Part shown: positions 1-64,000 of the stretch, piece after piece
Layout: every line of letters starts with the position of its first letter
Numbering within the stretch: the stretch's first letter is position 1
Origin: Torpedo marmorata
Taxonomy: Eukaryota
Length of the DNA stretch: 64,000 nucleotides
Assembly (NCBI GenBank): GCA_977017645.1
Contig: OZ360243.1
Coordinates: 30,876,001-30,940,000, forward strand
Direction of reading: 5' to 3'
The notes under the pieces: generated by a model
The model's database searches: none
What the model was told of the DNA's origin: nothing
The model's input: only the letters and a program-made list of their open reading frames with translations
Program-made: the position numbers and the translations under genes

Positions 1-1180
1 GCGATTGTGACGATAGGCAAATTGCAGTGGGTCCAGATCTTTGCTTAGGTATGTGTTAATTCTGACCATGACCAGCCTCTCAAAGCATTTCATCACAGTA
101 GAAGTTAGTGCTACTGGGCGGTAGCCGTTGAGGCAGCTCACACTACTCTTCTTGGGTACCGGAATGATTGATGCCCTTTTGAAGCAGGTGGGAACCTCTG
201 ACTGCCGCAATGAGAGGTTGGAAATGTCTGTGAACACTCCGGCTAGTTGGTTGGCGCAGATTTTCAGTACCCTGCCAGGTACGCCGTCAGGGCCTGATGC
301 CTTGCGTGGGTTCACCCTCTTGAATGATGTTCTGACGTCGCCCTCAGACAGATATCACAGGGTCCTCAGCCTTTTCAGGGATTCTAGTAGGCATTGTTTG
401 GTTCTTCTTCTCAAAGCGGGCATAGAAGGTGTTCAGCTCATCAGGTAGTGAAACATCACAACCGTCTATAGTGTTCGCCCTCGCTTTGCAGGCTGTAATG
501 GCCTGCACTCCCTGCCATATTTGGCGTGTATCTGTCTCTGTCTCTAGTTTCCTCCAGAATTGCCACTTCAGAGATGGCCTTCTGCAGGTCGTGCCTGGAC
601 TTCTTGTAAAGATCCCGAACCCCGGCCTTAAACGCCCTTGTTCTTGCCCTCAGCAGGTTGCGAATTCTCTGATTCATCCAGGGCTTCTGGTTGGGGAACA
701 CCTGGTATTTGCGCGTGGGCACACACTCATCCACGCAGGTCTTGTTGAAGTCGGTGACACCTGTTGCATATTCATTCAGGTCTATAGATGAGTTCTTGAA
801 TTTGTTCCAGTCCACCGATTCAAAGCAGTCCTGCAGACGCTCCTCCGCCTCCCTCGACCATACTTTCACCGTCCTCACCACTGGTGCTGTGGTCTTCAGG
901 TTCTGCTTGTACGCCGGGAGGAGAAGTACAGCCAAGTGATCAGACTTGCCGAAGTGCGGTCGTGGCATGGCTCTGTATGCGTTCTTCACGGTGGTGTAGC
1001 AATGGTCGAGTGTGTTGGTTCCTCTGGTCTCGCATGTGACGTGTTGGTGGTAGTTTGTCAGAGACTTCTTCAGGTTGGCCTGATTGAAGTCTCCCACGAT
1101 GATCGGGATCAGGATGTGCTGTCTCATGGCTGTTTATTACAGTGCTCAGTCCCTCCAGTGCCAGCCTGACGTTAGCCTGG
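1..1180 (-). mobile_element. Rex1/Babar LINE (family B), endonuclease-to-RT portion, 5'-truncated, runs off window start
   Basis: ORF 456-1127 has APE endonuclease motifs (GDFNQ, TLDHCY, GKSDH); near-identical to the copy at 26650-27812. Confidence 0.9.
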
Positions 1181-2099
1181 AAGTTAGATTTTTTAAATCT
1201 AATGTTCTGATCAAAGGTCAATGACCATAAAGATTTACTGTAGTTCACACATGGTGCCAGACCTGCTATCTCCAAAATTTTCCATTTAAAGTAGCTTTGC
1301 CCCAGAGAACACAGAGTGAAGGTCAAAATACACAATACAGCAGCAAAAGTTGAAGGGAGCAAAAGAAAAAGTAGGCACAGAAGAATTTATAATTGGATGA
1401 ACTGAACTACATTTTAAGTTTTTGCTTTCTGCTAAAGTTTCAAGGACTAAAAAAACAATGGGATCCTTAAGTCAATTTTGCTTTTGACAGTAAAGTTTGG
1501 ATAGGGGGTCAAAAAAAAAAAAAAAAAAAGGCTAAAAAATTATCATAATGAAACTGAAGCCACAATCAACAGAGACTTTGATCACATCTCCCCAAAAGCA
1601 CAACAGACAAGAACTACTCAAATATGGAAGCAAATCCAGTCTTGGATGGGCTTGCACTTTAACTTTAACACTGAGGGGAATTAATATGACAGAGGTCATT
1701 TTAGGCAATAGATTAGATGAGGGAGTTCCGTTTCAGATCAAAAGAAATAGTTGACAAGTCATCTCGAAGAGTCATAGGATACAGAATCAAGCACTCAAGT
1801 CCGCCATATCCATGAAACCACTTCGCAACAGTTACACTAATCCCATTCAGCATGATTTGGCTCATAGTCTTCCATGCTTTGGCAATTCAAGTGCTCGACT
1901 ACATACTCATGAAATGCAAGAGTATCCATCTCTACCACCTCATCAAGCAGGATATTACAAATTCTGACCACTATTCCTTGGATTCAGTCCATACTTACCC
2001 TTAAATCTGTGCCCTTTAGCTTTCGACATTTCCGCATCTCATTATCTATCCTATCTCCACTCCTCTCAATTTTGGGAAAGAGTGGGTAAGCTGCGTGAA

Positions 2100-2405
2100 G
2101 GAGGCTGAGGAGTGACCAGTCAGTGGTATATAAAACTACAAGAGATGTACATACAACAGACAGAATAGTTTCCCCCCATGGAAGGGGTATCAAAAACTGG
2201 GGACATTGGTTTCAGGCAAGAGGAAGGCACTTCCTGTGGTAGCTTATTCTTTTTACCTCTGGAACTCACTGCCAGAGATGGAGGTGGGGTCAGATACAAT
2301 CACAACATTTAAGGGACATTTAGACAAGTACTTAAATAGGCAAGGTATAGAAGGATACAGACCTAATTTCAACAAATGGATTTATTTAGATACCGGTAGT
2401 TAGTC
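2100..2405 (+). mobile_element. Decayed CR1 LINE 3' remnant
   Basis: WNSLP...TITTFKGHLDKYLNRQGIEGY resembles the CR1 ORF2 C-terminus (compare 59180-59300). Confidence 0.65.
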
Positions 2406-3151
2406 AAGACATGACCAAAATAACTCAACACCAAGAACGAATCCTCATTTGACAAGTAATGTATTTTTTTAAATCATCACTAAATTTCCAAGAAACCTGC
2501 ATTTGGCTCCCTCTGCCAATACCTCTTTTCATAGAAACTGGTTTTAGGCAGGAAATTACATGCATTACATGGAAATTTGCCCAGGCCATCAGCATTTACA
2601 AAGACTTGCCATTGCTTGAAGTTTTTTTTCAAATTACGAAACTGAAAATTTTTTATTAAACTACATTGCAAACCTTTTTAAAAATCTGACCACTCATTTA
2701 TTCCAAATGTCAGAATTACGACTATCAACTTTTAAAGAAGGTACTGGTGAAAGTCGGCCAAAGATATCCGTATTCATGGATAAGTTCACATCTTACTCTG
2801 CCTGAGTGTGGTACCCACCTGTTTCAAACAGGCCTCAATAGTACCAGTGCCCAAGAAGAGTGTGGTAACCTGCCGAAATGACTACCGACCAGTGGCAATC
2901 ACGTCAACAGTGAAGAAGTGTTTTGAGAGACTGGTGTTGAAGCATATCAGCTCCTGTCTGAGTGGCGACATGGATCCATTCTAATTCGCCTATCTCAGCA
3001 ACAGGTCTACGGTTGATGCCACCTCACTGCCTCTACACAAAACCCTGGAACACCTGGACAGCAAAAATGCATACATCAGGATGCCCTTTATTGACTACAG
3101 TTCGGCATTCAACACTATCATCTCCTCAAAACTGATCATCAAATTCTTAAG

Positions 3152-3297
3152 AAGTAAAACACGAAAATCTGTGGACACCGTGGTTGAAGTAAAAAACACA
3201 AATGCTGGAGAAACTCAGCAGGTCAAACAGTGTCTTTTATGTAGCAAAGGTAGAAATACATAACCGACGTTTCGGGCTTGAGCCCTTCATCAAAGTA
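3152..3297 (-). mobile_element. Penelope-like terminal-repeat (pLTR) fragment with hammerhead-like motif
   Basis: Reverse complement matches the 3' terminus of the Penelope element at 11140-11246; contains TTGATGA-AGGGCTCAAGCCC-GAAACGTC. Confidence 0.8.
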
Positions 3298-3454
3298 CCC
3301 GGGCCTCAATACTCCACTGTGCAATTGGTTCCTGGATTTCCTCACCTCCAGACCCCAATCAGTACAGATAGGAAAGAACATCTGCTCCACAATCTCCATC
3401 AGCACCAGAGCACCACACGGCTGCATACTGAACCCTGCTCTACTTGCTTTACAC

Positions 3455-3832
3455 CAGTGGTTTTCAAACTGCCTCCCCTTAAACTCACATTCCACCTTAA
3501 GCAATCCCTATGCCATTAGTGCTCTGTAATTGGAAAGGGATTGCTTAAGGTGGTATGTGAGTGGGAAGGGAAGGTTGAGAACCACTGCTCTAGACCCAAT
3601 TGTTACGGAAATATTTTGCATGAGAAAAATTGTCATTGGCCCATTTCCTTTGGAGTTATGAAACCGTGCACATAACGAGTCAATTAGGTTCAATTAAAAC
3701 AGTGGTTTTCAAATCTTTTTCTTTCCACTCACATACCACCTGAAGCAATCCCTTACTAATCACAGAGCACTTATGGAATAGGGATTGCTTAAGGTGGAAT
3801 GTGAGTTTCGGGGGGCAGTTTGAAAACTACTG
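3455..3832. mobile_element. hAT-type MITE made of two palindromic units
   Basis: TIR cagtggttttcaaactgc / gcagtttgaaaactactg; 8-bp TSD ctttacac (3447-3454, 3833-3840). Confidence 0.9.
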
Positions 3833-5921
3833 CTTTACACCTATTACTGTGTGGCTTGGTATGACAACACCATTTACAAATTTGCTGCTGATACAGTAGA
3901 GGGCTGTATTAAAAAGAGGTAATGAGTCAGTACACAGGAGGGAGAATGAAAACTTGGCTAAATGGTGTACTAATAACAACCTCTCACTCAACATCACTAA
4001 AACCAAGGAGCTGATTGTTGGCTTCAGGAAGGAAAAATCAGAGGTGAACAATCCAGTGATCATTGGGGGAATCAGAGGTGGATAGGGTGAGCAAATTTAA
4101 ATTCCTAGGAGTCACCATCTCGGAGGACCTCACCTGGACCCAACACACCAAGGTCATTGTGAAGAAAGCACATCAGCTCCTCTACTTCCTCATGAGTTTG
4201 CAAGGGTTCTGTACGACATCGGAAACCTTGGCAAACTTCTACAGATGTATAGTGGAAAGTGTGCTGATCGAGTGCATCACAGCCTGGTATAGGGGCACCA
4301 ATAACTCCAAGTGGAAAGCCCTGCAAAAGGTAGTGGACACAGCCCAGTACATCACAGGCAAAACTCTCCTCACTATCGAGAAAATCTGCATGGAACACGG
4401 CCATTGGAGAGCTGTAGCAATCATAAAGGATCCACACCACCCTGGACATGCTCTGTTCTCGCTGCTGCTATCAGGAAAGAGGAATTGGTGCCACAAGACT
4501 CATACCACCAGGTTCACGAACAGTTGCAATCGCTCCACCATCAGACTCCAAAACAACAGACTCAGTCAGAGCCTCATTTAAGAACTCTTACTTTGCTCAT
4601 TGTTTATTACTGAATATTTATTTTTTCCTGTGTTACAGAGTTTGTTTACATTTCTTTCTTTGTTTTCATTTCTCTATTGTATACATATCTTTTTTCTTGA
4701 GTACAGTTACTGATAAGTCAAAATTCTGCCTGCTGACAGGAAAAAAAATCTCAGGGTTGTATGTGACAATAAATTTGAACTTGGAAAAATCATATTTCAG
4801 AACCACAAACTTAGTGTGTTGTAATAAAATTTAATTTAAAACAGCTAAATCATAAAATACTTAGTCACTTTGAAAAATGCCTGGAAAACACTATCATTAT
4901 TAATATTATCTCAAATTCTAATCTAATAGTCTACATTGTTTCTGTGGTTCAATGAGGTGAAACATTATGCAGTATCCAATATTAATACAAGATTGACGTT
5001 TTGGTTTCAATGAACTGAATGAATCACAATAAATATTTTCGCTGTATTCATATTAAGTTGCCATTAATTCCAAAAGAATAAATGGTAACATTACAACAGT
5101 CCACAAAATTATTAACTATTTGTAACAAACACTCACAGATAATTACAAATACCTGGGAGAACTTAATCAGCTGCTGCATCAGGACCTGTGTTTTTTGACT
5201 ATGAAATGTTTGCTATTTCTCCACCAGAAATCATTTATCACCGTGACAGCCTAAATTGTCATTCAGAAGCAATACATATTATTTTAAAACTGGCATTTAT
5301 TTATTTAAAATGTAACTTGTTTGCATCCTTTCAAGAAGTTTGGCAACACTTACAAATATTCTTTAAAAATGTAGATCAAAGCGGCAGGAAGATAGAAAGT
5401 AACGATAATTCCATAACAGTTATTATTCTCCATTCTCATCTAAATTTCTGTTTCCAAAATACAGGCAAATTTATGGAAAGTATTTTTAACCTAATATGTG
5501 TTCATAACACAGTAAGAGAGCTTGTAATTTCAAAGATCCACATCAAGTGCACTTAGGCCTGGGATAGCTGCAGCTGAGTACACCAAATCCTTGAGAAACT
5601 CCTTCAAAATAAATGTTCATAATATACAAAAGTGCTCTAGCATCCCAAACTGGTATCAGGGAACTGATACTATAGCAAGAACTTTTGAAACATGCAAGAT
5701 ATAGTGAAACTCTTTATGCTCTTTATCAACTACAGTTCGGCATTTAACACCATCATCCCCTCAAAACTGATCAGAAAACTCCAAGACCTGGGACAACACA
5801 CCACTGTGTAATTGGATCCTTGATTTCCTCACCTACAGACCACAATCAGTGAGGATTGGCAAAAACATCTCCTCCATGATCTCCATCAGTACTGGAGCAC
5901 CACAGGGCTGCGTTCTTAGCC

Positions 5922-6501
5922 AAAACACACCGAAATGCTGGAGGTACTCAGCCAGCGTCCATAAAATGCAAAGATATATTGCCAACGTTTCGGGCCTGAG
6001 CCCTTCTTCAAGGAATAAGCGAATGAGCCAGAAGCACGAAATATCAGAAAATCTCAGAATTCAGACAATGCTGGCTGGGGGAGGAATCCAGACCAACAAA
6101 AGGTGCTAATTGGATATGATAAGGGGAGAATTCATCATGTCTGTGCGAAAGGAGACATGGAAGGGAGAGACAGAGCTGGGGGAAGGCGACAGGGGAATAA
6201 GTGATGGGGGAGGGGGGTTTAACGAAAGCCAGAGAAGTCGATATTAATGCCGTACGGTTGGAGGGTGCAGTCGAAAGATGAGGTGTTGTTTCTCCAATTT
6301 GCGGGTGGTCTCAGTCCGGCAGTGCATGAGACCATGGACAGACATGTCAGCAAGGAAATGTGATGGGGAATTAAAATGGGTGGCCACTGGGAGATCCACG
6401 CTATTGCAGCAGACAGAGCCGAGGTGCTCAACAAAGCGATCTCCCAATCTGTGTCCAGTCTCTCCAATGTAGAGGAGACCACAAAGGGAGCACCAGATGC
6501 A
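5922..6501 (-). mobile_element. 5'-truncated Penelope-like element (GIY-YIG end plus pLTR)
   Basis: GDRFVEHL...PVATHFNS peptide; 10-bp TSD gttcttagcc (5912-5921, 6502-6511). Confidence 0.9.
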
Positions 6502-7275
6502 GTTCTTAGCCCCCTGCTCTACTTGCTTTACACCTATGTCTGTGAGGCTCAGTACGACAACAACACCATCTACAAATTCGCTGACGATACCACGGTAGTC
6601 GGTTGTATAAAAAGAGGCGATGAGTCAGCATACAGGAAGGAGATTGAAAACTTGGCCGAATGGTGCACCAACAATAACCTCGCACTCAATGTCACCAAAA
6701 CCAAGGAGCCGATTGTTGACTTCAGGAAGGGAAAACCAGATGTGTACGATCCAGTGATCATTGGGGAATCAGAGGTGGAAAGGGTGCGCAAATTTAAGTT
6801 CTTGGGAGTCACTAACTTGGAGGATCTTTCCTGGAGCCAACACACTAATGGCATCATGAAAAAAGCACGTCAGCACCTCTACTTCCTCAGGAGTTTGCAG
6901 AGCTTTAATATGCCATCGGAAACCCTGGCAAATTTCTACAGATGTGTGGTGGAAAGTGTGCTGACCAGCTGCATCACGGCTTGGTATGGGGACATCAATA
7001 CCCCTGAGTGTAAAGCACTGCAAAAGGAAATAGACACAGCCCAGGGGATCACAGGCAAACCCCTCCCCACCATCGAGAACATCTACGGGGGACGCTGCCG
7101 TTGGAGAGCAGCAGCAATCATCAAGGATCCACACCACCTAGCACATGCTCTGTTCTCGCTGCTACCATCAGGAAAGAGGTATAGGTGCCACAAGACTCGC
7201 ACCACCAGCTTCAGGAACAACTGCTACCCCTCCACCATCAGACTCCTCAACAACAAACTCAATCAGGGACTCATT

Positions 7276-7895
7276 CCTGTGTGTCAACATCTCCGAGGAT
7301 CTGTCCTGGAGCATCCACGTTGATGCAATCACAAAGAAGGCTGGTCAGCGGCTATATTTTGTGAGGTGTCTGCGGAGATTCGGTATGTCACCAAAGACTC
7401 TCGTAAACTTCTACAGGTGTACCGTGGAGAGCATTCTGGCTGGTTGCATCACTACCTGGTATGGAGGCGCCAACTCCCAGGACAAGAGTAAACTCAAGAG
7501 GGTTGTTAACTCGGCCTGTGACATCACAGGCACCAAACTTCACTCCATCGAGGACATCTACATGAGGCGGTGTCTTAAAAAAGCAGCCTCTATCCTCAAA
7601 GACCCCCACCACCCAGGCCATGCCCTCTTCACTCTGCTTCCATCGGAAAAAAGGTACAGGAGCCTAAAGACGAGCACTCAACGGCACAAGGACAGCTTCT
7701 TCCCTGCTGCCATCAGATTCCTGAATAATCAATGAACCAAAGACACTGCCTTACTTTTCGTGCACTATTATTTATATATATTTTTTATAGTAATGTCGTA
7801 AGATGGTTATAATATGAATGTTAATTGCACTATGTTGCTGCCGCAAAACATCGAATTTCATGACTTGTTCATGACAATAAATTCTGATTCTGATT
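7276..7895 (+). mobile_element. Rex1/Babar family B 3' end inserted into the family A 3' region
   Basis: KKAGQRLYFVRCL peptide; (attctg)n tail; the host sequence gggactcatt|taaggactc resumes after it. Confidence 0.85.
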
Positions 7896-8210
7896 TAAGG
7901 ACTCTTACTTTTGCACTTTATTATTTGCTTTTTTTTTCTCCTCTCTGTATTGCAGTTGTTTACATTTGTTTATTTGTTTACATGTGTACATTGTGTCTTT
8001 TTTTTTTGCACTATCAATAAGTGGTAATTTGGCCTGGATCGCAGGAAATAGCATCTCAGGGTTGTATGTGATGTCATGTATGTACTCTGACAATAAATCT
8101 GAACTTATTTTATTTCTATGAGAAAACACAAGGCTGTTCCGAAAAACAGGGATGTTTTGTTGGGATATTAGATGCAAGCATTTCAGTGCACATCAAGCAT
8201 ATGATCTCCA

Positions 8211-8313
8211 GTAAAACACAATGCTGGAGAAACTCAGCAGCTCAAACAGTGTACTTTATACAAGAAAGATAAAGATACATAACCAACGTTTCGGTCTTGA
8301 CCCTTCATCAAGG
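8211..8313 (-). mobile_element. Penelope pLTR fragment with hammerhead-like motif
   Basis: Same ~100-bp unit as 3152-3297. Confidence 0.8.
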
Positions 8314-8354
8314 TGATCTGCAGGTCTATTTCTGGGATGTGACATTAAGAATAA

Positions 8355-8540
8355 ACTGTAAGGAGTCTGTAAGGAGTTTGTACGTTCTCCTCGTGTCTGC
8401 GTGGGTTTTCCCCGGGGGCTCCGGTTTCCTCCCACAATTCGTAACGTACGGGGGTGTAGGTTAGTTGGGAGTAAATTGGGCGGCACGGGCTCATGGGCCG
8501 AAATGGCCTGTTACCGTGCTCTATGTCTAAATTTAAAAAT
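8355..8540 (+). mobile_element. V-SINE/HE1-like SINE core and tail
   Basis: ggagtttgtacgttctcc...tgcgtgggttttccccgggggctccggtttcctccca core; CR1-like tail gggccgaaatggcctgtt. Confidence 0.75.
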
Positions 8541-8799
8541 TTAGTTTAAATTGAATGGACATCCCTCGTGATGGTTCTTACATTTGCTATCCATTCTTAG
8601 TTGAGCTGTGAGAGTTAGGTTTACTTTAATCGGGCAAAGCTTTCTCTTTGTTATCAAATGCTTACTAAAATAATTCTCAGAAATTGATTGGATCAGAATC
8701 CTATTGTGATAAACCAGCATTTTACACCACCTCCTCCACTTTTATCCACATAACCACCACCCTCTATATAGATACACTTGCCCCTCAAGCCACCTTGAA

Positions 8800-10950
8800 A
8801 TGTCCCCTCCGACCTTCCCCTCTCTGAGACGGAGCGCTCGGTCCTCAGTAGAGGCCTCACCTTCGCCCCCCTCCGAGTTCCGCGCACGCCGTGATGCCGA
8901 ACTCTTCTTCCGTCGCCTCCGCCTCCGGGCTCACTTCCATGACCGTGACTCTCCACCCCCCACCCAAGACCCTTTCTCCCGCTTCAAGCCTTCTTCCTCT
9001 TCCTGGACACCTCGTCCTGGCCAGCTGCCCGCTCTGGACCTTTTTATTTCCAACTGCCGCCGAGACATCAACCGTCTCAACTTCACCACCCCCCTCTCGT
9101 ATTCCAACCTCACCTCCTCAGAACGCTCTGCCCTCCACTCTCTCCGCAATAATCCCAATCTCACCATCAAACCCGCAGACAAGGGCGGTGCAGTTGTGGT
9201 CTGGCGCACTGACCTCTACCTTGCCGAGGCCAGTCGACAGCTCTCAGACACCTCCTCCTACCAACCCCTCCCACAGGACCCCACCACTGCACATCAAGCC
9301 ACTGTCTCCAACACCATCTCCGACCTCATCACCTGCGGTCACCTCCCCTCCACGGCCACCAACCTCATTCTCCCCCACACCCGCACTGCCCGTTTCTACC
9401 TTCTACCCAAGATACACAAACCCAACCATCCAGGCAGACCCATTGTTTCTGCCTGCTCCTGCCCCACCGAACTAGTTTCATCTTACCTTGACTCCATCTT
9501 TTCTCCCCTGGTCCAATCCCTCCCCACCTACATCCGCAACACCTCACATGCCCTCCATCTCCTCAATGACTTCAGATTCCCTGAACCGGACCGCATCATC
9601 TTCACCATGGATGTCCAATCCCTTTATACCTCTATCCCCCACACAGAAGGTCTGAAAGCACTTCGCTTCTTCCTGGACCAAAGACCCGACCAGTCACCCT
9701 CTACCACCACCCTCCTCCGCCTGGCAGAACTTGTCCTCACTCTCAATAACTTCTCCTTCAACTCATCCCACTTCCTCCAAATCAAAGGAGTAGCCATGGG
9801 TACCCGCATGGGTCCCAGCTACGCCTGCCTGTTTGTGGGCTTTGTGGAGCAATCCATGCTGCAAGCCTACACAGGCAAGACCCCTCATCTCTTCCTCCGT
9901 TATATCGACGACTACATCGGGGCTGCCTCATGCACCCGCGATGAGCTTGTCAACTTCATTCACTTCGCATCCAACTTCCACCACGATCTCAAACTCACCT
10001 GGTCCACCTCCAATAACACTCTCCCCTTCCTGGATCTCTCTGTCTCCATCTCAGGAGACAAGCTTTCCACCGACATTTACTACAACCCCTCCAACTCCCA
10101 CAACTATCTGGACTACACTTCCTCACACCCTGTCCCCTGCAAGGATTCCATCCCCTTCTCTCAATTTCTCCGCCTCATCTGTTCCCAAGATGAGGTGTTC
10201 CAGTCCAGATCTTCTGAAATGTCTGCCTTTTTCCACAAACGTGGCTTCCCCTCCACCACCATCAACTCAGCCTTCACCCGCATCTCCTCCATTTCCTGCT
10301 CATCTGCCCTGGCCCCCTCTGCCCCAAGACGCAACAAACATAGAATCCCCTTCATCCTCACCTACCACCCCACCAGCCTCCGCATCCAACACATGATCCG
10401 CCGGAATTTCCGGCACTTACTACAGGATCCCACCACCAGACACATTTTTCCTTCTCCTCCCCTCTCGGCCTTCCTTAGGGACCGCTCCCTCCGCGATTCA
10501 CTCGTGCACTCATCCCTCCCCACCCATTGCACCCCCGGCACCTTCCCCTCTGCCCGCAGGAGGTGCAACACCTGCGCCCACACCTCCCCCCTCAGCACGT
10601 TCCAGGGCCCCAAACAGGCCTTCCATGTGAAACTACACTTCACTTGTACATCCAGAGAACTTATTTACTGCATCCAGTGCTCCCTTTGTGGCTTTCTTTA
10701 CATCGGAGAGACCGGTCGCAGATTGGGAGACCGCTTTGCTGAGCACCTCCTCTCCGTCCGCAACAACAGCGACCTCCCAGTAGCCAACCATTTCAATTCC
10801 GAGTCACACTCCCACACTCACATGTCTGTCCATGGCCTTATGTACTATCCCACCCAGACTACCCGCAAATTGGAGGAACAAAATCTCATTTTCCGTCTCA
10901 GTACTCTCCAGCCAGATGGCATTAACATTGACTTTTCTGCTTTCCACTAA
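8800..10950 (+). CDS. Penelope-type reverse transcriptase / GIY-YIG endonuclease (5'-truncated; ATG formed at the TSD junction)
   Basis: KPADKGG, LPKIHK, GRPIVS, GVAMG, RYIDD, then IYCIQC..LYIGET GIY-YIG motif. Confidence 0.88.
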   Translation: MSPPTFPSLRRSARSSVEASPSPPSEFRARRDAELFFRRLRLRAHFHDRDSPPPTQDPFSRFKPSSSSWTPRPGQLPALDLFISNCRRDINRLNFTTPLSYSNLTSSERSALHSLRNNPNLTIKPADKGGAVVVWRTDLYLAEASRQLSDTSSYQPLPQDPTTAHQATVSNTISDLITCGHLPSTATNLILPHTRTARFYLLPKIHKPNHPGRPIVSACSCPTELVSSYLDSIFSPLVQSLPTYIRNTSHALHLLNDFRFPEPDRIIFTMDVQSLYTSIPHTEGLKALRFFLDQRPDQSPSTTTLLRLAELVLTLNNFSFNSSHFLQIKGVAMGTRMGPSYACLFVGFVEQSMLQAYTGKTPHLFLRYIDDYIGAASCTRDELVNFIHFASNFHHDLKLTWSTSNNTLPFLDLSVSISGDKLSTDIYYNPSNSHNYLDYTSSHPVPCKDSIPFSQFLRLICSQDEVFQSRSSEMSAFFHKRGFPSTTINSAFTRISSISCSSALAPSAPRRNKHRIPFILTYHPTSLRIQHMIRRNFRHLLQDPTTRHIFPSPPLSAFLRDRSLRDSLVHSSLPTHCTPGTFPSARRRCNTCAHTSPLSTFQGPKQAFHVKLHFTCTSRELIYCIQCSLCGFLYIGETGRRLGDRFAEHLLSVRNNSDLPVANHFNSESHSHTHMSVHGLMYYPTQTTRKLEEQNLIFRLSTLQPDGINIDFSAFH

Positions 10951-11246
10951 ACCTGCTTGTCGTTTCCTTCCCCTCCCCCCTCACCTGTCCTTCCTGTTTT
11001 TCTCCACCTACCTAGCCATCCCTCCTCCCCCTCTTTGCTGCTGTCCCCTCCCTCCTTTCTCCACCTATCATCTCCTGCCTTTGCCACCCCCCCTTCCCCC
11101 CCTCACTCTTTTGTTCGGACGCCTGCCGGCATTTTCTCATACTTTAATGAAGGGCTCAAGCCAAAAACGTCGGTAATGTATTTCTACCTTTGCTACATAA
11201 AAGACACTGTTTGACCTGCTGAGTTTCTCCAGCATTTGTGTTTTTT
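8802..11246 (+). mobile_element. Penelope-like element (RT plus GIY-YIG) with 3' pLTR, inserted into a CR1 remnant
   Basis: 10-bp TSD accttgaaat (8792-8801, 11247-11256); long ORF; hammerhead-like motif at ~11144-11171. Confidence 0.92.
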
Positions 11247-11584
11247 ACCTTGAAATATTTCCCCTCTCATCGTAAAGCCATGTCCTCTAGTTTTGGGGAA
11301 AAAGATTATGTCTCATCTCTGCCCTTCTTAAATCTGATAAGCTACTTAGGTCACACATCAGCCTCCTGTGCTTCAATATGAATATACCAGCCAATCATCT
11401 TGTTAAAATTTGTGGGCAATTTACCAGATTTTATGGCAATCTAAAGGATTCTGGGACTTTTGCTGTAAAAGTAGGCTAACTTAGAATGCAAAGGATTATG
11501 GGGCTGTTGCCTTAGAAGTAGAACAAAGAAACTATGTTCTTGTAAGGAGTACTGTCACATAACTCACAGATGCAGAGACAATAA

Positions 11585-12171
11585 CCATTTTTACACAGCT
11601 GCAGTATAACGGAAAATACTCGAAAATTTCCCGTTCTACTGGCTGTGTAAAAATGCATTTTTCCTGCGGCAGCCCTAGTAATATTTGCGGACCGCCTGCA
11701 GTCTAAACTGAACTGCAGGTGGTCTGCAAAAATACGACGTATCTGATGACGGTCTCCTCTTCCTGCCTCTGCCCCCTCCAATGCCCCTCAACCTCCCTCC
11801 AACCTCTCCAGCCATCTCTCCAGGGGGTTCAATCTGCCATGCCTCCCGCTCCCTCAACCCACCTTCTCGTTCCCTCCTCAGTCGCAACGCCCCACCGCCC
11901 CCTCTCCTCCCCTCCCCTCCCTACCCCCCCTCTCCTTTCCCTGTGCACCCCCCTCTCCTGTGCAGGTTAATGACGTCATTGACGTCAAGGTATTGACACT
12001 GTGCGTCAGACGTAGCTGTTCATCCGAATCAACGTCGACCCACGTCCACCCTCTGGAATCACCAACACGTCGGAGGTCAGTGTAAACCTCCATCCTGTGT
12101 AAATGGCCACTCCGGTGGGTAAGTATGCATATTGGTGACGGGAAAATCCCGTTACCTCTGTGTAAAAATGG
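11585..12171. mobile_element. PIF/Harbinger-like non-autonomous DNA transposon
   Basis: TIR ccatttttacacag / ctgtgtaaaaatgg; TAA on both sides. Confidence 0.75.
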
Positions 12172-12566
12172 TAAAAGTTATCTCTTTCAGGAAGGGAGTG
12201 CTGGCAAAGACAGTCCACAGTTGTGGGTAGTTGTAAACTGTGACAGGCTAGGAGTGAATGACTAAAGATAAGAGTAACTGAAAGTCTTTGTTAATTACTG
12301 GATGAATGATCAAGGGAACTGCTATGGACTCCAATTAATGAACAAACGTGTAAAGCGGTTTCCAATTAGTGAGAACATGTGAAACTGCATGTGGGCATCG
12401 GTCCAAGTGACTATATAAATCAGCTCCTGAAGACGGTTCTTTGAGTAAGGACACAGCACCAAGGAAGAGTCACTGGACTCTTCCTTGTGCCCCCTTCCGT
12501 TACTACTGTTGAACTAATAAACTGTTGTATGTTTAATTGGTTCTGTGGTTCTCTGCTGTATTCTTT

Positions 12567-15500
12567 TTTTTTTTTTTTAATATTTTATTTAAATTTTAAA
12601 ATCACACATTACATAAAATAATTTTGCATATAATTCTTAAAAAATACATGTGATTACATTTTCTCCCCCCCCTTCCCACCCTCCCCTCCCCAGCCCCTAT
12701 ATCCCCCTAATCTAAATTTAAAATGAAATAAAATAATAAAAGAAAAGAAAAGAAAAGATAGAAAGATAGAGTGAGGAGTCAGTAAGTTTAAAAACTAATG
12801 TATCTTAGAGGTTATTTCGCCGACGGATCCGATTTCCAGAGAATTTACAATATTAAACCCATAGTCCTCATATATGGGCCCCAAATTTTCAAAAAAGAAT
12901 GATATTTATTTCGTAAATTATAAGTAATTTTTTCTAATGGTATACATGACCGTAACTCTGCATGCCATCGCTCTAGATTTAAATCAACATCCGATTTCCA
13001 AGTAATAGCTATACATTTTTTCGAAACTGCTAATACTATACGTAAAAATTCTACTTGATACATATTTAATCTATTTCTAATACTGAATTTTTTAATATCT
13101 CCAAATAAAAATAACATAGGATCCATTGCAACTTCAACATTAAAAATTCTTTCTAAAAAATTCTTAACTTTCAACCAAAAATCTTGAATTTTTGGACAAG
13201 ACCATGTACAGTGTACAAACGATCCTATTTCAGTTTTACATCTAAAGCACATATCTGATAACGCTGGATTAAATTTCTTCAATTTTTTAGGTGTCAAATA
13301 CAATTGATGAAAAAAGTTATATTGTACTAATCTATATCTCACATTAATAACTTTTATCATACTTAATTTACATAAATCTTTCCAATGATTTTCATCTATA
13401 TTAACATTCAAATCTAATTCCCATTTCAATCTAGACTTATGTACTCCTACTTTAGACATCTTTCTTTGAAACAACTTATACATTTGTGATATAAATTTAT
13501 TAACATTGACTTTAGTAATTAATAATTCCAATTCATTTTGTCTTGGTACTATTAATTCATTCCCTAATCTCTCAATCAAAAAAGCTTTAACTTGAAAATA
13601 AACTAACATTGTATTATCTAATATATTAAATTTTTCTTTTAACCTCTGGAAAGTAATAAATCTACCTGCTTCAAAACAATCTTTTAATGTCTTAATTCCC
13701 TTTAAAAACCATAACTTAAGTAACTGATTATCCATAGAAAATGGTAAAAGCGGATTCTGATATATAGGTGTATTTAAAGAAATTAATCCTTTTTGACCTA
13801 TCTCTTTGTCTACTTGTGACCAAATTTCCAACAAATGTTTAATAATTGGTGTTTTTTTCTTTTTAAGTAATAATAATTTAGAATTCCATTTATAAATAAT
13901 ATCTTCTTTATGTGTTTCTCCCATATTATTCAATTCTATATTAATCCAAGCAGAAGATTTATTTAAATCAAAGAATTCATTAATAAATTTTAATTGAGCT
14001 ACTTTATAATAATGTTGAAAATTGGGAAGTTGTAACCCTCCCATCTCATAATTCCATGTTAATTTATCTATACTTACTCTTGCCAACTTTCCTTTCCATA
14101 AAAATTTCCTAATAATAAATTTTAAATCTTTAAAAAATTTATTTGGAATACCATAAGGAATCGATTGAAAAAGATATTGAATTCTTGGAAAAACATTCAT
14201 TTTAATACAATTTACTCTTCCCATTAAAGTTATAGGTAAATCTTTCCAAAGCTCTAAATCTTTTTTTATTTTCATAAAGAAAGGTATATAATTTAACTTA
14301 TACAAATTTTCTAATTTTGTATCCACTTTAACTCCCAAATATTTAATACTCTCTGTAGTCCATTTAAAGTCCGTAACTTCTTTACATCTAGTATAATCCC
14401 CTTGAGATAAAGCCAAAATCTCACTTTTATCTGAATTAATCTTATATCCTGATATCTCACCATACTCTGTCAATATAATAGCCAATTGCTGAAGTGATGT
14501 AACAGATTTTATCATATATATTAATACATCATCTGCAAATAAACTAATCTTATGTTCTTCCCTACCGACCTTTATTCCCATTATATTTATATCTTCTCTA
14601 ATCATTTCAGCTAAAGGTTCTATTACTAACACAAACAAAGCAGGTGACAAAGGGCATCCCTGTCGTGTTGATCTTGATAATAAAAATTTTTGCGATATTT
14701 GTCCATTTGTAACTACTTTAGCCGTAGGTTCTTTATATATAGTTTTAATCCAATTTATAAAATTATCTCCAAATCCGAATTTTTCCAAAACTTTAAATAA
14801 AAAATTCCACTCTACTCTATCAAATGCCTTCTCTGCATCCAATGTTACCACCAATGGTAAATCTTGTTTCTTCTTATATACATTGATCAAACTTATCAGT
14901 CTAGCTATATTATCTTTCGAATATCTATTTTTAATAAATCCAGCTTGATCTGAATGTATTAAATTTGGTAAATATTTAGCTAATCTATTTGCTAAAATTT
15001 TCGCCATTATCTTATAATCTACATTTAATAATGAAATAGGCCTATAAGATTCTGTTTTTAACACATCTCTATCTTTCTTTGGTATAACCGTAATAATAGC
15101 ATTTAAAAATGTCTTCGGTAATAAATGGGTTTCCATAACTTGATTCAATACCTCCATATATAAAGGTATCAATAAATCTTTAAATTCTTTATAAAATTCT
15201 ACTGGAAATCCATCGTCACCTGGAGATTTACCACTTTTCAACGTCGATATTGCTTCAGTAACTTCTCTCATCGTAAAAGGTAAATCCAAAGAATATTTAC
15301 TTTGAACATTCAATTTAGGTAAAGTAATTTTAGATAAAAATCTATTGATCTTCATATCATCTTGATCAATCTCAGATCTATATAAATTCTGATAATATTC
15401 TTTAAAAGATTCATTTATTTCTTGTGGCTTATAAGTTACTTCCCCAGTATTTCTCTTCCTTATAGCATTAATTGTTTTAGAAACTTGCTCTTTTTTCAAT

Positions 15501-16088
15501 TGCCATGATAAAACCTTATGCGCCTTTTCACCTAACTCATAATATCTTTGTTTTGTTCTTACTATCAACTTTTCGATCTTACGTGTTTGCAATAAATTAT
15601 AATGTAATTTCCTCCTTACTAAACGATTTCTCTTAAGGATAGACTTATTTCTCTGTAAATCCTTTTCCATAAATTCAATCTCCTTCTCTAGTTTTTCTTC
15701 TTCTTTCAAATAATCTTTTTTTATCTTTGCTGAAAAGCTTATTATTAAACCTCTTAGATAAGCTTTCAGAGCCTCCCATACCATAAATTTATCATCTACC
15801 GAATTGTTATTTACTCTTAAAAATTCCTGAATTTCTCGTCTCATATATTCACAAAAATCCTTTCTTTTCAATAAAAAAGAATCAAATCTCCAGTTATATA
15901 TAGTTTTTTCTTTCTCTGGGATTACACGTCATTAATAAAGGTGAATGATCTGAAATTATTCTTGCTTTATAAGATATCTGTGTTATTCTTTCTTGAAGTT
16001 GTGAAGATAATAGAAATAAATCTATCCTAGAAAAAGAATTATGTCTAAATGAATAAAATGAATAATCTTTCTCTCTTGGTTTCAATTT
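12567..16088 (-). mobile_element. L1 LINE, 5'-truncated, AT-rich
   Basis: Poly(A) tail; TSD of about 18 bp ttctctgctgtattcttt (12549-12566, 16089-16106). Confidence 0.95.
12845..15871 (-). CDS. L1 ORF2p (RT and C-terminal Cys domain; endonuclease truncated)
   Basis: KSPGDDG, YRPISLLN, DAEKAFD, TRQGCPLSP, FADD, CFRC..H..WSC in a 1008-aa open frame. Confidence 0.9.
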   Translation of the reverse strand: MKRKDFCEYMRREIQEFLRVNNNSVDDKFMVWEALKAYLRGLIISFSAKIKKDYLKEEEKLEKEIEFMEKDLQRNKSILKRNRLVRRKLHYNLLQTRKIEKLIVRTKQRYYELGEKAHKVLSWQLKKEQVSKTINAIRKRNTGEVTYKPQEINESFKEYYQNLYRSEIDQDDMKINRFLSKITLPKLNVQSKYSLDLPFTMREVTEAISTLKSGKSPGDDGFPVEFYKEFKDLLIPLYMEVLNQVMETHLLPKTFLNAIITVIPKKDRDVLKTESYRPISLLNVDYKIMAKILANRLAKYLPNLIHSDQAGFIKNRYSKDNIARLISLINVYKKKQDLPLVVTLDAEKAFDRVEWNFLFKVLEKFGFGDNFINWIKTIYKEPTAKVVTNGQISQKFLLSRSTRQGCPLSPALFVLVIEPLAEMIREDINIMGIKVGREEHKISLFADDVLIYMIKSVTSLQQLAIILTEYGEISGYKINSDKSEILALSQGDYTRCKEVTDFKWTTESIKYLGVKVDTKLENLYKLNYIPFFMKIKKDLELWKDLPITLMGRVNCIKMNVFPRIQYLFQSIPYGIPNKFFKDLKFIIRKFLWKGKLARVSIDKLTWNYEMGGLQLPNFQHYYKVAQLKFINEFFDLNKSSAWINIELNNMGETHKEDIIYKWNSKLLLLKKKKTPIIKHLLEIWSQVDKEIGQKGLISLNTPIYQNPLLPFSMDNQLLKLWFLKGIKTLKDCFEAGRFITFQRLKEKFNILDNTMLVYFQVKAFLIERLGNELIVPRQNELELLITKVNVNKFISQMYKLFQRKMSKVGVHKSRLKWELDLNVNIDENHWKDLCKLSMIKVINVRYRLVQYNFFHQLYLTPKKLKKFNPALSDMCFRCKTEIGSFVHCTWSCPKIQDFWLKVKNFLERIFNVEVAMDPMLFLFGDIKKFSIRNRLNMYQVEFLRIVLAVSKKCIAITWKSDVDLNLERWHAELRSCIPLEKITYNLRNKYHSFLKIWGPYMRTMGLIL

Positions 16089-16179
16089 TTCTCTGCTGTA
16101 TTCTTTATTCACATATTTATTCACAGCGCGGGCTGACTTTAACAATCTCTCTCCTTGAAACTAAAGCCCTATATTCCAG

Positions 16180-16560
16180 GCAACATCTTGGTGAACAGAA
16201 TAGCTCAAAGAACTCAGCAAGTCTGCCAGCATCCATGGGCAGAATGGTCAGTCGACATTTGAGTCAGACCCCTTTATCGAGACGAAGATTAAAGAGGTGA
16301 AATTACTTCAAAAGTGAAAGTACCTGGGGGAGGGGCCCCAGAGGACAGAAGGTGTGGGAGGTGCAGAGACAGGTGGAGGGAAAAACCATTAGGAAGGGGT
16401 TTGGGGAGGGGGGAGGGAGAAGAAAAGTTCAAAAGGTATAAAAATAATTAAGTACAGGAGAGCAGGTAGAGAGATGGAAAAAATAAAATCAGATGGGTAT
16501 GGGGGTTAGCTAAAATTGGAAAAACCAATGTTCGTGCCATTAGGCTTTTCCACGTCCTTC
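16180..16560 (-). mobile_element. Old degenerate Penelope pLTR / 3' remnant
   Basis: gaactcagca... unit, degenerate hammerhead-like core at ~16252-16283, purine-rich tract. Confidence 0.5.
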
Positions 16561-16904
16561 CTGAAGTATGCCAACCAGAACACAGCACATTACTCCAAGT
16601 GCAATACAGAGATGTTTTGTGCAGCAGCAACTTATTCACCCCAACTCATTCACTCAATCCTCACCATATGAAGGCAAGCGCCATCCAATGTTTCTCCATA
16701 GCATCATGGAATATCTTCATGATATCAGAATACGTTTCACAATATATACTGAAGTGATTCATTGAGGTTTCAAAGGCAAACAGAACAGCTTATTTGCAAA
16801 AGAAAAATCAAAAAATATAATGGAGGAATCAATATTGATACAAACCGTTTCTGGTAGTGTTAGGAAAGGAATCGTGGCCAGATAATATAGACAAAATTAT
16901 TGTA

Positions 16905-17125
16905 CTGGTTAGCATGACGCTATTACAGCATCAGCAACCCAGGTTCGAATCCAGTGAAGTCTGTAAGGAGTATGTAAGTTCTCCCGTGACCCACGTGGGT
17001 TTTCCCCTGATACTCTGGTTTCCTCTCGCCCTCCAAAACATACAGGGTTGTAGGTTAATTGGGTGTAATTGGGCAGCATGGGTCTCAATTACCAGAATTG
17101 GCTTCTACCATGTTGTAAATAAAAA
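16905..17125 (+). mobile_element. tRNA-derived V-SINE
   Basis: A box (tggttagc) and B box (ggttcgaatcc), followed by the core seen at 8355. Confidence 0.75.
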
Positions 17126-18546
17126 AATATATATGCTCTTCATCAAACAAGGCCACATGATCTTTATCATTCATCCAACCAGGAGATGAAGATTTCTGCA
17201 GCTGAAAACAGAGCCCCATCAATGCAGCACTTCAAAATAACTGAAACTAAGTATTAGCCTACATTGTGCATCTTATTTAGTAAATTAACTAAAAGACAGG
17301 CATCACAAGTTGCGCAAAATTATGAACACAAGATTGATTCAAAGCTTGAAACTGTGCACTCTGCATTGGTTTCAGAAAAATCATGGGCCTCTACCAGGCT
17401 CTCAAAGTTATCTTGGCTTTTAGATACAGAAAGCAAAAATTACCCTATGCTGGAAAAGTACTTAAAACAGCATAGAGTCCTGGTCACCAAATTCAAATAA
17501 AACCTTGTGAAATTTGATCATCAAGGACAATTAGCAATGTCATTTCAAAACAATGCAACTTTTTTATTAAAAAAAAGGTGTCCTCTTTCAAGTGAGATAA
17601 CCACAAGTGTCCCAGCACTAAAAAGGTAAAGAACAAAATAACATTTATGACTCCTCAAACATAGATAAGTTTGTCAAAGTAATCCCAGTTGTCTATGGCA
17701 AAATTTAAATCTGTATTACTTTCATGAAAATAGTACTTAATTCGAATAGTTGGATAATTTATTTTGTTTGGGCTAGATTTTCTTGAAGAATCAAATTTCA
17801 GTCACAGTGGTATTCAAGTACCAAGTGAATAAAGTTCACCCTTGATCATTCTATACAGCTTCTCAAAATGAAAACCATCCAATTAATAATGAATACCCAA
17901 AGCAATAATTGATGTGGTGCATGCAAATTTCATTGTGCGTTAGATCCAATGACTAATCAATTACTTTTAAGTATTTCCTGCCATTTCCAAATTGATACTG
18001 AATCCGTTATAACTATAATCACAATCATTGCTATGCAATCACACAACCATAACTGTAGAATGCTGTTCAAACAAAAGGAACCCACCTACATTAGGTACCA
18101 TACTGTTGATACAGCCTTGCGTCATGCATATACAGGTCATAACCTTGAGTATACAATGGGAGAAGGGAAAATAAGACCTCATTATGAGCACTCACAAACC
18201 TCAAATCAGTTCCTACTCAAATTCTCAGCATGCAACTTGCTGCCTTTTAAGGAGTCAACTCTGAAATAGTCTGGATTCCAGCCTGCTGAAATTGGTCGCA
18301 TAAAAGGGAAATTAATTTCTGCTTTCAGAGGGAAGTACTGTCCAATAATAAAATTAAACAATCACAAACATTATAAGCAGTTCCATTTTATAACACCAGG
18401 AATTGTCTTCTTCATTTGCAGCTTCATGCAAGGAAGTTAGTTCACTGCACTCACTCAACTGGTAATCTCCCTTGTGCAGCTTCCACTGGAGGTTGTTTAT
18501 CAGCATAAAAAAAGCCACTCTTGTGCAACACTCGCATGCAAGATTT

Positions 18547-19027
18547 CTTCTTTTTCAATATTTTTATTGGTTTCATCAAGTAAATGTTACATAGATACGT
18601 AATAATAAAATAAGGTATGAACAAATTACATATAATAATACAAATGGTGGTAAGATCTACGTTACATTGAAAAGAAGTAAAAAAAAACTGAAAAAACCCC
18701 ACTATATTAATTATCAATCCCCTCCCTTCAGAGGCTGCTGGCTAAACATAAACAGTCCACTACCTAATAATAAAAAAGAAGATAATCAATGGGGTCAAAA
18801 ACCAACAGTTAATTAATCTTACAAATTTTGAAAATAATTAAGAAAAGAACCCCATAAGGAAACAAATTTAAGATTCATTTCAGTAGTGGAACATCTAATT
18901 TTTTCCAAAGTCAAACATGACATCATCTCAGACAACTATTGAGTATGAGTGGGAGGGACAGCATCTTTCCATCTCATTAATATGGCCCTTCTAGCGATAA
19001 CATTCGTTTATGATCAGGTTTGAAATT
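18547..19027 (-). mobile_element. L1 3' end (second L1 family)
   Basis: T-rich tail with AATAAA on the minus strand; LEKI-type C-terminus; TSD atgcaagattt (18536-18546, 19028-19038). Confidence 0.75.
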
Positions 19028-19168
19028 ATGCAAGATTTATATCAACAGGAATGGTTCATTCAGTTGCATTATGCCATTCCATTCAGTACATTTATTTTTC
19101 TTTGGTTTTCCACAGGAGAATATTGACAGGAACCAGCTATCTACTTCTTTCACCCAGCTCTGTCATGA

Positions 19169-19528
19169 AGCCCCTTTCACACTGCCAACCCGCTAAATAG
19201 GCGTCTGAACGACTCGCGTTGAAATACCGGGTGGGCCGTTCACATTGGACCATGAAATCCCAGGTCCGTGCATTAAATACCCGCTCTCGCGGATCTAAGG
19301 GGGGCCCAACCTCCAGCGGTGATGTCCCGAGTGACGTTGCCCCTTCACATTGGAGCCGCGTCGACACGGCTCGGCTCTGATACAACCTCCTGGGTTGTAT
19401 CAGTCCCGGGTTGATTTGTACCCCCCCCCCTATCGGGTTCGGAGCGTTCACACTGGCAAGTGAACCACTAAATTTCCAGGTAAATTGCCAGGTTCAACCC
19501 ACGTTCAACTGGCAGTGTGAAAGGGGCT
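19169..19528. mobile_element. Harbinger-like MITE
   Basis: TIR agcccctttcacactgcca / tggcagtgtgaaaggggct; internal ttcaca(c/t)tgg repeats; TSD imperfect (tga/tca). Confidence 0.75.
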
Positions 19529-20340
19529 TCAGTTGTATTACAGTCGAACTGCCAACCAACTCCACATACTTATCTTCCCTCAGATCTTTGATTTCTTTTT
19601 TTAAAGTTAATACATATCTATCAATCCCAGATTTAACTCTAGCACACAAAATAAAGCATCAACTGCAATTTGCAGGACACAGTACCATCATTTTTAGACT
19701 ATCCCCCAATTCTAGATTGCTCAACCAGCAGAAATATTTATGTCTGTTTTGAAAACTTCAAATCACCCTGCAAGTTTCAGGAAAACCAATAATCTCTCCT
19801 TACTCCCTCCAGGACCAATGAAGAAATTCAAAATCTTCAGACTTCTTAGCCCTCTGTGTCAGGCCAATTCGCCGCCACACCCCCCCCCCCCCACTCCACC
19901 CCCCCCCCCACTCCACCCCCCCCTCCCTCCCATCCTGTATGTTGGAATTTAAAAATCAGGTTAGGATTGTACAGGTAACTTAAAGACTTGAAAAAGCAGC
20001 AAACTTCAAGAAATTCTTCCTTAGCTCACTTTGTAACCATTCGGGAAATCTAATATCTCTTCATTTATTCATTAAAAGCATGTGATGTCTTTGGCAAAGA
20101 TTTTATTGCCCACCGCAAAATTACTTAATCTGTGTAAAAGTACTCCCACAAGCCCTGAGGCAGGAAGTTCCAAGATTTTGATCCAGTAAGAGGAGGGAAT
20201 AGTGATATATTTGTTAAGTCAGGAGAATGTGTTACATTGAAGGAAACATGCATCTTTCAGCATAGTAGAGGTCACAGCAGTCAAAGAAGTCATGGCAAGT
20301 TGGTTCAATACACCCTGCAGGCATTACACAAAGCAAACCT

Positions 20341-23173
20341 TTTTTTTTTTTTTTTAAATATTTTATTTAAAATTTTTAAATCACAAAATACATAAAATAG
20401 AATATAAAATTATCAAATTATTTGTGATACATTTTCACCCCCCCTCCCTCCCTTCCCCTCCCCAACCCTCCCAACCCCACTAATCTAATAAAAAATAAAA
20501 ATAGAAAATAAAAATAGAAAAAGAAGAAGAAAAAGAAAAAGATAGAGTAAGGGGAATGCCAATCTATAAACTAATTCTATTATGGAGGTCAAGTATGCCA
20601 GTAGATCCGATATCCAGAGATCTTCAAATCCTTAAACCAACAGCTTTCATATATGGGCTCCAAATTTTTAAGAAGAAATGATATTTATTACGTAAATTAT
20701 AAGTAATTTTTTCAAGTGGTATACACGAACGAAGTTCTGCATGCCATCTGTAAGAGCCGTAGGCTCAGTAACTTACCTTGCTGCGGCGCTCCGACGCCTC
20801 GTCGGCTTGTGGAGCGCTCGCGTTGTCCGTTGGGCCGTCCTCGGCCCGTTCTGTGCTCTGCGCATGCGCTGGAGTGCCGACGGGCGCATGCGCAGTTTGG
20901 AGTGACGTCATTGTGCGCGGTGCAGTCTGGGAAATGTAGTATGCGCGGTGGAGGGTGCGCAGTGTTATAGAAGCGACGGAGCATGCGCGAATCGTAGAGA
21001 AAAGGAAAGGAATAAGATGTTAGGAGGGTGAGTGAAATCTCCATATCTTTATTGACCGTTTTACAGCGTTTTATATCGTTTTATAACGTCTTATACATCG
21101 TTTTGGAATTGTTTAAAGAATCATTTAAAGAAACTCATCATACATCGTTTACAAGAACTGTTTATATTAAAGTCATTGAAGATTACTGCAAGTCACGTGT
21201 GTAAATAAAGATTTTTGAACATATTGGACTTTGTTGGTAAATTAATTAAAACGCGTCAAAGACAAGTATCTCAATTAGCCTCCAGGTGACTATTGTTGGA
21301 TCGAAGTCACCATAATACCATCTTTCTAATCCTAAATCAGATTTCCAAGTAATAGCGATGCATTTCTTTGAAACAGCTGAAGCAATTTGTAAAAATTCTA
21401 TTTGATACATATTTAATTTCATCTTAATACTAAATTTTCTAATATCTCCAAACAAAAATATCATAGGATCCATTGGAAATGTAATCTTAAATACTTTATC
21501 TAAGAAATTTTTAACTTTCAACCAAAAATCATAAACTTTTGGACAAAACCATGTAGAATGTACAAAAGACCCTTCCTCTTTATTACATCTAAAACATAAA
21601 CCTGATAGTGTCGGATTAAATTTCTTTAATTTTTTTTAGGTGTTAAATATAATTGATGAAAAAAATTGTATTGTACTAATCTATATCTAACATTAATAAT
21701 CTTCGTCATACTTAATTTACATAATTCTTTCCAATGATTTTCATCTATTCTTACATTCAAATCTAATTCCCATTTTAATCTTGATTTATGCAATCCTACT
21801 TTAGGCATTTTCCTCTGAAACAATTTATACATTTGAGAAATAAATTTATTAACATCTCCATTAGTAACTAATAATTCTAATTCATTTTGTCTTGGTAAAA
21901 TCAAAGCATAACCTAATTTCTCAATCAGAAAAGCTCTAATTTGATAATAAGCAAAAAGTGTATTATCTAATATATTAAATTTATCTTTCATTCTTTGAAA
22001 AGTAATAAATTTCCCAGCTTCAAAACAATCATTAATCTTCTTAATTCCTTTTTGAAACCAAATTTTAAATAATTGATTATTAATAGTAAATGGAATAAGT
22101 CCATTTTGATATAAAGGCATCCTTGAAGAAATCAATCCTTTTCCTCCTATTTCCTTATCCGTCTTATTCCATATTTCTAACAAATGTTTAAAAATAGGTG
22201 AATTTTTCTTTCTTGTTGATATTAATTTAGAATCCCATTTATAAATAATTTCTTCTTTGGAATCTTCTCCGATATTATTTAATTCTATTTTAATCCAAGC
22301 AGAAGATTCAGTTGAATCAAAAAATTCATTAACAAATTTTAGTTGAGCTGCTTTATAATAATTTTGGAAATTAGGAAGTTGTAAACCACCCATTTCATAA
22401 TTTCAAGTTAATTTGTCCATACCTACTCTTGCTAACTTTCCTTTCCATAAAAAATTTCTAATAATTGAATTTAAATCTTTAAAAAATTTGAGGAATTCCA
22501 TAAGGAATTGATTGAAAAAGATATTGAATTCTTGGAAAAACATTCATTTTAATACAATTTACTCTTCCCATTAAAGTTATAGGTAAATCTTTCCAATTTT
22601 CTAAATCTTTCTTTATTTTCACAAATAATGGTAGATAATTTAATTTGTATAAATTAGCCAATTTTGTATCAACCCTTATTCCCAAATATTTAATTCCTTC
22701 CTTTGCCCATTTAAATTGTGTAATTTCTTTACATCTACTATAATCCCCTTGTGATAATGCCATAATTTCACTTTTATCAGAATTAATTTTATATCCAGAT
22801 ATTTCCCCATATTCTCTCAATAACACAGACAATTGTACTAAGGATGTAATAGATTTTGTCATATATATCAATACATCATCTGCAAACAAACTAATTTGAT
22901 GTTCTTCCATTCCAACTTTAATACCAACTATTTTAGGATCTTTTCTAACTAATTCTGCCAAAGGTTCTATTGCCAAAATAAATAATGCTGGTGACAAAGG
23001 ACATCCTTGTCTAGTAGATCTAGTCAGGGGAAATTTTGAAGAAATTTGTCCATTTGTAACTACTTTAGCAGATGGTTCTTTATATATAGTTTTAATCCAA
23101 TTAATAAATGTATTTCCAAAACCAAATTTCTCCAATACCTTAAATAAAAAATTCCACTCTAATCTATCAAAAG
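20341..23173 (-). mobile_element. L1 LINE, 5'-truncated, with solo LTR insertion
   Basis: ORF2 fragments; poly(A); TSD aagcaaacct (20331-20340, 23174-23183). Confidence 0.93.
20749..21317 (+). mobile_element. Solo LTR of the BEL/Pao family found at 46435-52330
   Basis: tgtaagagccgtagg...caccataata; 5-bp TSD ccatc. Confidence 0.92.
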
Positions 23174-23338
23174 AAGCAAACCTATTCTTAAAGAGATTCA
23201 ACCAATATTTTTGTCTTGGAGGGGTTCAACCCTTTTAAACACCCAGGCAAGTAGGAAAGTATTTATTATTCCCCTGACTTGTATCATATAGGGGATAAAA
23301 AAAAGCTTCGGCTTCATCAGGAGGTGATCTGATCAGAA

Positions 23339-26300
23339 TCAGAATTTATTGTCATGAACAAGTCATGAAATTCGGTGTTTTGCGGCAGTATCATAGTGCA
23401 ATTAACATTCATATTAACCATCTTACGACATTACTATAAAAAATTATAAACAATAGTGCACAAAAAGTAAGGCAGAGTCTTTGGTTCATTGATTATTCAG
23501 GAATCTGATGGCAGCGGGGAAGAAGCTGTCCTTGTGCCGTTGAGTGCTCGTCTTCCCAATGGAAGCAGAGTGAAGAGGGCATGGCCTGGGTGGTGGGGGT
23601 CTTTGAGGATAGAGGCTGCTTTTTTAAGACACCGCCTCATGTAGATGACCTCGATGGAGTGAAGTTTGTGCCTGTGATGTCACAGGCCGAGTTAACAACC
23701 CTCTGGAGTTTACTCTTGTCCTGGGAGTTGGCGCCTCCATACCAGGCAGTGATGCAACCAGCCAGAATGCTCTCCACGGTACACCTGTAGATGTTTACGA
23801 GAGTCTTTGGTGACATACCGAATCTCCGCAGACACCTCACAAAGTATAGCCGCTGACGAGCCTTCTTTGTGATTGCATCAACGTGGATGCTCACTTCTAA
23901 AGTAATTACAAATGGACAAATTTCTTCAAGATTTCCCCTGACTAGATCTTCTTTGGCGATAGAACCTTTGGCAGAATTAGTTAGAAAAGATCCTAAAATA
24001 GTTGGTATTAAAGTTGAATGGAAGAACATAAAATTAGTTTGTTTGCAGATGATGTATTGATATAAATGACAAAATCTATTACATCTTTAGTACAATTGTC
24101 TGCGTTATTGAGAGAATATGGGGAAATATCTGGATATAAAATTAACTCTGATAAAAGTGAAATTATGGCATTATCACAAGGGGATTATAGTAAGTGTAAA
24201 GAAATTACACAATTTAAATGGGCAAAAGAAGGAATTAAATATTTGGGAATAAAGATTGATACAAAATTGGCTCATTTATATAAATTAAATTATTTACCAT
24301 TATTTGTGAAAATAAAAAAGGATTTAGACAATTGGAAGGATTTACCTATAACTTTAATGGGAAGGGTAAATTGTATTAAAATGAATGTTTTTCCAAGAAT
24401 TCAATATCTTTTCCAATCAATTCCTTATGAAATTCCTCAAAAAAATTTTTAAGATTTAAATTCAATTATTAGAACATTTTTATGGAAAGGAAAGTTAGCA
24501 AGAGTAGGTATAGAAAAATTAACTTGGAATTTTGAAATGGGTGGTTTACAACTTCCTAATTTCCAAAATTATTATAAAGCAGCTCAATTAAAATTTGTTA
24601 ATGAACTTTTTGATCCAACTAAATCTTCTGCTTGGATTAAAATAGAATTAAATAATATAGGAGAAGATTCCAAAGAAGAAATTATTTATAAATGGGATTC
24701 TAAATTAATATCAACAAGAAAGAAAAATTCTCCTATCCTTAAACATTTGTTAGAAATATGGAATAAGACTGATAAGGAAATAGGAGGAAAAGGAATGATT
24801 TCTCCAAGGATGCCTTTATATCACAATGAACTTATTCCATTTACTATTAATAATCAATTATTAAAAATTTGGTTTCAAAAAGGAATTAAGAAAATAAATG
24901 ATTGTTTTGAAGCTGGGAAATTTATTACTTTTCAAAGAATGAAAGATAAATTCAATATATTGGATAATACACTTTTTGCTTATTATCAAATTAGAGCATT
25001 TTTGATTGAGAAATTAGGTTATAGTTTGATTTTACCAAGACAGAATGAATTAGAATTATTAGTTACTGAAGGAGATGTAAATAAATTTATTTCTCAAATG
25101 TATAAATTGTTCCAGAGGAAAACTTCTAAAGTAGGAATTCATAAATCAAGATTAAAATGGGAATTAGATTTGAATGTAACAATAGATGAAAATCATTGGA
25201 AAGAATTATGTAAATTAAGTATGACGAAGATTATTAATGTTAGATATAGATTAGTACAATACAATTTTTTTCATCAATTATATTTAACACCTAAAAAATT
25301 AAAGAAATTTAATCCGACATTATCAGGTTTATGTTTTAGATGTAATAAAGAGGAAGGTTTTTTTGTACATTTGCATGGTTTTGTCCAAAAGTTTATGATT
25401 TTTGGTTGAAAGTTGAAATTTTTTTAGATAAAGTATTTAAGATTACATTTCCAATGGATGCTATGATATTTTTGTTTGGAGATATTAGAAAATTTAGTAC
25501 TAAAATGAAATTAAATATGTATCAAATAGAATTTTTGCGAATTGCTTTAGCTGTTTCAAAGAAATGTATTGCTATTACTTGGAAATCTGATTTTGATTTA
25601 GGGTTAGAAAGATGTTATGCAGAACTTCGTTCGTGTATACCACTTGAAAAAATTACCTATAATTTACGTAATAAATATCATTTCTTTTTAAAAATTTGGA
25701 GCCCATATATGAAAGTTGTTGGTTTAAGGATTTGAAGATCTCTGGACATCGGATCTACTGGCATACCTGACCTCCATAATAGAATTAGTTTATAGATGTA
25801 CGTTTTTAGATTGGCATTCTCCTTACTCTATCTTTTCTTTCTTTTTTTTTCCTTTCTTTACTTTTATTTTATATTTTTATTTTTATTAGATTAGTGGGGT
25901 TGGGAGGGTTGGGGAGGAGAGGGAGGGAGGGGGGTGAAAATGTATCACAAATATTTTGATAATTTCATATTTTATTTTATGTATCCTGTGATTTAAATTT
26001 TTAAATAAAATATTTAAAAAAACAAAAAACGTGGATGCTCCAGGACAGATCCTCGGAGATGTTGATACCCAGGAATTTGGAGTTCTTGACCCTCTCCACG
26101 ACTGAGCCCTCGATGAGGACTGGGTCGTATTCCCCTGACTTCCTCCTGAAGTCCACAATCATCTCCTTGGTTTTGCTGACGTTGAGCTCAAGATTGTTGC
26201 CATTACACCATTCAACGAGCTGATCTATCTCCCTCCTGTACGTTTCCTCATTGCCGTTTGTGATTCTGCCGACAACTGTGGTGTCATCGGCAAACTTGTA

Positions 26301-27817
26301 GATGGCATTGGAATTATGCCTGGCCACACAGTCATGGGTGTATAACGAGTAGAGCAGTGGACTGAGCACGAATCCTTGGGGTGCGCCTGTGTTGATAATC
26401 ACTGAGGAGGAGACGTTGTTTCCAATTCGTACTGACTGTGGTCTTCTGATGAGAAAGTCAAGGATCCAGTTGCAGAGGGGGGTACAGAGTCCTAGAGTTT
26501 GTAGCTTCTTGACCAGCACTGAGGGAATAATCGTATTGAAGGCTGAGTTGTAGTCGATGAAGAGCAGCCGTATGTATGAATTGCTGTTTTCGAGGTGATC
26601 CAGAGCTGAGTGGAGAGCCAGCGATATTGCATCTGCTGTGGAGTGATTGTGATAATAGGCGAATTGCAGTGGGTCCAGATCTTTGCTTAGGTATGTGTTC
26701 ATTCTGGCCATGACCAGCCTCTCAAAGCATTTCATCACAGTAGAAGTTAGTGCTACTGGGCAGTAGTCGTTGAGGCAGCCCACACTACTCTTCTTGGGTA
26801 CCGGGATGATTGATGCCCTTTTGAAGCAGGTGGGAACCTCTGACTGCCGCAATGAGAGGTTGAAAATGTCCGTGAACACTCCGGCTAGTTGGTTGGCGCA
26901 GATTTTCAGTACCCTGCCAGGTACGCCGTCAGGGCCTGACGCCTTGCGAGGGTTCACCCTCTTGAATGATGTTCTGACGTCGCCCTCAGACACAGATATC
27001 ACAGGGTCCTCAGCCTTTTCAGGGATTCTAGTTGGCACTGTTTGGTTCTTCTTCTCAAAGCGGGCATAGAAGGTGTTCAGCTCATCGGGTAGTGAAGCAT
27101 CACAGCCATCTATAGTGTTCGCCCTTGCTTTGTAGGCTGTAATGGCCTGCACTCCCTGCCATAGTTGGCGTGTATCTGTCTCTAGCTTCCTCCAGAATTG
27201 CCACTTTGCTTCAGAGATGGCCTTCCGCAGGTCGTGCCTGGGCTTCTTGTAAAGATCCCTGTCCCCGGCCTTAAATCCCTTGTTCTCGTCCTCAGCAGGC
27301 TGCGAATTCTCTGATTCATCCAGGGCTTCTGGTTGGGGAACACCCGGTATTTGCGCGTGGGCACACACTCATCCATGCAGGTCTTGATGAAGTCGGTGAC
27401 ACCTGTTGCATATTCATTTAGGTCTATGGCTGAGTGCTTGAATATGTTCCAGTCCACCGATTCAAAGCAGTACTGCAGATGCTCCTCCGCCCCCCTCGAC
27501 CATACTTTTACCGCCCTCACCACTGGTGCTGTGGTCTTCAGTCTCTGCTTGTACGCCGGGAGTAGAAGTACAGCCAGGTGATCAGACTTGCCGAAGTGCA
27601 GTCGTGGTATGGCTCGGTATGCGTTCTTCACGGTGGTGTAGCAGTGGTCGAGTGTGTTGGTTCCCCTGGTCTCGCATGTGATGTGTTGGTGGTAGTTTGT
27701 CAGTGACTTCTTCAGATTGACCTGATTGAAGTCTCCTACAATGATCAGGAAGGCATCAGTATGTGCTGTCTCATGGCTGTTTATCACAGTGCTCAGTCCC
27801 TCCAGTGCCAGCTCCCG
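23339..27817 (-). mobile_element. Rex1/Babar LINE (family B), EN-RT, split by an L1
   Basis: ORFs 27182-27787, 26001-27368 and 23637-24029; (ttctga)n tail; TSD gatcagaa (23331-23338, 27818-27825). Confidence 0.92.
23893..26027 (+). mobile_element. L1 LINE, 5'-truncated
   Basis: ORF2 fragments; TSD aacgtggatgctc (23880-23892, 26028-26040). Confidence 0.93.
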
Positions 27818-28259
27818 GATCAGAACTGCAGGAGGTTGACAGTGGAAAATTCAAAAACAGTAATGGCATTGAATGTCACAGCAAAGTGGTTAGAATCTCT
27901 TATAGTCAGCAGCTGCCATGAACTTGAGAAATAGCAGGAATACATCATAAATCTTAAATCTGTTCCACTCTAGTCTCATGGCCGATACAGCAGGTCGTCT
28001 ACTGTACCACCTGATCCCTATATCAATTGATCTGAGCAACTGAAAACCTGCTGATCGCAGCCTTGAAGAACTAAGCACCCCCATTCCGCTTGAGAATTCC
28101 AAATGTTTATAATTCTGAATACTCATCCCTATTGCAAGATTATCCAGTCTGAGCAGCATCCAATCAATATATACCCCATAACCACTCTGAACTTCTTTAC
28201 AGCTCCTTGAGATCATCCCTCATTCCTCCAAACTCGAATCGGTCAACCTTACTCTCTTT

Positions 28260-29030
28260 GAATCAGTCGTAGACCCATACAGCAAGGAATAGGCCCAACT
28301 CATCCATGCCAACCAAGATGGAATTCTGGGCTTGTCTCATTTGCCCAAATTTGGCCCATTTCCTTCTTAACTCCTACTGTTCATTTATCTGCCCAAATGC
28401 CATTTGAGCATTGTAATTGCACCCACTTCTATAGCTTTCTCTGGCAACTCATTCCAAAAACAGATGACTGAGTGAAAAAAAGTTACCTCTCAGATATCTC
28501 TTAAATCTTTCCACTCTCACCTTAAACCTACGCCTGTGGTTCTATAATTATTTACCCTGAGTAAAAGACTGGGAGTACTTTATGCCTCTCATGAATTTAT
28601 ATACCTCTCTATAAAGGTCACCCCTCAGCCTCCTACACTCCAGAGAATAATGACCCAGCCTATCCAGGCTCTTCCTACAACTTGTCCTTTGAAGGACAAC
28701 CACCTCATCCCAACAATCAATCTTACAAATCTATGCTGTACCTACTCTTAAAAAGTTATGTCCTTCCTATAGGGATGAACAGCAAAATGACACACCAAGC
28801 TTTGGATATGGTCTCAAGAGTCTTGTTCAATTGCAGCAAGACAACCTCTCTTCTGTACTCCTGTTACAAGAAGGACCTGCAAGTTTACTTTGTTTCATAG
28901 AGCAGGATCCTGCTGCACACCAATATTTATCAATTTTTCCACCATTAATTTCCCATTATTCTTAGAAAAGTATGCAATCTAATATTTTCCCACACTACAT
29001 TCCATCTGCTATTTCTTTGCCACTAGCATA
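28260..29030 (-). mobile_element. Decayed CR1 LINE 3' portion
   Basis: Reverse-strand resemblance to the CR1 3' ORF and tail (aggctgaggggtgacc, ttttttcactcag, tggaatgagttgccag). Confidence 0.65.
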
Positions 29031-29824
29031 ACACATCTGTATTTTTTTTTTAACTCTTTGTTTTCACCACTTTCCCATCTGGCTTTATATAAGCAACACT
29101 GGCTTTTCATTCAAATCATCAATATAAAGTGGGAACAGTTCAAGGCCCAGTGCCTGGAGCACCCCAACCATATCAACTTGCCAACTTGAAAAGTCATGTT
29201 TATTCCAATCTCACTAATCGTCCATCCAAGCCAATATGCTTCTTCAAACCACAATTTATTTTATTTAACAACGCAATATGCCCTATCAAGTATCATTTGA
29301 AGCTTTAGATATACTATATTCAGATCTGCCTTGCGAGATAGAATTTCTCTTCCATAAAACCACATTAATGTTGCTTATTGATATTGTTATATATCAATAT
29401 TTCACCTATTATAATGAGCTCCAGTACTCTGCTCTATTGTGTTTTTCTCCGACCCCCCTTATTTCCTTTCCTAAATGTCATTAATACTACCAGCTATTTA
29501 TAATTATTATTATTATAATGGTTATAATATGAATGTTTGCACTATGATGCTGCTGCAAAACACCGAATTTCATGACTTGTTCATGACAATAAATTCTGAT
29601 TCTGAGGACTGAATATTGTCTTGGTCTTGCTCCATAAATATTGATGGATTACTTAATTTTCTACATTTCACATTACTTTCATTTCTGAGCATTCTGATTT
29701 CTGACCTCATGATGGAGCAAAGACCACTGATGAATTAGCTGAAGATGGTTGACTAGAGCACGTCACCCAAAGAAAACCTAAAACCTAATTCTCGGACTGA
29801 GATGATTGGCCTCCATTAATCACA

Positions 29825-30330
29825 ACTGAATGTATCACAGCTTGGTACAGAAAGTGCTCTATGCAAGACAGCAGGAAACAACAGAGAGCGATAAACGTAG
29901 CTCAGGCCATCACGCAAACCAACCTTCCCTCCACCGACTCTGTCTATACCTCCCGTGTCTCAGGAAAGCTGCCAATATAATAATAAAAGATCCATTCCAC
30001 CCTATTCATATTCTTTTCTCCACCCTCATGTCAGACAGAGATATACGATTTTGAAAACACAGACCTCCACATTCAAGAGCAGTTCCTTTCCAGCTGTTGT
30101 CAGATTCTCAAATAGATCTCTCATTGGAAAACATTGTGCCCTTGCCCTGTTAACTTCACTTTTCTCTATACTCTGAACTTTGTCTTTGTAACACTATACC
30201 CTGCACTCTTTGACTTACTGCACTACACTCTGCACTTTTGTTTCACCTGCTGTCCTTGAGTATGAGTTAACTTGCCTAGATAGCACACAGAACAAAGCTT
30301 TGCACTATATAGTGATATATGTGACAATAT
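29825..30330 (+). mobile_element. Decayed Rex1-type LINE 3' end
   Basis: CLRKAANIIIKDPFHP peptide; gtgacaata end. Confidence 0.6.
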
Positions 30331-31260
30331 ACAACTAATTTCTGTTGAAAAGCCAATTACCTGAATCAGTAACTCACTCTCTTTCCATGGATACTGCAAG
30401 TTCAATTTCTAGGTAATTTTATTGAAACCCTCTTCCTTTATGCAAGTTGTATCAAGAACCTGGAGAAATATAGTGCTACTCATCAATGATCCCCAGCATC
30501 TTGAATTTTACTGCACTCCTTGAGCCACAAATGACAAAATGCTGTACATCGAGATCAGTCAAACTTGAATCAGAAATGTATCCAAAATTGTACCAAGCTC
30601 AATAAAACAAAGACACGATCACTTTGTTTATGTTGGAATTTGATTGATTATAGGAATTTGCTGTTTTTGTGAATGTGACGTATCAAGCTAATCTTCCACG
30701 ATCTTACATGGATATCACACCCCCCTCCTCCGCCCCCACTTTCATTTAAAACAGCTTGGCTATCTATTTGGCAATAGTTAGGTGTTGTAAAAGACAATAG
30801 CTTTTGCTGCATCATCAACTTAATCTCTATTATTACATAATTTATTTCGATTTGTTACCATTGTGACTTTTAAAACAAGCAACAAGATAGATACCAGCAT
30901 TGAACAAAATGAAGTTTGCACTACATTGAGGATTGGGAGAAGGTGCACAGCTGCATTTCAGTTTTCCAAGCACTGGACAAGGCATCATTTATAAAATGAG
31001 CAAAATGAAAGAAAGGCACTTATTCACTTTCCAACCACAATAGTCTTATTTGTTTTTGGGTACTTCATACATGTTAACTCAATTTCCTCTATCAAACTGC
31101 ATAAAACTAAAACAAAAGCCCGGAGTTTCATTGTGGATTTCAAGTTAACATTACCTCCACGCGTGTTAAGAAGCTAATTATCAATACCAGAACAACACAT
31201 GGGAATGTGTACAAATTATACATGACAGTTCTGTCTTGTGAAAGGTACTACTTTACATTT

Positions 31261-32905
31261 AAGTAAAAACGCAATGCTGGAGAAACTCAGCACGTCAAAC
31301 AGTGTACTTTATGCAGCAAAGATAAAGATACATAACCAAAGTTTCAGGCTTGAGCCCTTCATCAAGGTATGAACAAAATGGTGGGGGGGTGGTGAGGAGC
31401 ACAGTGCTACAGGCAGGAGGTAATAGGTGGATAAGGGAAGGAGGGCACACCAGCAAACAAGGGGAGGAAGAATGGTTCTGTAAATGGAGAGGGTGGAGAG
31501 CTAGGGGAAAGACAAAGGGATGGGGAAGAGAGGGAGAACAGGGAGTAGGCTAGCAGAAACCAGAGGTCAATGTTAATGCCACCAGGTTGGAGAGTGCTCA
31601 GCCAGAAAATTAGGTGTTACTCCTCCAATTTACAGGTGGTCTGGGTTTGACAGTACACTAGGTCATGGACAGATAGGTCAGCGAGAGAGTGGGGCACAGA
31701 ATTGAAATGATAGGCCACTGGGAGATCCTTGTCACTGATGCGGACAGAGCGAAGGTGCTCAGCAAAGCAATCCCCCAGTATGCGCCCAGTCTCTCCGATG
31801 TAGAGATGGCCACAACGGGAGCACCAAATGCAGTAGATGACTCCTGCAACACAAGTGAAGTGTTGTTGCTTCACTTGGAAGGACTGTTTGGGGCCCCCAA
31901 TAGTGGTGAGGGAGGAAGTGTGGAGGCAAGTGTGGCACTATCTGCGGCCTCAGGGGAAGGTGCCAAGTGGGTGATTAACGGGAAGGGATGAGTTGACGAG
32001 AGACTCACGGAGGGAGCAGTCCCTACGGAAGGCGGAGAGGGGAGGAGAGAGGAAGATTTGTCTGGCGCTGGGATCATGTTGGAGGTGACAGAAATGACAG
32101 AGGATAATGTGTTGGATCCGGAGGCTGATGGGGTAGTAGGTGAGAACAAGGGGAATCCTGTTGTTGTTGCATCTGGGGGCAGAGGGGGCCAGGGCAGAAG
32201 AGCGGGAAATGGAGGAGACGCAGGTAAGGGCTGAGTTGATGATGGTGGAGGGGAAGCCACGTTTTAGGAAGAAGGGGAACATTTCGGATGATCTGGACTG
32301 GAAGACCTCATCTTGGGAACAGATAGGACAGGCGGAGGAATTGAGAGTAAGGAATAGAATCCTTGCATGGGTCTGGGTGAGAAGAAGTGTAGTCAAGGTA
32401 GTCGTGGGAGTTAGTAGGTTTGTAAAAAAATTCTGCAGAAAGCTTGTCTCCCGAGATCAAGAAAGGGGAGAGTGTCGCCAAAGATGGACCAGGTGAATTT
32501 GAGGTTGGGGTAAAAGTTAGCAGCAAAGTGAATAAAGTTGACGAGCTCATCGCAGGTGCATGAATGAGGAAGCCCCGATGCAGTCGGGTTTTTTTTTTCT
32601 TCGCGGAGGGAGCGGGTCCCTACCGAAGGGGAGGGGAACCAGTCCAGATAATCTGAAATGTCCTCCTTCTTCCTAAAACGTGGCTTCCCCTTCACCACCA
32701 TCAACTTAGCCCTGACCGCATCTCCTCCATTTCCCTGCTCTGGCCCCCTCTGCCCCCAAACGCTACAACAACAGGATTTCCCTTGTCAACCCCACTGACC
32801 TCTGTAATTTCCGTCACCGACAACACGATCCCACCACCAGACACATCTTCCCTTCCCCTTCCCTCTCCGCCTTCCGTCGGGCCCGCTCCCTCTGTGGTCT
32901 CTCTC
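31261..32905 (-). mobile_element. Penelope-like element with inverted 5' segment
   Basis: GIY-YIG and RT remnants; plus-strand duplicate at 32638-32905; 14-bp TSD actactttacattt (31247-31260, 32906-32919). Confidence 0.85.
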
Positions 32906-33794
32906 ACTACTTTACATTTGACCTACAACGATCTAAACCGACGAATATATCTGCAAAACGTGGCAATCTTGTTTCAAATCAAAATCACCAACTGTACTTC
33001 CCTGCAGCTTTTTACCGAACACCGAGGAATAGTACTTTTGCATCGACTAAGATCAATAGAACGTTCAAATGAAAGCTTCATTTTCAATATGTGATCAAAA
33101 AATCTCAGTTTGAGATAATTTCCGTGTTTTGAGTTATGATATACATCGTCGCAATGACAACATTCATTGTCGTTTCCCTTCCCTTATGTGGGATTTTCTG
33201 ATCACCCCAGAGCTGGAAAATCTGAACTGAACAGCCAGCCTCCACCCCTCCTCGATGTCATTGTACGACGTGAAATACAACTTGTGTCATTTGCTCCATT
33301 AATTCAATTTCTACCCGCAATGCTCACATCACCAAAGCAACTGAAAGCCTGCAAGTGCAGACTAAAACAAAGCCAATCTCGACTCCCAAGGAGACGGGAA
33401 AGTTTTCTCCGCTCACATTCTGCCTTCCACTGTCAGTTAAAAGGAATGAACAATGGAACCATAACATTTTTCTTCTTCGCTGTGGCTGAAATTCAGGGAT
33501 ATTGCTTCCGTTTGAAATCCGCTCTATTACTGACAAATCTGAACCACAAGATCTCGGTGATCGGAGCCTCGGTGGGCGAATTCGGATTGTTACACGATGA
33601 TGAGCCATCAATGTTCGGCTCGGCTCCACATGAAACTCGGGGAGGGGAGATGTCCGGGAAACGTGCAAGGCAGACGGCTGCAACCGTCCACACGATCTGG
33701 GCAGGAGAAAACACTGGTGCGGTCAGGCTGCCACAGGCCCGGTGACATCCTCCCTTGTCAGTGGTTTCCCTCCCACACAAATCGCACTGCTCAC

Positions 33795-33838
33795 CTGGAC
33801 AAGTGCTTCAGGATCTGCTTCTTGATGAGCCCCGCCAT
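33795..33838 (-). CDS. BLTP3B: Bridge-like lipid transfer protein 3B (UHRF1BP1L), coding exon 1
   Basis: ATG...MAGLIKKQILKHLS(R) then AG|gtgagc donor; 44-nt coding exon matching the recalled BLTP3 N-terminus; CpG-rich context. Paralog BLTP3A cannot be excluded from 15 aa; linkage with CKAP4 favours 3B. No later exon recognised in the window. Confidence 0.85.
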
Positions 33839-33989
33839 CACTTTCGCCCCCCCCGGGAAGATATTAACGAACCGCTCCCATGTCAAGACAATCCGGTGCG
33901 AATGCGGCCGCTGGGCAGACTCTGCCGAAGGCACCTCCCACCACCACCTCACTCAGGGGCTTCTTCCATTGACTGTGACCGAGTGAGAC

Positions 33990-34270
33990 GGGATCAGAGT
34001 GAGGTCTGCAGGGCAGAGCGCAGCGCCAATCAGGACGGGGCTGGCGGGGCAAAGTGCAGCACCGATCAGAGTGAGGCCAGCGGGGCAGAGAACGGCGCCA
34101 ATCAGAGCGAGGTTTGCGGGGCAGCGTGCGGCATCAATCAAAATGGTGCTGATGAGGAGATTATAACGTTGGCTCACTCAGCTCGAGGATGGGAAGAACT
34201 AAGCATCAGTCAGAGTGAGTGCAGGCAAAGTTTAGCGCCAATCAGAGTGAGGTTTTGAGGCAGAGCAGGA
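33990..34270. promoter_or_regulatory. 36-bp periodic CCAAT/GC-box array upstream of the BLTP3B start
   Basis: atca(g) at 33993, 34029, 34065, 34101, 34137, then 34209 (gtcag) and 34241; ccaatcag in three units; gcggggc GC boxes. Confidence 0.7.
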
Positions 34271-34307
34271 GTTGGAAATATCTGAATTGGAATGATGGAC
34301 TGACCAA

Positions 34308-34640
34308 ATTCAGGTCAAGATTCAATTTATTGTCATAGTAATAAAACGGTGTCATATTACATGAAATTTCTTTTTGCCTGCTGCAAGGCAGACAGATTCG
34401 CCACCGGCAGAAATTGCCTAAGCGCCTCTAACATTCCTTACAGTCAGAGAAAGAGAAGCAAAAGAGAGTCCCCCCAGAGTTACCGAGCGTCCGTAGATTC
34501 GCCTCCAGCCTCCGCAGCCTCCGCAGCCACACAGAGTCCAGTCCAAACCATCGGCAACCCGAGCTCCAGATCCGAACCTCCGACACGGTCAGGAACCCTT
34601 CGGCGCCCCCTCACATCCCGGTTCCGATACCTGGTACTCC
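34308..34640 (-). mobile_element. Non-coding retroposon with a Rex1-like 3' tail
   Basis: Minus strand ends tctgtctgccttg...aaatttcatgtaa...atgacaataaattgaatc. Confidence 0.55.
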
Positions 34641-34810
34641 TCCATATTTCCATATTCACCCTCTAAAACAGTGCAAACGCCAGTAAATGCTCTTGCTTGG
34701 GAGTCTCCCCTGATCGAGATTGCTTGGTTGCTAATGCAAATGATGAGGATAGTGTGGGATCAACGTATTTTGCCACAGGTGGGGGAGTGCATGCCTCTAG
34801 ACTCAAGAGC

Positions 34811-34888
34811 AGTGGTTTTTAAACTGCCCCCCTAAACTCACATTCCACCTTAAGCAATCCCTCTGTCATAAGTGCTCTGTGATTAGTG
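34811..34888. mobile_element. Partial copy of the hAT MITE
   Basis: cagtggtttttaaactgccccccta...aagcaatcc matches the start of 3455. Confidence 0.75.
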
Positions 34889-35242
34889 ATTTGTTATGCA
34901 TCTTTATCTTTGTTATTGATATGCCTATCAATTAGCACTCAAGAGACTATGAGAGGGTTAACCATAGGCTTTAATACACATAAAACAGACCAACAGTAGA
35001 CCTGCAGATCTCAACCGGACTGTGGGCGGAGCAGTGGCACACAGGCCTTTATTCAGTTGAGAAAAGGGGAGGGATTACCTGGACACCCAAAGGAGGGGAG
35101 AGGAGTCGCCGGGACAGACAGCAGTACATACAATACACAAACAGTGGTTTACCACATTCACCCCTCCTTTTAAAAGAGTCCAGCGGGGTGAAGTGGCCAC
35201 AATACAATCGCTACAGGAATTCAAAATACTTACAGTCATAAT

Positions 35243-37040
35243 CTACAGGTCAAGGCGATCCGGTGGTTTGGCTCGCCTTTGTGACCTGCGCAGTACCCTG
35301 GGTGCGGGTTGTGGTGCAGGGGGTACCCTGGGTGCAGGTTGTGGTGCAGGGGAAGATGGCAAGGCCGTCGCCTCCTCCTGTGGTGCTGGGTGAGATGGCA
35401 GGATTGTGGGTTCCATCGAGGGTGCCTGGTCTGACGTTGTAGAAGAGGGAATAGGGAGAGGCCGGGGCGCCAGGTCCCGAATTGAGACCATGTCCTCTCT
35501 CCCATCCGGGAAGACCACGTAGGCGTACTGCGGGTTAGCGTGCGCTAACTGCAACCTCTGGACCGCGGGCTCATATTTGCTGCTCCGGAGGTGGTTGCGG
35601 AGCAGCACCGGCCCCGGAGACGTCAGCCAGGCAGGCAGGGCGGTTCCGGTGTTCGACCTCCTGGAGAAGGAGAAAAATCTCTCATGGGGCGTTACATTGG
35701 TAGCTGTGCACAGTAAGGACCGTATCGAATGGAGGGCTTCGGGGAGAACATCTTGCCAGCGGGAAACCGGCAGTCCCCTGGACTTGAGAGCCAGGAGCGC
35801 CGCCTTCCAGACAGTGGCGTTCTCCCTTTCCACCTGTCCATTACCTCGGGGGTTGTATGCGGTGGTCCTACTAGTGGCGATGCCCCGGGTCAGCAGGAAC
35901 TGGCGCAGCTCCTCACTCATAAAAGCTGATCCCCGGTCGCTATGAATGTAGTTCGGGAAGCCGAACAGCGTAAATACCTGGCGAAGAGCTTTTATGGTTG
36001 AGGCAGCCGAAGTGTCGGGGCAGGGATTGGCGAAGGGGAACCGCGAGTACTCGTCAATAATGTTCAGAAAGTACACATTGCGGTTCGTGGAGGGAAGGGG
36101 CCCCTTGAAGTCAATGCTGAGACGTTCAAAGGGGCGAGTGGCTTTGATCAGCTGTGCCTTGTCGGGGCGGTAGAACTGGGGTTTGCACTCCGCGCAAACC
36201 CGGCAACTGCTGATCATTGTCCTGACCTCTTCCAGGGAGTATGGCAGGTTCTGTGACTTCACGAAGTGAAAGAGCCTGGTAATTCCTGGGTGGCATAGGT
36301 CGTCATGTAGGGCGTGTAATCGGTCGACCTGCGCGCTGGCGCATGATCCCCGGGATAGAGCATCGGAGGGCTCATTGAGCTTCCCGGGCCGGTACATGAT
36401 GTCGTATTTGTAGGTGGAGAGCTCTATTCTCCACCTCATGATCTTGTCATTTTTGATCTTACCCCGCTGCTGATTGTTGAACATGAATGCCACAGAGCGT
36501 TGATCTGTCAGCAGGGTAAAATGCTTACCGGCGGGATCGTGCCTCCAATGCCTGATGGCCTCCACTATGGCCTGGGCTTCCTTCTCCACCGCTGAGTGCC
36601 GAATTTCGGGGCCCTGAAGGGTTCGAGAGAAAAATGCCACCGGCCTTCCCGCCTGGTTGAGGGTAGCAGCCAGCGCGAAGTCCGATGCGTCACTCTCCAC
36701 CTGGAAAGGTGTCTCCTCATCCACTGCGTGCATTGTTGCTCGCGCAATGTCCCCTTTTATAAGGTCGAACGCCTTACGTGCCTCCGAAGCAAGGGGAAAT
36801 GCAGTGGATTTCACAAGGGGTCGGGCCTTATCCGCATAATTTGGGACCCATTGGGCATAATAGGAAAAGAACCCGAGGCATCGTTTAAGGGCTCTGGGAT
36901 TGGTGGGGAGCGGAAGTTCCAGCAGGGGCCGCATGCGTTCGGGGTCTGGTCCAATTACCCCGTTCTCGACCACATACCCCAAAATAGCGAGGCGAGTGGT
37001 ACCAAACACGCATTTTTCTTTGTTATACGTGAGGTTTAGC
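35243..37040 (-). CDS. Gypsy RT C-terminus, RNase H and integrase (after frameshift at ~37035)
   Basis: SDASDF RNase H; H..HPG..C..C zinc finger; IDFKG / SDRG / VER DDE core; no chromodomain. Confidence 0.9.
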
Positions 37041-39116
37041 CACCTGCAGGAACCTCCGGAGGTTGTTGTCATGGTCCTGACGATCATAACCACAGATGGT
37101 AATGTCGTCAAGATATGGGAAAGTGGCTTTAAGTTTGTAATGGTCCACAATCCTGTCCATCTCCCGCTGAAAAACAGAAACACCATTAGTAACACCAAAC
37201 GGAAGGCGCAGGAATTGGAACAGCCTGCCATCTGCCTCGAACGCGGTGTATGAACGGTCCTCCCGACGGATAGGGAGCTGGTGATATGCCGATTTCAAGT
37301 CGATGGTGGAAAAGAGACGGTATTGGGCAATTTGGTTCACCATCTCCGCTATCCGTGGTAGCGGGTATGCATCTAGTAGCGTAAACCTGTTAATGGTTTG
37401 GCTGTAGTCCACCACCATTCTGCTCTTGGCCCCTTTTACAACAACCACCTGGGCTCTCCAGGGACTATTACTCTTCTCTATAATCCCTTCCTGTAGCAAT
37501 CTCTGTACCTCCGTCTTGATAAATGCTCTGTCCTCGGCACTGTAACGCCTGCTTTTAGTTGCCACAGGCCTACAGTCCGGGGTCAGGTTCGCAAACAATG
37601 ACGGAGGCGAGATCTTAAGGGTGGAGAGACCACAGGTGGTTTCGGGCGTGCTATCCAGAAACTGGTGGTTGACTACAGTGATCGCGGGGAGAGGACCGTC
37701 ATACCGCATTGTAACGCTCTGCAAATGGCTTTGAAAATCCAAACCCAGTAACACCGGCGCACACAAACGGTTCATGACAAACAAGGAAAATTGCCGGTAC
37801 TCAGTCCCTTGTACCACAATGTTCGCCACACACGCCCCCCGGATGTCTGTTGTGTGGGACCCCGACGCCATGGCCACCCTCTGGCTTACCGGTACGATCG
37901 TTAGGCCACAGCGTTGAACAGTATCCGGGTGGATAAAGCTCTCAGTGCTGCCAGTGTCGAATAAACACGTTATCTTGTGTCCCTCGACCAGTATGTCCAT
38001 CATAGATCGTGCCAGCTGGTGGGGAACGTTCTGGTCGAGGGTGATGGATGCCAAAGTTGGGGTGAAGTCGTCTTGGTCCGAGGTCTTTAAAAATGGCCGC
38101 TCCCGTGGGTTGCACGTGTCGCTGGAGGTCTCTGTACAAAATGGCGGCGCCGGAAGTGCAGGAAGTAACGAGGTACGGCTCTGAGATGGCGGCGCCGGAA
38201 GTGCCAGCATGAAAGATGGCCGCTTCCACTCTTCACACGCGGTCGGCGCCGGAAGTGCCAGTCTGCAAGATGGCCGCTCCCATCTCTCGCACGCGGCACT
38301 ACTCGGGCCCGCGCGCGGCTTGGAGCGGCAGGCCTTCGCGAAGTGGCCTTTCTTGCCGCAGTTGGAACAAGTCGCGTCGCGGGCTGGGCAGCGTTTCCTC
38401 GTATGCTTGTCGAGCCCGCAGAAGTAGCACTTCTCGGGCTCGCGATTAACAGCTGCGGCGGTGAGAGTAGCGTCGGTAGCGGTCGGGTCGCGGGTAGCGG
38501 CGGCAACAATTGGGTCGCGGGCCACAGTTGGATCGGTGGGGCTGGGGAACGGGGCGATCCACGCATTAGCCTGGGGGTCCCGCGTCTGCATCGCGTCGGA
38601 GTTCTGCAGCGCGGACTCCAGCGTGCGAACCATCGCCACCGCAGAACGGAGATCGAGGTCAGAGTGCTCCAGCAGTCGCTGACGTACGTATACTGACCTC
38701 ATCCCCATAATAAAGGTGTCCCTCTCCAGCAGATCAACATGTTGTTCTTCAGTCAGCGCTTTACAGGCGCACGCTCGCACTAGGGACTGAATGTCCCTGA
38801 CAAAGTCCACTATTGACTCCCCGGCCCGCTGTTTTCGTAACGATAGTCTATACCTCGCGTAGACCTCATTAACAGGGGTCACATAGATCTTTCTCAGTGC
38901 CTCCATCGCCTCGTCGTACGTCCCACATTTCCAGATGTTTGAATACAACCGAGGGCTTACCCTAGATACTAGGACCTCTAGTTTCTGCTCGTCGCTTTCG
39001 GCTTTGACCTCCTTTGAGAACGATCGGAGGCAGCGTAGCCAGTGTTCGAATGCATGGCCAGCATCAGGAGCTAAAGGGTCGATGTCCAGTCTGTCCGGTC
39101 GGAGGGCGCCTTCCAT
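37023..39116 (-). CDS. Gypsy Gag-protease-RT (first part of a frameshifted polyprotein)
   Basis: Zn knuckle CSNCGKKGHFAKAC; LFDTGS protease; YPLP, LPFG, YLDD RT motifs. Confidence 0.9.
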   Translation of the reverse strand: MEGALRPDRLDIDPLAPDAGHAFEHWLRCLRSFSKEVKAESDEQKLEVLVSRVSPRLYSNIWKCGTYDEAMEALRKIYVTPVNEVYARYRLSLRKQRAGESIVDFVRDIQSLVRACACKALTEEQHVDLLERDTFIMGMRSVYVRQRLLEHSDLDLRSAVAMVRTLESALQNSDAMQTRDPQANAWIAPFPSPTDPTVARDPIVAAATRDPTATDATLTAAAVNREPEKCYFCGLDKHTRKRCPARDATCSNCGKKGHFAKACRSKPRAGPSSAACERWERPSCRLALPAPTACEEWKRPSFMLALPAPPSQSRTSLLPALPAPPFCTETSSDTCNPRERPFLKTSDQDDFTPTLASITLDQNVPHQLARSMMDILVEGHKITCLFDTGSTESFIHPDTVQRCGLTIVPVSQRVAMASGSHTTDIRGACVANIVVQGTEYRQFSLFVMNRLCAPVLLGLDFQSHLQSVTMRYDGPLPAITVVNHQFLDSTPETTCGLSTLKISPPSLFANLTPDCRPVATKSRRYSAEDRAFIKTEVQRLLQEGIIEKSNSPWRAQVVVVKGAKSRMVVDYSQTINRFTLLDAYPLPRIAEMVNQIAQYRLFSTIDLKSAYHQLPIRREDRSYTAFEADGRLFQFLRLPFGVTNGVSVFQREMDRIVDHYKLKATFPYLDDITICGYDRQDHDNNLRRFLQVAKPHV

Positions 39117-39444
39117 AATTTTTCTTATGTGTATTAAATTGATATGCCTATCAATTAGCACTCAAGAGACTATGAGAGGGTTAACGAACCATAGGCTTTA
39201 ATACACATAAAACAGACCAACAGTAGACCTGCAGATCTCGACCGGATTGTGGGCGGAGCAGTGGCACACAGTCCTTTATTCAGTTGAGAAAAGGGGAGGG
39301 ATTACCTGGACACCCAAAGGAGGGGAGAGGAGTCGCCGGGACAGACAGCAGTACATACAATACACAAACAGTGGTTTACCACAGTTATATAAAGTACACT
39401 GTTTGACCAGCTGAGTTTCTCCAGCATTGTATTTTTATTTTAAT

Positions 39445-39880
39445 CCAAGTAAACCTCTCCTGTACCCTTTCCAAAGCCTCCACATCCTTTCTCTAAAGGG
39501 GCTATGTTAAAATGAGACCTAACCTCTAAAGAACAGAGGCCCAAACTATTCTCTCCTCCAATGACAAACCTGCAATCCCTGAAAATAATACAGTGAATCT
39601 TCTCTGCACTCCCTATATGGCAAGGATATCACTTCATAAGGAGACCAAAACTATGCCCCTGATTTTGTCACTCCAGCACCCTAAACAATTATAATATGAC
39701 ATCCTTACTCTGTAATCAAACCCACTCATAATCAAGGCTAATAAAATATTTGCCTTCCTAATGGCTTGCTGCACCTGCATGTTGGCCTTCAGCGACACTT
39801 ATACAAGCGTACCTAGGACACTGTTAACATCTGTACTACCCCATCTCTCACCATTTAACAAATACTCTGCTTTTCTGTGA
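39445..39880 (-). mobile_element. Decayed CR1 fragment
   Basis: KAEYLLNGE..LGTLV peptide on the minus strand. Confidence 0.55.
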
Positions 39881-40144
39881 TATGCAACAGGGTTTGAGGG
39901 GTTGGTAGTTATGACAAGTGAGTCTGAAAGGATGGACAGGAAAGGATGGGTAAATGAATGTGGTGGGACTGATGGGCTGATGAATGATATTTTCAATACA
40001 AGGAGTATTATCCTAGAGCCTGGATAAGCACAAGGAATTATGCTATTGTGGTCATTATGGAGACTCAGCTGCGAGAGATACAGGACTGGCAGCTCAACAT
40101 TCCTGGAATTCGGTATTTTAGGTGGGGAAAGAGGTGGAGGGGTT

Positions 40145-42688
40145 TACTTTTTTAAATGCAATAATTACAGTTATACCAAAGAAAGATAGAGATGCATTGA
40201 AAACTGAATCTTATAGACCTATTTCATTATTAAATGTAGATTATAAGATAATGGCAAAGATTTTAGCAAATAGAATGGCTAATTATTTACCAGATTTAAT
40301 TTATGTAGATCAAGCTGGTTTTATTAAAAATAGATATTCAAAAGATAATATAGCTAGATTGATTAGCTTAATTAATTTACAAAAAAAGAAGGAAGATTTA
40401 CCATTAGTTTTAACTTTAGACGCTGAAAAGGCTTATGATAAATTAGAATGGAATTTTTTATTTAAGGTATTGAAGAAATTTGGTTTTGGAAATACATTTA
40501 TTAATTGGATTAAAACTATATATAAAGAACCATCTGCTAAAGTAGTTACGAATGGACACATTTCTTCAAAATTTCCTTTGACTCGATCTACTAGACAAGG
40601 ATGTCCTTTGTCACCAGCATTATTTATTTTGGCAATAGAACCTTTGGCAGAATTAGTTAGAAAATATCCTAAAATAGTTGGTATTAAAGTTGGAATGGAA
40701 GAACATAAAATTAGTTTGTTTGCAGATGATGTATTGATATATATGACAAAATCTATTACATCCTTAGTACAATTATCTGTGTTATTGAGAGAATATGGGG
40801 AAATATCTGGATATAAAATGAATTCTGATAAAAGTGAAATTATGGCATTATCACAAGGGGATTATAGTAGATGTAAAGAAATTACACAATTTAAATGGGC
40901 AAAGGAAGGAATTAAATATTTGGGAATAAGGGTTGATACAAAATTGGCTAATTTATATAAATTAAATTATCTACCATTATTTGTGAAAATAAAGAAAGAT
41001 TTAGAAAATTGGAAAGATTTACCTATAACTTTAATGGGAAGAGTAAATTGTATTAAAATGAATGTCTTTCCAAGAATTCAATATCTTTTTCAATCAATTC
41101 CTTATGGAATTCCTCAAACATTTTTTAAAGATTTAAATTCAATTATTAGAAAATTTTTATGGAAAGGAAAGTTAGCAAGAGGTATGGAAAAATTAACTTG
41201 GAATTATGAAATGGGTGGTTTACAACTTCCTAATTTCCAAAATTATTACAAAGCAGCTTAATTTAAATTTGTTAATGAATTTTTTGATTCAACTGAATCT
41301 TCTTCTTGGATTAAAATAGAGTTAAATAATATAGGAGAAGATTCCAAAGAAGAAATTATTTATAAATGGGATTCTAAATTAATATCAACAAGAAAGAAAA
41401 ATGTGCCTATTTTTAAACATTTGTTAGAAATATGGAATAAGACGGATAAGGAAATAGGAGGAAAAGGACTGATTTCTCCAAGGATGCCTTTATATCAAAA
41501 TTGACTTATTCCATTTACTATTAATAATCAATTATTTAAAATTTGGTTTCAAAAAGGAATTAAGAAGATTAATGATTGTTTTGAAGCTGGGAAATTTATT
41601 ACTTTTCAAAGAATGAAAGATAAATTTAATATATTAGATAATACACTTTTTGCTTATTATCAAATTAGAGCTTTTTTGATTGAGAAATTAGGTTATGCTT
41701 TGATTTTACCAAGACAGAATGAATTAGAATTAATAGTTACTAATGGAGATGTTAATAAATTTATTTCTCAAATGTATAAATTGTTTCAGAGGAAAATGCC
41801 TAAAGCAGGATTGCATAAATCAAGATTAAAATGGGAATTAGATTTGAATGTAAGAATAGATGAAAATCATTGGAAAGAATTATGTAAATTAAGTATGACG
41901 AAGATTATTAATGTTAGATATAGATTAGTACAATATAATTTTTTTCATCAATTATATTTAACACCTAAAAAACTAAAGAAATTTAATCCGACACTATCAG
42001 GTTTATGTTTTAGATGTAATAAAGAGGAAGGGTCTTTTGTACACTCCACATGGTTTTGTCCAAAAGTTTATGATTTTTGGTTGAAAGTTAAAAATTTTTT
42101 AGATAAAGTATTTAAGATTATATTTCCAATGGATCCTATGATATTTTTGTTTGGAGATATTAGAAAATTTAGTATTAAGATGAAATTAAATATGTATCAA
42201 ATAGAATTTTTGCGAATTGCTTTAGCTGTTTCAAAGAAATGCATTGCTATTACTTGGAAATCTGATTTAGATTTAGGATTAGAAAGATGGCATGCAGAAC
42301 TTCGTTCGTGTATACCACTTGAAAAAATTACTTATAATTTACGTAATAGATATCATTTCTTCTTAAAAATTTGGAGCCCATATATGAAAGCTGTTGGTTT
42401 AAGGATTTGAAGATCTCTGGATATCGGATCTACTGGCATACTCGACCTCCATAATAGAATTAGTTTATAGATTGGCATTCCCCTTACTCTATCTTTTTCT
42501 TTCTTTTTCTTCTTCTTTTTCTATTTTTATTTTTTTTTTTTTATTTTTTATTAGATTAGTGGGGTTGGGAGGGTTGGGGAGGGGAGGGAGGGAGGGGGGT
42601 GAAAACGTATCACAAATAATTTGATAATTTTATATTCTATTTTATGTATTTTGTGATTTAAAAATTTTAAATAAAATATTTTTTTTTA
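40145..42688 (+). mobile_element. L1 LINE, 5'-truncated
   Basis: ORF2 pieces 40122-41261 and 41613-42410; 17-bp TSD aaagaggtggaggggtt. Confidence 0.93.
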
Positions 42689-43132
42689 AAAGAGGTGGAG
42701 GGGTTGCATTACTAATCAGGGAGAATGTTTCTCAGAGAGGATGTACAGGAGGGCTCATCCACTGAGGCAATATGAGTGGAGCTCAGAAATAAAAAAGTGC
42801 CATCACTCTGTTGGGTTATACCATAGGCCTCCGAGTAGCCACCAAGAGATAGAGGAACAGATATGTAGACAGATTATAGAAAAATGTAAAAGAAACATGT
42901 CATAGTGGGTGACTTTACATCTGAGTATTGACTGACTTCCTTTGTGCAAGAGGCTTGGATGGGCCAGAATTTTTTTGAAACAGTGCATGGATAAAAAACT
43001 AGAGAAGGGACTATTCTGGACTCTAATTTGGGAAATGAGCCTAGCCTGGTGGCCGACCTTTCAATGGAACAGTGTTTTGGCAACACAACTCCTTAACCTT
43101 TAAGATAGTTTTGAATAAAGATAAGTTTAGAC

Positions 43133-43506
43133 CAGTGGTTTTCAAACAGCCCCCCTAAGCTCACATTCCACCTTAAGCAATCCGTATGCCATAAGTGCTC
43201 TGTGATTAGTAAGGGATTGCTTAAGGTGGTATGTGAGTGGAAAGAAAAAGTTTGAAAACCACTGTTTTAATCGTACCTAATTGACTCGTTATGTGCACGG
43301 TTTCATAACTCCAAAGGAAATGGGCCAATGACAATTTTTCTCAAGCAAAATATTTCAGTAACAATTGTGTCTAGAGCAGTGGTTCTCAACCTTCCCTTCC
43401 CACTCACATACCACCTTAAGCAACCCCTTACTAATCACAGAGCACTTATGGCATAGGGATTGCTTAAGGTGGAATGTGAGTCTAGGGGGCAGTTTGAGAA
43501 CCACTG
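43133..43506. mobile_element. hAT MITE (opposite orientation to 3455-3832)
   Basis: Same two-unit structure and TIRs; TSD not intact. Confidence 0.88.
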
Positions 43507-44145
43507 GACCTTGCAGGAAAGTACAAAATTGCAGGAGGGCAAATTATGACATTATTAGAAAGAGCTGGGGGAGTAAATTTGGAGCAGCTGCTATCAGGCA
43601 AGTCCACATCTGACATATGGGTGTTATTTAATGACCAACTGATCAGTGTTCAGAACCAGCATGTAGCAGTAAGGAGGATAGATAAGGGATGACAAGAAAG
43701 CTCTTAAGTTTAGTCAGAAAGAAAAATGAGGCAAATGTAATGTTTAGAGAGTGGTCAATGCTGTTCCTTTATTCATAGAGATAATCCAGGAAATTATAGG
43801 ATGTTGTTCCTCACATCAGTGGTTGGGAAGCTGTTGGAGAGGAAACTTTGGGATAGGAAACTTTGGGATAGGATTTACGCTCATTTGTAAAAACAAAACC
43901 TAATTTGGAACAATCAGTATGGCTTTGTGTGGGGCAGTTCATGTCTTCAAATATGATTGAGTGCTTTGAGGAGATGACCGTGGTTGATGAGAGTGGGCAA
44001 TGGATGTTGTTTCCGTGGATTTTCGTAAGCCATTTGACAGGATACTCATGGTGCGCTGATCCAGAAGTAAAAGTGCACAGGATTCACGGTGAATGTCTGG
44101 AGTCACACAGGAGTCAGCAGTGCACACTCCAGCATGCAGATAATT

Positions 44146-44420
44146 AGAACATAGAACACCATAGCACAGTACAGGCCATTCGGCACTTGATGTTGTGCTG
44201 ACCTATATATTCCTACCAACCAAAATCTAAACCCTCCCTTCCTCATAATCTTCAATTTTTTTCATCAATGTGCCTGTCTAGGAGTTTCTTATAAGCCCCT
44301 AATGTCCCAGCCTCCACCACCACCCCTGGCAAGACATTTCAGTCACCCATAACTCTCTGTGTAAAAAACTTACCCCTGATGTCTCCCCTAAACTTTCCTT
44401 CCTTCACGTTGTACAGATTG
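44146..44420 (-). mobile_element. CR1 3' end
   Basis: (tagaaca)n tail; coding remnant FRGDIRGKFFTQRV on the minus strand. Confidence 0.7.
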
Positions 44421-44566
44421 GGTAATCTTGATTCTAATCTAGATTTGGCAATCTACACCCATGAAAATACCCATTGATACTCATGCTGCCAAACATAAAA
44501 TGAGGTCACGCACATTTTGTTTCAGGTGTGTAAAAATCTCACGATGCTTGCAGAATACAATCATAG

Positions 44567-44806
44567 AGCACTAATAGTCTGAATACAACTGGGATTGTCT
44601 GATCTCGGAAGCTAAGCAGGCACAGGACTGGTCAGTACTTGGAGGGGAGACCGCCTAGGAACACCAGGTGCTGTAGGTTTCTGTGAGGGGCGCTGGACAA
44701 AGTAGCGACTCTCTGCCTTACGGGAGACAAAAATTAAAGAATTTCATGTATGTTACATTCTAAATGTAGTATTACATGACAATAATGGAACCTTTAACCT
44801 TTATTA
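44567..44806 (+). mobile_element. 5S rRNA-derived SINE (SINE3 type)
   Basis: gtctgatctcggaagctaagcagg...agtacttggaggggagaccgcc...ggtgctgtagg is 5S-like; ~125-bp tail shared with the copy at 62431. Confidence 0.88.
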
Positions 44807-44933
44807 CCTTTGTTGTACTTGGCCTTCAAAGCATTGTTTAGAGATCAGTGAGTTCCGTTTGAAGAGATTTTGTTGCTAAATAAATACCGACAGCAAAGAT
44901 TGTCAAAGAAGCGCATGTCAGCGTTGGTGGAAG

Positions 44934-45992
44934 TAAAACACGAAAGTCTGCAGACACCGTGATTGAAGTAAAAACAAAATGCTGGAGAAACTCAGCTGGT
45001 CAAACAGTGTACTTTATATAGCAAAGATAAAGGTACATAACCAACGTTTCGAGCTTGGTTCCTTCATCAAGGTATGAAAAAATGTAGACAGGCGCCCAAA
45101 CAGAATGGTGGGGGAGGGGCAGGGGGAGGAGCACGGTCCCAAAGGCAGGAGGTTATAGGAGGATAAGGGAGGGAGGGCTCACCAGCAAGCAAAGGGAGGA
45201 GGGATGGCTCTGTGAATGGAAAGGGAAGGGGATGGAGAGCTGGAGGAAAGAAGACAAAGACAAAGGGAAGGGAGGGAGAACGAAGAGTAGGCTAGCAGAA
45301 GCCATCCGGTTGGAGAATGCCCAGATGGAGAATCAAGTGTTGTTCCTCCAATTTATGGATGGTCTTGGTGGAATAGTACATGAGGCCATGGACAGACATG
45401 TGAGCATGGGAGTAGGGCATGGACCACTGGGAGATCCCTGTCACTGATGCGGACAGAGCGAAAGGTGCGCAGCGAAGCGATCTCCCAGTCTGCTTCCAGT
45501 CTCTCCAATGTAGAGAAGGCCACAAAGGGAGCACTGGATGCAGTAGATATCTCCCGCGGATACACAGTGAAGTGTTGCTTCACTTGAAAGGACTTGTTTG
45601 GGGCCCAAAATAGCGGTGAGGGAGGAGGTGTGGGCGCAAGTGTGGCACATCCTGCGGCCACAGGGGAAGGTGCCGGAGGGGTGGGGGGAGGGATTGATGG
45701 GGAGGGATGAATAGACAAGGAATTCACGGAGGGAGTGGTCCCCTATGGAAGGCGGAGAGGGGAAGATGTGTCTAGTAGTGGGATCATGTTGGAAGTGGTG
45801 GAAATTACAGAGGATAATATGTTAGATGCAGACGCTAGTGGGGTGGGAGGTAAGGACAAGGGGAATCCTGTGTTTATTACGTCTGGGGCAGAGGGGGCCA
45901 GGGCAGATGAGAGGGAAATGGAGGAGATGCGGGTAAGGGTTGATTGGATGGTAATGGAGGGGAAACCACGTGTGTGGAAGAAGGCGGACATT
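44934..45992 (-). mobile_element. 5'-truncated Penelope-like element
   Basis: IYCIQCSLCGLLYIGETG; pLTR; 16-bp TSD tcagcgttggtggaag. Confidence 0.9.
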
Positions 45993-46008
45993 TCAGCGTT
46001 GGTGGAAG

Positions 46009-46312
46009 CAGCACTCTTGTGGATCTCACAACTCCAATGACTGGAGTTCCAGTTCTGATATCCGGTGCTGACTGTGTGGAGTTTTCTCCCTCTGACCGTG
46101 TGGGTTTCTTCCGGTGCTGCATTTTACTCCCACATCCCAGAGATGTGATGGTTGTTGGGTTAATTTGCTTATGTAAATGATCCTTACAATGTGTGACTGG
46201 TGGGAGAATCACTGAGTTGTTAAGGGACATGTGCGAGGCAATAGATTACAAGCAAATAATTTGGGAGAATGGGATTGCTCTGAGACACGTCTTGGGCTGA
46301 ATGGCTTCCTTC
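46009..46312 (+). mobile_element. tRNA-derived V-SINE
   Basis: tgtgtggagtt...gtgtgggtttcttccgg...ctcccacatcc core; gggctgaatggc tail. Confidence 0.7.
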
Positions 46313-47515
46313 CCTATTGTAAGGATACATAAAAATTGCTCTTGTGGCAATGCAATCTTTTGCAGCGCCATGTCCCTTGAAAATTCCATTCCCTAGTTTT
46401 GTTCTTCTGAGACTTGTACAAGTTGGAAGATGACTGTAAGAGCCGTAGGCTCAATAACTTACCTTTGCCGTGGCGCTCCAATGCCTCGTCGGGTTGTGGA
46501 GAGCTCGCGACATTCGTAGGCCGTCCTCGGCCTGTTTGTGCTCTGCGCATGCGCTGGAGTGCCAACGGGCGCATGCGCAGTCTGTAATTGACGTCGTTGT
46601 GCGCGGTGTAGTATGGGAAATGTAGTATGCGCGGTGGAGAGTGCGCAATGGAATAGGAACATGGAGCATGCGCGAATCGGAGAGAATAGGATAAAGATGG
46701 CGACGTAGGAGGGTGAGTGAGATAGCCATATCTTTATTGACCATTTCATACAGCGTTTCATAGACATTTCAAGACGTTTCATCGATAGTTTCATTGAACT
46801 TTTAAACTAGTTATTTTGTGGTTTAAAATCGTTTATTTGAACATCTCAATACAGTCTAAGGAATCATTTAAAGGAACTCATCATACATCGTTTTCAAGAA
46901 CTGTTTGTATTGAAGTCATTGAAGATTACTGCAAGTCACGTGTGTAAATAAAGTTTTTGAACATATTGGACTTTGTTAGTAGTTTAATTGAAACTCGTCA
47001 AAGACAAGTATCTCACTTAGCCTCCAGGTGACTATTGTTAGATCGAAGTCACCATAATATAGTCAATAAAGAGCTGGATGTTTGGAACAGAAAATTGAAG
47101 GAAAGAAGATAGAATAATCTCTCTGTGCTTTGGACTGATATTTAAAATAAAATGGTGGCCATCTTGAAGATGCCTCGAGTTGGGGGCAGTTTGTAATCCA
47201 GATCCATCTGCCATGAATAGCAGCCAGAGAGGGATTTAAAGCTTCAAATCTTATAGTAAAGTATCCTATAAATACGTTGGAGAAACCATTTTTGGAAAAT
47301 CAGTGATATTATTGACGGATGTTGTGGTTGAAACTCGTTTGTGGATAGCAGCACATTACAGTCATTTGAAGTGGTAGGCATAAGTCTGTGGACTCCTTCT
47401 GTGTATCTTTGGCAAGTAAGAACACCGATTGGAATTGCTGCCGCTGGTCCATTGGGGACTGTTGTTTTGGCTAGTGTTGTGTATGCTTGAAGGACAGAGG
47501 AACAAGACGAGTAAA

Positions 47516-49300
47516 ATGGCCGCAGCAGCCTCTGATACAGCAACCGCTGATGTTGCTGTTGAGGACCAACGTATTGAAGACATGAAGATTGCGGATATTA
47601 AAGAAGAATTGAAGCGACTGAAAAAGGACATAAGTGGAAATAAAAAGTTTCTTATCGCAAGATTGAAGCTGGCAAAGGATGAAGAGGCAGCTTCATTAGA
47701 TGAACAAGAAGATAACTTGGAAATGGCTAAAATTGTGTCACCAAATGATGAAGAAAATAAAGAGGTTGAAGATGCAAAGGATATACAATTCGAATTGGAT
47801 AAAGAGGTAAGTATGAAGACAACATATGAACTGCAGGACGAAATACAAGCAAGTGACAGTGTCTCAAATGCTGAAAGCAGGAGAAGCAAAAGAACTTCTG
47901 GTTCGAGCTCCAGAGTTTCTCGTACTTCAAGTTCTGCATCGTCACGTACAAAGATTGATGTTAAATTGGCCGGTTTTCTTGCACAACAAAAAATGCTTAA
48001 GGATAAATATATTTTAGAACAAGAGGAGGAGCAGCTAAGACAAAAGGAGGAGCAGCTAAAGGAGCAGCTAAGACAAAATGAGAAGCAGCTAATGGAGCAG
48101 CTAAGACAAGAGAAGGAGCAGCTAAGGCAGAGAAAAGAACAGCAGGAGCTGGAAGCAAACATTGCTATTGCCAAGGCAGAAAAGAAAGCAATAGAAGGCT
48201 CAATAGTATCTGGCGCTCGAAGTAAATTATCTAAAGTGTCTGATAATAAAAGGTCATATTTTAAAAAAGAGTCACAGGAAAAGAAACCAACCAAAAGGGT
48301 AGTTATTTTAGAATCAAGGATACAAGATTTGCAAATACAAGGATAAATCTTTCAAGAGCATATTGGTAACGAGTCACATGTACCAATGGAAACATCTGAA
48401 AGCAAAGCTGCGTCTTGGGTTCGGTCGAACGAAGCAGCTTCTTTGTTATTTGAGTCAAGCATCAGAAATATGGAAGAAACTACACCAGTGAGGTTTCCAG
48501 ATACATTGCATGCAACAAGAGACGGTGAACAGAGCAATGTATTGTCATCCAAGGAAAGACAAAATGAAATTGCTGCATCATTGTTTCAGTTACAGTCTCT
48601 CTCTTCTTTACCCAAGAAAGAGATACAAACTTTTGATGGTGATCCACTTCAGTATCAATCATTTATGAGATCTTTCAAACGCAATATTGAAGATAAATGT
48701 CAAGATCGTGATGAATGTCTTTATTATTTGGAAATGTTCACAAAGGGACATCCAAAAGAACTGGTAAAGAATTGTAAACAAATGTCTTCAGAAAGAGGAT
48801 TAGACAAAGCTAAGGCTTTACTGGAACAATATTTTGGCAACAAGCATCGAATTGTTTTAGCTTATTTGGATAAAGCTCTTAAATGGACATCAATAAAACA
48901 AAATGATGTAAAGGCTCTGCAAGAATATACTTTGTTTTTAAGAGGATGTTGTAATGCTATGGAAGATATCGATAATATTCGTGAGCTTGAAGTGCATAGT
49001 AATATGCGAATCATCTTAGAAAAATTACCTTACAAGTTATGGGATAGATAGAGAAATTTGGCTTGTGATTTACAAGTAAATTACGGTCGAAAAGTTACCT
49101 TAAAGGATTTGGTAAATTTTCTTGAATGACAGGTGTACGTTGAAACAGATCCACTATTTGGAAATACCAGAGATAATTCAATGGGCAAAGATGTAAGGAA
49201 GTCTAATTCACAGCCTAGTCCGAAATTAAAAAGGAGTACTTTTGCTACTAATGTGTCAGTTATAAGTAAAGAAAAGGACAAAGTAAATAAGAAAAGGAAA
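47516..49300 (+). pseudogene. SAP-domain N-terminus plus BEL Gag (in-frame stops at ~48344, 49049, 49127; frameshift at ~49300)
   Basis: SAP motif 47573-47665; EQLRQ repeats; FDGDPLQY...LYYLEMFTKG BEL Gag signature; ORF pieces share one frame. Confidence 0.82.
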
Positions 49301-49302
49301 GT

Positions 49303-51318
49303 TTGCCTGATGAAAAGAGTTGTTTGTTCTGTAAAGGTGGACATACTTTGGAAATGTGTTTACGATTGGAAAAGAAGGAACATAAGGAGAAGATCGCTTT
49401 CTTAAAGGAAAATGGAATATGTTTTAGCTGTCTGTGTAAAGGGCACATCAGTAAAAACTGCGAAAAGCGAATTAATTGTAACATATGCAATTTGAAACAT
49501 CCTAGAATTTTGCATATCCATAACAGAAACAAGGAATTGGAAAAGGAGCAAACAGAAAGAAAGGAAACAACAGAAAATAATGTTATAACCTCGGTTCAGA
49601 CAAGTGGTCTTACCGGGGCCGGTGTGGATAACTGCAAACTTTCGATAGTGCCTGTACAAGTCAAGACCAAGAAAGGGGATGCAATAGTAAAAACATATGC
49701 ATTTCTAGACCCAGGCAGCACTGCATCTTTTTGCACGGAAGGACTAATGAATAAACTTAATATTCAAGGAAGAAGATCAAGAATTATGTTAAAAACCATG
49801 GGACAAGAAAAGGTCGTTGAAACTAGCATTGTTTCAGGCTTAGAGGTTGCTGGATTATATGACAAAAAATTTTGTGATCTTCCAAGTTTATATACTCAGA
49901 AGACTATGCCTGTACATGAAGGAAATATTCCTCATCAAAAGGATATCCATCATTTAGCTTATCTGTGGAAGGTTTATTTACCTGAAATTAATTCTGAGAT
50001 AGAAATGATGATTGGTTCAGATGTGCCAAAGGTTTTGGAACCGAAAGAAGTAATACAGTGTAAAAGGAATGGACCTTACGCTATTAGAACCAAGTTTGGT
50101 TGGACAATCAATGGACCATTGGAAAGAAATAATGATATTGCTCAGGAACAGTTAGCAATAAATATTAATAGAATTTCGGTTGTGAAAGTTGAAGAGTTAA
50201 GCGAAGAGCAAAAAACCGTGAATAAGAAAATCACTTTTGAAGAAAAGAAAACAGATCAATGTGAAAATAAATCAAGGGTATTTAAAACAACATTGAAGGA
50301 ATTATTTTTACCAAAAATGGATGAAAGTGAAGTATTAGAAGATGTTGCAAATAATACTATTGATTGTTCATGTGTAATCAAATCAGATACAGGAATAAAA
50401 CAAGTGACTGAAAACAAATCTGAATGTAGATTTTGTAGTTCAGAGATTACAATAGACAAAGCTAATGAAGAAATATTGCAATGTGATGTAAAACTGGAGA
50501 ACGCGGAAAATTGTGCTGATGGAATAAAGAATAATGTGAATGATAATTTAATGCAATTGAATTCAGAGAACAAAATGTTGAAAGGGGAATTGGAAATATT
50601 AGATAATCATGAAAACAGTAAACAGAAAGATTTAATTGTAAGTAAAACTCGCAAAGTCAGAAAGCGGAAGAAAAGAATAACTGCTGAAGAAATGAATACA
50701 GTTATTGAGGAAAGAGATTCAGCATTATCAAAATGTAAAAGGTTGGAGGAAGAGATTAATGTTTTGAAAGAGAACAAGTTATTGGTTAATAACACAAAAC
50801 AGTTGACTTTAAAAACCAATCAAGAATGTAAATTGAATGTTCAACAATTAACAATGCAGAAAGAATGTGATATTGCATTGCAGAAATGTAACAAGCAAGA
50901 TGAAGAAATTAAAAAATTTCAAGTTTGCCGCAGCAGGATTAACAATGGAAATATCAATGTATCACATGATATTTTGACTTCAGATCAAATTATTAATTTC
51001 TCAGAAAGAACTGAGACTGAATTGAAAGTTGCAAAATTGGATTTGGAATTGCAGGAAAGAGCAATAGAAACCAGAGTGGTTAAACAGACCTGTTTAAAAT
51101 CGAAAGGATCAAATAAATATTCAAATTCTAGTTCTAAGAGTTTAAATTCTTCACACGAGAAGTGGAATGCTGAAGAAAGGAATAAAGTGAAACGACATGC
51201 TGAAGAAGTGCCTCGTGTTAAATTCAAAAGGAAAACTGTATCTATTTTGTCTGAGGAAGATTTGAGGTTTACTGGTCGACGTTTTAACTCAAAGATTATG
51301 GAGATAAAAGAACTTTAA
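49303..51318 (+). CDS. BEL Zn knuckles, aspartic protease and MIPOL1-like coiled coil
   Basis: CLFC..H..C, CFSC..GH..C, CNIC..H..H; YAFLDPGS protease; RITAEEMNTVIEERDSALSKCKRLEEE; 671 open codons. Confidence 0.8.
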   Translation: MPDEKSCLFCKGGHTLEMCLRLEKKEHKEKIAFLKENGICFSCLCKGHISKNCEKRINCNICNLKHPRILHIHNRNKELEKEQTERKETTENNVITSVQTSGLTGAGVDNCKLSIVPVQVKTKKGDAIVKTYAFLDPGSTASFCTEGLMNKLNIQGRRSRIMLKTMGQEKVVETSIVSGLEVAGLYDKKFCDLPSLYTQKTMPVHEGNIPHQKDIHHLAYLWKVYLPEINSEIEMMIGSDVPKVLEPKEVIQCKRNGPYAIRTKFGWTINGPLERNNDIAQEQLAININRISVVKVEELSEEQKTVNKKITFEEKKTDQCENKSRVFKTTLKELFLPKMDESEVLEDVANNTIDCSCVIKSDTGIKQVTENKSECRFCSSEITIDKANEEILQCDVKLENAENCADGIKNNVNDNLMQLNSENKMLKGELEILDNHENSKQKDLIVSKTRKVRKRKKRITAEEMNTVIEERDSALSKCKRLEEEINVLKENKLLVNNTKQLTLKTNQECKLNVQQLTMQKECDIALQKCNKQDEEIKKFQVCRSRINNGNINVSHDILTSDQIINFSERTETELKVAKLDLELQERAIETRVVKQTCLKSKGSNKYSNSSSKSLNSSHEKWNAEERNKVKRHAEEVPRVKFKRKTVSILSEEDLRFTGRRFNSKIMEIKEL

Positions 51319-51319
51319 A

Positions 51320-51501
51320 GAGACATTGTGATTATTATGGATAATTCAACTTCAAGAAACTCCTGGTTACTTGGAAAAATTATTGAGACTTTTCAAGACA
51401 AAAGGGGACTTGTGCGTCAAGTGTGAATTAAAACTAAGTCTGGTTTTCTAAATAGACCTATTAACAAGGTTTGTCTTTTGTTGGAGACGGAGGAACTTTG
51501 A
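51320..51501 (+). pseudogene. Vestigial BEL integrase C-terminus (DUF5641-like)
   Basis: DIVIIMDNSTSRNSWLLGKIIETFQDKRGLVRQV*IKTKSGFLNRPINKVCLL. Confidence 0.8.
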
Positions 51502-53129
51502 TAAATACAAAACTGACTTTATTTGTTGTTGTATACTTCACAGGTTACAGACTTGTTGATTCAGAGTTATGGTAAACTCTAGTTTTATGAAGAAGGAAGA
51601 AAGAAGATTTGTATATTGTTTGAATGTTATAGTTATTGTTATTTATAATTTAGTGTGTAATTATTATTTAAGACATTGTGTCTAATTATAATAATTAGGG
51701 GCCGGTGTAAGAGCCGTAGGCTCAATAACTTACCTTTGCCGCGGCGCTCCAATGCCTCGTCGGGTTGTGGAGAGCTCGCGACATTCGTAGGCCGTCCTCG
51801 GCCTGTTTGTGCTCTGCGCATGCGCTGGAGTGCCGACGGTCGAATGCGCAGTCTGAAATTGACGTCGTTGTGCGCGGTGTAGTATGGGAAATGTAGTATG
51901 CGCGGTGGAGAGTGCGCAATGGAATAGGAACATGGAGCATGCGCGAATCGGAGAGAATAGGATAAAGATGGCGACGTAGGAGGGTGAGTGAGATTGCCAT
52001 ATCTTTATTGACCGTTTCATACAGCGTTTCATAGACATTTCAAGACGTTTCATAGATAGTTTCATTGAATTTTTAAACTAGTTATTTTGTGGTTTAAAAT
52101 CGTTTATTTGAACATCTCAATACAGTCTAAGGAATCATTTAAAGGAACTCATCATACATCGTTTTCAAGAACTGTTTGTATTGAAGTCATTGAAGATTAC
52201 TGCAAGTCACGTGTGTAAATAAAGTTTTTGAACATATTAGACTTTGTTAGTAGTTTAATTGAAACGCGTCAAAGACAAGTATCTCACTTAGCCTCCAGGT
52301 GACTATTGTTGGATCGAAGTCACCATAATAATGACCGTCTGCCCTCAGCTAACTGTTTACTAAAGCGCTGCGGCTTGATCTGGAACCTTTCCATAATGCT
52401 TTATGGATCGCAGAATAGTATCGCTATGCTCAGCAATCTAATGTTGAGGTTATTTAAAAGCTGAATTAAAATGCTGGTTTGAAAAGGAACTTCCCTGGCT
52501 ACTGGCTAACCAACCATTCTTTCACGGGCCTTCTTTGGTACGTAGTTTCAGAAGTCTTTTGAGTACTCTGCTGCCACGGAGCCACCAAATGTTATTGTGG
52601 TCCAGAACATCGCTGCACTGAACATCATTTTCTTCCAAGTAACGTTGGAATACTCTGTGGTTGAGTTCATGAACTCGAATGAAATTTACTGTCAACATCA
52701 GTTTCATACCATAATCAAAATCTAGTGCCTTTCCACAAAGCGCCTGTTGATATATAATGCAATTGATTTTGCTATGCCCGTTGATTTTCGATGGCTATTA
52801 ATTATTCCTATCATTAATATTTTATCCATCGTGTCGCTTGCGCTGTCTGTGGTAACACGTTTAGAGTTTCTCGTTTTAAATCCAGAAGCTGGAATATATT
52901 GTCGACGTTTATTAAAATGTCTGTCTTTGTAACAGTGTAGTTAATAGGATACAGCCCCGCCAGTTTCTTGGTACCTGTATATGAATACAAGCAACTCTAC
53001 CCTGTCAACAATGTTTTACATTCAAAGTAACAAAAAGAGACATAAAAACTTGGGTGTACACTTGTTATTGTGTCAACTGATCATCACCTAAATTTTTGCT
53101 TCCACTGACTGGTAACTGCCTAAACCAGC

Positions 53130-53478
53130 GCACACTCTGTTCTCGCTGCTACAATGAGGGAAGGGGTATAGGTGCCACAAGACTCGCACCACCCACAGGT
53201 TCAGGAACTGCTGCTACCCCTCCACCATCAGACTCCTCAACAACAAACTCAATCAGGGACTATTTAAGGACTCTTACTTTTGCACTTTATTAATTTTTTT
53301 CTCTCTGTATTGCACAGGCAGTTTGTTTACATTTCTTTATTTGTTTACATGTCTACAATGTGTACAGTTTTTTTTGCACTGCCAATAAGTGGTAATTCTG
53401 CCTCGCCCGCAGGAAAAAGGAGCCCCAGGGTTGTATGTGATGTCATGCATGCACTCTGACAATAAATCTGAAATCTAA
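53130..53478 (+). mobile_element. Rex1/Babar family A 3' end
   Basis: Matches 7145-7275 plus 7896-8103. Confidence 0.85.
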
Positions 53479-55036
53479 CTGCCAGCTGATGGACACCACT
53501 TTCAAAAGTCTTGTTTTTCTCGATTTCCTCGATTATTTCTAATATGCACTCCTCCCTGTAAAAGGCTTACGGGCTGGGCGCTGAGACGCTCAGTAGCTGG
53601 CTCTCACGGAGGCAACGTTTTCCCCTTATTTCCTTTTTTTTGTGATTGGGCTGACTCAAGGAATTTCTTCAACCCCCTCAGATTTTGTTTCCTTCCGGCA
53701 TTCGCTCGTTTATTTAGATAAATGGTTTATTGGCATCTCAAGCAAATAACTTGTGGGCCAGAAAATATCTATCCGACCACTTTTCATTACATTCGTAACG
53801 CGTTGCTTCGTCCTTTGACACATGGATGTGATACTTGGAAAGGAGGTGAAGAGAAACAGTGAAGTCTGCAATAGAATAGGAACCATAAAAGGCAACACAT
53901 TCAATGGGCCGACGTGTTTCTTGCTTTTGATCGGCTGTTCTTAATAGCCGACGTGGTCGTTCTTTTTAATACTTGCATGGGTACTGGTCCGAAAAAATAA
54001 ATTGGCCGACAGGCCATACTTTGGGAGCATTTCTCTGATGGGATCATATTAGTTACGGATTTATCGTGTACGAGGAGAGAAAGGAAAAATTATAAAGCAG
54101 AATCTTACATGGTGATTGTCCCACTCCTGTTTCTAATATTCTATAGCTGTTATAACACACTGCCGAGTCGCTAAAGAGGCGTCATTTATTTTTTCACATG
54201 CATTTCAAAATAGTTGTCCCGGCAGTGGTATTATAATCGAGGAAGCAAGAGAAGCAGCGCTCTTTAACAATAGTACATATAAAATTCTGCAGATGATATA
54301 GCTTTCACAGATTTGCCAACATACGCCTAAGTGCGTCTCTTCTGCCGCTCGGAAGCCAGGCTGCCACGTTGTATGGTTCGGGTAATGGCAGCGAAAAGGA
54401 ATCCGAACAACAATATACGTGTTCGTGGTCCCGAGGAGAACACCAGAAAGCCTTATTGGTTCGTTTTCAGACAATGGGCCGTAACCGCACGACCGTTTCA
54501 ACTGTTATTTAATAATTCGGATCGGGCGACAGTTATACAGCTGCATTCGTTGACATGTGCGGGGAGTTATCGCTATTAATTGTATGGTGGTGGTTTAACT
54601 GTCAAATAGTCGTAAAATGTTGTGCCTGATTGACAACGTGGGAATGTAAAAGTTGAAACAAGTGATAAAAGTGGACGAAGGTAGCGCACAGCATAAAGGT
54701 TCAAATTCCAAGTTAACGATACTTTTGGATACCAAAGGATTGGGCGAGTGATGTCACTGAAGTGAGGTGCACACCCTAAAAAACTGGTTCTCCTCCCAGA
54801 ATACGTGGCAGCCACAATCCCCAACCTCAGCAAATCACTGCGGTCTGTCAGCGATTCCAGAAAACTTGAAGGTATCGGATTTAAGCGACTTTAAGGCAGG
54901 ACCTCCTGCTCAACTTTCGTATTAGTGCTCCTCCTCCGAAAGTAGCATTCTGTGCAGGCCACTGTGCCCGCATCTGACTGTGTCCATTGGTCCAAGATCG
55001 CCCGACTCGACCCTTTCGTTGAGTTGCAGTAGCAGT

Positions 55037-55330
55037 ATGACATCCATGAAGCAAAAACATAAAAATCATTCTGATCGCAGTTCCACCAGACTGCAAGATG
55101 ACGTGGCAAAGAGGAACTCGAAGGGAAGCAAGGGGGGAACAGAGTCGGCTTCGACCATTGGGAAGGTGGTGAATGTTGTGCTCTTTTTAATCCTGGCTGC
55201 GTCGGCTGCAGTTTTCGGCTGGTATATCCACAGTCTCTCGGAGCAGATCAACCATTTTCACCAAATGCATGAAGAGACGTCCCTACAAAGCAATGAACTG
55301 GCGAAGAAGATGGAAACAGTTCTTCACCAA
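55037..55330 (+). CDS. CKAP4: Cytoskeleton-associated protein 4 (CLIMP-63), coding exon 1
   Basis: MTSMKQK...DDVAK cytosolic tail; single TM segment VVNVVLFLILAASAAVFGWYI; start of luminal coiled coil; phase-0 donor CAA|gtaaga; CpG-retaining upstream region. Confidence 0.85.
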
Positions 55331-56089
55331 GTAAGAGCACAATTTATCTAAGTTTCACTCAGGCTCAACAACGTGCTCTATTGTGAGAACCTGTGGTTGA
55401 ACTTCCTCCCTTCAAAATTATTTTTAACCATTTGCTTCCTCTACACTCTTGAGGTGTTTTTACAGGTTTTAAAACCATGCTGGTCCCCAACGCCCAAAGG
55501 CAGCGGTCTTGTAGCATTGCTCGTCTCCTTTGTTGCTTTTGCATGGATGTTCATAAACAAATATTTCCTATCAATGACTTTATAACTTTGGTTCTGGGGG
55601 AATCATATTCTTCTGGGGGAATTTATATACTTCACATCCAGGCACGAATAATACATTTTCTGAAAATGGCATATTAATGCATCAGATATGTTGGTATTAT
55701 TTCAATCTGCGTGAGGTATTTATTTCACTTGCATAGCCATTTCAAATAGGGCAGATAGATAAAAAGCTATCCAGCTATTGCCATATCAAAGAGGGCAAGT
55801 AGGTAAAAATGGAAAACTGCGCATTATGTTATGTTTAACCTGTATTAAACCTTTGTTATACCACACTAGAGTACAATTTTGATTGCCATATTACAAAAAG
55901 ACATTAGAGAAGGTGAAATGGAAAGAATACAAGGGTATACATATCAGGAAATGATGAACAGAGTGGTTCTCTTGAGAAAAGAAAACCTGAGAGGAAACCA
56001 AACAGAAGGCATTAACATTTTATAAAGGATTTTGATTGGAGTTGATACCGAGAGACTGAGGGGAAAACATAACTGGAGATCATGACTTT

Positions 56090-56810
56090 GTTGATTCACT
56101 TGCACTTATAACAATTTAGCATAGTGCATTCAGTGTTCAACATGTGGTCTCCTCTACATTGGGAAAATCAAACACAGATTGGGTGAGCAGAGCCCCCGCA
56201 TTCAGTCCACAGTAGTGGCCATGGGCTTCCCGTTGTCTCCCACACTAATTCTTCATCCAACTCCCACTCTGACCTGTGGACTCTAGTATTGTCACAGAGA
56301 GGCTTATCTCAATCTTGAGGAATAGCACTTAGTCTTCTGTCTTGGCATGTTACAGGCTTCTGAACATAAAATTAAAGTATACACTGAAGGTAACTTGATT
56401 TCAGTCATCCATCTATAATATTGCCTTAGCTTGTTTGATGTTATTTTACCCTTTTTCTGTTATGTATCTTCTTCTGGGAGTAGAGGGCATGTGCAGCCTG
56501 GCCTGCTGATCATGTGCTCCTTTTTCTGCATTTTGAAACTCCTGTATTCTCTTCTCTCCCATTCTTTTACATATGCCCTCACTCTCTTACTACTCCCATT
56601 CATTCTTTGACCAGATAACTTTATTTTACAGCTTCCCACTTGGTCACCCTAGGTTTATCCCATCAGAGATATCCCCTTCACCATCCTCCCTGCAACCTTA
56701 CAAGCTTCTTCTGTCTCTTTCCCAGTTCTGATGAAGGGTCTTCAACCTGAAACTTTATTTCTCTTTCCACAGATGTGGCCTGACCTGCTGAGCATGCCCA
56801 GTATTTTCTG
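56090..56810 (+). mobile_element. Old Penelope-like remnant with CTGATGA...GAAAC motif
   Basis: LYIGK..RLG remnant; ctgatgaagggtcttcaacctgaaac at 56728-56753; tgacctgctgag. Confidence 0.65.
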
Positions 56811-57124
56811 TTTTTTATTATATATCATCATGGTAAGATTGTCTCCAAGAAATCCAATAGCGAATTCAAAATAAACTTCAAATATACTGGTGAGAACATG
56901 GAGCTTGCTGTTAGGAGGTAGCTTCAATAAAAAGTATAGGAAATATTAAGGAGAGACTGGACAAACATGAAGGAGAGGATTATTCTGATTGATGTAGGTG
57001 ATGAAAGAAGGAAGGTTTGTGTAGAGCATAAACACCTGCATGGACTGGTTGAACTGTTTGTGCGTCATATACCCTATGCGAACAAGAAAATGAATATGAT
57101 ATAAAAATATAATCAAAATATGCT

Positions 57125-59392
57125 CATAATGCTATCAGCTTCAATGTCATTATGGAAAGAGATGTCAGGGCCAAGGGTTGAGGTTTTTGATTGGGGAAAA
57201 GCTAGATTTGAGGGGATGCGAAAGGACTTAGAGGGTGTGCATTGGGACAATTTGTTTTATGGGCAGGATGTTGTAGAGAGATGGAAGTCTTTTAAAGATC
57301 AGATTTTGAGAGTGCAAAAGATTTATGTTCCTGTTAGGTTAAAAGGAGGGGCAAAAGGTTTGTGGGAGCCGTGGTTCTCGAGGAATATTGGAAACTTGGT
57401 TCGGAAAAAAAGGGAGGCGTATATTAAGTATAAGAAGCATGGAAATAAGGAGATGTTTGAAAAATACATTGAATGTAAAAAGAATCTTAAGAGAGGAATT
57501 AGGATAGCAAAAAGAAAGTATGAAGAGACTATAGCAAGCAGGGTGAAGGTTAATCCAAAAGGTTTTTACAAATACGTTAATGCTAAGAGGAAAGCAAGGG
57601 ACAAAATTGGTCCCTTAGAGAATCAGAACGGAAAACTGTGTGTGGAGCCTAGAGAAATGGGGGAGATATTGAACAGTTTTTTTTCTTCGGTATTCACCAA
57701 GGAGAAGGATATTGATATATGCGAGATAAACAAAGCTAATGGGGTAAATATGGAGAATATAGGGATTACGAAAGATGTAGTGTTAGGGCTTTTGAGGAAT
57801 ATAAAGGTGGATAAGTCTCCAGGACCCGACGGGATCTTCCCCAGGACCTTGAGAGAAGTAAGAGAAGAAATAGCAGAGGCTCTGACGGCGATTTTCCAAA
57901 TGTCATTAGAGACGGGGATAGTGCCGGAGGATTGGCATATTGCGCATGTGGTTCCGTTATTTAAAAAGGGTTCAAGGAGGAAGCCTGGCAATTATCGGCC
58001 TGTAAGTTTGACATCTGTGGTAGGTAAATTAATGGAGAAAGTTCTCAGAGATAGGACTTATAAATATCTGGATAGGCAGGGTCTGATCGGGAACTCTCAA
58101 CATGGATTTGTGAGCGGAAGGTCCTGTTTGACAAATCTGATTGAATTTTTTGAAGAGGTGACTAGGACTGTGGATGAGGGTAGTGCAGTGGATGTTGTCT
58201 ATATGGACTTCAGTAAGGCCTTTGATAAGGTTCCGCATGGAAGGTTAGTGAGGAAGGTGCAGTCTTTAGGTATAGATTCTGAGATAGTCAAATGGATTGA
58301 ACATTGGCTGGAGGGGAGAGGCCAGAGAGTGGTAGTGGATAATTGTTTGTCAGCTTGGAAGCCCGTGACAAGCGGTGTGCCTCAGGGATCTGTATTGGGC
58401 CCATTGTTGTTTGTTATATATATCAATGATCTAGATGATGGGGTGGTAAACTGGATTAGTAAATATGCAGATGATACCAAGATAGGTGGAATAGTGGATA
58501 ATGAAGAAGGTTTTCAGGGATTGCAGAAGGATTTGGGATGCTTAGAAAAGTGGGCTGAAAAATGGCAGATGGAGTTTAATGCTGATAAGTGTGAGGTGCT
58601 TCATTTTGGAAAGAAGAATCAGAACAGGACATATGTAGTAAATGGGAGAGCATTGATGAATACAGAAGAGCAGAAAGATTTAGGAATAACGGTGCATCGT
58701 TCCCTGAAGGTGGAAACTCATGTGAATAGGGTGGTGAAGAAGGCTTTTAGTATGCTGGCCTTCATCAATCAATGCATAGAATATAGGAGTTGGGAAGTGA
58801 TGTTGAGATTATATAAGGCTTTGGTGCGGCCTAATTTAGAGTTCTGTGTGCAGTTCTGGTCGCCAAATTATAGGAAGGATATCAACAAAGTGGAGAGAGT
58901 GCAGAGAAGGTTTACCAGAATGTTACCTGGGTTTAAGAATTTAGAGTACAAGGAGAGATTGAGCAGATTAGGTCTTTATTCTTTGGAGCGTAGAAGGTTG
59001 AGAGGGGATTTGATAGAGGTATTTAAAATTATGAAAGGGATAGACAGAGTGGATGTGGATAGACTATTTCCATTAAGAATAGGAGAGATTGAAACAAGAG
59101 GACATGAGCTAAGAGTTAAGGGGCAGAGGTTTAGAGGTAACATGAGGGGGAACTTCTTTACTCAGAGAGTGGTAGCTGTGTGGAATGAGCTTCCGGGAGA
59201 AGTAGTGGCGGCAGAGTCAATTTTAGTATTTAAGAAAAAGTTGGACAAGTATATGGATGAGAGGGAAGTGGAGGGTTATGGGCAAGGTGCAGGTAGGTGG
59301 GACTAGATAGGAATGTTTTGGTTCGGTGCGGACTGGAAGGGCCTAATGGCCTGTTTCCGTGCTGTAATTGTTATATGGTTATATGGTTATAT
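57125..59392 (+). mobile_element. CR1 LINE, 5'-truncated, young, in the CKAP4 intron
   Basis: Open 728-aa frame with KSPGPDG, YRPVSLTS, DFSKAFD, GVPQGS, YADD; (atggttat)n tail. Confidence 0.95.
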
Positions 59393-59929
59393 AAGAAAAC
59401 AAAGATAAGAGAACTTTGCAGATAATATCTGAAATACTTGGATCATGGAAATTATAGACAATAGCACCTTGTCCATTCACTTGGGTTCACTCTAATTTTT
59501 ATTTCTCGGACCTTTCACTTTGCACCTTGTTACACCAAATTCCCTTCGAAATTATTTTATCGTCTGTGCTTCAATCGCTGGCTGTGTTAAAGAACTGGAT
59601 GGCTCTATTCTTCCTCATTACCAATTTGCCAAAGGAAGGGAAAATCCAATTTATACTCTCAAAACTTTAATAATTTTGAAATTTTCTATGTGATCACTCT
59701 TTTATTCTGCCACTAGTGGACATAGTTCTTCTCTATCTGTTCACGAAATTCGTTACATGGAACATCTTAAAAATTTCAGTCATGTTCTTCCAAATTTCTG
59801 GTAGTACAATCCTAGTTTGTGTAATGTCTCTTTATTAATTTAACTTCAAACAAGTCAGATTATTCAGCTCAAGATTTCATTCCATCCTCATGGCAGACCT
59901 CTTTGCAAAAAGGTCAAGAAGTTATCTCC

Positions 59930-60546
59930 CTTAAAGGAATCATTTATTTCTCGAGGTTTATATGTTATTTTCCTTGAATTCTTTTTTATGGCACTTATAG
60001 TTCTAGAAGTTTGTTCTTTCTTTAATTGCCACGCCAACACTTTATGCGCTCTTTCTCCCAATTCATAGTATCTTTGCTTAGTTCTTTCAATTAATTTTTC
60101 CATTTTATATGTTTGTAACGTATTATAATACAATTTTTTTTGATTAAATTTTTTCTCTTTTCTTGATTTTTTTTGCAAATCCTTCTCCAAAAATTCAATC
60201 TCCTTCTCCAAATTATCCACTTCCCGAACATATTCCTTCTTAACTTTTGCTGAATAACTTATTATTTGGCCTCTTAAATAAGCCTTTAAGCTTCCCAAAT
60301 AATAAATTTATTATCAATCGAGTTAGAATTAATCTGTAAAAATTCTTGAATTTCTCTTATATAATTACAAAAATCCATTCTTTTCAATAAATAAGAATTA
60401 AATCTCCACCTATATATAGTTTTTTCTTTTTCTGGAATTATACATGACATTAATAGAGGCGAGTGATCAGAAATTATTCTTGCTTTGTATTGTGCTTGAG
60501 TCACCCTATCTTCTACTTGTGAGGACAATAAAAACATATCTATTCT
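59930..60546 (-). mobile_element. L1 ORF2 internal fragment
   Basis: RIDMFL..RIISDHSP..WRFN, KAYLRGQII peptides. Confidence 0.85.
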
Positions 60547-61330
60547 GGGTAGACGAGCTCCCCTGGGTGCTAATGGGCATCCGCACAGCACCCAAAGAAG
60601 ACCTGGCAGCGTCATCAGCCGAGCTGGTTTACAGCTCCCCGCTCACAGTGCCCGGCGAATTCGTGCCCGCATCCCGTGGCCAGGAGGACACACCGAGGGA
60701 GGTCCTGACCAAGCTCCGAGAGAAACTTGGGACACTGGCTCCGGTACCGACGCCCCTACATGGAGCAGTGCCCTCTTTCATGCCCAAGAACCTGCAGCAG
60801 AGTGAGTATGTTTTCATTCGCCGAGGAGCACACAAACCATCCCTGCAGCGGCCGTACGAAGGACCCTTCAAGGTGCTGCGCCATAATGGGACAACCTGTG
60901 TTTTGGACATTGGTGGCCGGGAAGAGACGTTTACCATAGACCGTCTCAAACCGGCATACCTGGACATTGAACGACCAGTCGTGGTGCCACCTGCTAGGAA
61001 ACGAGGCCGACCACATAAAATAGACAGTGTACAGGTTACGGTTTCCGCGCCTCCTACCGCCGGTTCTGAGGGGGGTCATGTGGCAGCTCACCCACGCGGC
61101 AGGCGAACCGGCTTCGGTAGTCGCGGACAAGCCCGCAGTCAGTGGCACTCGCAAGGACGTTCGGTGTGGGGCAAAGCTGCGGCCCAGAAGTTGACGTCCC
61201 TTCCGCCCCGCCAAGCGCAAAGGCCACTGGGATAGGCGCGGGTTTTTTAAGCGCGTGTTTTCAAATCAGTAAAGCAGTAACTTTGAAATTATCCTCTCGA
61301 CTCAGTGTGTTTTCTTCAGCTCGCAGCCAC
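60546..61330 (+). mobile_element. Gypsy 3' fragment: integrase C-terminus plus 3' LTR (61079-61330)
   Basis: WVDELPWVLMGIRTAPKED, PYEGPFKVL, IDRLKPA; PPT gaggggggt then tgtggcagc...gcagccac. Confidence 0.85.
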
Positions 61331-61439
61331 CTCCACCTTACATCTATCACAGATAGGATTAACGTTAGGAAAAATACAAGCCAACCTGCCTTTCGACAGA
61401 TGAGCTCGATTAACCACTTTAAACTGGATTAAAGAGTGC

Positions 61440-63010
61440 CGGGCACATATTGAAGAGGTATTAACCAAGCCAAAAATCTTCTCCCATATTTCCTCTTAGA
61501 GATGCAACTGAAGTTCTACCTCCCAAGCTTTTTTAATTTTATCATTAAAATTAAATTGCGATCTTAATAACTTATTATAAATATTACCTATTAAACCCTT
61601 ATGAGTAGGGTTCAAATGAAAGAAAGTATCAATCAAACCCGATTGATAGGATGTTGGAAAATTAGGTAATAATATTCTCTAAGTTTGAATATGACATGAC
61701 GTCACGTAGCCATTGAGCATGATTAGGCGGGGTAACATCCCTCCATCTGAGCAACACCGCCCACCTAGCCACAAGAGAAATAAAAGCTAATACATGCAGC
61801 TCAGATGCCGTTAAAGTTATGTCACTCTCTCCAACAATACGAAATAAAGCAGTTAAGGGATTAGGTTTAAAATTAACTTTAAAAAGTGCAGAGCAAGTTT
61901 GAAATACTTTGTTCCAATATTTCTCAAGACTCTGACATGTCCAGAACATATGAATTAGTGAAGCATCTCCATTGTTGCATTTATCACAATGAGGAGATAC
62001 ATCCGGATAAAAATGAGATAGTTTGACTTTGTACGTGAGCCCTATGGACTACTTTAAATTGTAGGAGAGAGTGGTGGGCACATAAAGAAGAGGTATTAAC
62101 CAATTTGAAAATTACATTCCAAGTTTCTTCAGAAATTAAAAGCTGTAGGTCCTGTTCCCAGGCTTTTTAAATTTTATCTGAGGGAGCCTCTCTTATTTCC
62201 AACAACATATCATAGATGTTAGATATTGAACCATTATAGAAAGGTTGTAAATTAAAAATTACATCAATTAAATTCTTATCAGTCCTCTTAGGAAATGTAT
62301 GTAATTGAGATTGTAAAAAATATCTAATCTGTAGATAACGAAAAAAATGAGTATTTGGTAGACTGTATTTAACTGAAAGTTGTTCAAAGGAAAAGGTTTT
62401 GAGAAAGTGATAAATTGTGTGAACCTAAATGAAAGGTAAAGGTTCCATTATTGTTACGTAATACTACATTTAGAATGTAACATACATGAAATTCTTTAAT
62501 TTTTGTCTACCATAAGGCAGACAGAGGGTCGCTATTTTGTCCAGCGCCCCTCACAGAAAACTACAGCACCTGGTGTTCCTTGGTGGTCTCCCCTCCAAAT
62601 ACTGACCAGTCCTGTGCCTGCTTAGCTTCTGAGATCAGACAATCCCAGTCGTATTCAGGCTATTGGTGCTGTTAAGCAAGACTCCCCTCGACAAATAAAT
62701 CTTTAAAACATTTAATGCCCAATCTATACCATTCTTTAAAAGTTACATCTATCATGGAAGGTTTAAAGAAATAATTAGAAAAAATAGGACTAGAGAGAAA
62801 ATCTCATTAAACCAAAATGTTTTCTAAATTGTATCCATATGCTCAAAGTATGTTTAACCACCGGATTATTAGTTAATTTATTTAAAGATATAGGAAGAGA
62901 GGATCCAAGAAGAGAGATGAGAGAAAATTTTGTACAGAATTAGATTCCAAAAGACCCATATTGGACAATCTTCACGGTTAATATAGTATAACCAGAACGT
63001 AAGATTTCGA
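61440..63010 (-). mobile_element. L1 fragments (second family), rearranged, with SINE3 insertion
   Basis: HMFWTC..LEKYW C-terminal domain. Confidence 0.75.
62431..62677 (-). mobile_element. 5S rRNA-derived SINE, second copy
   Basis: Reverse complement gcttaacagcaccaatagcctgaatacg...gatctcagaagctaagcagg; same tail as 44567-44806. Confidence 0.88.
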
Positions 63011-63455
63011 GGCTACTGAAAATGTCAATGCCATTTTGCACTCTGGGAATAATGTCATGGTCTTTCCGTATGATATTATGTAATGTTTTGAGCATATTTG
63101 ACAGAACAGCTGGTATTATGTATAACCTGAATCTACTTCAATTTACAATGAAGCCATTGAGAACTTTCATTTCATCTGTAGCTGTGATTCACTTCCCACC
63201 AAGAGTATCATAAATAATCATGTTTCATTTACGCTCTTGACATACATTTGGTTATTTTACCGAAACCTTATCTATATAGCTCTACAAATATTGGAGCCAA
63301 GTTTCTTTCAATAGTCATATTCTATGGCAGACATATATGTGAATGCAAATTCTGAGGAAGATTTTGGTAAAATGTCCCAGAAATAGTCAAACATCTTTAC
63401 AGATGTAGTATTAATGCACACCCTAAATTAGCTAACTTGACCCATTCATGGAAAG

Positions 63456-64000
63456 TGTTATGGACCATGACTGACCATTTGGACTGCGGACGGTCAGCAG
63501 GAAGGATGAAGTATTTTGGAGTACACATTGGGACCTGGTACTGAAAGAGTTAATTTGCCCAGGACTTCTTGTACTTACCAGAGAGAGACACCAGGGGGAG
63601 ACAGACTGTGAAAAGATATATACTTGGTTGGACTTTTGAAAAAGGCAGGTGAAGACCTCTGCAGGAATGCCTTAAAGTTCAGTTGTGGAAAACTGAATCC
63701 GTGGCAGTTTTGGAGTTGCAAAGGTGGGAGAACTCAGCAGGATCCAGGCTTGTGCATCCCAGAGGAAAGGTTGGGAGAAGAACTCAGAGCCTTCTGAATC
63801 AGAAAAAAAATCCAGGCTTGTGCATCCCAGGGGAAAAGGTTGGGACCAAAAACAAGGCCTTGGTGATTCAGCAAAATCCTGAATTGAGGGCAGCTTTTGT
63901 GAAGAACAGGCATGAGATCAGCGAGACAGGCTGTGAGATCCAAGTACACGCCTCAATCCAAAACGGATTTGGATTCGCAATCCTTGTGAAAACACCAGAA
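63456..64000. repeat. Possible LTR start, with a duplicated ~35-bp unit
   Basis: Begins TGTTATGG; atccaggcttgtgcatcccag..ggttggga at ~63742 and ~63810; runs off the window end. Confidence 0.35.

Follow-up and report, generated by a model that had tools for sequence, protein, structure and literature searches.

The Gypsy element at 34917–39383 (minus strand) of the window analysed here, a 64,000-nt stretch of Torpedo marmorata contig OZ360243.1, raises the question of how its reverse transcription is primed, since a complement of its own LTR stands at the primer-binding-site position. An earlier note, made from the sequence alone, had offered self-priming, a hairpin hiding the poly(A) signal of the 5′ LTR, or both. 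All positions are those of the window, and the features of the element are listed in sense order.

39384–39388, minus strand: target-site duplication, upstream copy, 5 bp
39140–39383, minus strand: 5′ LTR, 244 nt, TG...CA
39275–39280, minus strand: AATAAA, second hexamer, in the LTR upstream of the arm
39197–39210, minus strand: LTR arm, putative self-primer; 14 of 14 Watson-Crick pairs, pairing reaching 39212
39197–39202, minus strand: ATTAAA, poly(A)-signal-like hexamer at the 3′ end of the arm
39191–39196, minus strand: second helix, 5′ strand, beginning directly 3′ of the arm; pair probability 0.76–0.84
39146–39151, minus strand: second helix, 3′ strand, partner of 39196–39191
39139, minus strand: spacer base A, the sole base between LTR and primer site
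39125–39138, minus strand: primer-binding-site position, complement of the LTR arm, without TGG; pairing reaching 39123
37023–39116, minus strand: gag, protease and first part of RT (P0001, 697 aa), with two CCHC-type knuckles (Pfam); ends at the frame break
35243–37030, minus strand: rest of RT, RNase H and integrase (P0002), in another frame; start approximate (Pfam)
35157–35171, minus strand: polypurine tract, abutting the 3′ LTR; alike in relatives
34917–35156, minus strand: 3′ LTR, 240 nt, TG...CA; second arm copy at 34983–34970
34912–34916, minus strand: target-site duplication, downstream copy, 5 bp, identical 5-mer

The element and its primer-site position

The 5′ and 3′ LTRs differ by 3 substitutions and one 4-nt indel. 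As they are nearly identical and the same 5-mer stands on both flanks, the insertion is young. The frame of the element is broken near 37030 in RT, just past the catalytic motif, despite LTRs about 98% alike. The order gag, protease, RT, RNase H, integrase (Pfam) is that of Ty3/gypsy elements, and the best match among solved structures was Ty3 Gag-Pol (E 7.6e-32). Four motifs that we take to be the acidic motifs of RNase H were all readable in P0002. Chromodomain PF00385 was found neither in P0002 by Pfam, which upholds the earlier description of a Gypsy lacking this domain, nor among the precomputed domains of the 12 closest polyproteins.

The sense strand at 39138–39125 was the exact reverse complement of 39210–39197, with 14/14 Watson-Crick pairs and a single A (39139) between the tract and the 5′ LTR, as had been claimed; ATTAAA was likewise located at 39202–39197. 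A G·U pair and an A-U pair on its outer side lengthen the helix to 16 bp. The 23-nt leader from the LTR to the gag ATG (39116) holds no TGG, in agreement with the earlier statement that no TGG-type site precedes gag. A perfect 14-mer match was expected 1.2e-6 times by chance. When the LTR was shuffled (n = 20,000), the longest matched prefix was 11, against 14 observed, and 12 was reached in none of the shuffles. Folding of 39240–39100 gave z = -3.47, with equal stability in 2 of 200 shuffles, and arm/primer-site pair probabilities were 0.86–1.0 for all three start points folded. No tRNA genes were detected within the 64-kb window, and no Rfam match in 34800–39500 at E up to 1.

Three further observations concern the element and its surroundings. 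The end of the purine tract (35157–35163, minus strand) was nearly constant before the LTR TG across families; this suggests a fixed plus-strand start, which may mirror the one-base spacer at the opposite end. The canonical AATAAA upstream of the arm, absent from the earlier note and not a regular feature among relatives, is followed by bases resembling the post-arm bases of other families, and 39280–39269 (minus strand) looks as if it were a relic module of arm plus helix; its match to the primer site stops at four bases. The window is rich in non-LTR and other retroelements, in the manner of an animal genome. A BEL/Pao element at 46435–52330 (plus strand) has 625-nt LTRs, a 5-bp duplication and no TGG after its 5′ LTR. 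Its primer-site position matches two LTR tracts, over 6 nt at 47029–47034 (two bases after CAG) and over 11 nt at 46731–46741 (from offset 2), and its first ORF (47420–48346, plus strand) matched the SAP domain weakly, narrowly below the cut-off (E 4.4e-5).

Relatives and covariation of the paired tracts

Relatives were fetched with an alignment of 13 polyproteins, yielding the best 80 of 524 confirmed metagenome loci and 8 genome-contig loci. Of these 88 loci, 27 had no gag start, and 58 with at least 60 nt upstream were scanned together with the window, giving 59 rows. Fifty-eight rows were placed in register and formed 29 clusters, of which 26, the window's among them, pair. For L029, L053 and L086 the junction of LTR and leader was found at the other end of a collapsed contig and pairs there, finally yielding 29 representatives. 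Not among the 29 are L021, whose arm stands where the 3′ LTR is cut off and agrees with 12 nt of the leader, L022 and L079, whose contigs offer no 5′ LTR arm that could be used, and L088, with gag at the edge of its contig. Each cluster was represented by its best-paired copy, and the register search favoured Watson-Crick pairs. An LTR-like repeat in 24 loci allowed the LTR ends to be checked independently, and 10 of these loci had an exact 5-bp duplication at the same CA; L013 and L014 share flanks, and several others failed on the automatic LTR start or on truncation.

Polyproteins of relatives were 1220–1270 aa long. The closest named ones, known as proteins alone, were from Narcine bancroftii (79% identity along the RT stretch), from Trichuris suis and from Loxostege sticticalis. 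Elements of the clade at L083–L090 lay on contigs filed under bacterial genome bins, which are probably stray host DNA. In L020, L023, L027, L028, L029, L032, L053, L083, L084 and L086 the end of pol is followed on the contig by a single LTR, the primer site and gag; such contigs are either collapsed assemblies or true tandem elements sharing one LTR. Two weak zinc-knuckle matches on viral contigs (L001 and L002) were dropped, no true relatives being found among these contigs.

The earlier note had looked to related families for the pairing and for its covariation, and both were found across the clade. The 29 representatives carry 29 distinct primer-site 13-mers, none of which starts with TGG. 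Counted from the LTR side, positions 1–9 pair in 29/29 families and positions 10, 11, 12 and 13 in 27, 27, 28 and 26 of them. An arm matched its own site at 12.72 of 13 bases, compared with 7.80 across families; at least 12 matches were reached in 27/29 own and 10/812 cross comparisons. All four Watson-Crick pair types occur at positions 5, 7, 8, 9, 11, 12 and 13. Pairing stood above the cross-family level through position 15 and not from position 16 (binomial test, with p values that are too small because the families are related).

The register is equally constrained. The spacer is one base in 28 of the 29 families (A in 25, T in 3), and in none (0/29) could the helix be extended inward by a Watson-Crick pair. 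The gag ATG lies 16–78 nt away and the loop measures 23–65 nt, so the register is tied to the LTR end and to neither of these. Among the 24 loci with an LTR-like repeat, primer-site sequence was not seen to be kept past the 3′ LTR where the 3′ end is on the contig.

No G·U pair was present at positions 1–12 of the representatives (0/348 cells), compared with 15/108 pairs in a second helix described below, a contrast that is partly built in, since the best-paired copies were chosen, the register search favoured Watson-Crick matches and G·U was permitted in scoring the second helix. Over all copies, G·U occurred in 7/660 cells, 4 of them in the decayed copies L061 and L073. Individual copies paired at 10 or more of 12 positions in 53 of 55 cases; pairing was lost in L061, and 9/12 pairs were kept in L073.

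Families also showed two-sided swaps among their own copies: at position 7 between L017 and the L009 group, at position 9 between L003 and L007 or L023, and at position 7 between L050 and L063. Contigs from two runs carried close relatives of the window family. In run X4, 39204 and 39131 were both changed, turning G-C into A-T (one contig for each change, at the depth of a contig spanning both). In run X1, 39131 alone was changed, giving G·U at position 8.

Throughout the clade, then, the primer-site position is the Watson-Crick complement of 13–15 nt of the own LTR and keeps its register at one base beyond the LTR end. Strict complementarity is expected if the site is re-copied from the primer in every cycle, and strict, register-fixed and covarying complementarity is the pattern to be expected of a site that the element renews from its own RNA. 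On this comparison the signature is real and clade-wide, and most likely one of self-priming. Self-priming by one route or another is considered highly probable.

Proposed priming route and its alternatives

A second helix adjoins the primer duplex. The bases directly after the arm are GCC or ACC in 24/29 families, and an anchored second helix of at least 4 bp was found in 23 (null mean 7.0, maximum 14, in 2,000 shuffles keeping the first four bases). As this helix starts right after the arm, the cut is placed at the junction of the two helices; from the fixed register in 29 families, we infer a position between 39197 and 39196 in the window element.

Tf1 provides the template for the route proposed. 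According to the available text of the sources, its RNA is annealed to the primer site by its first 11 bases, with RNase H cleaving between positions 11 and 12 (PMC7175516), the primer is copied into the cDNA end (PMC11042837), and three duplexes are required (PMC10085805). By analogy, the transcript of the present element would start at or close to the arm's 5′ end, and the arm would fold back on the primer site. The element's RNase H would then cut at the junction of primer duplex and second helix, and the freed 3′-OH would prime minus-strand DNA over the spacer at 39139 and the last 57 nt of the LTR. Later plus-strand synthesis would copy the primer, so that every cycle would rewrite the primer site from the arm. 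In most families the primer's final six bases would double as a poly(A) signal, hidden by the duplex in the 5′ LTR; the signal of the 3′ LTR would set the RNA end about 10–30 nt past the cut site and provide the overlap for the first strand transfer. Poly(A) sites commonly lie 10–30 nt past their hexamer. Since the first strand transfer needs overlap, the RNA must end downstream of the arm in the 3′ LTR; were the upstream AATAAA the signal in use, the RNA would stop short of the arm and the route would lack this overlap. The predictions for the window element are a cap site near 39212–39209, a cut at 39197/39196 and a poly(A) site about 10–30 nt past the hexamer in the 3′ LTR.

The stop of pairing after position 15 fits a short primer. 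A start at the arm is weakened by the promoter search: no suitably placed TATA box was found ahead of the arm, TATA[AT]A occurring within 150 nt in 3/29 families at 65–75 nt from the arm end. A motif resembling a splice acceptor (pyrimidine tract and YAG) was found 18–30 nt before the 3′ end of the arm in 6/29 LTRs (L050, L060, L065, L071, L029 and L086; no control set), and would move the start further upstream. By eye, similar motifs were noted in L021, L028 and L070. A reading of the arm as initiator-like, position 11 being A in 17/29, was set aside, as pairing continues to positions 13–15. A third duplex was sought for the sequence after the primer site, with the loop and the LTR stretch upstream of the arm as partners, and none was found (longest helix 5.07 own, 4.83 cross). 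The absence of this third Tf1 duplex was counted against the route, as were the G·U pair in X1, the lost pairing in L061 and the 9/12 pairs in L073. With these points included, Tf1-like self-primed reverse transcription by the route described is held to be fairly probable.

The primer might instead be supplied by the arm of the 3′ LTR, the RNA circularising, by the arm of a second packaged RNA, by a separate short LTR transcript, or by an arm within a longer, possibly spliced, 5′ exon. The arm is present in both LTRs (at 34983–34970 as well), and sequence cannot tell which copy pairs; the poly(A)-type hexamer at the arm end in 17/29 families, the lack of a promoter motif at the arm and the acceptor-like motifs 18–30 nt upstream in 6/29 would also suit such sources. 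They are nevertheless thought unlikely, because complementarity ends at positions 13–16, where a long primer gives no natural stop, because the 5′ copy of the arm is just 24–66 nt from the primer site, with a predicted pairing probability near 1, and because the conserved second helix sits between the two.

A purely structural hairpin, hiding the poly(A) signal of the 5′ LTR or controlling gag translation or packaging while priming occurs otherwise, would be a further alternative. A[AT]TAAA ends the arm in 17/29 families, ATTAAA was predicted to be 0–9% unpaired in the 5′ LTR and 34–79% unpaired in the 3′ LTR, and the 3′ strand of the helix ends 2–9 nt before the gag ATG in several families, that of the window included. 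Against this, 10/29 families keep 9–19 Watson-Crick pairs with A[AT]TAAA in neither arm nor loop, and in L027 and L039 the hexamer itself has two-sided changes. Such a hairpin has no need of a start one base past the LTR (28/29) or of G·U avoidance, and it would leave the element without any primer site. A primer is preferred over a plain hairpin because the 3′ strand lies at the place where LTR elements are primed, the register is tied to the LTR end, the complement is strict and the hexamer is dispensable; the hairpin as sole function is regarded as improbable.

Of the earlier pair of readings, self-priming is favoured as the main function. Concealment of the poly(A) signal would at most come second to it, as 10/29 families pair without the hexamer. 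From the strong bias of 17/29 families, and because the hexamer is predicted to be largely paired in the 5′ LTR and less so in the 3′ LTR, such a second role beside priming is likely.

That the primer is a tRNA, a fragment of one or some other small RNA of the host, with the LTR match incidental or due to chance, draws on the half-tRNA priming without TGG that exists in some copia lineages (PMC6317226, available text) and is very hard to credit: the TGG required by a mature tRNA end is absent, chance would give the match of the window element alone at about 1e-6, and covariation already contradicts this reading, the site differing in all 29 families and tracking the own LTR. The matching tRNA 3′ end that the earlier note named as a refuting result was not found.

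Placement and comparison with known systems

The RT phylogeny proposed in the earlier note to place the clade was run as a quick tree (65 rows), together with an integrase tree (52 rows). The element and all self-pairing loci formed one group on a long stem (SH-aLRT 98 and 100). This group stood apart from six chromovirus-like rows, five with a chromodomain and one with an SH3_Tf2-1 domain alone, in these quick trees, the base of which was not resolved. In an AU test on the integrase set, grouping with the chromovirus-like rows was not rejected (p 0.83 and 0.76), and the constrained trees were likelier than the quick free tree. By its sequences the clade is a distinct lineage without a chromodomain, and it may descend from a chromovirus that lost this domain.

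Cigr-1 of Ciona has LTRs of about 245 bp and one ORF of about 3.6 kb, a size that fits the element (LTR of 244 nt; relatives of 1220–1270 aa). On this size, Cigr-1 is a candidate for the identity of the clade. In the available portions of two papers, the Cigr-1 clade is present in molluscs and annelids, and PBS has 0 occurrences there (PMC6238403, PMC8556966). Neither Cigr nor PBS is mentioned in PMC2774666, and literature searches for Cigr together with PBS were empty. RT motifs of the clade had no match in papers or in four of the five supplementary files of PMC3670739.

Taken together and as far as their text was available, published accounts tie self-priming to Tf1/sushi, Tcn1 and the TAR lineage of plant copia elements, and note unexplained priming in Skipper and in fungal GalEa elements (PMC6317226, PMC3601003, PMC4600332, PMC6934838, PMC3670739, PMC10085805, PMC7175516, PMC11042837, PMC5006619). 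Among the matches listed from the accessible full-text literature, no proposal of self-priming was found for a chromodomain-less animal Gypsy clade. Such a clade, with named relatives in ray, nematode and moth and at least 29 families carrying the signature, would widen the range of self-priming among Gypsy elements beyond the Tf1/sushi chromoviruses. It would also touch the question, raised in the available part of PMC3601003, of whether tRNA priming came late or disappeared on more than one occasion. The elements would also escape the 3′ tRNA fragments that target tRNA primer sites (PMC7472051, available text), and annotation tools requiring a tRNA site would miss or misjudge them.

In the retroviral 5′ poly(A)-signal hairpin and U5-IR stem, too, a helix hides the hexamer in the 5′ LTR alone. 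The present elements are unlike these in that retroviruses keep their tRNA primer site, whereas here the helix replaces it. They resemble the TAR lineage of plant Ty1/copia elements (Houba, Osr-1) and the Tcn1 chromoviruses, predicted self-primers by the same criterion, namely at least 10 bp of LTR complementary to a tract 0–5 bp after the 5′ LTR; the window element, with 14 bp at 1 nt, falls within it (PMC6317226, available text). TAR belongs to another superfamily and Tcn1 to a chromodomain-bearing plant clade, whereas the named relatives of the present clade come from ray, nematode and moth.

A further close likeness is to Tf1 and Tf2 of Schizosaccharomyces pombe, Tj1, Tosmo1-3 and the Tf1/sushi group generally. 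As described in the available parts of PMC10085805, PMC7175516 and PMC4600332, these share with the element the Gypsy gene order, the lack of a tRNA site, a primer site beside the 5′ LTR complementary to an LTR tract, and a further helix beside the primer duplex. The mechanism proposed is like that of Tf1, yet the element is not filed as a Tf1/sushi member: its clade lacks a chromodomain, its duplex has 13–15 bp compared with 11, and its arm mostly ends in A[AT]TAAA. In contrast to the three-duplex 'pretzel' of Tf1, two helices were found in the clade, the second often local within the LTR. A more far-reaching proposal, offered tentatively and rather doubtful as a whole, is that a widespread chromodomain-less animal Gypsy clade gained self-priming independently of Tf1/sushi and that the 3′ end of its primer is the poly(A) signal itself. 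One 13–15-nt tract would then prime, silence 5′ polyadenylation and fix the RNA 3′ end at just the downstream distance needed for strand transfer, with the cut set by a conserved two-helix junction.

Follow-up and report, generated by a model that had tools for sequence, protein, structure and literature searches.

A non-autonomous BEL/Pao family of Torpedo marmorata with BRCA1, MIPOL1 and Elongin A sequence in place of pol, and a probable circular RNA template for its MIPOL1 piece

The element, its family and its helper

The window analysed here, a stretch of 64,000 nucleotides of Torpedo marmorata DNA, contains a BEL/Pao element bounded by two LTRs that differ at 12 positions and by a 5-bp target-site duplication (TSD), as well as a solo LTR (Table 1). 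TG...CA ends and a tRNA-type primer site are general features of typical LTR elements; here, and in the helper family described below, the LTR termini are TG...TA. In profile scans of the window copy SAP (E 3.8e-5; 23.6 bits against a cut-off of 23.9), the Gag DUF1759 core (E 4e-6) and the integrase tail DUF5641 (E 3.7e-5) are matched, the protease-like Asp_protease_2 match is weak (E 0.073), and the translation shows three Cys/His knuckles together with a D-P-G protease motif; RT, RNase H and the integrase core have no family match in the five frames scanned. A preliminary description of this DNA had called these domains and absences correctly, together with the intact LTRs, the TSD, the related solo LTR and a non-BEL stretch of about 370 aa, which measures 368 codons (50212-51315). 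The integrase C-terminal vestige it named is present as sequence and is untranslated, since the stop upstream of it is common to 38/38 copies, 17 of 39 copies ending 13 codons sooner. The three stops (48344, 49049 and 49127) and the gag frameshift (near 49290) that it reported are private to the window copy, the stops being absent from 34/34, 36/36 and 34/36 other copies, respectively. The frame from 49291 to 51315 is open, and the window copy itself is a dead member of its non-autonomous BEL/Pao family.

Table 1. Features of the window copy and the solo LTR, in window coordinates
Feature	Position	Strand	Remarks
5' target-site duplication ATGAC	46430..46434	+	
5' LTR, TG...TA, 625 bp	46435..47059	+	
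Putative splice-donor-like motif, ~20 nt 5' of primer segment	46712..46718	+	common to most helper and sister LTRs examined
Predicted self-primer segment, complementary to primer site	46731..46741	+	pair probability 0.89
Primer-binding site without tRNA-type TGG start, then hypervariable spacer	47062..47072	+	
Gag: SAP, coiled coil, DUF1759 core	47516..49290	+	3 stops and frame change private to window copy
Three zinc knuckles and aspartic protease	49291..50211	+	92-95% identity to helper copies
BRCA1 piece, two spliced host exons	50207..50635	+	host G000:C61
MIPOL1 late exons E(part)-F-G, spliced	50629..50933	+	host G000:C40
Back-splice junction, exon G end / exon A start	50933..50934	+	
MIPOL1 early exons A(part)-B(part)	50934..51078	+	in-frame deletion of 81 nt
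Elongin A piece, remnants of two host exons	51078..51296	+	BC-box region missing; host G000:C41
Stop of the single reading frame, family-wide	51316..51318	+	38/38 copies
Integrase C-terminal vestige (untranslated), 3' leader, purine tract	51320..51705	+	common to helper
3' LTR, 625 bp	51706..52330	+	
3' target-site duplication ATGAC	52331..52335	+	
Solo LTR, related subfamily, TSD CCATC	20749..21317	+	

Exact 24-mer counts give at least 16,223 copies of the cargo-bearing family and 963 of a pol-bearing helper family (controls 0), an excess of approximately 17-fold, and a single-copy structure or a secondary insertion is ruled out by these multi-copy data. Both LTRs and an exact TSD are present in 12 of 39 copies; copy L034 has the same TSD letters as the window copy and different flanks. 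Helper copies align to the window copy as far as 50210-50211 (18/20) and again from 51320 (16/20), and both helper frames scanned hold the single Gag-PR-RT-RNase H (Peptidase_A17)-IN frame that the window element lacks. The two families are alike in LTR type, purine tract, primer site and 5-bp TSD, the LTRs of cargo copies are 96-98% identical to those of young helpers, and LTR and backbone have been exchanged between the cargo family and several helper subfamilies. The element is a non-autonomous, Gag-PR-only BEL/Pao derivative whose helper has LTRs of the same type, which bears out the mobile lineage and the same-LTR partner anticipated in the preliminary description. Two read runs, X4 and X5, whose origin from RNA is a guess, cover the entire element deeply.

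The primer site pairs with a segment of the element's own LTR, a pairing that covaries across lineages in at least five sequence types and is also found in the helper; 0 of 240 interior control windows reach 11 nt. Minus-strand synthesis is probably primed by the element's own RNA. That RNA may not start exactly at this segment, as the donor-like site upstream of it suggests. No account of self-priming in BEL/Pao was found in the passages searched, which came from literature other than subscription journals and Repbase. The preliminary description overlooked both this primer site and the back-splice junction described below.

Host-derived cargo and the MIPOL1 junction

In frame behind Gag-protease, about 3.2 kb of pol (RT, RNase H and integrase) has been exchanged for 1.1 kb of intronless BRCA1, MIPOL1 and Elongin A (ELOA) pieces. 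A Pfam scan of the cargo in the window copy gave no match, and the genes were identified through a homologue search and a sister lineage; the three sources lie on three host contigs, where the exons map with AG/GT ends, and the copies have no introns. The preliminary description was right that host-derived sequence is carried, and neither of the two findings it named as fatal, a single copy whose segments have their own TSDs or a lack of host homologs, was made. Its two host modules are to be revised: the cargo comes from three genes, not one, and SAP was not captured by this lineage, being carried by both helper frames scanned (as to an older origin, no relative of it was found at E 0.01 among 791 candidates, which is weak evidence). 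Dispersed copies have common switch points, and the cargo has one origin. The sister lineage, with 91-98% identity to the host exons, records an early state of the capture and retains the start of the Elongin_A domain and the BC-box region; the successful lineage, at 70-92% identity, has lost the BC-box region and parts of all three pieces, and independent lineages have lost different parts. A second Elongin A gene (C25) was rejected as donor at 68-78% identity, against 83-98% for C41. Homology at the two inner joints is 2 nt at BRCA1/MIPOL1 and about 6 nt at MIPOL1/ELOA, where the source of an 18-nt stretch was sought and none found. The shift and two small gaps with which the BRCA1/MIPOL1 joint is parsed in 37-38 of 40 sequences are alignment overlap, because the frame is open across it.

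Within the MIPOL1 piece the last base of a late exon (G) is followed directly by the first base of an exon (A) that lies 206 kb upstream in the host, with zero extra bases in 29/29 sister loci and in the window copy; the junction sequence has 250 exact genome matches (control 0). An exact back-splice junction of this kind makes it probable that the MIPOL1 template was a circular RNA. The reversed order could instead have come from linear RNA, through trans-splicing, through exon repetition, or because RT switched from one MIPOL1 mRNA to another, or inside a single one, and fell on splice sites by chance, and the linear mRNA does offer 3 homologous nucleotides where G meets A, the captured arc is shorter than one lap, and the remaining cargo joints are ordinary switches. 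Of the in-frame backward switches that have 3-nt homology, however, the fraction running exactly from exon end to exon start is 5e-4, the cargo is restricted to circle-resident exons and has no poly(A), and an exonic Mipol1 circle is catalogued in mouse (PMC9888537); we regard the linear origin as possible at rather low odds. Tandem duplication of host MIPOL1 is rejected, as probes for exon H and for the rest of exon C match one place each in the genome. The A-G circle measures 780 nt and contains no stops. Against a circle, the 5-kb introns on either side share only a weak inverted repeat (188 nt, 69%). Longer protein matches suggesting more than one lap are coiled-coil over-extension, DNA mapping giving one arc, and with less than one lap captured rolling-circle copying is not demonstrated. 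The lineage has made many other jumps besides the G/A joint, which counts against the circle.

The open frame and the character of selection

The frame of the family, which the preliminary description had proposed to check across copies, is open despite about 20% divergence, and none of the 358 cargo codons aligned to the host is a stop, where 10.6 stops are expected, a result reached in 0 of 20,000 simulations. Variants present in at least five copies include 1 stop per 79 synonymous changes, against 64 per 248 among singletons (p 2.5e-6); for the cargo alone the depletion in shared variants is not significant (p 0.18). Widely shared rearrangements are all in frame, and a few frameshifts are common to 2-6 copies. 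The dN/dS comparison that had also been proposed separates two parts of the frame: knuckles and protease give 0.26-0.43 against other lineages, and the cargo gives, between host and window copy, 0.70 (0.51-1.06) or 1.02 (0.72-1.54) depending on transition weight. Since an open frame goes with a cargo dN/dS of 0.7-1.0, selection acts on translation and not on a host-like protein, and the cargo has likely been kept open to serve as translated filler and not as a functional protein.

Two other roles for the cargo bear on these data. It might be a working protein module in the manner of transducing retroviruses (a tail of charged coiled coil, or an Elongin A BC-box in the sister lineage), aiding particle assembly or recruiting host factors and accounting for the 17-fold excess; the frame held open over such divergence, a shared-variant pN/pS of 0.76 (p 0.16) that leaves room for weak protein constraint, dN/dS of 0.46-0.86 in the BRCA1 and ELOA parts, and the Elongin_A domain start kept in sister copies would all fit. 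All cargo intervals nevertheless include 1, bar one sister comparison at one weighting, and the successful lineage dropped the BC-box region while independent lineages deleted different parts, so that we consider this role quite unlikely; the transducing-retrovirus analogy of the preliminary description does not extend to function, given the near-neutral amino-acid evolution of the cargo. Alternatively the cargo would act as RNA, either as a host-like shield against silencing by small RNAs or as a spacer that sets the packaging length, the open frame being a by-product; three essential or conserved host genes, all in sense orientation, and the very high copy number might suggest this. A successful lineage that has drifted so far from host identity speaks against this, as does the fact that a by-product would not hold every widely shared rearrangement in frame, and we find it highly improbable.

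Proposed model and comparison with known systems

We propose, with a probability of about 0.68, that pol was swapped in frame for spliced BRCA1, back-spliced MIPOL1 and Elongin A through RT template switches, and that the insert persists as filler. Host RNAs, one of them likely circular, would have been co-packaged with element RNA, whose minus strand the element's own RNA would prime. RT would have left the element RNA inside early pol and copied BRCA1 mRNA, then about three quarters of the 780-nt MIPOL1 circle across its junction, then ELOA mRNA, before rejoining the element RNA close to the end of integrase, whether in a single round or in several. Master copies would supply their own Gag-protease and take RT and integrase from the helper. 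The open cargo would bring the stop codon some 1.1 kb nearer the poly(A) signal, and this later stop may shield the RNA from nonsense-mediated decay (NMD) or hold it on ribosomes for packaging; that NMD shielding would be the benefit is an analogy with Rous sarcoma virus (PMC2925335). The wider claim is that a BEL/Pao element that primes itself packaged a circular RNA of the host and copied it over its back-splice into DNA, that the copy was joined in frame to BRCA1 and Elongin A pieces, and that the result expanded to more than 1% of the genome under selection for translation and not for its product; we hold this to be reasonably likely.

The route of circular RNA into genomes was left open in the paper on such pseudogenes (PMC4897178), and the present family keeps a back-splice junction within a complete LTR element with its helper, the sister lineage preserving the early state. 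If the model is true, the family is a fossil that reveals how circRNAs are retrotransposed, and it parasitises another parasite, with host coding sequence serving it as stop-free filler. Selection on the open frame being separable from selection on protein, a role of translation or NMD in retrotransposon fitness becomes testable on thousands of natural copies. At least 16,000 BRCA1, MIPOL1 and ELOA fragments in one genome, by our estimate roughly 80-95 Mb, are relevant to annotation, to read mapping and possibly to small-RNA control of the three genes.

Apart from the exchanged pol region, the element resembles its autonomous BEL/Pao (Belpaoviridae) helper in LTR type, purine tract, primer site, 5-bp TSD and a SAP-Gag-protease of 92-95% identity. 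Acutely transforming retroviruses with gag-onc fusions depend on a helper and carry, where pol would be, a host coding sequence joined in frame downstream of gag. The same dependence and the same fusion are seen here, with no sign of selected host protein function, no env, and germ-line amplification as the differences. By title and abstract, nothing relevant to BRCA1 or MIPOL1 as BEL or retrotransposon cargo appeared among the papers listed, subscription journals and Repbase lying outside the scope of the search. Tf1/sushi self-priming (PMC7175516) likewise uses a primer site of 10-16 nt complementary to a segment within the LTR and no tRNA-type site; those elements are Ty3/gypsy and not BEL/Pao, and here a donor-like site lies just 5' of the segment and priming is predicted. 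In LTR-mediated retrocopies (Tan et al. 2016, PMC5131818), which include maize Bs1 and a two-gene chimera in the Drosophila Pao element BATUMI, spliced host mRNA also replaces part of the internal frame, with several parental genes, sense orientation, common switch points and further non-autonomous copying. Bs1 has 1-5 copies, far from the number found here, and in our family one piece is back-spliced and a near-neutral cargo is fused to a constrained Gag-protease; the word 'circular' does not occur in the main text of that paper. The mouse circRFWD2 pseudogenes (Dong et al. 2016, PMC4897178), 33 high-confidence, non-coding copies whose mechanism was termed mysterious, share with the present family a non-colinear exon junction, circle-resident exons only, the lack of poly(A), an LTR association and multiple copies. 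Here, by contrast, the junction is in frame in a complete LTR element whose helper is known, and its placement, with sequence from another host RNA on either side, suggests that templates were switched inside the particle.

A pol-less element and its helper family

A sequence check bore out the LTR pair, the TSD and the related solo LTR of the preliminary description (table). Pfam matched DUF1759 and DUF5641 in the element, SAP just under the cut-off (E 3.8e-5) and the protease weakly (E 0.073); none of the five element frames scanned has a match to RT, RNase H or the integrase core. SAP had been read as a captured module; both helper frames scanned carry SAP, together with DUF1759, RT, Peptidase_A17, integrase and DUF5641, and SAP is therefore part of the backbone.

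Features of the element and the surrounding window
Feature	Position	Strand	Remarks
BEL/Pao element	46435-52330	+	LTRs 625 bp, 12 mismatches between the pair; TSD ATGAC; ends TG...TA
Splice-donor-like site	46712		Upstream of the primer segment
Donor-like site and leader	46712-47515		Six ATGs in the leader, behind the donor-like site
Segment complementary to the primer site	46731-46741		11 nt
Gag coiled coil	48010-48140		Repeat of 21-nt period; in-frame expansion and contraction among copies
Related solo LTR	20749-21317		Own TSD; interrupts an AT-rich LINE-like copy
AT-rich LINE-like copies	12848-15928, 21326-23225, 24016-25797, 40122-42596		RT domain
Ty3/gypsy-type element	34960-39383	minus	197-nt repeats 98% identical; matches Gag, protease, RT, RNase H, integrase

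That the element belongs to a multi-copy family is confirmed by 16,223 exact occurrences of a cargo-joint 24-mer in the 6.2 Gb assembly (control 0), and the autonomous partner is found in a pol-bearing helper family, whose pol 24-mer has 963 exact occurrences and was seen in each of the 15 helper loci inspected, both counts being lower bounds. With the non-BEL stretch as query there were 2,611 candidates, of which 40 were scored and all 40 proved 98-100% identical, and 12 of 39 fetched copies have two LTRs with an exact TSD (LTR identity 93-99%). From the first matches on contig C1, 20 were examined, leaving aside four repeats of one tandem array; 11 of these span no less than 98% of the internal region, and the LTR pairs of three are 99.7% identical, so the family moved recently. 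A tandem array on this contig (L226, G000:C1:1498244-1518123) holds five cargo matches at 4,964-bp spacing, with adjoining units 99.4% identical. Single contigs from runs of two other organisms cover 49941-50870 with 20 differences, crossing two joints (run X2, organism B), and 50506-50902 (run X6, organism E); the lineage is thus not restricted to the Torpedo marmorata assembly.

Frames of more than 2,000 codons surround 11 of 150 BEL RNase H matches, and 18 of 20 fetched helper loci match the window up to 50210-50211, with 16 of the 20 resuming from 51320. The window's LTR has a best identity of 86% among 16 helper LTRs compared; in two copies that bear the cargo, LTR identity to young helpers is 96-98%, and one cargo-bearing copy has a third LTR type. 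On these comparisons, recombination between the cargo lineage and several helper subfamilies is continuing, which would imply co-packaging.

Host-derived cargo and the reversed MIPOL1 junction

In a protein homologue search the 368-codon stretch matches MIPOL1 (66%, E 1e-32; 11 of 11 matches), and more of the cargo is retained in a sister lineage whose backbone is older (about 68-80% identical to the window, with 88-92% between paired LTRs), which reveals two further genes, BRCA1 (E 8e-51; 14 of 15 matches so named) and Elongin A (PF06881 in four of five frames; PDB 8oev chain M, E 1e-54). The claim of host-derived sequence is upheld, as all cargo pieces map to host exons on C61 (BRCA1), C40 (MIPOL1) and C41 (Elongin A) in spliced form. 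The fullest sister copies hold four BRCA1, six MIPOL1 and five ELOA exons, mostly 91-98% identical to the host, and the window holds two, five and two, at 70-92%; the proteins nearest to the host genes are those of rays, Narcine best. Gene order, the back-splice, a 3-nt indel and a 9-nt indel are common to both lineages, and the cargo is therefore of one origin.

At the MIPOL1/ELOA joint, L113 and L118 contain an 18-nt stretch for which a search of host regions gave no source. Another Elongin A-like gene with introns (G000:C25:175318134-175336908) is 68-78% identical to the captured exons, and four element copies lie in introns of the donor gene MIPOL1 (G000:C40, L152-L183), three sense and one antisense. 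In a public Narcine BRCA1 isoform model (P0013), residues 1-180 stand in place of the RING domain and resemble retrotransposon Gag, probably an annotation artefact.

The BRCA1 and ELOA exons follow host order; those of MIPOL1 run E(part)-F-G and then A-B-C(start), host exon A lying 206 kb upstream of exon G. Exon G ends at a GT donor and exon A begins after an AG acceptor in the host, and the exact join, with zero bases lost or added, is shared by the window and all 29 of the 29 sister loci, its sister form having 250 exact occurrences in the genome. The predicted A-G circle is 780 nt and stop-free, and the element carries no MIPOL1 exon from outside it. Counting against a circle are 3 nt of homology at the G/A joint and a captured arc of less than one lap. 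In its favour, when the distinct in-frame backward jumps that linear mRNA allows at 3 nt or more of homology are counted, only 3 of 5,785 run from exon end to exon start. A reversed junction at exact splice sites and the restriction to exons inside the circle are the criteria in the available part of Dong et al. (PMC4897178), and an exonic mouse Mipol1 circle, exons not specified, is on record (PMC9888537). We put the probability that the MIPOL1 piece derives from a circular RNA, as judged from sequence, at about 0.8.

A reading frame held open

The three gag stops and the frame change described earlier are present in the window copy and are not family-wide, the stops recurring in 0 of 34, 0 of 36 and 2 of 36 copies and 34 copies differing at the frame change. 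At 51316, 38 of 38 copies have a stop. The family therefore has a single frame of about 1,270 codons. A stop 13 codons earlier is present in 17 of 39 copies, and of the 63 remaining stop positions 48 are seen in one copy each. Rearrangements common to most copies are all in frame, singleton indels being in frame in 13 of 70 cases in the sister lineage and 0 of 7 in the window lineage; a few frameshifts are common to 2-6 copies.

Aligned with the host over 358 codons, the window cargo differs by 184 substitutions and contains 0 stops where 10.6 are expected, an outcome reached in 0 of 20,000 simulations. Its dN/dS is 0.70 (0.51-1.06) unweighted and 1.02 (0.72-1.54) at transition weight 3; that of knuckles plus protease against other lineages is 0.26-0.43. 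For variants present in five or more of 63 copies, pN/pS is 0.48 in knuckles-protease (p 0.003), 0.65 in the Gag core (p 0.11), 0.76 in the cargo (p 0.16) and 1.7 in the N-terminus, and stops show an overall 20-fold depletion (p 2.5e-6) that does not reach significance for the cargo taken alone (p 0.18). The pattern reads as selection that holds the frame, cargo residues being hardly selected, and the backbone signal may be partly inherited from the helper via recombination.

Priming, proposed mechanism and precedents

The site after the 5' LTR lacks a TGG start and is complementary to a segment within that LTR (table); among interior control windows 0 of 240 reach 11 nt and 2 reach 10 nt. The predicted pairing probability is 0.89 for an RNA start at 46729 or 46731 and 0.49 for 46732. 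In L139, L144, L191 (16 nt) and L234, as well as in L146 of a distant family, this LTR position still pairs with the site although the letters differ; of the 18 helper loci, L131 lacks such a match because its LTR boundary was placed too far inward. Among 26 copies the sequence behind the site takes 13 forms, of which one reflects a parsing failure (control: mean 2.4, maximum 5 forms, 78 windows), and would fit recopying of the site from its primer each cycle. Tf1 likewise primes from its first 11 bases (PMC7175516, available part), and BEL self-priming is not described in the available parts of PMC3118150, PMC3601003, PMC5443660 and PMC6934838. The donor-like site has no role in building the primer here, and given its presence the RNA may begin elsewhere than at the primer segment; with the leader ATGs it suggests a spliced gag mRNA alongside unspliced genome RNA. 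Integrated right ends in L130-L149 vary, lying 0, 2 or about 6 nt from the start of the primer site, and are mostly TA, not CA.

We propose that the RT of an ancestral BEL element most likely switched to a co-packaged BRCA1 mRNA, a MIPOL1 circle and an ELOA mRNA, and then back, following the template-switch model in the available part of Tan et al. (PMC5131818). The product would have retained Gag-protease and all cis signals, and helper enzymes would have copied it. As the sister copies' distance from the host about equals the expectation from LTR age, capture would have shortly preceded the sister burst. One descendant, its cargo shortened by in-frame deletions, would have shifted to the present helper backbone and come to outnumber the helper about 17 to 1. 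The cargo likely acts as filler, holding the distance between stop and poly(A) signal at about 900 nt instead of 2,000 nt, long-3' UTR retroviral RNAs being NMD targets unless shielded (PMC2925335, available part); this NMD-related step is the weakest of the mechanism.

Neither the element's whole combination, nor an in-frame back-splice inside a mobile element, nor a comparable copy number, nor frame-only selection was found in the literature searched. Every component has precedent, in multi-gene LTR chimeras, LTR-flanked circRNA pseudogenes and Ty3/gypsy self-priming.

Follow-up and report, generated by a model that had tools for sequence, protein, structure and literature searches.

How a stretch resembling a vertebrate gene came to stand in the open frame of a retroelement, and what kind of RNA it was copied from, are the questions raised by this locus of the ray Torpedo marmorata. 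The window, by which we mean the whole 64,000-nt stretch of DNA that was analysed, contains at 46435-52330 a non-autonomous BEL/Pao LTR element. Where RT, RNase H and integrase would be expected, this element has segments of three host genes, BRCA1, MIPOL1 and Elongin A (ELOA), all in frame and lacking introns, and we regard the three-gene capture as near certain. The parts of the element are listed below.

46430..46434, with a second copy at 52331-52335, no strand: target-site duplication ATGAC, 5 bp
46435..47059, + strand: 5' LTR, 625 nt, 613/625 identical to the 3' LTR, ungapped
47483..49290, + strand: gag, with a SAP domain and a DUF1759 capsid region (Pfam PF02037, E 4.4e-5; PF03564, E 4e-6)
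49291..50206, + strand: zinc knuckles and aspartic protease (FLDPGS), within the open frame 49291-51318
50207..50635, + strand: BRCA1 piece, host exon R plus the first part of the large exon S; identity to the host ~80%
50628..50933, + strand: MIPOL1 exons F (part), G and H, spliced and colinear
50933..50934, + strand: seam of the exon H donor and the exon B acceptor, the predicted back-splice junction, non-colinear
50934..51087, + strand: MIPOL1 exons B and C (parts), with an 81-nt in-frame deletion at 51005|51006
51078..51296, + strand: Elongin A piece, consisting of part of exon J, a 111-nt in-frame deletion, the end of K and the start of L
51320..51502, + strand: remnant of the integrase C-terminus, 3' of the ORF stop and with an internal stop of its own
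51686..51705, + strand: polypurine-tract (PPT) region preceding the 3' LTR, its 20 nt identical in 6/11 full-length BEL elements (those with an exactly called LTR edge)
51706..52330, + strand: 3' LTR, pairing with the 5' LTR

The two LTRs are 98% identical, begin with TGT and end with TAATA, not CA. The gag of the window copy, whose start codon is probably 47483 or 47516, is broken by stops at 48344, 49049 and 49127 and by a frame change near 49290. The window element has no RT or RNase H, and its integrase is reduced to the last ~60 codons, located after the stop. In 15 copies chosen for long frames, a single frame of 1272-1370 aa extends from Gag through the whole cargo. All 15 contain two zinc knuckles, as judged by pattern, and an xLDxGS motif (FLDPGS in 14), and YVDD is absent from every one of them.

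A sequence-only reading of this DNA had proposed a MIPOL1-like fragment in the open protease frame, and this was borne out. The frame spans 49291-51318 and the peptide lies after the FLDPGS protease. When post-protease residues 130-270 were compared with 338 candidates, 41 scored E<=0.1; each of these 41 has PF27918 and PF27921 (MIPOL1_N and MIPOL1_C), and every hit named by its source is MIPOL1. The top protein match was the MIPOL1 of Narcine bancroftii (E 5.9e-30, 58% identity over 128 aa). The Pfam profiles used gave no MIPOL1 family on the window or on an old copy of the element. With the Narcine protein as query, the genome contained one host locus, on C40; at the protein level, most exons of this locus share 86-96% identity with Narcine bancroftii. 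The window DNA maps to this gene exon by exon, and no intron interrupts it at the host junctions F|G and G|H. The MIPOL1-specific hits, together with this match, ruled out a generic coiled-coil likeness. The host-exon alignment, which the sequence-only reading had suggested as a check, thus also confirmed its claim of an intron-free, spliced source, and its claim that the fragment diverged with the frame kept held as well.

The order of the MIPOL1 exons is scrambled. Pairwise comparison with Narcine MIPOL1 gave two blocks in swapped order, residues 449-571 followed by 295-375, and the genome search found many loci with residues 437-553 placed directly before 295-385. We examined 320 kb of the host MIPOL1 region (G000:C40:64322001-64642000), across which all exon borders could be set as AG/GT. 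Exons B and H occur there once each, in the normal order and 206 kb apart. The seam in the element joins the donor of exon H, which ends ...TACTACAG/gt in the host, exactly to the acceptor of exon B 206 kb upstream. The fragment had previously been placed at 50629..50934, which is correct as to MIPOL1 and wrong as to its end, since 50934 is the first base past the H|B seam and the permuted MIPOL1 continues to ~51087. In an alignment of 20 host-like (old) copies, 20 window-like (young) copies and the window copy, the seam is ungapped for 8 nt on either side in 41/41, and the predicted 20-nt junction is present without a mismatch in 15 of the 20 host-like copies.

Together, exons B-H make up 780 nt, which is divisible by three, and there are 0 in-frame stops round the implied circle. 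The host-like copies contain a continuous 587 nt consisting of F (from base 48), G, H, B, C and 18 nt of D. This segment starts at circle position 454 in 19/20 of them and ends at 1040-1042 in 17/20, indicating one capture. Only exons B-D and F-H are present in the copies, and the exon I stretch matches a single place, the host gene. Two features of circRNA-derived retrocopies (Dong et al. 2016) are present: a non-colinear junction at splice sites, and no parent sequence beyond the exons of the circle. Because a linear mRNA cannot place exon H before exon B, a back-spliced circular RNA is the most likely template; of the earlier proposal of a spliced mRNA, the splicing stands and the linear form most likely does not. 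We consider it very likely that the MIPOL1 piece was copied from such a circle, with the seam known from DNA alone. The copied span (587/780 nt) makes no full turn and has no rolling-circle repeat, which counts against taking it as proof of a circle. A search of public runs listed five, with four organism labels and one guessed to be RNA, and no RNA holder was among them; when four runs were compared with an old copy, no contig among those listed bridged the seam by 31 nt per side. Inverted repeats in the introns flanking the circle were also considered as support and proved uninformative (59 inverted and 64 direct matches).

The same exact splice-site seam would be expected if the scrambled order came from a linear RNA, either by trans-splicing of MIPOL1 pre-mRNA or from a genomic tandem duplication of B-H that was later lost, and non-colinear pseudogenes may sometimes arise otherwise (Dong et al. 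2016, PMC4897178). We find this origin improbable. There is no second B or H within the 320 kb, the exon after H is found at one genome place only, and the Narcine protein is without such a repeat. Moreover, both capture ends fall inside B-H, as a circle predicts, and mouse Mipol1 has been reported to make an exonic circRNA, the exons of which are not given in the accessible part of that source (PMC9888537). It is also conceivable that the RT made a backward jump on one linear MIPOL1 mRNA, or from one to another, and landed on exon borders by chance, in line with the other junctions, which were likely made by RT template switches, and with the derived junction deletions, which overlap by 8-10 nt. 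However, both ends of the seam are at splice sites sharing only AG, the chance of a random jump meeting an exon end and an exon start is ~3e-4 to 4e-3, and the other capture ends are never at splice sites. In addition, exon B has tandem acceptors TAG/CAG (C40:64591883-64591878), and the captured seam takes the proximal one, adding CAG; judging by the Narcine protein, the linear mRNA uses the distal one. Such a jump is therefore very improbable, and the back-spliced circle is our preferred template. We also noticed that host exon G (C40:64463599-64463492) is one codon longer than both the element copies and the Narcine bancroftii protein, indicating that the host gene likely changed after the capture, a difference that can serve to date it.

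The MIPOL1 fragment had been described as fused right after the protease. The fusion is in frame, but the two are not adjacent: a BRCA1 piece (50207-50635) lies between them and an Elongin A piece (51078-51296) follows, both of which had been overlooked. The BRCA1 stretch matches BRCA1 of the skate Rhinoraja with E 1.4e-18 in the search and E 4e-31 in the pairwise comparison. The BRCA1 cargo is made of four spliced host exons in the order of C61, and the R/S exon junction of the window is near 50320|50321. It corresponds to aa ~166-387, outside the RING and BRCT domains. An Atlas search with this stretch returned MIPOL1 clusters and missed BRCA1, and the DNA search of the ray's own genome gave element-length matches only, among those listed. 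A bacterial repeat protein (P0067) that matched the BRCA1 stretch was treated as a chance hit.

The Elongin A cargo is made of five spliced host exons in the order of C41. The old copy P0042 matches PF06881 (E 6.7e-16) and human Elongin A in PDB 8oev_M (E 7.5e-37). In old copies, the protease-BRCA1, BRCA1-MIPOL1 and MIPOL1-ELOA joins are all in the host frames, and the original BRCA1/MIPOL1 switch shows a microhomology of only ~2 nt. In old copies (L097:6611-6630, among others), MIPOL1 and ELOA are separated by a 20-nt linker that had no match in the ELOA and BRCA1 loci or in 11 full-length BEL copies, and that possibly represents a fourth source. The window and the young family are without the downstream PF06881 region that is present in old copies; this region follows the BC-box. 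Loss of ELOA exon K by exact exon skipping was rejected because 111 nt are deleted, against an exon length of 115 nt. None of 881 candidates was an annotated fused protein of 652-2000 aa, which is weak evidence.

The capture is a family of >12,000 copies and not one event at the window locus. In the 6.2-Gb genome, the derived seam pattern gave 12,632 matches and the host-like 20-mer seam 239 further matches (control 0 for each), counts that are lower bounds and include tandem arrays. Identity to the MIPOL1 exons is 93-96% for the old copies, 7/20 of which show LTR pairs of 82-94% identity, while the young copies are ~80% identical to the host exons and have pairs at 95-100% in 18/20, 15 of these having been chosen for long frames. 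Among 20 position-sampled copies, a repeat pair was found in 11, with a mismatch of 0.3-12.6% (median 3.3), and just two had a frame >1250 aa. The 111-nt ELOA deletion of the young family is also present in some old copies, which ties the two layers together. The cargo is represented in contigs from four public runs; in run X2, one of 930 nt reaches from the protease through BRCA1 into MIPOL1 (49941-50870), indicating that the chimera is not an assembly artefact.

Several placements of family members were seen in passing. At least five copies lie in introns of host MIPOL1 (C40:64322001-64642000), and one lies ~90 kb upstream of BRCA1 (C61:25617688-25618785). Whole elements form head-to-tail arrays at L201-L205 (C1:1.498-1.518 Mb) and at C30:34.887-34.914 Mb, with periods of ~4964 and 5233 nt, and L111 has a 405-nt internal tandem repeat containing the seam; these may be real arrays or assembly effects.

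Since the element itself has no RT, we looked at its intact relatives. Of 150 scored PF05380 matches, 11 lie within frames of 2018-2134 aa, and these 11 full-length BEL elements all have YVDD, FLDPGS, an integrase end like that of the window, and LTR pairs 97-100% identical. A first helper candidate, a decayed element on C40, was dismissed, as the 150 scored copies of its family have frames of <=727 aa. The LTR-gag-protease DNA of the window is 81-92% identical to the 11 full-length elements up to 50211, and the similarity resumes from 51320, with 88-89% identity to 7/11 over 51320-51801. By contrast, the full-length elements and the old cargo family are only ~72% identical. The dS of gag-protease between full-length BEL and young copies is 0.03-0.08, versus 0.17-0.23 for the cargo between young and old copies, and the young 3' end has ~150 nt more integrase than that of old cargo copies. 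The extra integrase requires recombination, and together with the dS values it indicates that the cargo is older than its present backbone. From these comparisons, the cargo was likely moved onto, or repeatedly re-fitted to, the backbone of the intact family by recombination. The intact relatives, which share gag-protease, PPT and integrase end with the element, are likely its helpers in trans. The gag/protease dN/dS of 0.4-0.6 (young vs old) was not used for the cargo lineage because this region appears to be helper-derived.

Taken together, we think it quite probable that this non-autonomous BEL/Pao element obtained its cargo by RT template switching and the MIPOL1 part from a circular RNA. 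An older BEL family would have co-packaged host RNAs, and its RT would have crossed the BRCA1 mRNA, 587 nt of the 780-nt MIPOL1 circle and the ELOA mRNA in one or several rounds. The resulting chimera would supply its own Gag and protease and borrow RT and integrase in trans, and later recombination would have placed the cargo onto the backbone of the currently intact BEL family. Selection would have acted mainly for a frame open to near the 3' LTR.

We are confident that selection keeps the cargo frame open. From host to young copies, the cargo gained 0 stops where 11.7 were expected, and 0/5000 simulations were free of stops. The deletions of the young family (24, 9, 81, 3 and 111 nt, and three more across junctions) all keep the frame. 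Across two alignments, one of 25 young copies and one in which 26 of 28 copies were aligned, indels common to at least three copies were multiples of three in 8/8 cases (5/5 without three that are possibly host-side), private indels were multiples of three in 18/76, and those in exactly two copies were frameshifts in 12/15. One stop is common to at least three young copies.

What the open frame is kept for is less clear. With kappa set to 2, the cargo dN/dS between the host and five young copies is 0.76-0.91; with kappa 4, it is 0.96-1.14, and the substitution spectrum (146 transitions, 74 transversions) fits a kappa near 4. The cargo does not qualify as a functional paralogue of MIPOL1, BRCA1 or Elongin A with complete domains under purifying selection: MIPOL1 is partial and permuted, and dN/dS is near 1. 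A stop after the protease would leave >1.5 kb of untranslated RNA, a known trigger of decay. This long 3' untranslated stretch favours selection at the RNA level, and we lean slightly toward a frame kept for avoidance of NMD or for RNA stability, not for the amino acids of the cargo. The cargo tail could instead be a working part of the polyprotein, with selection on the protein, if the MIPOL1 coiled coil aids particle assembly or, in the old family, if the Elongin A module recruited Elongin B/C. The old cargo does hold the PF06881 region. Variants shared among 25 young copies (24 position-sampled and the window; 6 of 30 had been dropped before this test, four as tandem repeats and two as rearranged) are depleted of amino-acid changes, with N/S 1.66 vs 3.18 for single-copy variants (p=0.022; MIPOL1 alone p=0.011), and the protease shows no contrast in the same test (1.69 vs 1.71). 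The low shared N/S suggests some amino-acid constraint on the cargo. Three pairs of intact young copies also have a cargo dN/dS of 0.44-0.53, a biased figure in that the pairs were picked by protein likeness. Against a protein function, dN/dS is ~1 when young copies are compared across the long span with the host or old ones, deletions shortened the cargo time and again, and the young family, which was successful, no longer has the PF06881 region. We therefore consider a working protein tail doubtful, and the RNA-level explanation is the one we favour.

Parts of this picture are already known: multi-gene spliced capture by LTR elements (Tan et al. 2016; maize Bs1) and circRNA-derived pseudogenes near LTRs. 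The mouse circRFWD2 pseudogenes resemble the ray family in that a non-colinear exon seam is fixed in DNA, in many copies from one circle and in an LTR context; there are 33 high-confidence copies, and MMERVK10C-int is marked in Fig. 1D (PMC4897178). The ray family differs in having >12,000 copies, in which the piece is internal BEL/Pao cargo with both LTRs, PPT and TSD, and is in frame with Gag-protease and two more genes through ~20% divergence. While the circRFWD2 mechanism was termed 'mysterious' (PMC4897178), the carrier and a likely helper are identified here. In LTR-mediated retroposition (Tan et al. 2016, PMC5131818), as far as the accessible part of that paper describes it, spliced host RNA likewise replaces the internal ORFs, and the ray element keeps both LTRs. 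At least two genes can be combined and re-mobilised as a non-autonomous element, young ones often in frame, and the mouse 'Super' retrocopy combines four genes (PMC5131818). However, the word 'circular' is absent from its main text, and the part available gives older cases as mostly frame-lost (14/21) and reports no comparable long-lived, high-copy, frame-conserving family (PMC5131818). Maize Bs1 is also an LTR element with three host-gene segments in a hybrid open frame; it is a plant element, the portion of the review available to us mentions no back-spliced piece, and Bs1 is reported to be transcribed and translated, while the ray element is known from DNA (PMC13317346). In the open-access literature, we found no report of this element, nor of circle-derived in-frame cargo in a high-copy family.

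A VGP survey of processed pseudogenes places MIPOL1 first of the five most retrocopied genes of cartilaginous fishes and, in its available part, attributes such lists to a bias in formation together with selective filtering (bioRxiv 10.64898/2026.06.26.734816). Its main text does not contain 'circular', 'BRCA1' or 'ELOA' (bioRxiv 10.64898/2026.06.26.734816). If the MIPOL1 copies of the survey belong to the same family, they would represent one capture amplified as transposon cargo. As a caution, both MIPOL1 retrocopy counts in cartilaginous fishes and circRNA calls at the seam can stem from a single transposon family.

Dong et al. (2016, PMC4897178) did not settle how circRNA returns to DNA. 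With the carrier, the ends, a likely helper and two age layers in one genome, an LTR template-switch route becomes testable, at a copy number ~400 times that of the mouse example. The family also separates open-frame selection from protein selection with thousands of replicates, and it preserves as a fossil a back-splice event of the ray lineage, including the choice of acceptor. More speculatively, and with only tentative confidence, cartilaginous-fish BEL/Pao particles may routinely package germline circRNAs, and the circle, BRCA1 and Elongin A may have formed a replacement Pol tail that was kept open, re-backboned and amplified >12,000-fold while beginning to come under protein selection. 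If such routine packaging is true, it would explain why MIPOL1 tops the retrocopy list of cartilaginous fishes, and the transcripts could be a source of small RNAs against BRCA1, MIPOL1 and ELOA.

The remainder of the window contains further elements and frames. An open frame at 54926-55351 (+), ~2.7 kb downstream of the 3' LTR, has one hydrophobic segment and no significant Pfam match; to us it resembles the first exon of CKAP4/CLIMP-63. Long open frames at 8713-10950 (+) and 12845-15928 (-) are presumably Penelope-like and L1/Tx1-like, respectively. At 34960-39383 (-), gag-protease-RT and RNase H-integrase frames lie between 197-nt direct repeats of 98% identity, an element we assume to be Ty3/gypsy-like. 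Lastly, a solo-LTR-like copy at 20749-21317 is 79.5% identical to the LTR of the element described here.
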